Part shown: positions 1 to 64,000 of the stretch, piece after piece
How positions within the stretch are numbered: the first letter of the stretch is position 1
Layout: each line of letters begins with the position of its first letter
Source of the DNA: Balanoglossus misakiensis
Lineage: Eukaryota; Animalia; Hemichordata
DNA length: 64,000 bases
Direction of reading: 5' to 3'
Assembly: GCA_040954595.2 (NCBI GenBank)
Contig: CM082583.2
Span: forward strand, 10,863,656 to 10,927,655
Made by a program: the position numbers and the translations under genes
The notes under the pieces: generated by a model
What the model saw: the letters and a program-made list of their open reading frames with translations, nothing else
Database searches by the model: none
What the model was told of the DNA's origin: nothing

Positions 1-3000
1 TTCCTGAGCTATAACCCATGGTTTTTTTCAAAAAATGACTAAATTTTGAAAATTCGAAAAGTCGAAAAATCCTCGATTTTTGAACATTTTCCTGAGCTAT
101 AACCCATGTTTTTTTCAAAAAATGACCAAATTTTGAAAATTCGAAAAGTCGAAAAATCCTCGATTTTTGAACATTTTCCTGAGCTATAACCCATGGTTTT
201 TTCAAAAAATGACCAAATTTTGAAAATTCGAAAAGTCGAAAAATCCTCGATTTTTGAACATTTTCCTGAGCTATAACCCATGGTTTTTTCAAAAAATGAC
301 CAAATTTTGAAAATTCGAAAAGTCGAAAAATCCTCGATTTTTGAACATTTTCCTGAGCTATAACCCATGGTTTTTTCAAAAAATGACCAAATTTTGAAAA
401 TTCGAAAAGTCGAAAAATCCTCGATTTTTGAACATTTTCCTGAGCTATAACCCATGGTTTTTTCAAAAAATGACCAAATTTTGAAAATTCGAAAAGTCGA
501 AAAATCCTCGATTTTTGAACATTTTCCTGAGCTATAACCCATGGTTTTTTCAAAAAATGAACAAATTTTGAAAATTCGAAAAGTCGAAAAATCCTCGATT
601 TTTGAACATTTTCCTGAGCTATAACCCATGGTTTTTTCAAAAAATGACCAAATTTTGAAAATTCGAAAAGTCGAAAAATCCTCGATTTTTGAACATTTTC
701 CTGAGCTATAACCCATGGTTTTTTCAAAAAATGACCAAATTTTGAAAATTCGAAAAGTCGAAAAATCCTCGATTTTTGAACATTTTCCTGAGCTATAACC
801 CATGGTTTTTTTCAAAAAATGACCAAATTTTGAAAATTCGAAAAGTCGAAAAATCCTCGATTTTTGAACATTTTCCTGAGCTATAACCCATGGTTTTTTC
901 AAAAAATGACAAAATTTTGAAAATTCGAAAAGTCGAAAAATCCTCGATTTTTGAACATTTTCCTGAGCTATAACCCATGGTTTTTTCAAAAAATGACCAA
1001 ATTTTGAAAATTCGCAAAGTCGAAAAATCGTCGATTTTTGAACATTTTCCTGAGCTATAACCCATGGTTTTTTCAAAAAATGACCAAATTTTGAAAATTC
1101 GCAAAGTCGAAAAATCCTCGATTTTTGAACATTTTCCTGAGCTATAACCCATGATTTTTTCAAAAAATGACCAAATTTTGAAAATTCGCAAAGTCGAAAA
1201 ATCCTCGATTTTTGAACATTTTCCTGAGCTATAACCCATAGTTTTTTCAAAAAATGACCAAATTTTGAAAATTCGCAAAGTCGAAAAATCCTCGATTTTT
1301 GAACATTTTCCTGAGCTATAACCCATGGTTTTTTCAAAAAATGACCAAATTTTGAAAATTCGCAAAGTCGAAAAATCCTCGATTTTTGAACATTTTCCTG
1401 AGCTATAACCCATGGTTTTTTCAAAAAATGACCAAATTTTGAAAATTCGAAAAGTCGAAAAATCCTCGATTTTTGAACATTTTCCTGAGCTATAACCCAT
1501 GGTTTTTTCAAAAAATGACCAAATTTTGAAAATTCGCAAAGTCGAAAAATCCTCGATTTTTGAACATTTTCCTGAGCTATAACCCATGGTTTTTTCAAAA
1601 AATGACCAAATTTTGAAAAGTCGAAAAGTCGAAAAATCCTCGATTTTTGAACATTTTCCTGAGCTATAACCCATGGTTTTTTCAAAAAATGACCAAATTT
1701 TGAAAATTCGAAAAGTCGAAAAATCCTCGATTTTTGAACATTTTCCTGAGCTATAACCCATGGTTTTTTCAAAAAATGACCAAATTTTGAAAATTCGAAA
1801 AGTCGAAAAATCCTCGATTTTTGAACATTTTCCTGAGCTATAACCCATGGTTTTTTCAAAAAATGACCAAATTTTGAAAATTCGAAAAGTCGAAAAATCC
1901 TCGATTTTTGAACATTTTCCTGAGCTATAACCCATGGTTTTTTCAAAAAATGACCAAATTTTGAAAATTCGAAAAGTCGAAAAATCCTCGATTTTTGAAC
2001 ATTTTCCTGAGCTATAACCCATGGTTTTTTTCAAAAAATGACCAAATTTTGAAAATTCGAAAAGTCGAAAAATCCTCGATTTTTGAACATTTTCCTGAGC
2101 TATAACCCATGGTTTTTTCAAAAAATGACCAAATTTTGAAAATTCGAAAAGTCGAAAAATCCTCGATTTTTGAACATTTTCCTGAGCTATAACCCATGGT
2201 TTTTTCAAAAAATGACCAAATTTTGAAAATTCGCAAAGTCGAAAAATCCTCGATTTTTGAACATTTTCCTGAGCTATAACCCATGATTTTTTCAAAAAAT
2301 GACCAAATTTTGAAAATTCGCAAAGTCGAAAAATCCTCGATTTTTGAACATTTTCCTGAGCTATAACCCATGGTTTTTTCAAAAAATGACCAAATTTTGA
2401 AAATTCGAAAAGTCGAAAAATCCTCGATTTTTGAACATTTTCCTGAGCTATAACCCATGGTTTTTTCAAAAAATGACCAAATTTTGAAAAGTCGAAAAGT
2501 CGAAAAATCCTCGATTTTTGAACATTTTCCTGAGCTATAACCCATGGTTTTTTCAAAAAATGACCAAATTTTGAAAAGTCGAAAAGTCGAAAAATCCTCG
2601 ATTTTTGAACATTTTCCTGAGCTATAACCCATGGTTTTTTCAAAAAATGACCAAATTTTGAAAATTCGAAAAGTCGAAAAATCCTCGATTTTTGAACATT
2701 TTCCTGAGCTATAACCCATGGTTTTTTCAAAAAATGACCAAATTTTGAAAATTCGAAAAGTCGAAAAATCCTCGATTTTTGAACATTTTCCTGAGCTATA
2801 ACCCATGGTTTTTTCAAAAAATGACCAAATTTTGAAAATTCGAAAAGTCGAAAAATCGTCGATTTTTGAACATTTTCCTGAGCTATAACCATATAACCCA
2901 TGGTTTTTTTCAAAAAATGACCAAATTTTGAAAATTCGCAAAGTCGAAAAATCGTCGATTTTTGAACATTTTCCTGAGCTATAACCCATGGTTTTTTTTC

Positions 3001-6000
3001 AAAAAATGACCAAATTTTGAAAATTCGAAAAGTCGAAAAATCCTCGATTTTTGAACATTTTCCTGAGCTATAACCCATGTTTTTTTCAAAAAATGACCAA
3101 ATTTTGAAAATTCGCAAAGTCGAAAAATCCTCGATTTTTGAACATTTTCCTGAGCTATAACCCATGGTTTTTTCAAAAAATGACCAAATTTTGAAAATTC
3201 GAAAAGTCGAAAAATCGTCGATTTTTGAACATTTTCCTGAGCTATAACCATATAACCCATGGTTTTTTTCAAAAAATGACCAAATTTTGAAAATTCGCAA
3301 AGTCGAAAAATCGTCGATTTTTGAACATTTTCCTGAGCTATAACCCATGGTTTTTTTCAAAAAATGACCAAATTTTGAAAATTCGAAAAGTCGAAAAATC
3401 CTCGATTTTTGAACATTTTCCTGAGCTATAACCCATGTTTTTTTCAAAAAATGACCAAATTTTGAAAATTCGCAAAGTCGAAAAATCCTCGATTTTTGAA
3501 CATTTTCCTGAGCTATAACCCATGGTTTTTTCAAAAAATGACCAAATTTTGAAAATTCGCAAAGTCGAAAAATCCTCGATTTTTGAACATTTTCCTGAGC
3601 TATAACCCATGGTTTTTTCAAAAAATGACCAAATTTTGAAAATTCGAAAAGTCGAAAAATCCTCGATTTTTGAACATTTTCCTGAGCTATAACCCATGAT
3701 TTTTTCAAAATATGACCAAATTTTGAAAATTCGCAAAGTCGAAAAATCCTCGATTTTTGAACATTTTCCTGAGCTATAACCCATGGTTTTTTCAAAAAAT
3801 GACCAAATTTTGAAAATTCGAAAAGTCGAAAAATCCTCGATTTTTGAACATTTTCCTGAGCTATAACCCATGGTTTTTTCAAAAAATGACCAAATTTTGA
3901 AAAGTCGAAAAGTCGAAAAATCCTCGATTTTTGAACATTTTCCTGAGCTATAACCCATGGTTTTTTCAAAAAATGACCAAATTTTGAAAATTCGAAAAGT
4001 CGAAAAATCCTCGATTTTTGAACATTTTCCTGAGCTATAACCCATGGTTTTTTCAAAAAATGACCAAATTTTGAAAATTCGAAAAGTCAAAAAATCGTCG
4101 ATTTTTGAACATTTTCCTGAGCTATAACCATATAACCCATGGTTTTTTTCAAAAAATGACCAAATTTTGAAAATTCGCAAAGTCGAAAAATCGTCGATTT
4201 TTGAACATTTTCCTGAGCTATAACCCATGGTTTTTTTCAAAAAATGACCAAATTTTGAAAATTCGAAAAGTCGAAAAATCCTCGATTTTTGAACATTTTC
4301 CTGAGCTATAACCCATGTTTTTTTCAAAAAATGACCAAATTTTGAAAATTCGCAAAGTCGAAAAATCCTCGATTTTTGAACATTTTCCTGAGCTATAACC
4401 CATGGTTTTTTCAAAAAATGACCAAATTTTGAAAATTCGCAAAGTCGAAAAATCCTCGATTTTTGAACATTTTCCTGAGCTATAACCCATGGTTTTTTTC
4501 AAAAAATGACCAAATTTTGAAAATTCGCAAAGTCGAAAAATCGTCGATTTTTGAACATTTTCCTGAGCTATAACCCATGGTTTTTTTCAAAAAATGACCA
4601 AATTTTGAAAATTCGAAAAGTCGAAAAATCCTCGATTTTTGAACATTTTCCTGAGCTATAACCCATGTTTTTTTCAAAAAATGACCAAATTTTGAAAATT
4701 CGCAAAGTCGAAAAATCCTCGATTTTTGAACATTTTCCTGAGCTATAACCCATGGTTTTTTCAAAAAATGACCAAATTTTGAAAATTCGCAAAGTCGAAA
4801 AATCCTCGATTTTTGAACATTTTCCTGAGCTATAACCCATGGTTTTTTCAAAAAATGACCAAATTTTGAAAATTCGAAAAGTCGAAAAATCCTCGATTTT
4901 TGAACATTTTCCTGAGCTATAACCCATGATTTTTTCAAAATATGACCAAATTTTGAAAATTCGCAAAGTCGAAAAATCCTCGATTTTTGAACATTTTCCT
5001 GAGCTATAACCCATGGTTTTTTCAAAAAATGACCAAATTTTGAAAATTCGAAAAGTCGAAAAATCCTCGATTTTTGAACATTTTCCTGAGCTATAACCCA
5101 TGGTTTTTTCAAAAAATGACCAAATTTTGAAAAGTCGAAAAGTCGAAAAATCCTCGATTTTTGAACATTTTCCTGAGCTATAACCCATGGTTTTTTCAAA
5201 AAATGACCAAATTTTGAAAATTCGAAAAGTCGAAAAATCCTCGATTTTTGAACATTTTCCTGAGCTATAACCCATGGTTTTTTCAAAAAATGACCAAATT
5301 TTGAAAATTCGAAAAGTCAAAAAATCGTCGATTTTTGAACATTTTCCTGAGCTATAACCATATAACCCATGGTTTTTTTCAAAAAATGACCAAATTTTGA
5401 AAATTCGCAAAGTCGAAAAATCGTCGATTTTTGAACATTTTCCTGAGCTATAACCCATGGTTTTTTTCAAAAAATGACCAAATTTTGAAAATTCGAAAAG
5501 TCGAAAAATCCTCGATTTTTGAACATTTTCCTGAGCTATAACCCATGTTTTTTTCAAAAAATGACCAAATTTTGAAAATTCGCAAAGTCGAAAAATCCTC
5601 GATTTTTGAACATTTTCCTGAGCTATAACCCATGGTTTTTTCAAAAAATGACCAAATTTTGAAAATTCGCAAAGTCGAAAAATCCTCGATTTTTGAACAT
5701 TTTCCTGAGCTATAACCCATGGTTTTTTTCAAAAAATGACCAAATTTTGAAAATTCGAAAAGTCGAAAAATCCTCGATTTTTGAACATTTTCCTGAGCTA
5801 TAACCCATGGTTTTTTCAAAAAATGACCAAATTTTGAAAATTCGAAAAGTCGAAAAATCCTCGATTTTTGAACATTTTCCTGAGCTATAACCCATGGTTT
5901 TTTCAAAAAATGACCAAATTTTGAAAATTCGAAAAGTCGAAAAATCCTCGATTTTTGAACATTTTCCTGAGCTATAACCCATGGTTTTTTCAAAAAATGA

Positions 6001-9000
6001 CCAAATTTTGAAAATTCGAAAAGTCGAAAAATCCTCGATTTTTGAACATTTTCCTGAGCTATAACCCATGGTTTTTTCAAAAAATGACCAAATTTAGAAA
6101 AGTCGAAAAGTCGAAAAATCCTCGATTTTTGAACATTTTCCTGAGCTATAACCCATGGTTTTTTCAAAAAATGACCAAATTTTGAAAATTCGCAAAGTCG
6201 AAAAATCCTCGATTTTTGAACATTTTCCTGAGCTATAACCCATGGTTTTTTCAAAAAATGACCAAATTTTGAAAATTCGAAAAGTCGAAAAATCCTCGAT
6301 TTTTGAACATTTTCCTGAGCTATAACCCATGGTTTATTCAAAAAATGACCAAATTTTGAAAATTCGAAAAGTCGAAAAATCCTCGATTTTTGAACATTTT
6401 CCTGAGCTATAACCCATGGTTTTTTCAAAAAATGACCAAATTTTGAAAATTCGAAAAGTCGAAAAATCCTCGATTTTTGAACATTTTCCTGAGCTATAAC
6501 CCATGGTTTTTTCAAAAAATGACCAAATTTTGAAAATTCGAAAAGTCGAAAAATCCTCGATTTTTGAACATTTTCCTGAGCTATAACCCATGGTTTTTTC
6601 AAAAAATGACCAAATTTTGAAAATTCGAAAAGTCGAAAAATCCTCGATTTTTGAACATTTTCCTGAGCTATAACCCATGGTTTTTTCAAAAAATGACCAA
6701 ATTTTGAAAATTCGAAAAGTCGAAAAATCCTCGATTTTTGAACATTTTCCTGAGCTATAACCCATGGTTTTTTCAAAAAATGACCAAATTTTGAAAATTC
6801 GAAAAGTCGAAAAATCCTCGATTTTTGAACATTTTCCTGAGCTATAACCCATGGTTTTTTCAAAAAATGACCAAATTTTGAAAATTCGAAAAGTCGAAAA
6901 ATCCTCGATTTTTGAACATTTTCCTGAGCTATAACCCATGGTTTTTTCAAAAAATGACCAAATTTTGAAAATTCGAAAAGTCGAAAAATCCTCGATTTTT
7001 GAACATTTTCCTGAGCTATAACCCATGGTTTTTTTCAAAAAATGACCAAATTTTGAAAATTCGAAAAGTCGAAAAATCCTCGATTTTTGAACATTTTCCT
7101 GAGCTATAACCCATGGTTTTTTCAAAAAATGACCAAATTTTGAAAATTCGAAAAGTCGAAAAATCCTCGATTTTTGAACATTTTCCTGAGCTATAACCCA
7201 TGGTTTTTTCAAAAAATGACCAAATTTTGAAAATTCGCAAAGTCGAAAAATCCTCGATTTTTGAACATTTTCCTGAGCTATAACCCATGATTTTTTCAAA
7301 AAATGACCAAATTTTGAAAATTCGCAAAGTCCAAAAATCCTCGATTTTTGAACATTTTCCTGAGCTATAACCCATGGTTTTTTCAAAAAATGACCAAATT
7401 TTGAAAATTCGAAAAGTCGAAAAATCCTCGATTTTTGAACATTTTCCTGAGCTATAACCCATGGTTTTTTCAAAAAATGACCAAATTTTGAAAATTCGAA
7501 AAGTCGAAAAATCCTCGATTTTTGAACATTTTCCTGAGCTATAACCCATGGTTTTTTTCAAAAAATGACCAAATTTTGAAAATTCGAAAAGTCGAAAAAT
7601 CCTCTATTTTTGAACATTTTCCTGAGCTATAACCCATGGTTTTTTCAAAAAATGACCAAATTTTGAAAATTCGAAAAGTCGAAAAATCCTCGATTTTTGA
7701 ACATTTTCCTGAGCTATAACCCATGGTTTTTTCAAAAAATGACCAAATTTTGAAAATTCGAAAAGTCGAAAAATCCTCGATTTTTGAACATTTTCCTGAG
7801 CTATAACCCATGGTTTTTTCAAAAAATGACCAAATTTTGAAAATTCGAAAAGTCGAAAAATCCTCGATTTTTGAACATTTTCCTGAGCTATAACCCATGG
7901 TTTTTTCAAAAAATGACCAAATTTTGAAAATTCGCAAAGTCGAAAAATCCTCGATTTTTGAACATTTTCCTGAGCTATAACCCATGGTTTTTTCAAAAAA
8001 TGACCAAATTTTGAAAATTCGCAAAGTCGAAAAATCCTCGATTTTTGAACATTTTCCTGAGCTATAACCCATGGTTTTTTCAAAAAATGACCAAATTTTG
8101 AAAAGTCGAAAAGTCGAAAAATCCTCGATTTTTGAACATTTTCCTGAGCTATAACCCATGGTTTTTTCAAAAAACGACCAAATTTTGAAAAGTCGAAAAG
8201 TCGAAAAATCCTCGATTTTTGAACATTTTCCTGAGCTATAACCCATGGTTTTTTCAAAAAATGACTAAATTTTGAAAATTCGAAAAGCCGAAAAATCCTC
8301 GATTTTTGAACATTTTCCTGAGCTATAACCCATGGTTTTTTCAAAAAATGACCAAATTTTGAAAATTCGAAAAGTCGAAAAATCCTCGATTTTTGAACAT
8401 TTTCCTGAGCTATAACCCATGGTTTTTTCAAAAAATGACCAAATTTTGAAAATTCGAAAAGTCGAAAAATCCTCGATTTTTGAACATTTTCCTGAGCTAT
8501 AACCCATGGTTTTTTCAAAAAATGACCAAATTTTGAAAATTCGAAAAGTCGAAAAATCCTCGATTTTTGAACATTTTCCTGAGCTATAACCCATGGTTTT
8601 TTCAAAAAATGACCAAATTTTGAAAATTCGAAAAGTCGAAAAATCCTCGATTTTTGAACATTTTCCTGAGCTATAACCCATGGTTTTTTCAAAAAATGAC
8701 CAAATTTTGAAAATTCGCAAAGTCGAAAAATCCTCGATTTTTGAACATTTTCCTGAGCTATAACCCATGGTTTTTTCAAAAAATGACCAAATTTTGAAAA
8801 GTCGAAAAGTCGAAAAATCCTCGATTTTTGAACATTTTCCTGAGCTATAACCCATGGTTTTTTCAAAAAATGACCAAATTTTGAAAAGTCGAAAAGTCGA
8901 AAAATCCTCGATTTTTGAACATTTTCCTGAGCTATAACCCATGGTTTTTTCAAAAAATGACTAAATTTTGAAAATTCGAAAAGTCGAAAAATCCTCGATT

Positions 9001-10350
9001 TTTGAACATTTTCCTGAGCTATAACCCATGGTTTTTTCAAAAAATGACCAAATTTTGAAAATTCGAAAAGTCGAAAAATCCTCGATTTTTGAACATTTTC
9101 CTGAGCTATAACCCATGGTTTTTTCAAAAAATGACCAAATTTTGAAAATTCGCAAAGTCGAAAAATCCTCGATTTTTGAACATTTTCCTGAGCTATAACC
9201 CATGGTTTTTTCAAAAAATGACCAAATTTTGAAAATTCGAAAAGTCGAAAAATCCTCGATTTTTGAACATTTTCCTGAGCTATAACCCATGGTTTTTTCA
9301 AAAAATGACCAAATTTTGAAAATTCGAAAAGTCGAAAAATCCTCGATTTTTGAACATTTTCCTGAGCTATAACCCATGGTTTTTTCAAAAAATGACCAAA
9401 TTTTGAAAATTCGAAAAGTCGAAAAATCCTCGATTTTTGAACATTTTCCTGAGCTATAACCCATGGTTTTTTCAAAAAATGACCAAATTTTGAAAATTCG
9501 AAAAGTCGAAAAATCCTCGATTTTTGAACATTTTCCTGAGCTATAACCCATGGTTTTTTCAAAAAATGACCAAATTTTGAAAATTCGAAAAGTCGAAAAA
9601 TCCTCGATTTTTGAACATTTTCCTGAGCTATAACCCATGGTTTTTTCAAAAAATGACCAAATTTTGAAAATTCGAAAAGTCGAAAAATCCTCGATTTTTG
9701 AACATTTTCCTGAGCTATAACCCATGGTTTTTTCAAAAAATGACCAAATTTTGAAAATTCGAAAAGTCGAAAAATCCTCGATTTTTGAACATTTTCCTGA
9801 GCTATAACCCATGGTTTTTTCAAAAAATGACCAAATTTTGAAAATTCGAAAAGTCGAAAAATCCTCGATTTTTGAACATTTTCCTGAGCTATAACCCATG
9901 GTTTTTTCAAAAAATGACCAAATTTTGAAAATTCGAAAAGTCGAAAAATCCTCGATTTTTGAACATTTTCCTGAGCTATAACCCATGGTTTTTTCAAAAA
10001 ATGACCAAATTTTGAAAATTCGAAAAGTCGAAAAATCCTCGATTTTTGAACATTTTCCTGAGCTATAACCCATGGTTTTTTCAAAAAATGACCAAATTTT
10101 GAAAATTCGAAAAGTCGAAAAATCCTCGATTTTTGAACATTTTCCTGAGCTATAACCCATGGTTTTTTCAAAAAATGACCAAATTTTGAAAATTCGAAAA
10201 GTCGAAAAATCCTCGATTTTTGAACATTTCCCTGAGCTATAACCCATGGTTTTTTCAAAAAATGACCAAATTTTGAAAATTCGCAAAGTCGAAAAATCCT
10301 CGATTTTTGAACATTTTCCTGAGCTATAACCCATGGTTTTTTCAAAAAAT
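1..10350. repeat. 87-bp satellite DNA array (~119 monomers, truncated by the window start)
   Basis: Head-to-tail monomer TTCCTGAGCTATAACCCATGGTTTTTTCAAAAAATGACCAAATTTTGAAAATTCGAAAAGTCGAAAAATCCTCGATTTTTGAACATT recurs every 87-88 bp with only point variants and short indels. Confidence 0.99.
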
Positions 10351-10600
10351 TACCAAAGATGACAAAATCATCAAAAAGTCGAAAATTTGTCATTTTTGGC
10401 ACTTTCATGGGCTATAACCCATGAAAAACGTCCAAAGATGACAAAATCACCAGAATTTTTGAAGTCGAGAATTTGTCATTTTTGGCACTTTCATTAGCTA
10501 TAACCCATGAAAAACGTCCAAAGATGACAAAACCACCAAAATTTTCAAACTCGAGAATTTGTTATGACTTTGCCATTTTTGGCGATTTTGTCATTGTTGT
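10351..10600. repeat. Diverged satellite junction monomers (second subfamily, ~86-88 bp)
   Basis: CTATAACCCATG recurs at 10324, 10412 and 10498. The sequence between (CCAAAGATGACAAAA..A; AATTTGTCATTTTTGGCACTTTCAT) is shared among these units but differs from the main monomer. Confidence 0.85.
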
Positions 10601-12552
10601 TGACACAAACAGCAAAAATGATTCAAAAATTAAAACATGACTTATCACCAGAATTCGAAGAAACTACTTCTGGGATCATGGAAACAGCAAAAATGAAGTT
10701 TGTTTTGAAAAAAATTGAATTTTGATATTTTTATCTGGCTATGTGTTTCAAACCGAATTATTTCTTCTCGTCTGTAACGTACCGATCTCTATATGAATAT
10801 CGCCACCAAGCAGTATAATGATCAGTTTCCTTTTTTCAGTCTTCCCCGGATTTCGCAATCGCAGTGATTGTACGTTTTAAATTTCTCATCAGTCGTGCCA
10901 TGACTAATGTTCTTTCAATGTGGCATTTTTCTTTAAATGACTTCTGAAGAATTATGACCTCTCCGATCTCAATTATCCTCCAGGTCTGCGTCCCCATCTC
11001 TTATTTCTTCCCGCGGATTCAGATTTCAAATACGAGTGTTCAAGTGATACCTGTTGCGTGCCCAGTTCATTCTGGGTTCCGCTAATCTTTCACAGGGCCT
11101 ATGTATTCGCAACCACGTGAGAACACAGCAATAACGAGTTCTCTAACACCACTGTTGGTCTACGGCCAAAGTGTGGCCATTAACCCAGAGAACAACCTTA
11201 TTTACTTACAACAATAGACGACACTAAAGATTTCTATACAATCGATTCTTTTTGGCATCATTTTATTTGCTTCTGATTTGAACTCTGAATTCTATTCATC
11301 TTTACCTCCGTCAAATTATCTTGAGCAAAAAGCTTACTTGCACGTTACAGCAGTCACAAAGGAACACAGTAATTGCACGTGATGTTTAATTGACGGTTGG
11401 GTTGACATTTCTTTATGGGGTCTATATAACTCTGTCCATTCCAGGCCAAAGTATAAAATCAATCTGGCATTTGATACAAAGTTTATTAACTCTCTATCTA
11501 TAAACGTGTATTGAACTTGGAACTAAACAGCAACAAAGGCTTTTAGATAAAGTTATCAGTGTTTTATGCTATAAATTATATTCGATCGTTGCGTAATACT
11601 TTGGCGTTTCGTGCATCAGCGAGGAAAGTCCGACACAATCTACACGCGTCTTTCAGTTACAACATTCCCTCTGATAAAAAAATGTTTCAAATCAAACCTA
11701 AATGGATAAAAACTATATCTAAAAATATTTGACTTCATAATAAATACCATACAAAGAATATAGATCTGTATCTTTCTGAAATAATTTCACAGGTGAAATC
11801 AGTATACAACAGAAACTCTCACCATGTCTGAAAATAACAAACCGATGAATCATATTTAACATGTTCTGTGGTGTGACTTTCATGTTGGTCACGTGGGTGG
11901 GTTTGTTTCAGTAGAAGCAATAATTAACTTCGATGCTAAATAAATCCTGGATCGAAGCAACTTTTATGACTTCCTTTAAAAATCACCATGGGAACATAGC
12001 AATTTGCGTAGAACGCCACAAACGATATTTCGCTTGCAAAGTCGTAAAACACGTTTAGTGATGGTTACTCTGTGTCTTTACTTTAACGACATTGGCTGCA
12101 ATTCAACTCCGTCGCAACATCATGTCGATTTGAACAGTAGTCTTTGTAGGTCAAAGGGCAGACATCTAATAACCACCTAAGCATTCGACCTTTGACTCTA
12201 TGTATATACACCATGGTGATAAATATGTGTTCTTCGAAGGCGCGTCGTGTTCACAAAAGTAGCCTCAGGCTGATTACTACACATCTCAACGCTGTTGATC
12301 TAGCTGCACGTCCGATATAGTCTTCCATTCCTCTTGTTGTCATAGTTACAGTATATATTATTTAAAGTATCACACAACACAATAATGTCCATCAAATCAA
12401 CTATATCTTGAGGTAGCTTGCTTAAGTATTTAGATTTCCCCACTAAATTTGAGGAAATGGCTTTTTTGCAAAACATTCAAACGGAGTGTTTTCATATACG
12501 TTGTTTTACCCTGTCGAGAAATTCTTGCTGAAATTAAGGCAATTTTAGTTGA

Positions 12553-15500
12553 TTAGTTGCAAACATGTAATTCTTCATTTCGGGTGCAGGTTTCACACGT
12601 GACCACGCAGCACCAATGAAATCGACAGTTGCAACTCTCCGTGACCCTTTTTTCCATTGTCTGGTATCCTCGTCCGCAACACATTCTTGAGCAGCTGTCG
12701 CTGTGTCGGCTTGTCTTATTACAATAGCGTCCATGCGTCCCGACAGATTGGTATTTTTTGCTGCGTTCACACCAATCTGGCGACGGGTCAAGATACACCA
12801 GCTCTTCTTGCGGAAGTCGCCGCTCTTTCTTTGGGGTGCTGCTGTCCCCCGGCAGACTTGAGATTATTTGTTTCTGGTGAGGGCGCAAGCGTTTCTTCTT
12901 GCGCGCATACTTGACGCGTATAGCTTGGAAGTACTTGTCCATCAAAACATCTCCGAGAACGCGAAATTTTGCCATTGTCCGCCAACAGATTTTCGATGAA
13001 CAAGAACCCGAGACGCCGTGGCATTTACACTTGGTGTACATGTTATCTTTAATCGCCTGAAAATGACAGAAAATGTTAACATTAAGGAAAGGTTTATAAA
13101 AATATAAATACGACAATGCAATTTTGGTACCAAAATGAAATCATGGAAGTGTCTTGCGGATCCTGACTACTTCCAATCAATAATAAAACCTGCAGAAAAG
13201 GTCGGATATTGTGCATATATGCATGTACCTTTCACAGGAAAGTAAGATTATTAGGTGAAACTGCTCACACAAATGAAAGTTGTTCGAACACAACGAAATG
13301 CACGCTTTAATGGACACAATTCAACAATACCAGAGAAAAAATGGAAGACATATGTTGAGGTCAGCAAATAACAAAGAGTGGCAGTTTATGGGTCTTGAAG
13401 GCGCACAGGCCTTTTGACCGGATGGTGGCAACTGCTAGGTGCAGTCGGTAATCCGTGAAATGCTTCGATACGATCCATGTAAGAATACCCCCTGTGAAAC
13501 AGCTGTGCCTTTAGACCTTGGGTCGTATATCCAATTTGTGAACAACTTCCGTTGAAAGTATTCCGGTACGGTGATTCGGTTTTACGAGCATGCAGTGGAA
13601 AGGGTCCATTGAACAATTCTCGCGAAAAACAAGTTCTGAAAGTGATGTCGTAAATCACCAATTCAACCTAAAGTTGAAATCACGGTCAATGTTCGATGTA
13701 CCGTAAAGGGGTACTCATCTGTGCCGTACGCACAGACTGTACGCCATGTTGCTGACCCTGAAAATGACCCTCAGAACCAAGAAGGGCGATTTAAGTGATT
13801 GTTGGGATTCTCCCCAGTGAATCTTTGCGCATAGGCATAACAAAGAAGTACAGTTTTACCGGCCATCTCAGACTGCTGGTTCAACATTTGCACCTAATAT
13901 GTTTTGACTTCCACAAGAAAAGAAAGGTTAATATCAACGCACACGAGCATACACTGTCACATTCCAGACGACGTATGGGGGGTAACCTATGGGTCAAGAC
14001 ATGCGAGCACGTGATTTTGCAGGTGTGGTCGTGAATATTTACCAATCAGCTGCTTCCCTGAATGACTTGATGCAAATAGGTAAAATTGAACGACGCGATT
14101 TGAAATAAAATTATTGACGCGGTGGATTGTACACGTTTAGTAGCAGAAAAGGTCTCGCGGCCACGAAATCTCGTCGTTTTCGTTAAAACAGGATAACAGG
14201 GTTGTAAAATTCCTCAATAAACTTTCTCGAGGGTCGCATAATTCGTGTTGGTTGCTCATCAAATTGTTTCTTTGACCTCTGTCGCTAGCAGTAAACCCGC
14301 TAATCAGGCTATTACTCTGCATTAAGTGATTCCAGATCTAGACGTAGCATTCAACAGAGAGCCTGACTAGGAAGCCTTGTGTCCCAGTCGCCGTTGAAAT
14401 AACATTTAGGCGTCTGTGTATCTCATATCAATGTTTTCAAAATGAAATGATTCTTGTTTCACGTGAACGGTGTCAAGATAGAAACAGGATAGCTTGGACG
14501 GCAGTGTCTCACGTCATAGGTATTTTGGATGAACCACAAATCTCCACTTCTTGGGGGTCGATATCAATGTCCCACTACGCATTCAAATCACCGTCACCAT
14601 TCTATGATATGGATACATTCACTCCCAGGAACTCGATCCCTGTCGTAATTTCTAAGACATGAAAACGACTATATGGGGTTTTCACTATTAATAAATTTAT
14701 AATTTACAAAGGAATTCGACCTTGAACCGGCGCTGGTGGTGATATATCGAGACAAAACGAACAATCTACGAAATAGAAAATCAGGGGGTTGAATACTTCG
14801 ACTAGTTTTTCAAAGTGGCACAAAAGCACATACGGAAGACCTCAACCGTGTGAAGAATGTAGCCGTGCATGCAGATACATACTACAGATTCCGACGAACG
14901 AGATTTACGGTTCTCCGTGCGAGATTTACAGTTCTTAGTCAGATTTGATTTAGTGCTTGTTTGTATGCGTTTTTGCTTCCCTCATGTACAAAGTCACACT
15001 TGACAGTTTGTGGTTGTGGCGTTTGTTGTCGAACAGAATAGCTTCAGGTCACTTCCATTTGGAAGACAGGGGTCAGTGGTTGACTGGTTGTGCCAAAAGA
15101 GACAAATATATTAACCGTTGAAATGTTTTCAGTCGGAAAATATATGTCACGAATAAAACAAACATATATAGACAAGAGGCAAGGCGACCACGGAAAAAAA
15201 CCGTGCCTTCGTGAAATTCCCGTAATACCCGCCAAGGCATTAAATATTTGCTCGGTTCCTTCATAAATCAAAGTCGTAAAATTCTGAGGCAAGAAGAAGC
15301 CCCCGCGATATGTCCTGTCCCACGAACGAAGCGGACTTCCGGAAGATACTCTAAATTTATGATCATGACCCAGGACCAGGAATCATTCGGATTGCCATCA
15401 GCAATTTGCTGCCCTAGTGCTACGACCAGGTTACACCCGCAGACAACGGCAAACATCTGCAAGACATGGTTTGTGTCGTAGTACATTTAAATACAAATTC

Positions 15501-18500
15501 AGGACAGTTCTGTCAGTCAACCAATTTATGTTTCAATTATTTTTTCTCGTCTGTGGTAGTTAAAACCCCATGCAGGCACTTCATCATTATCATCCAGTTT
15601 CCACTAGACGTTTCAACTCAAATTCTTCGAAAGATTTTGATTCAGGGTGACACGATAATTCCACCACTCATATTTTCCAGTTGAACACAAAGATATAGGA
15701 AGAACGCAGCATTTCAAATAAACAGAAATAAGTCTACGAGACAGATTTGGCATCAATCACAGGCGTGTTAACGTTTGCAGTATATATAACAGACAGACTT
15801 TGTGTTGTATAATATTTACATAATATTTACTGTACGCCGTGATTGTAGAATGTTTAATAGTGGCGGAAAATTATCAAAGAAATTTGAATTTCTGTTCTGT
15901 GTACAGGTGGATTTTCATTTAACTAACATTCTGAGTCAGCTGAGAAAAAATGTTTAAATATGTCCGGATTAACCATCAGTTCCCTGGAGCGTCAGTTCAA
16001 TAGGAAAACAATTTACGCGTGACCAAGTACGTAGTTTCAATATTTACCTGTTGCGGACTGCGTGGAAGTTAGCGCTCGCTCTGGGCATTGGAACTGACAG
16101 AATCAACACTGCTTGAAATCCAAAACAGTGGTATCGAGTAAAACTTTTTAAAATAGGAATTTAAAACTGAAGGCTATTTTAAAACTGATGGATATTTTAT
16201 CAAGGCTGTGTTCTTTCACTGCTATCAGTACCGTTCATTAAATTAACGTGATTTTGAATAGACTGGTGTGTTTGTTACGATACATCGAAAACGTCTTGGG
16301 TCAGCAAAAACTTTTTGTTCATAGGCTTCCCAGTCCTTATGATGCTTCGTGTCATATACCTTCGCATTCTAACAAAACCCGACTCCAGAGCACCGGTGCG
16401 GTCAATCGACGGTGACACGAGTACAAGGCGCCCTCTTGAGGGGATGGAGACTCACCTGTCGACCAGCTTCCTTATTGTGGCTATTCATGAGCTTGATCCC
16501 GTCGTCAACTCCTTCGACTTCGCCCATGAAATCGGTGGTGAAGTAATTCCCGTAGCGTACGTTGTCGTTGCAACCGTCCCAGTTCCACTTGCTTTCGTCA
16601 TCTGTCGGTCGGTACTTGTTGTCACATCCGCACACCTCTTCCAGTTCCCCTTCCCCGCAGGCCCTTGTCACACTGTACGACACACCGGCTGACATAACGG
16701 CGTGGAGAAACGCTGTTTCTGCACTTTCTGTGTGAATCGATGAAGAAGAAGAAAATACACTTTATTGCCCGATCAGCTGCAAAGCGTAAATTTGTATAGA
16801 CTTGCATCTTCGAAATGCTTCGGCCAAAATTCGTTCCGAGGGCATATCTCAATGTCTCTCTGCCTCTCTGTCTGGCTGTCCATTTGTCTGTCTGTGTGTT
16901 AATCTGTCTGTAATTCCACGTGTGTGTGAGAGAGTCTCTCTGTGTCTGTCTATCTGTATCTGTGTCTATCCCCCCCCTCTCTCATGCAAGGACCATCCAT
17001 GCCAAAAATACTTGCTACAACATGCAAGAGATGCACTTAACAGACGACTTGTCTTCGTGGACAATTAAACGACAGTAATAAAACATGGTCTGAGAAAGGT
17101 TAACATAAATCAGTCAAAACATATTTGCCTGCAATTCTTGCTAAGAGGGGGGCTTGAATTTCTATACAAACTGAGAAGATTTAAAGTTATTGCACAGAAT
17201 GGATACTCAATGTCAAAGAGCGAAGAGGACATTCTCAGTAACAGCACATGTTTATTTACACGCCATGACAAGAATCGACATGTATACACATACAACTTAC
17301 ACCAAGCTTAAGTCAATAATAGCGAACATTAACTAAATGTTCAAAAACATCCAACTATACTGCGGGCTACATGTACACGTACGATTGTTAATTATCTTGA
17401 TAAGATGTTTTTATCGTTAAAGATCGTATAGTTTCAAGTTCAATACATTGGGCCATTGTGCGTTTGTATGCAGTGTAGAGCAACTTTTTGGGCACAACGA
17501 AATTTCTCTTTGCTGGCGCAATTCAGTTTTCACGAATTTACTCACTTGCTACAGAAATCCGCACATAGAAACGTGAATATCCAATTGAGGAGACAGGTGT
17601 AATGTCTCAACAACTGTCAACATACTTAGTAAGGTCTAGTGGTTCACCAATCTGATAAAGCCGTTGGCACGCGTCCACTACAGGAGCTTCTGATTGGCCT
17701 GGGTGTCGCCTGTCAATCAACCGGTTCTGTCAATCACGTGATGGATGTTGGGTTATTGACACTGTGGTTATCAATTCTTATAATTTTGTCAATTGTATAT
17801 TTTCAAAATAATGAACGAGGCGCAGCGGATGTAATCACGGGCGTGGAATTTGAACTTATGTCAGGATTTGTTTAAAAGTCGAACATTTCAAACAAGCAAA
17901 AATGTTCTGGCGAGTTTAAATCATTTATTTAATGCATTGGGTCACACATAAAGTAGCTTTTGTGGCCCAGAGTCACATTTTTATTTTCTATGTCAGGTCA
18001 GATGTTGTATATTTTACATATTCCCGACTGGCTCGCTTCAGCTGACAGTTTTATGATTAAGGTCAACAGTCCTTGCGAACACATGACGAACACATTGCGA
18101 GTCTGACCAGATCAGACCATAAGCTCTGTTTTCTGAGATCTTTGCCCACGCGTTCGCACACGCGTGTAGGACTGCGCAATTTTGCAATGATATCGCTCTA
18201 TAATTGAGGTTTGCCAAACTTTTTGATTTTAATATAATAGCGATTCCTAGAATGATTTTATTCGCGGTTGAAAACAAATTAAAGCACGTTATGGTTGTTT
18301 ATTGTGCAAATCAGGCGTTAGAGTGTCTGGCTGGTCCTAGGTTACATCTGGTGTTAGGCCTAAGTCCAGGCATCTCGAACTCTATTTTCCAGATGAGTGC
18401 GTAGGTGTTTACAAACTCGTAAAAGTTCACTCGGGTTCCGACAAGCTCTAAAATCTTGCACGTCAGCGTTCCATGTTCCCATTCTTCAGAACGCAAATCA

Positions 18501-21500
18501 GAGGGGACGGATTGTTTAAGATGTGTTTTTTTTTCCAGACTGGAACCAGTTGTAGAATTATTAATGGAAAACCCATGCCCAAACTGTCAATCTTGATGGT
18601 TTGTTTTGGCGACCGAAATCTAGAAGTATCCAACTTGCATGTTCGATGTCCGTTAACACCACAACTTCAACCGCCAGTGTTGTGTTCTGGCAATGTTGTA
18701 TTTTGTCAACGGTTCTGCTAATGCCTGGCACATGGTGATGTACGCTAACTCAACTATGCACACAACGAATTCCGACCACTAGCCAGCAGATCTTTAACGT
18801 GGCAGAAAAGACTTTTACACAATTATTACACAGGACAGACTCACGTGACACTACACTACACTACACTACACTACACTACACTACACTACACTACACTACA
18901 CTACACTACACTACACTACACTACACTACACTACACTACACTACACTACACTACACCACACTACACTTTACTTGCATCACTAATGAATATGTTTGAACTA
19001 AATTCAGAATAGGCGCTGTGTATGGCGTATGTTTGAGCATTTTATCGACGCGATTGCCATTTCCAACAATGGACAGCTTCTAGGGTTCACGCCAACACCC
19101 CACGTCTGAACTGGCTTGTCACCCCACAATAATTCAACATGTACATGTAATCTCGCAACTCCGGAGCCCTAACATCCTCATGTGTGACCTATTTTCCAGG
19201 TCCCCAGATAACCCTCCGAATATTTCAATTTCAGTTCAACATCCTGGCTCAATTTTGGCGATGGATTTATAGGACGGCCCGTACCCTTTTACTTGTTTAA
19301 CGGTGCTTCATTCTGGTTTTCTATAGGAATTTATTCGCTTGTTTTTCTCAAGAGTCCCGTTTCTTTCCTTAGGATGAGATAAATCCCAGCGAAAATATTG
19401 GATACACAGACTGACGGCACTGATTTTAGAGAAAGTCTGTTGAAATATTCCTTATTATCTAGGGCGTCGAAAATAAACGTCTGCTCAACCTATGCTCTAT
19501 TAATCCCAATACCAAGATATACCCATGAGAAGTATCTAAATTTGTGTTATCTACCTAGGTGGCCGTGACGTCATCGATCGGTGCGGAAGGATACTGAATC
19601 GTTAACACATCGGAGTCGATCGGTGAGATTCCATGAACAACGCAACATGGCCCATCTTTGCTGCAACGAAGAGCGGACCTTTTGGTTTTACTTTTTCAAG
19701 TTGGATCAACTCATTCATCGAGCTCCATCAAAGTTTGGGGCAAAAATTAACTCGATTATTTAGAGCGGGGAAATCGTGTTTTCTTAACCCTCTGCTTGGC
19801 GTGCAACGAGCAAACATGGAGGGGCCAGACCTGTCAGGACAGGGTGTGCTTACGTCATGTCCACGTCATAGCGGACGTTTCAAAGCCTTTGATCCGGGAA
19901 CGTGCAGTGGGTCGGCTGCAATTTGTGTCCCATCATTCTGTGAGGGTTTCGAGATCTCTCCAATTCTCTTGACACGGCGAACAGACGACTGCTCTGGGTA
20001 ACGTTTAAGAGATGATAGAAACCTGATCCGCGCTTAGAGAATTATTTCTTTTTATAGGTACTTGTGAAAAATATGATACCTGCTTTCCGTTTCCAGAAAC
20101 GACATTTGAACGCTTCATACGCAACAAGCAATAACGTTCGGGAAATTGATTTTTGTTGCATGGAATTGACAACAGCGTGGCGAGGAAAAGCTAGAAATCA
20201 GATCCGCCATGTTATACGCACGCAATTCTTTGTAGTACAGGTTTGAGCGCATTGCACCATGGAAAGTAAAGCGTTATGACGTATGCGTACTAATATAAGC
20301 AGTGGTTAGCATTTACTTCAATGAATCTGTCGCTTTCAACTATTTAAAGCACTAGTAACTCAAACCTTTGGCTATTTTTCACAGTATTTTTGTCCCCATG
20401 TATCAACTCCGGTTTCTTGCTCTACTCTAGATATCTTTCTGAAATGCATTTGTCACCTTTATTAGCCAATGGCAACAATAATGAGATTGAAACCAGAAAA
20501 TCCAATCCCCTCTGATGAAAAGAGTAAGAACAATAGAATAAATAATAGTCACATTCACTTTTTTGTCGGACGACCTTAAGGTCTCTAAGCGGAAAGATCC
20601 CATTTTGACGCACTGACCGCACGAGTTCTATTATCAATGTCGGATAGAATTTAACATTCTGATGAAGGTTTTGGGTTCGTTTTCCGCTGAAAGGGACAAA
20701 GAAACTCAAACAAATGCTACAAATGCTCTCCTCTGTTGCGGGGAAAGTCAAAGGCATGCTATGTCTTTAACTTTATTATCCATTAAATACAGTCCAACAT
20801 GATGAAAGCTTTGATGAGCATCATAACAAAATTACGACCAAAGCAGCATTAGAGCGGTACGCTGTAAAGAAAGGTTACAGGAAAAATAAAACGTAGGCAG
20901 GGGTCCAAATATATTTATTTGGAGAAAGTCGATAAAAATACTTACTGACGTGCAGCACTCTTGAGTTAAAGATGGCGGTTGAATTTTCAATGGGACAGTT
21001 CCATCTTTGATGCCGGAACTGGTGTCGGCATTCGGACAGTCCTATTGCTGCGCCCCTTTCCGTGTTTGGAATTATGTTAGGTATCGCTAGACACAGTTCA
21101 CGCTGTCGTTTTCCCAACCACGTGACGGAGTCACAATAATTTTTAACCTCTGAATTAGACCACGTTTGGGCGTTTGAGCTACGAGTTCTCCCCGTCAAAG
21201 CCTGGCGTTCTTGTCTTGACCTGGGTAGAAAAAAAACACAGATATAAATTGGAATGGCGTCAGTGACAAAAATATTTGAAATAATTTATTGAGCTTAAGA
21301 ACAGCAATAATTCTTCAAAACAAGGGAGAGGTACAGCATTTAATGATGACGAAATGCAGCAAAAATATAATTGCATCACGGGTTCTATTAGATCCAAGCG
21401 AAACTTTCAACCGGTGCGGTGGTCGTCATGAGCCGTGAAATGACACAGCCCACTAGTCCCCTGACAATAATCACATCGTTTGTCACGCCTGAATACTCGC

Positions 21501-21974
21501 CGCGGTTGTATGGAAATGGATTTGACATGACAGTTATTGGCGTGGAGAGAATAGAAGGTGGACCACAGTAATCGTCTCACTGACGGACATGGCAGTCACG
21601 AGACACAATAGTCGGACATGACACTTCCCGTCCTGTTGTATGCAGCAATCACACGTTAACAAGGACACACTGTCATTCCCAATGGACTAGGCCCTATAAA
21701 TCCCGAATCAAAACAAAAATCGCCCGGACAAGTTTTCCCAGCCGAGATCTGCTGGAATATTTTCAAGAGGTGTACACAGTCACTTTGCGGTTTATGTTTA
21801 AATTATTCCTCGATTGGTTGCCGTGATTTGATGGCAAGAAACGCTTTCCGTCTGTGGAATGATAACTATGCGCATCTTTCCAGTGACATGTGTTATACCA
21901 TAAAAGTCCAGAAATAAGACCTGTCAGAAATGAATGCAAAATTTCCACTATGTGCGCACACATTAATGTCTGTT

Positions 21975-22008
<34 letters not shown>

Positions 22009-24850
22009 GAGGGGTACAGGCAAGCAGACAGAATAAATTGCGCTTGCATAACTACACGTCACCTTCGCTCACAGTTCAGTTATCCTGCCACAATAGAATG
22101 TTTGTCAAACAATATTTCTTCACCGAGGAATGGTAATGTCTTTCCTAACCCAATTCCGTTGGCAGAGAGCTTAGTACGTAACATGCATGTTGATTTTGAC
22201 AAACGTCTCGGTACGAGAGAAAATAGTTTGCTTTGATTGCTAAATGTGCGAGAGCGGATAACAAGTGTCGGACGTTCTCATTGCATGTCACAAAACGACA
22301 GATAGGATTCGCTCTCTTTCTCGAAATTCGCGTACTTTGCAATGGTCACTGCAGTACGCACACGACTCGTGATTAGATCCTTTTTGTGGTGAGAGCGATA
22401 CTCTTTCCTACTTCAAAGTCGACATTATTCCAGCAACAACCTCATGCACGGTGATAATCATTTCACAATGAATTCTTTCTCTCCATTCGCGCGGCCAATT
22501 TTGGAAACATTTTCATTTCATACAAGGGTTCTGCTTCTCTTTGAACCGGGCCAATTTCGGAGTTGCGTCCGAATGCACCGACATTTTGCAGAGGAAAATA
22601 TTGTTGGTAAAAAAAAGGTTAAAGCGTGGACAACGCATGCATTAGTTTCATTCATGAAGAAACAAACACAATGACCCATGGGAAAACACCCTAAACCACT
22701 CGGATTATACTTCGTCGACCCTTAGCCCCATTCCTGGTCATCATCGGTCTAATAACATTGTATTCACATACTTCTACTCGACAGAAATTCATGGCGAAAA
22801 ATATATGTAGAAACTGTAGCGCCGCTGTTGTTGTTATTCCTTGCAACTTGCCTCACTTTCTGTTATGTAACAGTTTCAGCTTCGCGCACACGGACACCGC
22901 GTTTTGAACGGAATTGTCCGTTTTAATTTCGACAGCAGTTTACATGGCAGTATCGACACTCTCTACAAGCTATAACAAACACAAACAACTGCGTACGGCG
23001 GTTCACCTCGACTAAGTTTTGTTTCTCAGGGCGATGCCTGATTGACAGATGGAGTCAAAGCCAATTGCCCATTAGCAACCTGAGAGTCCAAACACCGTCG
23101 CCCCTCTTCCATCCATCCGGAGTATCCATCCATACAGGGTATCAGTTTGGCGCTACTTGTGAGGTCTGAGAAATCTTGTAAATACTTGGCGATACAACAC
23201 GAATAATAAATACGAAATACAAGGTTGTTATCCCCCTGCTAATTACATCACAGCCCTTCAGTGATAATCCTCTGAAGGTGACGTGGATGAAGATAAAACG
23301 ACTGTCGTCAGAGGTGAATGATGATGAGGTGCTTTTTGCTTCATTTTATGATTTATTTATTTACTTATTAGTTTCACGGTTTCTGCCCGTGTAAATGTGT
23401 GTATGTCTCGATGGCGGTCTCAATCCATCAAAATCTTTACTTGTTTATAATTAGCGATACTGACAGTGCCGTGGTCGCTGCAAACCTAACCATCCTTCTC
23501 GAGCTCCCGTTTGATGACTTTCTGGTGTCTGCTAACAAGGGATACTTTCATTGGATATAGGCGCAGATGTGTAAACTGATATAGATGTATAGTTTGTAGC
23601 CTGGTACAGCTGGAGGTTAAAAAGATGTAACGCTATTCCGCCTTTCAACAGAAGCAACGAAGGCGGTATTTTCTAAAATTCTGACCGGATCTGGAACGTA
23701 AAAGGGTAAAGAAATGTAACTTTTATGGTTTATTGTTACACATGTCCTTGCGTAAATTATATTCCAGGCACATGCATTTTTTTCCGCCGCCACTCAGGCC
23801 ATTAATGTTGTTCCGTACCCAGCGGTTTAGGATTCTTGTAGTAGTTGTCAGCAGCGAGTTTCGGATGAGCCTTTTCCTGGTGACCTCTGACCTCTAAGTT
23901 ATGGCCGAACAAACTGTCGTAAATCAAGGCAACGAACTCGTAAAACGGTACAACAGTTCCCGGCGCAAACTGCGACCAATGTCAATAATTCCGAAGGAAA
24001 TCACGGGACATTCTTTCAGAAAATAATGCAGGTCGCCATGTTTTGAATACAGAGTCGGTTCCTAATCTTGGTAGTCTGTCTGCATGGGAATATGGGTATG
24101 CTTCGCCGGTCTGTCCAGCGAACTGGTAATTACATGTTGAACACCGAACAATGCACGACAGTCTTTGCATTGTTGAAGTGGTAGGCAATTGTCGAAGTTG
24201 GCAATTTGGTGTTACGTTTACACCAATTCCATTCGCTTATCGTTAACTAGAACCATAAACGGTGCGGTGCCATGCATATGTTTCCAAAGAGCTGTCACGT
24301 TGCCGATAGTAGGCCCCAGATCACATGGAAAAAATACTCCCAACATTCGTCTGAGAGAGCGCCTGGGTTTTACGACACATGATTGAACAGTAAACGTGTT
24401 CTCTTATCCATCTAAGTATTAGCATAATATGACATTTCGCGTGGTTAATCGAAACTTAACAATTTTAAAGTATTGCCGGCTCGCTGTCTAAATAAACGGC
24501 CAATAGTAATACTGATCCCAAGAGCTTTGCACGCACAGTGGAATTTGAACTGAAATAGCCATAATCGACAGAACATTTCTGTTTGTTACCACACAATCAT
24601 ATTTCGAAGGAGAGATCAAATAGCGGAGACTAGCCACTTGAAACACGTTCATCTCTCGTGTGCAGCCTCCTCAAATCACGCGCCCGGCGACCCAGTGAAC
24701 CAAACAGACGTCATAAAAAGATTTTCTCAAGCCCAGCTTTAAATCCAGGCATGTCAACTTGCAGGTTACTCACCTTTGCACAAATGAGACGGCTTGCGAT
24801 TGAAGGCACACAAGTCCACACACAAACACAAAAATGATCATCGGCTGCAT
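12553..24850 (-). CDS. Wnt: Wnt family secreted ligand, 4 coding exons, 375 aa (subfamily unresolved; WntA is a candidate)
   Basis: Exons 24850-24774 (MQPMIIFVFVCGLVCLQSQAVSFVQ, signal-peptide-like), 21220-20946 (ECRHQFRHQRWNC), 16727-16456 (ETAFLHAVMSAGVSYSVTRAC; WNWDGCNDN; MNSHNKEAGR) and 13056-12553 (CKCHGVSGSC, LVYLDPSPDWC, CCGRGY, CNCRFHWCCVVTCETC). All introns are GT-AG with phases 2,1,0, giving 1128 nt in frame. Confidence 0.96.
17710..17736 (-). promoter_or_regulatory. Paired PBX-MEIS/PREP decamer sites (TGATTGACAG), candidate Wnt intronic enhancer
   Basis: CTGTCAATCA at 17710-17719 and 17727-17736; a third copy, TGATTGACAG, at 23039-23048. Motif match only. Confidence 0.45.
18848..18967. 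repeat. (ACACT)n pentanucleotide microsatellite, ~24 units, in Wnt intron 2
   Basis: Direct read: ...ctacactacactacactaca... Confidence 0.97.
19566..19894. promoter_or_regulatory. Candidate TCF/LEF + CRE enhancer in Wnt intron 2
   Basis: TGACGTCA at 19566-19573, ATCAAAG at 19727-19733, and back-to-back TTCAAAG/CCTTTGATC at 19879-19894. Motif match only. Confidence 0.35.
21976..22010. repeat. (AGAC)n microsatellite in Wnt intron 1
   Basis: gagacagacagacagacagacagacagacagagag. Confidence 0.9.
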
Positions 24851-27800
24851 ATTTCCATCCGTTCCGAGATCTGACTTTAGACGCAAGTTGGAGTAAAATA
24901 ATTTCCTGAGGTCTTGAACCGGAGACGGGAGCTTCCTTGCCGTAGCAACCCGGTGGACCGCTGCATGCGCAATTTGTCAGGCTGCAGTCTCTGGCGTGGT
25001 TTCCATAGGACTTGACTGACACTCCGCGAATAAACGGGCACTATCATTGACGACTGTGGCCAAAGTGTGGAGAAAGGGAATAAAAACTGGGCGGAGCCTC
25101 GATCGCAAGCTTCAAGAAAAGGGCAAGTGGCACAGGTGACACTGACTCTCCCGTTTTCTATCACTGGACGAGGTCACTGTTGCAGGGGCCGGTTGCAGAG
25201 ACAGGGATGCCGAGGCGCTGAAGTGTTGTTCGTTGACAGAACGGAAGCTCGGCGACGGATATTGTTGGAGAAGTTGTCCACAAGAGCATGGGCAGAGACT
25301 GACTCCTTAAACAACGAACGGCTCCGATAAATACTGCAAAGCAGCACGTGTAGGTCGTAACAAATTTTGGAAAGATAAACACCAAGTCGGGTTTAAATAA
25401 ACAAAAAGAATGACGAGCGAAGGAAGCCAGCCAGTCCCCACCCTTCTTTCATACTCCGTTCTGTCACCACGAAAAGAAATTTATGGCAATTTATGGGCCT
25501 AGATGAACATTCCTGATAAAGTCATAGAAGTCAAGGTTTAGTACAAACAGTGGAAATAAAAGCCTCAATACCGCGAGTTTTGTTCGTTGTCTGCGTACAA
25601 CCTTACCACCACCAGCAACCTGCCTTGTTGGGCATATGCTTGTATAAGAAATTCAGCGTTTGGTTTACAGCAGTCAACTCTGTGATGTAAATTAAACCGC
25701 GCGGCGACTTCCAGTGAAAGCAAAGCGTAAAAAAGAACCAGATGTTCGTCGGTACAGGTAATGTTATTTTCTCAAAACTTCCTGGCATTTCCTTCGCCCA
25801 CAAATGCAGAATGGCAACCGCTACCAACCAGGCGACGTGCAGAGAATCCGTGAGGCTGTAAACACCAGTTTATGGATGAGGAGCGTCGACGATGTCTTGC
25901 TTCCGTAAGAACGTATGCAAGCGTGATGAAGTCGGCTTTTAGTTCTGAATCAGCGCTTCTAAAACGATCGACTTTGACTCTGTGGGTACAGTTGACCTTC
26001 CATGAGAAAGAGCACCGCCAGAAACTTTAATGCATCTCTCCCGGATCTATAAAGTTTTGGCGCCGGCGCTGTTTGTCCTTGTATCGTCTTTCCCTTGGCT
26101 TCGACACAGTATCTACTGGGATCGGCGGGACACCGGAGTGATCTGCCTATCGGTCGTTCAGTCCATCCCCCAAACTACGCGGTTCCATCAGTCCCGGCAA
26201 ACCGCTAAAAGTGAAGTGGCACATTTGATCTCGGTAGATGATGACGCATTTGGTAATAATGATTGAAGCAGCGGCTGAGAAGTGAACGATTCCAGAAATA
26301 GAAATGGATTGAATTTATACAACATAAGTTAACCTTTTCTTTCATCGAATAAAATTGAACTGGCTGCATCTCGCCAGGGTTACTAATCTGACCTACGTAA
26401 AGCCCGGATGACGATGAATATGAGACTCGACATCCCAAGACGCACAAAGTGCTACGGTACGCACATTTCTATTGTGTTTAGTGTTGTCTGCTTAAATGAA
26501 CGTTTACAGCCCCTGTGATAATGTACATGCCATATTTCTGTGTACTGAGACATTTCTCTGGGGATTACAACAACGATTTTATTACTTTGGCCTTGTTACC
26601 TGTTTATAGCCGTCGCTTTTATCCCGTCTTTGGCAAACAGTCGCCTGCCATTTGTTGCCCTTTTATTCGTTGTCATGTGTCGGTGAGAAGTCGTAGACGC
26701 CAAAAAGGCGCGAAATTAATGGGTTGATATTCACTTGATTTGTACTACTCGGACTGCGGTGACGTCATAAATCTTGGATAGCAGGCGGAGAAGGGTCTGA
26801 AGACCGGAACGGATACATCGATCTTTGGAGTGAGGGTTCAGACAGCTATGGTGATCTATGCACCCGTCAATTATGCGAGAACATTCAGTAAATACACAAG
26901 TGCGTGAACTGTTCACAAATCAAAAGCAAAACAGTGTGCAGAATTCAAGACAGTAAAAGCATATTGAAGGAACAGAGCGGAATGACGATCCATTCTGTTG
27001 CTGGATAGAACAAAAGGAAACGTTTCTTTTTCTTGGGGTCGTAGATGGCGCTGTTTCATTCGACTGTACCAGTCGGTTTTTGCGTGAACCCTTTCTCGCT
27101 TTATCTACTTCAATTGACATTGTGACAAGTTAATGGCTTTGTCCCTTTAAGGGAAAGTGCTGTCATCATCGAAACAGCAACTGAATTATAACGATTAACA
27201 GTGGCAGTGCACATATACACAGGCCATGTTGTCATACCAGTATGCCACTGATACATGTATACTAAGCGCCCAAATGCAAACGAGCTAACGAGAAACCGTT
27301 TATTGGAAACACAAAAAAATCCAAAACATTATACTATGTTGCGTTTAATTTTAAATTTAATTAATTTTTACCAACGTGGCAACTCTGACATAATTTTAGC
27401 AAAGGTACCACCACGCCATCGAAACATATTGTAAAGTACTTCGTGTGAACCATATGTTTACACTTCACATAATTCAAAATGTGCTTTTAAAATTAGGATG
27501 TTGCAAAACGATAGCAGGTCTGAACACGTGGCGGGTACTTAAATATCACCCAGTTATTAGCGCCAAGTAAATAATAGAAGACAATGTGCTTGTTTGATAA
27601 ATGCATATGCAAATCACAACATCTCCTAATATAGGAACAGATGGGAATATGGTTTGACGTAGGTGGAATTTTAAAACCCCTTAATAAAAATACAATTTGA
27701 GTACATTTACTACTCTTTGACGAAAGTAGTTACTGTGGTAAGGGCCCTATTGACGTGAATTTCCAAAACATGTCTCGTAGTGTTTGGTTCAAGTCAAAGA

Positions 27801-28175
27801 AACTTAAAGTTCCAGTACGCTGAAGTTGGGGGAGGGGGGGGGAGGGTGTCACAGGAGGCCATGGTGTGACCATATTGAGTCCTTTTCTGTACTGAGGTAT
27901 AAATTGTTTTGTATAACTAGGGAGTCTTATGTGTCTTGGCAAGCTTCGAGCCAACACTTGCTTTCCCCCAAGCTCTGTTTCCCTGCATTCCAGTCACGAA
28001 AGTAACATTTGCCCTGCGACATCTGGAAGAACGCAACACTAACAGGCACGAAACAAACTCGAGGTGTTACTCAGAAGTTTAACGAAATTTCCGAAAGTCG
28101 TGTGCCTTGCACGGGCGGGCCGGTGCATCCTTTTAAAGACATTTGAGATTTCTGTTTTAATAACTATCTCCCACA

Positions 28176-31100
28176 ATGGGTCACTCCGATTCGAAGGAAG
28201 TAGCAGAGGACGAAATTTGGAACTGTGATCTGAAGCTTACGCCAGAAGAGTTGGAACTGGGTCGCTACGACTATCCCTTCGAAAATCTCGTTTTGGAGGG
28301 CGGAGGTGCAAAAGGCATAGGATACCATGGAGCATTCAAGGCAAGTCATTGATGTCATTTTCATTGATGATCCACAATATTACAGATATGTATGCTTTAT
28401 ACTGTAACTTTCATCTCAGTAATTGACTCTACATTTGTTCCTAGCTACAATTCCCCTCGCGCTAATGGTATAAAAGACAACTAACAAATTGGCTGAATAA
28501 CTCATCATTGCTTGATGATTACGTGATATCTGAGTGGTTCGTTAATTGCCATCGGCGTCCTCTCTGCGTCACTAAACTTCTTGCCTTCACTTCTTTTAAA
28601 CAAGCTACAACGTGTTATTTCATTTTTTCTTATGGCTGTACAAAAAAGGTTACTAACAGGCGCAAAGACTTCAAAGTTGACTAAAAAAAAATTCATGTCA
28701 ATACGGTTCGTGAATATGGCGAATTTATTCCCTTGCTATAAATATCTCCAACTCGTAACATATTATTTTTGATTCTGTGTCTTAAACCATATTGCACCAT
28801 ATGTTCGAGGTTGATCTTTCTTGGTTTTGTTCTGAATATTTTGTCAATTAAACGTCGAGTTGCAAAATCAAAATCTATCATTAAAGAATTTTAACCAACA
28901 GCTTTTAGACACAACCAATTTTAAATTTTTCATACAATAAATCGTTTTCACTAATACCTGGTTCTGACTTTCTCTCTTGTAGGTTTTGTCAGAGCTTGGC
29001 ATATTTCCGAAGTTTAAGCGTTTGGCGGGAACAAGCATTGGGAGTATAGCAGCGGCGCTGTTGGCTGTCGGCTACAGCCCTGGTGAAGCAGTGCGCATGA
29101 CTATGATGGAAAGCGAGCGTTATTTGTCAGGTGAGTGACGCGTGAATTACAAACTATTTGCTCAGTATAAGGGGATTGGATAACTACGCATGGAGAAACT
29201 GTTGGTTGTATATAACAGGGTTCGTTTGGTCTCTCGAGCTCGCTGGTAGAGGATATTTATGAAGTTCGCGCACTTCATTTCAAATTTAAGTTCAAGAGCT
29301 ATTATTTCTCAGAAACGCACTACTTTTCTCATATTAAACAGACATCACCACCCTTAATTTTGGAACAAGAAAATTAGCTTGAATCTTGGAATACACTTCT
29401 GCTGACAATTCTCTGATTAACAAGTCACCACAAAGAAATATCCAGCCAATACGTGTCCTTCTCTATTTTCCAATCTTAGACCATTCGTGTGGAATGCTCA
29501 GCTTGTTGCCGAATCTCATAAAGGACTATGGATGGAACTCGGGAAAGAACATGCTGGAATGGCTCGGTGAGAAGATCGAAGAGAAGACCGGAGATAAAGA
29601 CATCACTTTCAAAGAGGTAAAAACCAACAACCGCTCTGTTCAATCCTACAGACCTCTTTTAGAAAGACGTCTTCTTTGTTTAATTTGCCCCATTAACACA
29701 ACTAACAATTTCGATCATCAGGTGTACATGAATTATGGCAAAGAGTTGTGTATTGTTGTAACAAATGTGAACCAGATGGACGCTGAATACTGCCATGTCA
29801 AGACCACGCCCCTCATGCCGATCAGAATTGCAGTGCGCATGTCTGTTTCAATCCCAGGTAAGTCAGAGTTTTTAAAAATAGGGTCGTGAATTTGCGAATG
29901 AATTTGGTCAGATTAACCATTCTATATTGTCAGCTCATTGCTTTATATTTCATATATTCATTGAAAACATTGTGTTATATTTTTCACTCTTTTGTTTCTT
30001 AAAAAGCTATATTAGAACCTGTCAGATACGTACGTGGAACAAGTACAGATCTGTACGTTGATGGTGGTTTACTAGTGAATTTCCCGATACACGCTTTTGA
30101 CGGTAGGTATATACTATATTGATCTGGGTTTGTCTGAAATTTCCGGTGTAATGCCATGATGGTATAACATCCGTTGGAAAAATATATACTAGTACTCTCC
30201 AAAATATAACCAACACAGGACCATGCTCCACTTTGAAATGAATCAATTTTAATTTATCATTTGATCTGATTTCTGCACAGGATGGTGGCTGTCAATGAAG
30301 CCTGAACATAATTTTCTATCGAAACTTACCGGCCTTAACGATCTAAGTAAAATCTGGGATAAGAACAAACGATTTGGTGGTTACAACGAGAAGACTATTG
30401 GTGTTTTGGTGGTAAGGCAACAAATTGTTGATTGTTTAAGGAAATTGATTACTGTTTCTTTGTGAGAGATGTATGTACATACATACACACACATATGCAT
30501 ACAAAATTATGTTAGTTGTAAACTCCTATTTCTGCATATTTAATAGTACACCGGCGATGACCACGAAATAAATGAACACGCCATGAATGAACGAAGATAT
30601 AAATATGAAGAGCAAGCTAGACCAATTCAGCGCCCTGACTCTAAACTTGTCCGGTAAGGAAACTGGCATATGTTCATATTTTTGACAATCTTTGTGGAAA
30701 TTTTATCCACATATGACATCCTTGATAACGATAGAATTTTGGGTATTCTAGACGATCCCATCCCTCGAAGTGTTGTGGAATTTTGGCGACTTGGATAACA
30801 GGTATGCATGTCCTCATTACAGGGAAAAAGAGAAAACAAGTCGGTTAAAGGAACACACTCAGTCACAATACGCAGAGACATGCGCCGCCATGGCGAGGTT
30901 TGTGACGGTGATGGGGAAAGGCGACGAAGACAACAACGCAACGGTCGACAGAAAGGAACTCGAGGAAGTCTTCAGTGCGGTAAAGTCTTTACATTGTTCA
31001 TTTGAGATTGGGATTCAACACACTTTCTGTGAAGGTGTGTGATAGGGCGACGGTAAAACTCTGTTTAGTATACATGTTCCAAACGATTACTAGCATTATT

Positions 31101-32099
31101 GACTAGAAAGAAACCAGCCTGCTATACTGTATGCCGATATTTTATTTTTTTCTCTTGCAGAATGAAATCTTCACAGCCAAAGACGCAGAGGCGCTCTTCG
31201 GTGAAGATTACACGATAGAAGGTGTATTTGAAAAATTGGATAAGGATGGCGATGGTGAGGTATGTCATACTCTGTTTCAGTGATGCTAGGGCAGTCACCC
31301 CCTGGACATTTAAATATCGCATAAGACAAGTGAAGCTTTAACACCACGGTTTTGTGTGATGACTAAGTTACAAAATTTTGCAAACAGACATGGCTGTTGA
31401 TCATCAATTACTTTAATTAACAGATCAGCATGTTGGAGTTGATACAGTTCGCCGAGGAACGAGGAGTGAGACTTTGGAGTATGTTTGCTGGTTATGACAG
31501 ATACGAAGTGAACAATGTCGGAGACTATCTGACCGCGGTGCAAGAAACTGTTCTCACTAATGTCAAGAGACTCTACAACGAAGTAAGAGAAATCAAGACT
31601 TGTATTTGCTGGCTTGCAACCTGTAACTACATTAATTAGCCAAGTCTCGCGAGATCTCGTGTTTTTATATTGATATCTCAATACTTTCCTTTCGCAGGAG
31701 GGTGATCTGGATCGAACCATTGCCATTTATCTAGATTACCTGGAAGGGGGTGACTTCTTCACTGAACAAGCTGACAGGACCTTCGCCATTCAGGTAAACA
31801 TCAATCTCTACAATGTCATTATCGTCGCAAAAGGCTGTATTTGTAAGAAATAATTTTTGTGTCCGAAATAACACCATCTAAAGTTAGAAATAAGTTACCT
31901 GAGTGGCACGAAAACTGTAAACATTGTCAAATATATTTGCTTTCAACAGCAAGGAGCCAAGGCGACGCTAACCTTTCTCAGACACTACGTTGACAAATTT
32001 AAGCCCCCTTTGAGGCCAGAGTTCAAGAACGAAATAAATGGAGTGATCGCCGTAGAGGGCCAGGGACAACACGCCGACGAGGAACAGACGGCGGACTGA
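28176..32099 (+). CDS. Patatin-like phospholipase (ExoU/VipD-like) with inserted EF-hand pair, paralogue 1, 12 exons, 526 aa
   Basis: Exons 28176-28340, 28983-29130, 29480-29616, 29722-29857, 30007-30102, 30281-30411, 30547-30653, 30823-30979, 31161-31259, 31424-31582, 31698-31793, 31950-32099 (1581 nt, in frame). Motifs: NLVLEGGGAKG, AGTSIG (nucleophile Ser), MSVSIP, YVDGG (catalytic Asp); EF loops DEDNNATVDRKE and DKDGDGEISMLE. Intron 1 is GC-AG. Confidence 0.93.
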
Positions 32100-32889
32100 A
32101 TAAAGGAAGAGAAATCTGGGAATGAAGAATAACAACGTTGACTTTAGTTACATCCTATAGATTGCAAGATTATTTACACCCAGGTGGTTTCATGGAGTTA
32201 AATGATTATAGTCGGCTCAAGCTGGCGCCCTCCCACCAACTATCTGACAAAAGACACGTTGCGCTATATTTGTTAAGTCTTTGATATGTCTATTACAACC
32301 CGAGTTGCTTCACAACCGAGAAAGACATAGATACCAAAAAAGGCTCCAGAGTTTTCGTGTAATCATTAATCAATCATAATAAACTGTTTTTTACTCTTTA
32401 ATTCCATAGTATTATCGCCAACTATCTGGAATCAACAATTTCTGTTTCAGAGTGACAGCCCGTTCCGGTAGCCATTGCGGACAAAATTAGAAAAACAAAC
32501 AAACACTGTTACTGTTACTGGTACTAGAAATAAAAAACAACATTTTCCACGCGTCTGCAAAACATAAATATCGAAAAATGCAATATGTATGTAGTTATAT
32601 GTCCGTATTTTTGACCGACAGGGAATGCAACTTTTGGGGGATCCATACTGACGCAAAATCGAGGCAGCAGTATTCATGATAATATGTGATAGTATAGAAG
32701 TGTAATAAAACATTATAGTCATTAATGTACATGGCAGGAATAAAGTGCCTTCAGATACATTATGTGTCGTGTAGTTTGTGCAGTAATGCTGATACCTGGA
32801 ATAAGGGTATATTGGTATAACTTTACATAGCACGTGACATGAGTACGAAAGTCCACATTGGGACATTTTTGGAAAAAATGTGGGTGCGT

Positions 32890-32951
32890 TTGGGTGGGTG
32901 GGCGTTCTTTGGGTCGGTTGGTTGGTTGGGTGGGTGGTTGGATGGATGGAT
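32890..32951. repeat. Degenerate (TGGG/TTGG/TGGA)n simple repeat between the phospholipase paralogues
   Basis: tgggtgggtggg...ggttggttggttgggtgggtggttggatggatggat. Confidence 0.75.
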
Positions 32952-33464
32952 GACAACAGCCTCCTTTGTTTTTATTTACACACTTTCAACATACGCATCA
33001 ACACCTCTCCTGGTGCAGTGATGATTGCAATGAGTTGTGTATTTGTGGGTTGTTTGTCAACCTCGTACAAGGCTATATATTGTTAAGCTTTTATCACAAC
33101 CTATATCTGACAGCGGCCTTTATGCCTAATATTTTTTTTTAATTCATGCAATTCCCTGTTATGTCAAGGCTAATTGACTATTTTTATCGGTCAAGAATTT
33201 TCTCTCTTTTGACTATTCAAACATACATTATCATATTAATGCACTTACTTGATGAGTACTTTGCCTATTAATTTATTAGTATTCACTTCAACTGTTCAGT
33301 TAGTCACGGTTGGTTGCGACCAGCGACGCACTACAGCGCGCAAACAGTGAGGTATTCACATAGGTGATAGTATATTCGTATACTAATCCACGTACGTTGC
33401 CCGCAGCAATTCTGCATTGTTTTCATACTCTCACTTAGCTTTCCAGTGTTGGTGAAACAGCACT

Positions 33465-36400
33465 ATGGGGATGTTCGAGTCGAAGAATGCCAAAGAGGGG
33501 GAAGGGTGGGCATCTAACGTCGAGTTAACTCCGGCTGACATGCAACTGGGGCGATACGAGTATCCATTCGAAAATATTGTTCTAGAAGGAGGTGGTGCTA
33601 AAGGGATTGCCTACCATGGCTCATTAAAGGTAAGTGCTAGTTGTGGATTATGATACAAAACGTAGTCACAATCAACAGGTATCCACATTGTGAGTGACGC
33701 ATTTGCTGCTGTCAGAATATCAAATAGCTCGGTTTATGAACCCCTTATATTCCTTTTGTCAAGTCATTTCTGATTTCTAGCGAAGTCCACATCTGTAATT
33801 CAACTATAATCTTGCGAAGAAATGGCTCCAGCAGTCTATGTCAGTTTAAGAGGTTCTTCTACATTGGGTGTAGGCCTTATGACCACTTTGTCAAATTGGC
33901 AATTCTAAAATGTGACCCTCCTATGACCTCCTGGGACGTTATCTGAAACAGTTTTCTACCCCTTTCACCGCCATGGTTCAGTCCAAATCCACTGTTTTCT
34001 AAGGTAAGGTTGGACCCTTAAAATGGGAACTGGGGGGTTAAAGGGTTAAATATGACTCCCTCACGATTCATCCGGCCCACCACTCGTAATAACTGACAGC
34101 AACCTAGTTGCAATATCCAGACGCGCAAAAATATATTTACTTCTGCAGCAGAATGCCTAATTAAGGGCAAATATCCTTCGTGATAAGGTACAATACGGCT
34201 ATCATTCATTGATTGTCGTGAAATGTTGTAATTTGTCTCAAGACGGTAGAAAATATGGCCAGCGATATCTCTTTGTTGTCATACAGGTATTAACAATTCA
34301 TCATCCATCAACTAGACTGTGACGAGTTCATTAGACCAAACCCCTATAGAAGCTACATGCACGTTTGTAATGCCTACTGCCAGTAGCGACATACGACACT
34401 TTTTATCTGATATATTCTTTTAAATCCTCCTGGTTATGTTGAAAAACACAACACGTCATGAATTTTACTAAAGCGTGTTAGTTTCGCTTGTTATATAGAT
34501 CTCTACCCATTTCCGTCAAATTCCAAATTTTAATTGAAGTCAACTACGGCCATGACCCTCTCCACCACGACAGCAGACATAAAACTAGGCCCCGGGTGAC
34601 ATTTATTTGAACACAGAGCGCAATAATCTGACATCGTATTCAGGTCAAAATATCTAAATTACTTTTCCGTCAGTCATTTCTATTTTTAACATTTTTAATG
34701 TTTTATCATGAGTTATCTTTCGATAGGATCGTGGATATTTCCATGATCTTTTACCTACACCATGATCTTTTACCTTGTACCCAACTATAAACTGTGTATA
34801 TTTCTGTATTATAGATAAACACAGCATAACATAAACATTCCATGTGAAATACCACTTCTCTTGTCATAAAAGCTCGCACACTGACTGTCAGAGTGAAGAG
34901 ACACCCGCTAACTGTTACGTGCATTAGTCATGACCATGACATTGTAAATTTTGACATCTGTCGCTCGTCGCTGTAATCTTCCTTTCAAACAATATTGCAA
35001 TTTATTCATTGTGTGAGCTTAATTAAATTAATAATAGCCCCTTTTCTAAACAAAAATATAATATATTTAAATTCAAGGTATCTAAACAATTCAGACCCAA
35101 TGGTCTAATCAACAGTTCATTTCCAAAATACTAATTGAAAATTCCTCTATTTTAACGTGCAGATGACACCTGTTTTTACGTGTTAATTCACTTGTACTAT
35201 CAGTCTGTTTTTTAAAGTGGGACATGCATGCATGGTAGTCTATTTTATTGATTCAACAGAGCGTCCTCGTTGTACCTTACCCACCCAATGCAATATGGTG
35301 ACTGAATTGGCTAATATTAACTGCGATTATTGTACCAAAACTCTATAATCACATGAAATGGACAGCAATTGCAGGGTCTTTTTACTTAATTGAAATTCTA
35401 TGAACGGACTAAATGCAGAAAACAGTTGTCTATATTAAAGGTCCGTAGAAGTATTTAACATATTTTTGCATCTGTCCAACATTAACTTAACCCACAATTT
35501 CTGAGTGTTTAGGCACACAAAATTTACAAAAAAGGCCAAATTAACTGATGGTCATATCAAGCATATTTGACAAAACTTGGGCGGCAAGGATAAACGGATG
35601 GGCGGACAGTGGTAACTTATGCATGAAATCCACACTCCTCCTTTCTCAAAGCGGACAAGAAAAATATCATGTAATAATTTTCTTTTCAACATGGCAGGTG
35701 TTATCCCAGTTGGGCATATTTCCCCAAATAAAGCGTTTTGCTGGAACGAGCATTGGCAGTATTGGAGCAACATTATTGTCGGTGGGTTATAGCCCGGATG
35801 AAGCTGTCGTTACGGTCGTTAACGAGAGGGACAAGTATCTAATGGGTGAGCATTATCCAAATATAAATTCTAAATAATGGATATACATTATTGTCTTTGA
35901 ATAACTTTATAATGGTATTATCTTTATGCAATTCCTATCTGAAGGACCAAAAATCAACCCTTTTAAGTTCTCGAATTATATAAAATATTAAATGCAATCA
36001 CTAATTTTTCCCCAACGAAGACCATTCGTGTGGCATTCTCAGTATAATTCCCAATATCGTAATGGATTATGGATGGAACCCTGGCAGGAAAATGCTGGAA
36101 TGGCTTGGCGATAAGATTGAAGAGAAAACAGGAAATAGAGATATTACCTTTAAAGAGGTATTTATATTTAAAACCTATAATTATTGTCAAAGTCTGAGTA
36201 GGAGAGATGTGTTTGCTTGAAATTTTGCTATTTTTGAATTTTATTTGATTGACGGAAGTCCAGCTTCCTTGACAAGCTGCAAATATTTTTGGGTTTGGCT
36301 TCAATGAGGCCACTAGATTTATTTTACCCAGTACTGTATAACGATTTATCATCTTGAAATTTGAATACGCCTATCCCTATGAGACCTGCATACAGCATAC

Positions 36401-39176
36401 ACGTACTTGTTATCATAAATCAGCCACAGGGATGATTCACATACACTGAGGCCTTAAACGTGTGAAGTTTTATTTGACACGCTCGACGAATTTCCCCAGG
36501 TGTATATGAAGTATGGCAAAGAGTTGTGTATTGTCGTAACAAATGTGAACCAGATGGACACCGAATACTGCCACGTCAAGACCACGCCCCTCATGCCGAT
36601 CAGACTTGCTGTGCGCATGTCTGTTTCAATACCAGGTGCGTCACTCTTCATGTCATTTCCAGGCCAACCCGGCACACAATTCAAATTTGATGTCATTATC
36701 CATTAACGATAGTGCCATTATTTGCTAATGTCCAGCAATTATTAAGTTATAAAAATATAAACCTGTTGTACCCTTACCTCTTGTAATAACACTATAGAAT
36801 AATATCCGTGTAATATCATTCAACCAAATATTGTCTGACATTAACGAGGATTATATTTAACATTACTAATGACTTCTTCCCGATTTTATTTCTAGGCATG
36901 TACGAGCCAGTTAAATATTATGCTGGTGCCAATACGGACCTGTATATCGATGGTGGATTACTGGTGAACTTTCCAATCCACTGCTATGACGGTGTGTTTA
37001 TCTTTTAGCATACATTATAATTATCAATTCCGCGTGGGAGATCTATCGTCACAAAAATGTAACAGTATGTAAAATGTATTTTTAGTTGACAATTACTCTT
37101 CAATAAGAACCTAACCAATCTTTCATTATACTGAACTTGTAGGTTGGTGGCTCTCCTTGAAACCGGAAGATGCATACATGAGAAAACTGACCGAACTTTG
37201 TTCACTCAGAAAAATATGGGATAAAAGGGAGCGATTTGGAGAATACAACGACAAGACCATCGGCATTTTGGTGGTAAGGCAAATGCAACATTTGATAACA
37301 TATACAGCTTACCCAGGAATGACTTCTACCATAAAATTCACTTCCGTGCCGTTTCAGTGGATCCCATTTTCACGTCTGTTGGCCTAGAAGCAAAATGAGA
37401 AGTCAACATGGATCATTTGACCATGAAAACAGTGGCCATATTATTATGTTGCTATTTCTTTCTTCAGTACACTGGCGAAGACCATGAAATTAACGAACAC
37501 CAAATGAACGACAGAAGGGCTACTTACGAAGACATCGATGGGGAACTTGCAAGACCTGAGACCAAACTACTTCAGTGAGTAATCAAGCACACTCCCTGTC
37601 ATAGCGGGACTGTGAATCGAGCAACTTCTTCCACAAAGACAGAGACGACACTGAGAATATGTGCGCTACTGGTTATATCATAGCTGAGCATTCCTGGTGT
37701 GCGCATATCAATGGTGCTCAAAACACTGGTCCAGGTGTGATGTTTGCTTTGATTTATCCCCCCTGCGCACATCTGCTTAGGCTAAAATGTCACAGACATG
37801 GTTTCCAACACACCTGGCCAGTTTCCTACGATATGATTGGTCAAAGAAATGTCACGCGGTGTGTGTCATTTTCGCCTACACACACAATGCGCGTGTCAGC
37901 GTTTAACATACGTCAAACTGGTACTTGAAAAATATTTAACGATAGCTGTCTCTTTGAGATTGTGTTGAAAGTATTTTTATAATTACGCAGAAAAAAGAAG
38001 AAGAAAAATCGTCTGAAGGAGAACGCCCAAGTGGAGTATGCGGAGACCTATGGCGCCATGTCACGTTTTGTGAAGGTGTTAGCAGCAGGCGATTTAGATA
38101 AGAGCGCCACCATCGATAGGAGTGAATTGGAACAAGTCTTCAAACATGTAAGCAAGACAGTCGTGTTCAAATATTAAACCTTGGCCTATAACACTAATAA
38201 TTTAAACATGAACGTGTAACTCCAACAAGCATCTTAATAATGGTTGTATTTGAATTTCAGCAAAGCATTTTCACAGAACAAGATGCAAAGACGATATTTG
38301 GTGAAGATTATACGATAGGGAGTGTTTTCAAAAAATTGGACAAAGACGGAGATGGAGAGGTTTGTTGTTCATTTTTATTTCATTCTGAACTGCATGGTAA
38401 TTAGGCTCTGGGTTTTATTAAACGTCAAACAGTATTCATGACTACTGGTGGTGTTTACTGTCGGTAATCGTTTTGGGCAACGTAATCTGTTTGTCGCTGC
38501 AGATCAGCATGTTGGAGTTGATACAGTTCGCCGAAGAACGAGGAGTGAGACTTTGGAGTATGTTTGCTGGTTATGACAGATACGAAGTGAACAATGTCGG
38601 AGACTATCTGACCGCGGTGCAAGAAACTGTTCTCACAAATGTCAAGAGACTCTACAACGAAGTAAGAACATTATTTTTCATTGCATTGGAACGCGATTTT
38701 TATTGTTTGTTTGTTTGTTTGTTTGTTTGTTTGTTTGTTTGTTTGTTTGTTTGTTTGTTTGTGTCAACGGTAACAACGTACGTCTTTGTGAACTTATTAT
38801 CAAAGGAGCGTGATCTAGATCGAACCGTCGCCATTTATCTTGACTATATCGAAGGAGGTGATTTTTACATGGAAGAGGCCGACAAGATCTTTGCAGTTAA
38901 GGTAATCCATGAACTTGTTCCGTTTGCTGATAAAAATTTATTTTACACCGGTATCCAAGAAGGGGAAAACAGATGTGTTTGTCCTGTGTCACATGAGAAT
39001 GTCCCCTATCCACGCGAGATCTCAAAGGGTCTCGCGGAATTCGGAAAATTGTCTATTACCATCACCATCCATATTTTCTCTCTCTTTAACAGCAAGGTGC
39101 CAGAGCGATGATAACATACCTGAAACACTATGTTCAAAAGTTTAACCCTCCTTTGAAGAAAGACGCCGGTGACTAA
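33465..39176 (+). CDS. Patatin-like phospholipase (ExoU/VipD-like) with inserted EF-hand pair, paralogue 2, 12 exons, 504 aa
   Basis: Exons 33465-33629, 35698-35845, 36021-36157, 36500-36635, 36896-36991, 37143-37273, 37468-37574, 37991-38147, 38261-38359, 38503-38661, 38806-38901, 39093-39176 (1515 nt). Exons 1-11 have the same lengths as in paralogue 1. Motifs GGGAKG, GTSIG, YIDGG; EF loops DLDKSATIDRSE and DKDGDGEISMLE. Confidence 0.93.
33956..34049. mobile_element. Possible short MITE (piggyBac-like ends) in intron 1 of paralogue 2
   Basis: Imperfect terminal inverted repeats CTACCCCTTTCACC ... GGTTAAAGGGTTAA around a ~70-bp core; the right end finishes in GGG-TTAA. Single copy in the window. 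Confidence 0.4.
38703..38761. repeat. (TTTG)n microsatellite in intron 10 of paralogue 2
   Basis: ttgtttgtttgtttg..., ~14 units. Confidence 0.97.
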
Positions 39177-39969
39177 AAAGAAAATGTCAACGAGAATACA
39201 CCAAACGTGACTAGTTGTAAGATGTTGAAGGAAATAATGATAAAGACCAGAGTCATTTGTGCATCCAGGAAACCTTATGTAATTCTCTTGTTCCATTGCA
39301 CATCTCCACCCACGTGACATATCGTCAGAAAAGTGGAATCACTTCTGGGGGTTTTCATTCCTCGTGATTATACGGAGTCCTTTGAACTCAAAGTACCAAA
39401 GAAAAAGTCTTTCAACTTAAAGTAGATCAAAAATCAAGATATATACAGTACAGTTAAACCTTTTACCATAAGTATGTCAGTAAAATTCGAGACCAGCTGC
39501 TTGAGTTCAACAAAAGTACTGGTCAATATTTGAGTTAAGATTTTAAAAAAAATATTAAATGAGTATTTGACAAACACAAGTGTTAAAACTTTGAGTACAT
39601 TGTTCTTTTTATTCCAATCATGACAAGATACCAAACGTATCTTTGCAGCTAAGTGATTTAAAGACAACGAAATTAAAGAGAGCACATCTTCAACAACACT
39701 TGTTGTTTCGTCGGGGTTCGTATAAACTTGAATATCGAAAACGTTTACACAATTTCTTAAATAAAAGTCAGTCAAGATGAAATCAAATAATCTAATTCAC
39801 TGTCTCATAATGACATGTCAATCTAATATTATATAATGATGTGTATATATGGCACAAACTATCGGCGAAAATGAGTTGCAAGACTTCTGGGCGAGTAACT
39901 ACCTGTCAGACATAAACACAGTCAATTGACAGTGTCACCCTCTCGATCAATAGTATCTAGTAGACGGAC

Positions 39970-41582
39970 TTATTCAAAACTGTAGTTTGTGTGTCCCTTT
40001 TCTGTTGCATCAATGTGTCCATTGAATTCTTCTGGTTGTGTTTGTGTAGTTTTACTGAAGTTTTCATTTGCCATTTTCATTTCGGAGTTGACGACACTAA
40101 ATTCAAATTCTTCAACGTCGTCATCGTGGACGGCTTTTCCGTCATCGCAACGAGTGCAGTGTCCGAATCTGCGCAGGAGTCTGAAGGAGATGATTATGAC
40201 GAGTAACTCGACTGACATGATTGGTCCGTACAAAGACGGGATGATCTGCATCAGAGTCCGCTGATAGGTCGGCGGAAATGACGTGTTGATGACGTTCAGT
40301 GCCAGAGCGACGTTCTGACAGCCGGTTTCCAGGCAGATAGTGCGTCGATTGGAGCAGGGTTGGCAAATCATGCTGGACGCCACGAAACCGACGGTGGTGC
40401 CGATGATTGGCAAGCATGCTACCAGCACCCAGATTTCCCACGAATTTAGAAAGATGCCAGGTTCGATGTACGCTCGCAGACCCACGCCAGTTAGTATGGT
40501 GATGGTGCCAACCACAGAGCAAATCTGTAAAATCCGAAGAACTTTAAATTATTGTAAAAGTATGAAAACAAAAAAACAACCACCTGTAAATTTTGCAAAT
40601 TGGATGGGACCTTTTTGCTGGCAAATGGTTGTGAAGGGATTAGCATGGACCGACCCACCTTTGAAATACGCTCGATGTACTTAGGTAGCTTGTATTTCAA
40701 CAAGAGACCAAAGGCTGCTGGGACGACGATGAAGACAAGTGAAATAATCACATTGACGTATGGTATTGTGATATCAGCAGAGTCAGTCCATGTCCGCCCA
40801 TACAGGTACAAATTCAGAGGCATGAACCCCACTGCAAGCAGTGTGCACACTGACGTCAGACAAACACTGGAATGAAAAGTACACACATAAGAAAGGAGAC
40901 ACACAAATACTGAAACGGTGGCAGGCAAATATCGAAACAATAAAATAGGCACATGAAAGCAAAGGAAGATGCCAGGCAAACGCCGAAATGGCAAAAATAA
41001 ACAAACAGAAAGAATGTGATGAGTTTTATAGTCAACACGTTCTCTGCAACGTGAGAAATTTTTGTAACATTTGTATCGTTATCAATGATCCAAATATGCA
41101 ATTTCTGGGAGGAATAAATATGTGGAGTTTTGCTTGTTATTTCAGTTTAAATCTTACAAGTCGACATTTCAGTTTTTTTTATATGATAACAAAGGTAGGC
41201 CTTACCTTAGGGAGATGTTCCCGTCGGCGAAATACGACAACATATTTGAAATGCTACCACCAGGTGAACTGCACTGTATCAAGAGTCCAATAGCGTAGGC
41301 TGGCTGCATGTTGGACACCAGCCCCAGCCCGAAAGCAATGAGAGGCATGACGGCAAACTGAGTGAGAGCGCAGATGATGATGCCCCACGGTCGGCGAATG
41401 CTCGTCTTAATACCGGGGATGTCGGTGACTCCCCCCATGCCGATCATGATGACGATGACCGTGAAATAGTTCAAGTACTGGTCGATCCTCATCAGCGTCA
41501 AGATGTCAGAAGGAACTCCGTCGTCCGTTGAATTGGTGCCGTTCGGCGAGATGCTGGTCGCTTCATCGGCGAAAAATGACAT
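39970..41582 (-). CDS. SLC10 sodium/bile acid cotransporter (ASBT/NTCP-like), copy A, 3 exons, 379 aa
   Basis: Exons 41582-41206, 40866-40659 and 40524-39970 (1140 nt), GT-AG introns. Motifs QFAVMP, CSSPGGSISN, GNISLS, ICLETGCQNVALA; N-terminal sequons NGT/NST. Confidence 0.93.
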
Positions 41583-44240
41583 GGTGTTTGCCGTCGTAGT
41601 ACGTAGAAACAACAACACTATAAACACGTTCACAATTTTTGTCAACAGAATACGACGGACCGTGGATTTGGTTTTCAATATTTTTTGTTCGGTCTCTGGG
41701 CTCTCAGCAACAACTAAATCAGAGTCTTTGGTTTGCGCTCTTTATATTCTCACCAAAGTTCCCGTCCCTTGAAACTTAAATTAACTTGTTGTTTAAACTC
41801 CATACGTCACAGAAAGGGGAAGAGAACATTAGCACCTATACATCTCTTTAATCCCGGATTCTTAATGGTTGTTTCGCGGTGTACATGTAATAAAGTGGTG
41901 TGTAAGTCAAATACCAATCCAAACACTCGTTAAATACATGCGATTTAAATGAGTGATATTAAGCTCTGGAGTACAGGCGTCTGATTCCTCGCCCCCCCCC
42001 CCCCACGTTACCAATACTTCACAATAAAGGCGTTATGCCACAAAATCCCGCACGCCAGAAGTTCGTGTGAAACTGGTATCTGATCGACTATATGGCGTCA
42101 GCAATATCGCATTCTTATTAGATGGAAATATTTTACGTCGCCCAGATAGATTTATCGCGGCTTGTTGTTATGCATATCTCGTGCTATAAACAAACATCAA
42201 CATGCGAGACACAGCCATAGTCTATAAAAGCTGGCCGATAACACATTAGCATAACTACTGTAAGGACACCCCTAAAGCACAGATAACTGTGAAAAAAACA
42301 TCTTCATGCACATGTTGCACTGTACGCCACGTGTTTGGAATTGTGTGAACCACGTGAATAACGTGTAACTATACGCTTTTGACGAAAAGAACCGGTAGAT
42401 TTCCTAATGTTTATCCACGGTCACCCGTGGTTTATCATGGAACCTCGTGGTTGTCTCAGTTAGACTGACATGATATCAGACAATTTATGCGTCTGCGTCA
42501 CTCTCCCCGGCTACGTTATTCACACACTACTGTGAAAAAATAATTGACATAAAAATCATTCGGTTGGTTCCACGACTGCCGCCGTACTGATACCGTTCAA
42601 CTAAATCTACATCAAGACAAGAAATGTTCTCATTTGAACACTGACCTGTTCACTGTCACTAAAGCCTGGGAAGGGGTTGAATTTAAACTGCCACGTGGTT
42701 GACGGGTGTATTTGCATGTGTGTTATTTGCATGTTCTAGATGCTGACACCTGTTGTTCACAACTTCAGTGCAAGCGCCGCATCTGTTGTTTGTGATCGAT
42801 TGCACCACATTGTAAGAACACAGTGACTATTTTGCCGTTGCCACAGAGTTAATCCTGTGCTGGCCAATACTGGCTAAGTGCGAGCCTCGTACCAGAATCA
42901 ACAGCTACAAGCAATGAGTAAAATACATTTTGAAGTCAATGTCTCCTTCACGAAAAGTTAGCCAATGTACATGTTCATCTGATAATAACAGGCAGTAAGG
43001 GAAGGGTCTTTGTCGAAAATCAAACAGTACAAGCAAAGAATAATCAGATAGGTATTCTTTTCCAAATAGATTTATTTTCTCTTTTGCTTTTGAACGTCAA
43101 AAGCGCTTTGTCATATGTCAGTTCAAGTTTCTAACGTGGCAGTTAACTTCAGTTCTTGAATGCAATCTTGTTTAATGGCTACACGTTTTATCAACCAGAT
43201 CAGAAAGCAATTTTTGAGAGCCCTTCAGCTTTCTATTTTTACAATCTTTAGGTCAGCTGACGACAATTTCTCTTTCATTCGCTTATCGGGTACATCAACA
43301 AGTCCGATAAAGCCGTTTGGACTTTGCCTCAGATTGACGATATTGGCAACTGGTTTATGGTATGAGTCGGGACATCACGTGACCTCTCCACGCAACCAGT
43401 AAGTATGTACACTTGAGCACAACTTCAAATGGAAAGCTGAACACACGCCTGCGGATTTCAATAACTGGTAAGTTTGTTTTGTATGTCTGTAATGTAATTT
43501 ACCAAGTCTCACGAGATCTCGCAATACCGGACATCACAACACAAACTGCCTTAATACGTTTTTATTTCACACTATGAGAACACATTCTTGACAAACCCGG
43601 ACAAGAAGCCGTCATCTTTTAACAATAACGAAATTGCGTTTTTGCAAAATGATCTTCCCAGAAACCACCCACTTCATACATTACAAGGTGTCGTGATCAG
43701 AGTCTTCATCGAGCGTAAACTATTTGTAAATAATTACAACTTGAATGTCTTTAGGTCATATCAAATCCCCTTCATGAACATGACTGTGGTCATACCCACA
43801 TTTCGTTGTATACACGTTGCCAATCAACGGTAAATTGTAAATGTTAAAAGTATATTCTATCGCAATGTTACACCTGTAATTTCTATAAGAAACACGCGGA
43901 CAAATACTAGTAATGGCTAAATATCAAACAATGGTTATATACAAGAGAAACAGTCTCGTGAGATTAGATTCAAATCACAGTCTATTTATTTTATTCTGGT
44001 TTGATTTATATGCCGATATTAAGCGACCGAGAGTACCCATAGAAAAATATTACGAGATAAAAAAAAAACAAAAATAACTTATAAAGTAAATTTCTTTTAT
44101 GAACCCCGCTGTGCATTTACATAATTTGCCAGACAATTGAATTTCACAACTCGGACACCTTTGTATGATCGACATAGTCTTATTTGTTAAAGTTAATCTT
44201 TATACTGCAACTGTTGAGCACTCAAAAAAGTTGCTCATCT

Positions 44241-45795
44241 TCAATCTTTAATATCTGCTTGTGAAGACTGATCTTTCACGTCATTGTCGTAGGCGAGGTT
44301 TGTTTGCCCGCCACTGGACCCGTTCTCCAGTGCCTGCTTTCTCTTCTCCAGATCAGCGTCTGACGAAAACTGTCCGGGCGACACCACGTTGCTGGCGCCC
44401 GGTTGCTTAGAGTCCTTGACGTCCACCATTTCCGCTTCGTCGTCCTCTACAGTATCGCCATACTCGCAGACCTTACAGCGTCCTGCTTTGTACAGAGCCC
44501 TGTAGACGGCGATGAAAATCATCAGTTCGATGGCCATGATTGGTCCGTAGAGCGACGGAAGCACCAACATCTCGGCGCGCAGAACACCCGCAGGAAATGA
44601 CGTATTGATGACGGACAGAGCCAAGGCTACGTTCTGACACCCGGTTTCTATGGCGATGGTGCGTCTGCTGGAGCAGGGCAAGCGGATGATACTGGAACTG
44701 GCGAAGCCAACCCCTGCCGCAAAGAGGGGCAGAAGAGCGGAGATGACCCAGATTTCCCAAGATGAGATGTAGACGTCAGGTTTGACGTAAGCTCGCAGTC
44801 CGATGCTGATCAGAAGTCCGGTCATTCCTACCAGAGCACATATCTGGACAGCGAATAAAAGTAAGGAAAGATGATGCATATTGCTTACATGTATCAGTGG
44901 TGAGAATCACCATGTACCGATGATCAAAACATTGACGTAGACATGGATATATTCCAATTTGCGATATCCCTCAAACAGAAAATAATCATATGTCCTCACT
45001 TACATTTGATATAATGCCGATGTATTTAGGTAACAACCATTTTAAGAAAAAACCCAAGGCGCCGGGAACGAGGATCATAACGAGCGAGAGGATCACAATC
45101 AGATAGGGTACAGTGAATGCAGCCTCCGCCGTCCAACTCCGTCCATATATGAATAAACACAGCGGCATAGCACCAACAGCCAAGATTGTAGAACACGTGG
45201 TCAGACACACGCTACATCAAGAAATACAAGAAAGAGTTTGGATCATACTTACATTGAATAAAAAGATGTATGCAGCCCTTTTCACTATGTCTATATGGTT
45301 AAATTTAATTTGAATGAGTGAGTCTATTTCTCTCTCTGTCTCTCTGTTCCCCTCTCTCCGTTCTGAGTAATGTGGTTCGTTCAGGCGACAAAACATGCCT
45401 ATGTCTGGTTCTTACCTGAGCGAGACGTTGCCTCTTGCGTAGAAAGCAAAGACATTGGACATGCTACCCCCTGGGGAGCTACACTGAACGATCAATCCGA
45501 TGGCATAAGCTGCGGGCAAGCTGGTGGCATGGGCCACTCCGAAAGCCAAAAGTGGCATGATGACAAACTGTGACAACCAGCAGATCAAAATGCCCCACGG
45601 TCGACGCAGGGCTTTCTTGAGTTCGGAGACTTCCGTGGCTCCACCCATACCGATCATGATGAGGACGATGACTACATAGATCAGGTACTGATCGGCCTGC
45701 TGTACCCTGAGTAGATGTGGTGGAAGTTCATTTGGGTCCACGGTCGTCGCGTTGCTGAACGCGGTTGTCATCTCCGCTGCTACCGTCGTCGCCAT
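44241..45795 (-). CDS. SLC10 sodium/bile acid cotransporter, copy B, 3 exons, 396 aa
   Basis: Exons 45795-45416, 45211-45004 and 44843-44241 (1191 nt). Motifs QFVIMP, CSSPGGSMSN, IAIETGCQNVALA. Confidence 0.94.
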
Positions 45796-45986
45796 GTCGA
45801 GAGACTGAAGGCTGCTGAAAACGAAATTCTGATTACTGACGATAGTCTCGCCTCTCCCACACTAACCGCAGTCGCCCGTCTCCTCAACTTCACAATCAAC
45901 AATGACGAGTTCCCGTAACACCCCACCCACACTCGTCCACTAAGACTTTCTACAGAAAATGGAGTTATCCGCTCGAAATGTCCACA

Positions 45987-46085
45987 TTTATATCCAAGAG
46001 GCAATAAATCCTTCCACTATTGCCATGACTCTTGATATGAAGTCTCTAAACATGTCACTCTCTAGTCGTGACAACTGCCATTGGC
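45987..46085 (-). promoter_or_regulatory. Candidate TATA box and CCAAT box upstream of SLC10 copy B
   Basis: Minus-strand ATATAAA at 45993-45987, about 190 bp before the ATG, and CCAAT at 46085-46081. Confidence 0.35.
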
Positions 46086-48875
46086 GAATCAGCAACTTGC
46101 GCAAGGCGCTAGCTTTACACAAATCCCACCAACCAATCCTCATCCACTCTTTCTTCAAATTTATTAAGAGAAAAAAATCCCCGTGGTTTCACCTTTCCCC
46201 TCCTTTCACTTCAGAACTCAAAAAGAGGACAACGATCGACCTTTTTGCGACGCAACGTGGATCCACCAAATGCAGGTCAAGGTAGTTCTGTAGCGTTCAC
46301 TTCTACTGAAAAGAGATTGATCTATTTTGATACAACTGCGCAACTTGGAGTGATTTGATGACAGAGAGTCAGGTAACTTTGACGCCTTTTGTGGATGTGT
46401 CGTTCCAGACTAGCGGTCTGTCGTCAGGAAAATCACCCGCGTAGAGAAGGTCGAGTAAAAGTTCTCTTATAGCAAGTTTCAAGCAGTTTAAATGCCTTTT
46501 TTTAAATATATCACACGACAAAGATATTTTGACCAACAAGTTGGCATAGTTGGGCTGGTTAACTAGCCGACACTCTCATGTCATTTCCTGCAGATATGCT
46601 GTGGGTGCGAGACAAGCATGTTGGCCATGATATACCTGTTGAGTGTTCCATGCTTAATAAACCTTATGAACAGGATCCGTTTTCATATCTACCTTTAATC
46701 TCTACCTTTATATTTAACAAGATATATTAGTACAGTCAGAAGATATTGCCGTATACATGTATTGCTCTAAAAGGGTTGCCATTTCCTTAAACCATAATGT
46801 CTCAGCGATAGTCGTCTTGAAACAAATTTGAAATTTAGTTCTTGAAGTCAAAGTACAAGAGCAATGACTTTTCGAGTTTCACGACAATTTACATTGGTTC
46901 GTGAGAGAAATAAGTTGAAGTTCAACACTTGAATCCATCTGAATCCAACCATGCTTGTGGAAATAGTATCGTATCTTGGATTTCACAATTTCTTGCGCGT
47001 ACTGCGTCTTTGACAGTTTGCCATGAACAAGAACAACTTGAACAATTTCTAGACGAAATCATAAATAGCCAAAATATATCAACCGACTGCCGCTTCGTTC
47101 TCATTTAGAAGTTAAGCCACAAGGCCGCATTATTTTGTTGTCATATTTGCTAAGCGTTAATTGTGCGGTTCTTTCAGTAGAAAGTGGACTTTATCACCAC
47201 TCACCCACAAAACTAACTCAAGGAATCAAGAGTTTGACAGCACCTGTATTAACGCGTGATTTATTAAAACCAAGGTTAAAGTATAGTGAAGCTTCGTCCC
47301 CATGAAAAAAATCAAAGTAGATTTTTGTATAAGTCTGCTGATGGTGAATGTTTAAACGAACAATTAAAACTTTGGCAAAGCCAAGGAAAAGAAACACGCA
47401 ATTTAATTTCTGACATAAATTTTCGGGGAGACATCGTTTTTGTCATGCAGGTCTTCTAGCTGTTCTGGTGTTCTTGACAAGTCGGTCGGTCAAGAATTTC
47501 GTTTCTCCAGGTACTTTCATGTAGCTGGCCGCAACGATCACGTCTCCGAGGTAAAACTGTCACTCTCATAACTGATGAGTGTTTGTACTTCTAAAACGGA
47601 CAATGGTTGACAAGCAGACTCGCCCAACACAACCGACTTACCGGCTTTTTTATTGGACACGGCAATATACCTGGACGCTTTCACAACACCCACTTGGAGA
47701 TAATCCCTGACCGGGTTCCCTTTCTCGGTGTCACTTAGCAAACAACAAACACATTCTCCTGGCGTTATATATGACATTAGTTGATAGATTTTTGATAAGA
47801 TAGCCAGCGGCATTCCGAAGCTGAACTTTCATGGTCGTTGGGTTACTTTGACCGAAATGTCGATGTGAAGTGCTTGGTGACAACTACTGCATGATTTCTC
47901 AACTTTCAACTGAGAAAGTTTTTTTTTAAATACAGTACTGTGATTTATAGAAAGATTATGTCCAACTTGACTTGGACTGAATCAGAGTCTTTCAAAAGGA
48001 AGTGTTTTTGCCTCCTGACAGGGAGTCCCAGAAAGAGGAGAGAGAGAGAGAGAGGGGGGGGGGAATTCAACAATAGAATCAGAGTGGTCTGTGTGAGACA
48101 GCAAATATTTTAGATCCACGTCACTTCGGGCACTCTTTGTGCCCGCTAGAACGCCCGCCAGAGTCGGCCATTAGTTTAGTAGTTGGAACCTGGGACTACT
48201 ATACCTTACGGTGTAGTATCATAAACTGTTCGCATCATACATAAATACAGCATGTATACATGGGTAGTCAGGATTGGGTTTAATTGAAGATAAAATCTAA
48301 ATTAAATTGTAAACAATAGATCTGTTTCACACATACATCCCACGTGGACAGACCTATATACTACTGGTCATTTGGACATGCTGTGTGTGGCAGCGTAGGA
48401 CAATAATAAGTAGGAAAATGCCAGATCAAAATTCTTCTCTTTGTCAGGTGGTAGCTTGGTATCTTGGTAATGAATTGTACTTTCTAAAACGAGTCTAAAA
48501 CAGCAATCGTTAAATTAAAGTAGAAACTGAGTTTCGCCATAAATTATGTGAAGTGGTACTGAGCAATTCGCAAACATCGAAGTCAAGAAAGAAAGTAATT
48601 CGTGATGGTTGGGGGATCGGCTTAGTTGAAGAGAGAATGCCACAGCTGCTGTTCCTACGAACTGAACACCTCCCACCTGTCAAGACAAGAATAGTCACAT
48701 GACTTTCGATTGTTCGAACAGATCAACGTAGGACCAATGATATGTGTACAGTTTCTACAATCATTTGATTGACATGTCTGGGAAGACAAAGGTCTGCGCC
48801 GGTTATCAACTTGGCTCAAAGAGTGCCTCTGGTCCGTTTGTGAATGAGGATTATGATGGGAATACTTCTAACCGA

Positions 48876-51020
48876 TTACATGAAGTAACGATCTTCGGTT
48901 TCCGTCGCTCTGTCTTCGGACGATGACGGGAAGACTTCGTCTCCGAAAGGGAAATTATCGTGACTGACTACTTCGGTGTTTGTTTCTGCATTCTTTGTTT
49001 TCAAAATGCTAAGCTTTTTCTGGACTTTCAACTGAGCTATGTCAGGAGTTCCGTTCTCTAAGTACATGGCCGCGGCAGGCATAGTTTTGCCATCAATAGT
49101 GAGGACGTCTTCGTCACCGTCGTCGTCGTACTTGTCACCGTAGTCGCAAGCTGGGCAGTAGCCGCGCCCGTAAGTGACCCGAAAGAGGAGAACAGCAACG
49201 GAGACTTCTAACGTCATGACGGGTCCATACAGACTGGAGATGACTTGCATGGCGGCTCGTTGGAGGCCACTGGGAAAAGAAGAGTTGATGACGGCCAGGG
49301 CAAGCGCCACGTTCTGTCCCGCCGTCTCGATGGAAATCGTCCGCCTCTCGGAACAAGGAAGACGGATAACACTGGCGCCTATGAAACCGATCGATCCAGC
49401 GAGAAGTGGCAGGAAGACAATGAGTAACCACGCATCCCAGTCAAGTTCGGTGAAGACTGCCGGATTGATGTACGTGCGAAGCCCAATGCCAGTGAGAATA
49501 CCCAGCACTCCTACAAGTGAACACACCTAGTAATAAGAGATAAGAATGATGAGCGAATATGGAAAAAATCGATCTCTATGGCCTTTCTTAATAGCAGGAT
49601 TCGATTCCATATTCTCTGGGAATTAATTCACCGACACGCATGGATAAAATTCACCGAGTCGTGATGGAATTTCTGACGTTTTCTCCAAGCTGTGGTGATG
49701 GTTCTTGAGCAGCCGAGGAAATATTCAGCCAACAAAAGCAGGTCAGCCTGAGCACCCATTGTTATGCCACATTTTTGAAGAAAAAAAATCATACTAGTTT
49801 TTCTTTGGCAAAAACAGCATGTTTTTCGTCTATTTTCACCAATCGGACGAAAATATACTTCGATTACAACCGTACATGTACATCTTATTCCTTGCGTGTT
49901 TGTTTGTTGAAGGCTAACTCTAACGCATCAATGATAGCGAAGGCGACCACTTTCACCTTAGTGATTCCTTTGATATGTCTTGGCAATTTGTATTTCAGAA
50001 ACAATCCTACACCGGCCGGTACAAGCACCAGAATCAAAGAGACGATTACGGTCAGATACGGAATGGTCACCTGTGCTGAATTGGACCAACCACGACCATA
50101 GAGAAACAATGCCAGCGGCATGGCGCCTATAGCAAGCACAGTGGAGCACGTCGTCACACAGATGCTGAAACGGATAAGAATAACATCAAACTTGGTGGAT
50201 ATATAAAAAAAACAATTATGTTTACAAGGTGTGTTTATCATCTGCTCCATTTTAAAAATCAGGTCTGAGAGACAAAATCTGTATCCCTCATTTCGACTCA
50301 GGTAATTGTTACTGGGTTTTACTAGTGGTAATCTGCACGTGTTTGTTATTTTTCATTGTGCCAACGATTTATCATTATGATATCCACGGTCACTTTTTGG
50401 GGTGACCTAGGGTTATCATATGGGTCAGACCCACAGACTACAAGAGCTCTTCAGTTTCTAAATATATCTCCCGGTTGGAAACTGGCTGATAACAATCTCC
50501 TTGGGTATCTACAATCGTGAGATCTATCTCGCTGATAATTCGATTAATGTCAGTGTGCCCTCTGTTGAAAAGAATGAGTAACCAAGAGGTTGGACGAGAT
50601 TACAGCATAATTTGTTGATTGGCCCTACCACCATACGGAAAGTACATGTACATACCTTAGCGACACGTTTCCCTTGGCGTAATACGTAAACACGTTCGAC
50701 ATGCTACCACCTGGTGAACTACACTGTATAATGAGACCGATAGCGAATTCAGGGCGAAGATCTGTCGCGTGCGCCAAGCCAAAGGCTACCAGCGGCATGA
50801 TGACGAATTGTGACAACCAGCAGATCAAAATACCCCACGGTCGGCGAAAACTTCGCTTGATCTCGCCTACTTCAGTGGCACCACCCATCCCTAGCATTAC
50901 TAGCACAATGACAAGGTAGTTGATGATTTGGTCGGCGAGAAATAGCTTTTCAATTAGCGGTGACGTTGCTTCTTCATCTGTGCTGTTTGTGAAGTTCACT
51001 CCCGCCGTCGTCATCGACAT
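48876..51020 (-). CDS. SLC10 sodium/bile acid cotransporter, copy C, 3 exons, 407 aa
   Basis: Exons 51020-50656, 50164-49957 and 49526-48876 (1224 nt). Motifs QFVIMP, CSSPGGSMSN, ISIETAGQNVALA. Confidence 0.94.
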
Positions 51021-52758
51021 TTTGTCAAAGATTTGAAATTGATCCACCGGTTTGTTCCCGAATGCAAAAAATGCTCGACGAAGGGTAGTACCTTGCACCA
51101 AAATGGCACTTGTACCTTATGTACGGGGAGTTTTGAATTAAATCATAATTTTGCAAACACATAATTCAACATTAATAATGACAGAACGCAATTATTATTA
51201 ATGGTAACAAACACCTGGTTTGGTTTGCATCTACAACCATTTTCAATTTTAGACACCAAACCACTGATACGAGTCGTGGTTGTGATCAGTGCCGTGGTGA
51301 CCCAGCGTTGAAATGGTTGTAGACGCTGTCACGATAAAAGAGAAATGGTTCTCGCTGTCTTTAACGTGCGATCGATTTACGAGTTTCTGAACCCATACGT
51401 GCAAAGGCTTTTTAATTTTAAACACGATCACCTCTCTGCCAATAAAAGGCGGGTCAGGATAAAGTCTCTGAGAGGCGAAAAACTTATTGCTCAGTTTGCA
51501 ATACGCATAGAGAATGGTTTCTATAGACATCAAATTACCTGCTTGTAACTTGTGTCTGTCAATATTGTATTTTTACGAACGTTTTACATTTTAGAGCTAA
51601 TCTCCCTTGACCTCCCTTGACTGTGCAGACTAGGTCAAGATACGCTACGAAGGTTAATTTCCGGAATTCCTTTCTGGTTTCAACTTAATACGCCAATACA
51701 AATACATATATCCTTAACAACGCAAGAACACTATTCTTGTTTCCACACATGGCGTAGATAAAAGCGATATGTTTATTTCAGTATAAATGACTTCCTTGAA
51801 AGATAAAAAAAACTTTGCATTTAAATGTATGCATTGTGTATTATAAAAAGTAGAAAAACTAAGTCTTAATAAAAGATAAAGACGACACAATGTTTTGTAC
51901 ATTAACAGGTAGAAATGTAATAGCTTAATCAGAGTCAGCGGTGTTGTTTTCATATCTGTTGCACGCAATACCGTCATAGGCGTTCATAAAGGTATTTCAT
52001 GCCCTTCTGAAAGATCTTCGCGTGCTGGTTTCTTGACTGAGGCCTCGCAACTTGTCACGTTTTTTGGCGCGATTCACACGTTTCGAAAGTTACAAGTCCG
52101 GGGGTCAATGTACAGCGCCTCGGAATATGCTTCCGACAAAGAGAACACATTATTCACGCACCTGTTGTACATTTGTTTGCAGAGTGGATGGACGATGAGC
52201 TGGCCAATCAAGGACAACCTAGCGAGACCGGTGGCACGCTATCCGAACAATGGAATGAAATACTGGACCATCCCTCAGTGGAGATGTGTAGCTATGGGAG
52301 GTCCGCGGGAATATGACATTACCGGCAGTGTCTGAATATTAACCAGAACTGGTGTGTCAACTAAATAATTAATTATCATCCGTGCATTTTTTACAAAATA
52401 CAAGAATCATGCAGTGTACACAAAGCCAACAGAATATAACATAATGAGTTCGCCTCTGCGACTCACTGGAGGAAACAAAATAATAACATATATGTCCCAT
52501 ACAAGTGCCGCTTGAGAAAATTCCATCTAAACTGCACTTTTGGTAAAATGTGTAAAACATTACTAGTACATGTACGTCTGGTGGGTTATATTCAATTAAA
52601 ATTTACGATATTGTTGTACTGGTTGTCCATATCAAAGTGGTTACATGACTTTCTTTATTTCGGACACAAGAGAGACTAAGATGCGTACCCATGAAGGGAA
52701 CGTATACAACGATTGAGCAGCGGGCGCAATCTTAATTTCTCTGGTGTTTCATTTTCTC

Positions 52759-54297
52759 TTACGCGAAGTAATATTCTTCGGTGTTCGTTCCCTTGTCCTT
52801 GCAGCCGTTGTCGTCTTCGTCATCTTCAAAGCCGTAATTAGTGTACTCCGAGTCTGTGTTGGTGCCACAGTCTCGTGTTTTGGTGATATCGTTCGTGGTG
52901 TTCATTGGTATGGCTTCTGTGGTGCCGTTTCCAACCGACAAGGGAAGCGACCCCTTGGCGTCTTCAGCGGGGACAACTTTACGGTCGTCGTCTTGCGCGT
53001 CGATGTTCAAGATGATTTCGTCGTCTTTGTCCAAGTCGCCGTAATCACACGCGTTGCAGTAGCCCCGGTTGTAGAACAGCCGGAATATCACGATCCCGAT
53101 GAGAATTTCCATCCCCAGGACGGGACCGTACAGGCTTGGAATAACTTGCATGGCAGCTCGTTGGTTGCCAGACGGAAATGACGAATTGATGACGGTGAGC
53201 GACAGAGCGACGTTCTGACAGGCTGTCTCGATGGAGATGGTTCGTCTGCTGGAGCAGGGCAGGCGAATCACGCTAGAGCTTACAAAACCGATGGTTCCGG
53301 CCAGCACGGGTAGAGAGAGTACAATCAGCCATATGGTCCAGTCCATATTAGTAAAGACAGATGGATTGATGTATGCACGGATTCCAACTCCAGCCAGAAG
53401 ACCAATTAAGCCAATTAATGCACTCACCTACAGACAAAATATATCAAACATTTTATTGTTTTATTCTCTGTTATGATAGATGATGTCATCATCATCATCA
53501 TCATCACCACCACCATCACTCAAACCAATGAAAGCGATGAAATAGCTTACCTGGGTGATTCTGTTGATATATTTTGGCAGTTTGTATTTCAAGAACAATC
53601 CAATAGCGGCTGGCACAAGCACCAGTGCCAAAGATACAATCACAGTTAGATACGGAATGGCAACTTTACCCGAGTCTGACCAACTACGACCGTAGAGAAA
53701 TAAGCAGAGGGGCATAGCTCCTATCGCTAGTATCGTTGAACAAGTAGTCAAACAGATGCTAAAATAGAAAAAAAATAGATGCTGTTAAACGTTTTGACAA
53801 AAAATGCACATTTTTTTTAATTGATGTGTCAGCAAATAACAATTCAGGCCAGTGTTACATCATGCAAAACGCATCATTCCTATACGCATATTGATTACCA
53901 CGTACCTGAGTGACACATTTCCCTTGGCATAGTACGCGAACACATTAGACATGCTGCCCCCGGGGGAACTGCACTGTATAATGAGACCGATAGCGAACTC
54001 GGGGCGAAGATCGATGGCATGCGCCAAGCCAAAGGCCACAAGCGGCATGATGACGAACTGTGTGAACCAGCAGATCAAAATACCCCAGGGTCGGCGAAAA
54101 CTCCGCTTAATCTCGCCTACTTCAGTGGCACCACCCATCCCTAACATGATCAAGACGATGACCATATAGGTGATGATTTGATCGGCGAGAAACAATCGTT
54201 TGACGAGCGGAGACATTGGAGTCACCGCGCTCGTCGCGTTCGTGGTGTTCGTGATGTTGGAAATGGTCGCAATCATAGTTTCGTTTGTCGACGCCAT
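52759..54297 (-). CDS. SLC10 sodium/bile acid cotransporter, copy D, 3 exons, 422 aa
   Basis: Exons 54297-53906, 53758-53551 and 53427-52759 (1269 nt). Motifs QFVIMP, CSSPGGSMSN, ISIETACQNVALS; multiple N-terminal sequons. Confidence 0.94.
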
Positions 54298-54848
54298 CTT
54301 CAGTGTCTGTGGAGTGAAATAAAATACCAGTAAATCTGAGAAGTCCTTTCCAATCCACACTCGAATCTTTTGGTATGAGTCTCAATTTTCACCGAACAAT
54401 TGTTCCTTTTATGCTCATTTTTTCAAAAACAAAACTTTGTAAACATTCTTGTATTTAATCCGTAATTAATTATTTGATAATAACGCAATTTTCCGTCATC
54501 TTCAATTGCGTCCTGTTTTGATCAATAAGACGACAATGGTCGTGTTATATTTTGAAAACAAGGCTCTGATGTCATCAACTATGAGCAAAGAGCGGGGAGT
54601 AAACTTTGACTGAGTTTCGATCGAGTGTCGGCAAAACATTCAGTGCTGAAGAGCGTTGACCTGTCAAGGCAGTCAACCTGTGAAATGGGTCACGTGACCA
54701 CCATCATACCTGGCCGTATGTTTGGTATCTTTGTGCCGCGATCTCACTGAAGTAATAACACATAACATGGCGGACGTCAGTTTCAGCAAGAGATGCTGAA
54801 CATGGAAAATGTCAGCGATCATAAATACCCAATGAGTAGTGCGTGTGT

Positions 54849-54950
54849 CAGAGAGAGATGGGGAGGGAGGGAGAGAGGGAGGGAGGGAGAGAGAGGGGAG
54901 AGAGATAGGGGGATAGAGAGGGTGGAGAGGGAGGGAGAGAGAGAGAGAGA
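54849..54950. repeat. Polypurine (GA/GGGA)-rich simple repeat upstream of SLC10 copy D
   Basis: agagagagatggggagggagggagagagggagggagggagagagagggg...gagagagagagaga. Confidence 0.9.
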
Positions 54951-57900
54951 CGCTATCTGTGTCCTGGATCTAGTGCATGTATGCCTGACAGGCGAGGTCA
55001 AACATGCTATGTAGAATTGTAGGTGCTATAAATTCTATTTTAAATTACTGTTCGCACTTATGCAAAGTTGGTATATAGGCAAATGTAATGTCGCCTTATT
55101 CAATCGCATACGCCCGAGACTGTAAAATTTTGCATCCTTTGACGCTGCCCCTGCCAATTAATTCTTGCTGTCTGTATCTTTGTACGGATAATTTTCCGTT
55201 TCACTCGTTTCAAATTCAGGACAAGAGTCATCAGCAGCTTTGATTCCGACAGGTGAAGCATGGGTCAGTCACCCCAACTTGTAGTGAAAAGACGTCGTTA
55301 CTGGCCATGTCTATCTGTCTCTGCCTTGCAACTCATTATCGATTGTTTTATTTAAAGGGTATTTAGACTGAACTGACAGGTGCGGAATGTTACTATTTCC
55401 GACAAAGTGCGCCGAACAATGACATCAAAAACGAAGCCACCTACATTGTAAACTGCCAGTCTCCTTGCCCTTTTCTGTTAAACTGTATTTAGAACTTGTC
55501 CTTTTTACTTATTTCCGCGTGAAATATCATTATTTTTCACCCACTTTAGAAATTCAAATCACCACTGATTACTGGGAAATATTGTATGTGTATTGTGCAT
55601 TCTTTTTGAATGTTTTGTTGTCCACTCAACAATGCCACTGTTTGTGTGTGTGTGTTCTTTTAAAACGAAACACTATTACACCAGATGCATTTGTTTTCTC
55701 ATACCTTAAGAGAATGAGCGGTCTAATACCGAAAATATGTCTTCATGACGTCAGAAGGTCATTTATTTGTTTGACCAGTTCGGTAACGAGCTCAGGTGGA
55801 CACTGCATAATGTTTACACTCAACTCTGGTCTCGTCGCTGCCTTTCACCAGCGCTATCGGTACTGTATTGCATACGTCATAATTTTGGCAATATCAGCGA
55901 TACAAGAAAATATTTCCTAGATATCTTGGTATTTAGGAAAAGTACATGTACACTGAGGATCAGTATGCAACATATGTGGAGCAGTGATATTGCCAAAATC
56001 TATATAACCGAACTTCCTCATGTATATATAGACACATATTCGGCACTACTGTGCTATGGTGATAAAAATTCGTCCGAGGCAAAACACAAAAAGTCAATTC
56101 AAGCAAGCTAAAGAGAGTTCAGGACGGTTCGTGGGTCATATTTCGGAAAATCTGTCAAGAAAGCTGGCGTTTTCGAGGAGTAAACGTACCTAATAAATAA
56201 CGAGCGGCTGTTTGAAGCTGTTGAAGAGAAGAAAGTGTGAATGTTTTAGTGATAAAAGTGTTGTGTTTAGCTAACGTCACAGATATCGATATACTTTTGT
56301 TGATATGTATCAAGACTTGCCCTTTTGTAAATTCTGATCAAATCAAGGGTTGCAAGGCGATGAGGTCGCCAGTTGTCGCGACTTCGCGACAAATACTGAC
56401 ATGACTGAAGACCCTCATATCAGACTGTTTCAGTTAGACCAGGTCTCAATAAAATGCAGTCGTTTTTGGCAAGTCCGTTGTGGTTTCAAGCCGTGGATTT
56501 CCGACGTATTCGACACCGCAGTAATTAAAATATCCTTTCCGTGTGTGAGTAGGGTCTCACCGGTGCCGCGTGACTCACTATCGCCCTAGACAACCGTTTT
56601 TGTAATGTTTGATTGGTCAAATCAAGAGCAGGTATCGTCGGCATCTTGCCGTTTGGGGATTGGATGTAGGATGATAGGACGGGGGTGTTGCCAGAGCATA
56701 CGGTTGTAGTGCCGTCCCCCGGTAGAGGGACTGTGCTGGCTGACTGTATTGTACTAACTGTATTTGCGTCAAGCTATTTTGGTCACCACTTGAGCGAAAC
56801 GAATTTACAGTCTCTCAAGACAAGAAAGTTATTTACAGTGGAAAGTTAAGCGCTGTTGACAATACCTATAAACAAATGTCAATCTGGTAATATATTTTAC
56901 GAGGACCGCGCAAGGTACGCGACATTCCGCGGTTGTACACTTTCTGCAAAACTTTAATATTGCGAAGGTTAATTCATTTCGACATTTCATGCGGAAACAA
57001 CAAATCGTTTGGCACGTTTTCAACTCAGAGGCAGAGACATATCCTCCATTCGCCGTGTTTAGACTCAGACTTCATCACCTGTTTGGTAGTTGACTAAAAG
57101 AAGGACATTTCGATAATCTGCTTCAGGTGGGCGCTTCAATAGCCAACTGGTGGAATATCAGAATTTCAACGTGACCCAGGAAAAGTTTCCGTTTATGGGA
57201 TCTCAGTAAGTTGACTGACATTTTCTCGTGCAAAAATACCGATTGGAGATGGTAATTTTGGCAATGATATTTCCAAAAAAGGGAATCGCAGGATTGTGAT
57301 GAAAGTACCACTTTGATTAAAGAGGTCTGTAAAACCTGATTCCCGGCCCGCCTCTGTACTCGACCTGGTATCCCAATTAAACTTTTACACTTTAATGTCA
57401 CGAATCACGACAGAAAGTTGAAAATACCAGAGAATCCAGAGACGATATGGTTTGTTGTTGCTTCAGGAGAAAGCCCTGACCCCTGTTAGCAGAATGTAGT
57501 TTGAAATATACACTAGGCGATTAACGCCCAGATCGGACTGTGTCGCGATTTCTTCGAACAGCTGTGCCTGTGGCCATAATTACCGGTGTGGGTGTGAATT
57601 TTGACTAATTGATCGACACAAACCTACAAAAGAGATTGAGGAAATAAACAGGTGGTGCAGAAGGAACTGTTATTTATTCACTGTTTAATTATGCACGCCG
57701 TATTGTCAAATGCCAACCCAGGTGCAGACACGGTCACGCAGACACGGTCACCCCACCAAGAACGTATGCCGTCGTATTTTACTTGCGAATAACGCCGCCG
57801 ACGACAGAACATAGCGAAGTCGTATGACTCTGTCAGTAGTATTAAATTTTTGTCGAGAGCGCAAGGACATTTTCTATTATTCCATTTGTGTGGGAACGCA

Positions 57901-60900
57901 ATAAGCGAAAAACAAAAAGAAGAAAACGAACATAATAACACACCCTGATCTGAAGATAAACATATTGAATTCGAACTTATCAGTATTTATAAACTGCAAT
58001 AACTGAGACTACTATCAGATTGACTGTAATTAGTTGTTCCTAGTGGTCAATATTTTTAAATGTGAGGACAGAATCAGATGATACTTTGATTCGTGTTTTT
58101 AAATATGCCATTCTTCCTGGCAGTGTTATCAGCTTTAATATACGCAGCGCTTTATTGCAAACAAATATATGAGGACAACCTTTGGTTGCGACGGCACACT
58201 CGTACACAATAACACAACTGTCCCTGCTGTGTCTGACACGAAGCGGCACGATCGTTTGGGGGCGCTGTAAAGGACTCGTCACGTTTCGAGTACCGAGTAG
58301 ACGACTACTGGTATAACTGTCTGAAGTAATACAGAGATGAATGTAATCAACAGATGTAGTCAGTACGACCCTGGAGACTTAAATTATGTGACCGATCCGA
58401 AAACAATCAAGTGTAACGCAAATATTGCATTAATAGTTAATGGTGTGAAATTAACACGTCTGAAAGTTCAATATATCCAGGCGCCTTAAGGTGATTCGTT
58501 TAAGTTCGTACGATTACTTCAGAATGCTTTTAGAGACCGCCTAGTTAAGGTTATGTACACGCATATGGTTTTTATTGTGACTGAAACAGGAGCTGGAGCT
58601 TAATAGGTTTGGCATCACGAATAATCAGTGATGCAATGCTCAAGGCAAGGCTGAGAATTCCATATATGAATGACTGCACAAACCACAAAGACATGAATAT
58701 GCTTCGATAATAATTTTGTACTGAGTTTGCTGCTGCTGTTGTCAGCGGCTACGGCATCGCCAAACCGCGATCGTCTGCAACTTCCATTCATGTTGATTGA
58801 CGTATACCATCAGTGATACATGTAGAAAGCTTCAACGCCAGCAAACACATTAACACAATCAAGAAACCAGACACAACCGTTAACGTAAGCGAGCACACGA
58901 AGAATAATTTTTCATGAACTAATGGCAGAATTTATCATACAGATGTTCGTAACACTGAAAGTCTGTTGAAATTTGTAAAGTCTTTTCCGACTTGGATTTC
59001 ATTGAAGGAAAATAGAGCGGACTATAGGCATAAGTGTGATTGTTTTTGACAAGTTCATTTGTTTCTAAAACAGTTTTAAAGCAACAGGTGACATTCTTCA
59101 AGTGTTAATTTCTGGGGGGAAATTAGACCATTTTCCAACGAAACGAAATGATAATGATATCTTTCCGTCGATGTGTACATTACCTGAAATTGTTCGCATA
59201 AAAATCAGTGGTACTTGATGGTGACTGAGGTGAATCGGCGGCTTGCGTCGTAACTTGCAGATCTCGGCTCTGAGAGGGACCGCTGCCAAATGCCCAATTT
59301 TATCGAAATCTGCCGACTAGACCAAACAAGCCAAGCAGTACTTTCACCTGCCCTGAGCGAAATCGATCGGGTCACTCCCCTCATATCAGAAAATCACGGG
59401 CTTGTTTTTTTCAGGCAAAGGGGGACCTCTATAACCCCTGAGAACCACCCCCTGGATTGTTGTTCTTTAGCAATGCAGGAAGTAAGCAACTGGAAGCGGC
59501 TCACTTCCCGGCCCCACCGACAAATAGACATACATATCAGGGTGACCCACTATGGCGGGTGATGGTGACATCGAACTGATGTGGAAATCTCGACAAACAG
59601 GACTATTGCGGGATGATGACTAGCATCATCGCAACGAAATAATGCCATCAGATTTAGTATTCTAAACTAAAAGGTCGTAATAATTATTTTGCAGTATGGA
59701 TCGCCGGCCAATCAGGCGAATAATCCAGATTGAGCTTGTTAATCGAAGTGAAATTTTAGCCAAATTGGTTTTGTTTGTTTGCTCGTTTGTTTGCCTTCAC
59801 ATCATTTTCATCACCGACTTTGAATTTTGACTTTAAGGCGTCAGTTCGCCATGTTTTTGCCACTGTGAAGAGTTATGTAAAACAAGTAGAAGATCTAATT
59901 ATTGCGTGAACGGACGAGGTTCAATAATATATACTGATTTTCCAACCCCCTGCTGTTGAGAAAATGTTCAAATCCGAGAAGCAAATACTTAAAAAGGTGT
60001 AATAACTTCTCTCCCCGCGGATCTGGTCGGCTGGACGCGCAAAGGCGATTGGGGTCGCCATCATACGATGAGGTCAATCCAGTATGTTCAGGTATGCAGT
60101 TCTGAATGTATGCCACTTTCTTCCAGGGGGAAGTATTTTCCATTGTGCAAAAGGGGAAGGACAGTATAACAACCAAATATGCAGTCTGTACCTTGAAGAC
60201 TCGAAACGTGTACCCTTGCTTCGATACGAATGATTAAAAAGGACATCTCAAGAAATTTTGCTTAACAAATTAATGCTAATTGACGTTAATGGTTATTTTC
60301 CCAGTTTCACGTCACATTGCGTTTCCCTGGAGTTAGAGTCATTAGCTGAGCATACTCTCGCGAGAATCTCGAATTAAAATCGAGAATCCAATGGTAACCT
60401 TTCACCTGCAAAACTGTGTATATTAGCCTCGTATATATATTGGCTAAAGCGTTTGTGTACAGGACATACAATACACATAACACTGCACTCTTAAAACCAC
60501 TCAACGTATGTTTACAAATTTTTACTTCGCAGAAGAATGTAATAGAGATGTTCATTCTCGCACACACTCGCAGTCGAACAAATTTAAAGTCGGATTGAGC
60601 AAGTGCCTGCTGATAAAATTATCTGATAAAATCGACAAATGTGGCAAGAAAAGTCTACAACCAAGAGTTCGCATGAATTCTGGAAGAATTGAGGAATGAA
60701 ACTTGACATGATGGAACGACTCTTTGTTGCCAGGGGAGACCAACGCGGATATCAGAATTCGCGACCTAGGTTAGCTATTGACATGTAAATTTAAAAAGTA
60801 AATATAAATAAACGTTCTATTTTAAGACACTTACTTCTTTAACCCCTTTCTAAGTTTTTGATTGAAATATGTTAGTTTATTCGTATAAATTTTAACTTTA

Positions 60901-62826
60901 TTGCCTCTATGGTTAGGCTTCGTTTTGAAATCCAATGTTTATTATAGATATAATTAATGAAATTTTCAAAAACACCCAATAAGTGGATAAAAGAGCCCTG
61001 ACTTTCGGAAATAAATCCCAGCTGCATAAAATGTAATAATTGTCGTTTTGTCACATTATTTGGCGCTATCATCGAGTCTCTCTCGTTTCTGAGAACACAA
61101 CGTGACATGAGATCAAAGAAATATTAAACAGTAATCTACTCACAAAACAGGTCGATCTGTTCTTCCCTTTCGTCCGTGCAGTCTTTACCTGGCGAATGTC
61201 ACGATGAGATTAAAAAAACGACCGAAAGCGAAAGTTTGTAAATATTGACCCTGAAGTATAAACAATTGCTTCACCAATAGGCTTTTAATACTGTAACTAC
61301 ACTCGGGGCTTTATTTTCGTAGTGTGACTAAAACATTACCTTAATTTGACAAAACATTGAAGTCCTTATCATTCATGGTCTTTTTCGCAAGTTCACATAT
61401 CAAGGATGTTTTTATTATCACATCTCTAAATTAGAGACGTGATAATGTACAGATATATCATGGTCCGGAGTCCGTGCGATTGACATACGACATGAGAACG
61501 CTTTGCATTGGGGAACAAAGGGATCAGGCCTGCAGCTGTAATCCTTCGCCAAACACCTGACGTCACATCACACTTTCTGGCACAGGTGGCCAAATCATGG
61601 CCAAATGCCTTTGAATATGCACCACTCAAGCCGGTCCAATGATTGATCAGGAATGGTTTGCAATGTATATACATGTACCGCGTTACTAAGACAAAAACTG
61701 TTCATATTTTATATTTCAGTGTAAGTTGTTCTTAGATTTGGCAACCAAACAAGGCCATATCACACAAATCGTTTGAAGAAACAAATCATGTTATCACATA
61801 CCAGCTTGATAATTCGAGCATATATCAACTAAAAGTTCTCGAGTATCTGTGACTTCGTAAGTATATTTGTCAAGCAATGCAGTTCTCACTTCTACATGGG
61901 CGTAACCTTAATGATAGCAATAAGGCTATTCGCTTTCGGTTGGTGCCTCCCACCTCAGTTGAAATATTAAAGTTTAAACGCACACACGCCCCACACACGA
62001 TACTTGTTTCTCGCAAAATAGCAGTGGGATGACACCCATTCAATAGAAGAGCATAACACTGACGTACAATTGACTTACGTTGTCATAATATTTGAGGCGT
62101 GGTCACATTTACAACGGGATCTGCTACGTACATGTTGCTTACTCAAAATGATTGAGAGCAGTTTTCGGTACAGTAATTAATATTTGTACATCCTCCACCC
62201 TCAATAAACTGGCCCAGGGCCGGGCCGCAATAAAATTACAAAACGCGATAACATATGCCTGTTACATTGAATGTAAATGTATTCATATTTGTCGAGTTGA
62301 CTCAGTAAATTTGCGAAATTCGGATACATCTGTCATCACTGTTTAAGAACGATGTTTTATGACCATCCAAAACAAGTCTTCAAGACGTTGTCGAGTGAGC
62401 ATTCACAGAAGAAAGGACGAGTCTGCAATAGACACGGATATAGGTAAGTCTGCGGCCGATAAACCCACCATGGCATCTGGTTTTAAATGTCTTCATTCGA
62501 TTGGCATTATTGGCACAATGAAAATGACAGCATCTTTCACCTTATAGGTCGCACTGTGCAACTTTCATTCTGTTTTTTTAAACAAAAGTCTCTCGTCTTT
62601 ACCAACACCGAAAGTTATCACTCCGAGAATCTGTAAAGTTTTCTTTGAGAAAAAAAAACTTTTCAAGCTTAGAGAAGTTCTCTTTATTTGATAATCTAGC
62701 GAACCCAAATGAAAACTGAGATCAGGGTATGTTTGCGATAGTATATGTCTTGCCTCCATGATAGTAAAGTACTCTAACGACTGTTATCTTGTTACAACTT
62801 GTGAAATAATAGGTTTATGATTAAAA

Positions 62827-63870
62827 ATGGATCTAATGGATAGCAATACAGTGGCGGCGAATGTCACGAACGCCACGGCGAGTCCCGAGGACGAACTGAC
62901 GGGCGAGCTGGGACTGGCGGACGCCATTTTGACGACAACGACGTTGGTTGTCATCATGCTGGGGATGGGATGTACACAGACTCTGCCAGAGTTATGGAAG
63001 ATCCTGAAAAGACCGTTCGGTATCATCATCGGCTTCATCGTCCAGTTCTTTCTCATGCCACTGGTCGGTTTTGGATTGGCGCACGCTTTCAATCTGTCCG
63101 ACGCACTGGCCATAAGCACCGTCATCATGACGTGTTGCCCAGGTGGTTCCATGTCCAATCTCTTCGCCTATTGGGCATTAGCAGATATTTCACTGAGGTA
63201 AGAACTTTAAAATGTCTCGGTTCTGTGGTGACTTTTCTCATTTTTGTTTTCAAATGGGCCCTTTGGATCCGGCAAAGAAGAACAATTATTTTCACAAACT
63301 TAAGGCTTCTTTGTCATTTCACTTTATCCTTGGTCAAAAGCAAGGGAAAGGTCACCACATGTGATGACGGCAACGTTTTTTGTCCAACCATGTGATTACT
63401 AGTATTTGTACGAGTAATCATTCCTGTGATGAGTGATTGTGATTGCGAACTTTGCACACAGAGGCAGTTCAAGTGAAACCAGTCAACAAATATCGCCACT
63501 TTGAGCACTGTGATGCGCAGAAAATAAAAACAGAAACTGCAGTAACTGGTATTGAGACTGCATACAAAGTTTCCATGCCAACGCCAATACAGAACCGCAA
63601 GCAGTCTGGCATATCTGATTGAAACCTCGTTGTTAAATAAGTGGTATTTTTTGTTGCAGTATCTGCATGACTACGTGTTCAACTATTCTGGCGGTCGGTA
63701 TGATGCCCCTCTGTATATTCATGTACACGGGAAAATGGACAAACGAAGACACCCAAATCGCCATCCCTTATGTAAATGTGGCCACTTCTCTGGCCACCAT
63801 CTTGTTGCCGACAGCAGTTGGAATGTTGATAAACTGGAAATTCAAGAAAATCGCCAAGTATCTCACGCAG
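62827..63870 (+). CDS. SLC10 sodium/bile acid cotransporter, copy E, partial (exons 1-2; remainder beyond the window)
   Basis: Exons 62827-63197 (MLGMGCT, QFFLMP, CCPGGSMSNLFAYW, ADISLS) and 63660-63870 (ICMTTCSTILAVGMMPL, IPY). Intron positions and phases match copies A-D. Confidence 0.92.
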
Positions 63871-64000
63871 GTAAAGTTGCCTTTCATTGTCACTGCGACA
63901 ATACACCAAGTATAAGATAACATCCTCTGGAGCCCAGTGGCCACTACTGGTGAGAACATTTCATTGTGAACAGCGCCCCCAGTGGTATAACCCTATTTGT

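Follow-up and report, generated by a model that had tools for sequence, protein, structure and literature searches.

Two tandem genes (A and B) of the acorn worm Balanoglossus misakiensis encode proteins in which a pair of EF-hands is inserted within a patatin fold, in the regulatory segment ahead of the last strand and helix. This placement is confirmed in the structure model of an orthologue. The genes lie in a window of 64,000 nucleotides, the whole stretch of DNA that was analysed. We give an even chance to the reading that A and B are dimeric, myristoyl-anchored membrane phospholipases that are switched on by rising cytosolic calcium. The topology, range and proposed mechanism are new, while the existence of the proteins is already known from annotation.

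Gene structure and catalytic motifs

Genes A and B are neighbours on the forward strand, and tblastn inside the 64-kb window finds these two copies only.

28176..32099, + strand: gene A, EF-hand patatin, 12 exons, 526 aa (predicted splicing)
28176-28340, 28983-29130, 29480-29616, 29722-29857, 30007-30102, 30281-30411, 30547-30653, 30823-30979, 31161-31259, 31424-31582, 31698-31793, 31950-32099, + strand: gene A exons
33465..39176, + strand: gene B, EF-hand patatin, 12 exons, 504 aa (predicted splicing)
33465-33629, 35698-35845, 36021-36157, 36500-36635, 36896-36991, 37143-37273, 37468-37574, 37991-38147, 38261-38359, 38503-38661, 38806-38901, 39093-39176, + strand: gene B exons

After predicted splicing each gene is one open frame with a lone terminal stop, and exon lengths and phases are equal between the two genes for exons 1-11. 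All 22 introns end in AG and 21 begin with GT, the sole exception being intron 1 of gene A (GC-AG). The protein of gene A is 84.6% identical to Ptychodera flava P0001 over 501 aa and that of gene B 80.6% identical to P. flava P0002 over 500 aa. These matches to database proteins run the length of the gene models. An earlier note on this DNA had taken A and B for intron-rich animal genes.

The same note had read intact patatin motifs in both spliced proteins, and all three are present: GGGAKG (residues 42-47), GTSIG (71-75) and DGG (214-216).

28299..28316, + strand: gene A, glycine-rich oxyanion motif GGGAKG
29028..29042, + strand: gene A, GxSxG nucleophile motif (Ser73); exon matches Pfam Patatin, E 3.3e-07
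30060..30074, + strand: gene A, DGG with catalytic Asp214
33588..33605, + strand: gene B, glycine-rich motif GGGAKG
35743..35757, + strand: gene B, GxSxG nucleophile motif (Ser73); exon matches Pfam Patatin, E 2.8e-06
36949..36963, + strand: gene B, DGG with catalytic Asp214

Against a cut-off of 27.7 bits, Pfam Patatin (PF01734) scores 95.4 bits on P0002 (residues 38-224, E 6.5e-27), 93.6 bits on P0001, and 31.1 and 28.1 bits on single exons of the window. A profile search had been expected to return Patatin together with an EF-hand, and on P0002 both Patatin and EF-hand_6 (residues 380-405, 31.6 bits) are above their Pfam cut-offs. A and B encode intact patatin-fold enzymes, with the fold predicted on the orthologue, and would be lipid acyl hydrolases.

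Position of the EF-hand pair

The structure models are those of P0002 (pLDDT 85.1, pTM 0.82) and not of the window's own proteins. In the P0002 model the EF pair is found between one strand of the fold (266-272) and the strand (452-456) and helix (469-494) that close the patatin afterwards. Single-domain patatins cover about 34 to 494 of the model (e.g., PlpD, Z 23.6, rmsd 2.9, 251 aligned), while EF-hand structures cover only about 322-409, with middling matches of Z 7-8 (best Z 8.1, rmsd 3.9, 66 aligned). The DRTxAIYLDY..GDF..QGA segment is at residues 450-482, after the EF loops. The spacer in the regulatory segment is 179 aa in A and B and 165-170 aa in 11 insert-bearing bacterial proteins, compared with 19-52 aa where viral and bacterial relatives lack the insert. 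The predicted fold of a myxobacterial member has the same topology (pLDDT 82.7). The insertion of the calcium module inside the enzyme, which the earlier note had proposed and wished to see modelled, is thereby upheld for the orthologue. PMC12871566 places both the allosteric control of VipD and the dimerisation of iPLA2beta in this same regulatory segment.

30923..30958, + strand: gene A, EF loop 1 (residues 341-352), loose pattern only
31239..31438, + strand: gene A, EF loop 2 (residues 386-397), canonical, split by intron 9
31710..32000, + strand: gene A, last beta-strand, regulatory loop and C-terminal patatin helix, closing the fold past the insert (orthologue model)
38091..38126, + strand: gene B, EF loop 1, loose pattern only
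38339..38517, + strand: gene B, EF loop 2, canonical, split by intron 9
38818..39140, + strand: gene B, last beta-strand, regulatory loop and C-terminal patatin helix (orthologue model)

Conservation of the EF-hands

A canonical EF-hand pair consists of two helix-loop-helix units with ligands at positions 1, 3, 5, 7, 9 and 12. The helices and short strands of the P0002 model have this layout; the pair profile EF-hand_7 scores 21.5 bits, below its cut-off of 30. Loop 2 is strictly canonical in both A and B and would be the loop that binds calcium; loop 1 fits the loose pattern only. Among 51 non-redundant relatives the loose pattern is found in 46 for EF2 and 18 for EF1. EF2 has it in 23 of 31 bacterial relatives, and Glu12 is retained in both loops in all 31.

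It is unlikely, in our estimate, that the EF pair has a structural role or is a vestige, and that A and B are calcium-independent lipases or transacylases which turn over membrane or storage lipids and are regulated by dimerisation or by a partner protein. Reviews define classical PNPLAs and patatin-domain lipases as calcium-independent, which speaks for this reading. So does the lack of any canonical loop, by our own pattern, in 29 of 112 catalytically intact non-redundant relatives (some perhaps misalignments), a diatom and one amphioxus protein among them. The EF-loop state has changed about 18 times on the family tree, and with these 29 relatives calcium binding looks dispensable in many lineages, which speaks against an obligatory calcium switch. 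At 8 of 11 Myxococcota loci, moreover, a permuted NlpC/P60 gene (PF05708) adjoins the family member, suggesting a lipid-remodelling unit if PF05708 is, as we presume, tied to lipid substrates. However, the EF2 ligand positions are kept in cnidarians, spiralians, deuterostomes and bacteria and are strictly canonical in both window proteins, which would be superfluous for a purely structural loop. A concerted loss of catalysis and EF-hands is not supported: the raw association (Fisher p 2e-5) ignores relatedness, and it vanishes in independent pairs (median p 1, with too few informative pairs).

The N-terminus and predicted membrane anchoring

Both proteins start with MGxxxSK, and neither has an in-frame upstream ATG before the closest stop. 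The consensus for N-myristoylation is Gly2 plus Ser or Thr at position 6, and by this motif A and B are predicted to be myristoyl-anchored at the membrane. A lysine-rich stretch in gene B, also present in P0002 and P0003 and much weaker in gene A, is a possible second anchor.

28176..28196, + strand: gene A, MGxxxSK N-terminus, predicted N-myristoylation signal
33465..33485, + strand: gene B, MGxxxSK N-terminus, predicted N-myristoylation signal
37992..38018, + strand: gene B, lysine-rich stretch opening the long helix into EF1, with a net charge of +7 over 12 residues

Calcium might instead bind and inhibit, or only steer membrane targeting through a recoverin-like calcium-myristoyl switch. 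We hold this to be as improbable as a structural role of the EF pair. An MG start occurs together with EF-hands in 35 of 51 relatives, and the top EF-hand matches of P0002 are GCAP1 and NCS-1, weak as they are (best E 0.007). According to PMC12871566, calcium-calmodulin inhibits iPLA2beta, so calcium may either activate or inhibit here. On the other hand, MGxxx[ST] begins 25 of 51 non-redundant eukaryotic relatives and none of 31 bacterial ones, which nevertheless keep the loops, and among the matches listed 4 of 9 viral relatives have MGxxxS without the EF insert. The signal and the insert are thus not tied to each other, and a myristoyl switch is the less likely to have been the original role. 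Here there are also two EF-hands, compared with four in the NCS family.

Predicted dimer and apparent gene conversion

The homodimer model of the orthologue scores 0.45, against 0.00 for the best of 3 controls. The pass is narrow (runs 0.39-0.47, mark 0.42), with at least 74% of contacts shared among runs and a partner pLDDT of at least 74. In calibration, 20 of 30 microbial homodimers scored at or above the mark, as did 1 of 23 monomers; the eukaryotic figures were 17 of 29 homodimers and 0 of 30 monomers. Note that the dimer run used our own alignment and a ligand outside this calibration, and that of 7 eukaryotic pairs lacking an older solved relative just 1 passed. The score may arise from likeness to the iPLA2beta dimer. 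In the predicted interface, the helix after EF2 (427-442) packs on the partner's catalytic Asp segment (211-218) and on the partner's 164-170 hairpin.

Two tracts of gene A closely match gene B. The exon 10 tract is apparently a gene conversion between the two genes and the exon 4 tract likely an older one.

31421..31588, + strand: gene A exon 10 tract, 98.8% over 168 nt against gene B 38500-38667
29719..29865, + strand: gene A exon 4 tract, 92.5% over 147 nt against gene B 36497-36643

Of 30 predicted interface residues, 17 are in exon 10 and 7 in exon 4, placing 24 of 30 in apparently converted exons; exon 5, with 5 such residues, is nevertheless not converted. A and B have the same residue at 29 of the 30 interface positions and at 315 of 448 elsewhere, and the P. 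flava pair shows nearly the same (29 of 30 and 312 of 448). The agreement of the interface with the converted exons was spotted only afterwards, and across the 12 exons the rank correlation does not reach significance (p 0.53).

Distribution and phylogeny

The same patatin and EF-hand layout is found in cnidarians, molluscs, annelids, nemerteans, echinoderms and amphioxus as well as in some protists; in Myxococcota and Actinomycetota it is rare. Lineage-specific paralogue expansions and copies without the catalytic Ser occur in the family. The Pfam annotation of many database proteins already shows the pairing of patatin with EF-hand. Several members carry the JGI label "arachidonate 5-lipoxygenase", which finds no backing here: none of the proteins scanned or listed has a lipoxygenase domain.

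In bacteria the distribution is patchy (3 of 401 genomes). Eukaryotic contamination of metagenome-assembled genomes is ruled out as its source, since all 11 bacterial genes are intronless, their GC (61-74%) and GC3 (74-98%) are near the values of their own contigs, and named species carry the gene, with intronless members in Cystobacter and Archangium. Trees were built from 80 hand-picked rows using core columns only, with the insert excluded, and include a quick mixture-model tree. Insert-free giant-virus and bacterial patatins fall outside the insert-bearing group (SH-aLRT 99 and 97), and a bacterial clade (SH-aLRT 98, plus one further row) is placed among protist and other rows. Bacteria as sister to all others, a group defined after the tree was seen, are not rejected by the AU test (p 0.29), and gene exchange between eukaryotes and bacteria may have run in either direction. 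An alignment search of viral contigs with bacterial and divergent members finds no relative, and none of 11 viral ORFs scored has an EF match.

A membrane-destroying effector of cell death or immunity, like CapV in CBASS and set off when calcium flows in after damage or infection, is the least probable reading and seems to us very unlikely: the fold is common to CapV and CapE (Z 21-24), and the paralogue expansions by lineage, Ser-less copies and patchy bacterial occurrence would suit it, but PADLOC and NCBIfam phospholipase-effector matches of P0002 are weak and generic (21-32 bits), none of 43 bacterial neighbour ORFs (hand-picked from about 180 called ORFs) is a cyclase or recognisable defence gene, and the window neighbours of A and B are a Wnt gene and SLC10 transporters. 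The role in cell death or immunity that the earlier note had entertained thus gains no support from these neighbours or from defence-effector profiles.

Proposed mechanism and significance

In the preferred reading, a calcium-activated dimeric phospholipase, calcium would bind EF2, with EF1 as its partner, and shift the EF exit helix and the helix downstream. This would reposition the regulatory loop (457-468) and the catalytic Asp segment of the partner subunit, and the site would open. Free fatty acid and lysophospholipid would be released and would serve lipid signalling or the remodelling of membranes, and A and B may form mixed dimers. A wider view, which we regard as possible though doubtful, is that the family is an old and overlooked class of intracellular phospholipase that calcium switches on directly, through EF-hands within the catalytic domain that act on the other subunit of a dimer. 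It would release fatty acids on a calcium trigger in most marine invertebrate phyla, as an alternative to the C2-domain cPLA2, and would have been exchanged with bacteria, and exon-specific conversion in acorn worms would keep the interface of two diverging paralogues identical for mixed dimers.

Known patatins depend on other molecules for their control, either activators (Rab5, ubiquitin, cyclic nucleotides) or an inhibitor (calmodulin). Having the sensor within the known control segment itself would, if true, provide a one-protein model for patatin allostery, and corals, molluscs, echinoderms and acorn worms would have in it a candidate enzyme for lipid signals that calcium triggers. The agreement of converted exons with the predicted interface would likewise show clearly how concerted evolution can preserve a dimer surface. 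The intronless Cystobacter and Archangium members make testing easy.

Comparison with known systems

The earlier note had likened A and B to ExoU and VipD rather than to vertebrate PNPLA1-9. This holds in part. Among solved structures Legionella VipD (4AKF, 4KYI) is the best match (phmmer E 4.6e-12, profile E 2.4e-25), Pseudomonas ExoU (3TU3, 4AKX) also matches (phmmer E 1.4e-9, profile E 4.5e-20), and both are closer in sequence than iPLA2beta, which is not among 25 phmmer matches at E up to 1. Membership of the CDD family Pat_ExoU_VipD_like (cd07207) would be consistent with these top matches. By fold, however, VipD is not set apart, being tied with CapV and PlpD (Z 23.6-24.2), and the nearest kin are instead the same-layout family of invertebrates, protists and bacteria, followed by insert-free giant-virus and bacterial patatins. 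The latter, which are uncharacterised (L001-L012, L024-L092), are 29-43% identical over the catalytic part and share the C-terminal strand and helix, and several viral ones begin with MGxxxS; they have the short spacer and no EF match.

VipD (Z 24.2, rmsd 3.8, 263 aligned to the P0002 model) and ExoU share the Ser-Asp dyad and the last strand and helix after the regulatory segment, and in VipD a loop gates the site. That segment is 71-72 aa in VipD and ExoU, compared with about 185 aa including the EF pair here. The aligned part of the VipD chain ends at residue 438 of 560. The Rab-binding, ubiquitin-binding and membrane-localisation domains that follow the patatin fold in VipD and ExoU are absent in A and B: past the last patatin helix B ends about 10 residues later and A about 32. 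VipD, VpdC and ExoU are secreted effectors, whereas A and B are endogenous intron-containing genes, and NCBIfam T4SS_VpdC reaches 69.6 bits, with its cut-off set at 1000.

CapV, CapE and PlpD have the same fold; CapV and CapE are switched by cyclic nucleotides and lack the EF insert. For the CBASS_lipase model the score is 21 bits, where 200 would be needed, and no CD-NTase or cyclase is found among the 43 bacterial neighbour ORFs or the window ORFs scanned.

A search of titles and the starts of abstracts, with subscription journals largely uncovered, agrees with the earlier note in finding no characterised member, and six gene identifiers return no publication. PMC6523306 covers the ankyrin-type urchin iPLA2, which is distinct from the EF-hand patatin family. 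iPLA2beta (PNPLA9, 6AUN) shares the patatin fold (Z 20.6, rmsd 4.6, 292 aligned, 12% identity) and dimerises through a helix of the regulatory segment. Unlike the A/B family it has ankyrin repeats, and its calcium sensitivity comes through calmodulin, a separate inhibitory sensor. cPLA2alpha (1CJY) has a related Ser-Asp fold (Z 13.2, rmsd 5.2, 279 aligned). cPLA2 is a calcium-controlled intracellular phospholipase whose N-terminal C2 domain drives membrane binding, while the A/B family has no C2 domain and carries its sensor within the catalytic domain. By this analogy, cPLA2 is likely the functional counterpart of the family.

Gene models and sequence motifs

Two tandem genes, A and B, encode predicted patatin lipases with an EF-hand insert. 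Their models are based on sequence and homology, and each has a single open frame with a single terminal stop.

Features of the patatin gene pair
28176-32099, plus strand: gene A, 526 amino acids, 12 exons, splice sites read off the window
28341-28982, plus strand: intron 1 of gene A from the splice reading, with a GC donor (GT in the gene B counterpart)
33465-39176, plus strand: gene B, 504 amino acids, 12 exons, splice sites read off the window

All 22 introns of the two genes end in AG; 21 have a GT donor and one has a GC donor. Exons 1-11 are equal in length and phase between A and B. The Ptychodera flava counterpart of A (P0001) is 84.6% identical to it over 501 amino acids, and that of B (P0002) is 80.6% identical over 500. 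Such identities make a ptychoderid acorn worm the likely source of the window, and by the tree the A/B duplication predates its split from P. flava.

The patatin catalytic motifs, which the earlier note had read as intact, are found in both proteins (GGGAKG at 42-47, GTSIG at 71-75, and DGG at 214-216), as are EF loop 1 (341-352) and EF loop 2 (386-397). A profile search of P0002 gives the domains that the same note had expected: Patatin (95.4 bits) and EF-hand_6 (31.6 bits) are each over the Pfam cut-off, while the pair model EF-hand_7 is under its own. Both proteins start with MGxxxSK and are putatively myristoylated. In B, a lysine-rich stretch opens the long helix ahead of EF1; it is common to P0002 and another relative, P0003, and much weaker in A.

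The rest of the window includes an 87-bp satellite (1-10423; ~119 copies, 97% matches), and the long open frames on its minus strand are translations of the repeat. A Wnt gene (12553-21285, minus strand; three exons match PF00110) lies upstream of the patatin pair and faces away from it, its first exon probably being near 24.8 kb. A cluster at 39970-64000 holds at least five SLC10/sodium-bile acid symporter genes (four minus-strand, one plus-strand).

Position of the insert in the patatin fold

Folds were modelled on P0002 as a stand-in for gene B, with the same numbering up to residue 499. Along the chain of the AlphaFold2 model (52-row alignment, pLDDT 85.1, pTM 0.82), a strand (266-272) is followed by a helix of 37 residues (304-340), the EF pair, another helix (424-443), a strand (452-456), a loop (457-468), and a helix (469-494). 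The structural alignment of single-domain patatins to this model spans ~34-494. PlpD (Z 23.6, rmsd 2.9, 251 aligned), CapV (Z 23.9, rmsd 3.8, 281 aligned), and VipD (Z 24.2, rmsd 3.8, 263 aligned) are tied as matches, and EF-hand proteins align at ~322-409 only (Z 7-8). In the model, the EF-hand insert is inside the patatin fold, which is closed by the strand and helix after the EF pair, bearing out the proposal that the module is inserted in the enzyme.

Custom sub-profiles were used to measure the spacer that separates the catalytic core from the C-terminal segment. It is 19-52 amino acids in those viral and bacterial loci without the insert that gave both parts, 165-170 in the 11 bacterial loci with the insert, and 179 in A and B. 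A 2026 review (PMC12871566) names this region the regulatory segment and tabulates it at 48-83 amino acids in five enzymes. In that account, the segment relays Rab5 binding in VipD to a loop closing the active site and provides the dimer helix of iPLA2beta; the term EF-hand has 0 occurrences in the review.

Family range

The exon 3-4 query matched 65 proteins, and a profile search found 326 at E <= 1e-10, of which the best 120 are listed; the best 150 matches are listed from a search of representatives. Named members among the matches listed come from hemichordates, echinoderms, amphioxus, molluscs, annelids, nemerteans, and cnidarians. Vertebrate, arthropod, and nematode names do not occur among them, a listing that is no test of absence. 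Names are attached to 14 of 30 divergent representatives, including the diatom Thalassiosira exigua and the protist Papus ankaliazontas. In the Atlas, Patatin and EF-hand occur together (score 0.98) in three eukaryotic clusters and in one that is 73% bacterial.

Of 406 matches in species genomes, the best 80 were kept; among these, 11 bacterial genes match over their full length at 34-39%. They are intronless, host-like in GC, and have both EF loops. One of them was modelled and has the same topology (pLDDT 82.7). A further search gave 148 matches, and the 120 listed include names from Myxococcota (e.g., Cystobacter ferrugineus and Archangium lipolyticum), Actinomycetota, and Bryobacterales.

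Some relatives have other architectures or labels. P0184, P0236, and P0257 are long proteins in which a patatin of this family is fused to a sterol-sensing/Patched domain; two of the three also have weak EF-hand matches. P0050 has an N-terminal PDZ domain. Nine proteins (P0065, P0308, P0327, P0340, P0353, P0373, P0391, P0413, and P0414) carry the JGI label 'arachidonate 5-lipoxygenase' without a listed lipoxygenase domain; the label may come from a fused or mis-joined reference gene. One paper describes 66 predicted urchin PLA2 sequences without a C2 domain (PMC6523306), a weak lead to the idea that the EF-patatin family stands in for cPLA2.

Origin and bacterial context

The trees cover 80 chosen rows and were restricted to core columns. 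One branch splits the insert-bearing proteins from 19 viral and bacterial rows that lack the insert (SH-aLRT 99 under LG+G4, 97 under a mixture model). Fourteen bacterial rows and one further row form a clade (SH-aLRT 98) near protist rows. A placement of bacteria as sister to everything else is not rejected by the AU test (p 0.29). EF-patatins are rare in bacteria: a phylum sample has them in 3 of 401 genomes (centre included), and the family in 2 of 22. This rarity would fit a transfer from eukaryotes to bacteria.

A permuted NlpC/P60 gene (PF05708) is the sole recurrent bacterial neighbour and follows the EF-patatin shortly downstream in 8 of 11 myxobacterial loci (e.g., L021:5383-6087, L023:5380-6063, L015:6675-7421, L018:4945-5703, and L096:7481-8218); an LRR gene lies between the two in two loci. 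Close homologues of this neighbour occur in 2 of the 401 phylum genomes, both adjoining an EF-patatin. The two enzymes are possibly a lipid-remodelling unit. A second bacterial clade (L101-L118; GC 50-57%) groups with proteins named Actinomycetota; its neighbours are ordinary metabolic genes (e.g., GH3 glucosidase), without the NlpC/P60 partner. Insert-free patatins on viral contigs, two of them labelled GVMAG, have an MGxxxS start (L001:2815-3903, L002:2872-3891, L007:2968-3945, and L008:2815-4005), which suggests myristoylated viral phospholipases.

Probable gene conversion and the predicted dimer

A and B agree at 157 of 159 nucleotides of exon 10 (51/53 third positions) and at 127 of 136 of exon 4 (38/45); the remaining ten exons share 34-57% of third positions. 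Both near-identity tracts end no more than a few bases from the exon edges. In P. flava, too, the paralogues are closest in exon 4 (40/45 amino acids) and exon 10 (48/53), and family-wide conservation of exon 10 is not unusual (0.57 vs 0.46-0.79). The restriction to these exons, the P. flava pattern, and the ordinary conservation of exon 10 together point to gene conversion. The near-identity may also be a polishing artefact.

A dimer model of two P0002 copies plus four calcium ions scored 0.45, where the pass mark is 0.42 and the best control gave 0.00; run agreement is at least 74% of contacts and pLDDT at least 74. In the microbial calibration, 20 of 30 homodimers passed and 1 of 23 monomers; in the eukaryotic one, 17 of 29 homodimers passed and none of 30 monomers. 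Among eukaryotic pairs without an older solved relative only 1 of 7 passed, so the P0002 pass may stem from likeness to the iPLA2beta dimer. In the predicted dimer, helix 427-442 (after EF2) contacts residues 211-218 of the other subunit, adjoining the catalytic Asp214. The 30 confident interface residues fall in exons 10 (17), 4 (7), 5 (5), and 7 (1), and A equals B at 29 of them vs 315 of 448 positions elsewhere. The chance of hitting both of the apparently converted exons is ~0.015-0.02 in this after-the-fact comparison, and the rank correlation across all 12 exons falls short of significance (p 0.53).

EF loops and proposed mechanism

The main set consists of 51 non-redundant near-full-length proteins from the exon 3-4 query and the profile search. 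Catalytic motifs are kept in 48. EF2 fits a loose pattern in 46 and a strict pattern in 41. For EF1 the loose pattern holds in only 18, frequently owing to Asn at position 1, but Glu12 is present in 46. In the 31 bacterial proteins, the catalytic motifs are retained throughout, as is Glu12 of either loop, and EF2 fits in 23. The MGxxx[ST] start is found in 25 of the 51, none of the 31 bacterial proteins, and 4 of 9 insert-free viral ORFs listed, so the putative lipid anchor and the sensor vary independently.

We consider the chances about even that A and B encode a membrane-anchored patatin phospholipase whose hydrolysis is switched on by calcium at EF2. Calcium binding there would move the helix that follows, which would shift the gate loop and the partner subunit's catalytic segment and so turn on hydrolysis. 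The phospholipid substrate is presumed. Calcium could have the opposite sign of effect, inhibiting the enzyme, or control targeting only, which seems unlikely. It is also improbable, in our judgement, that the EF pair is structural and the enzyme a calcium-independent lipase. Note that neither EF loop is canonical in 29 of 112 catalytically intact proteins of the widest set. Canonical loops are also lacking in 12 of 14 catalytically dead members, a link that fails once relatedness is allowed for. Twelve members without catalytic Ser or Asp and without canonical loops (P0174, P0188, P0194, P0198, P0204, P0209-P0211, P0215, P0234, P0255, and P0257) are likely pseudo-enzymes. A cell-death or immune effector is very doubtful; context lends it no support, and defence-library matches are weak and generic.

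Among solved structures, the likeness to ExoU and VipD that the earlier note pointed out is borne out (VipD and ExoU profile E 2.4e-25 and 4.5e-20). Both are nevertheless distant relatives with activator domains of their own, which A and B do not have. The patatin enzyme class and its allosteric control via the regulatory segment are already known; an EF-hand pair built into that segment across animals, protists, and bacteria appears to be undescribed, and a title- and abstract-level search of the open literature found no paper on such a family.
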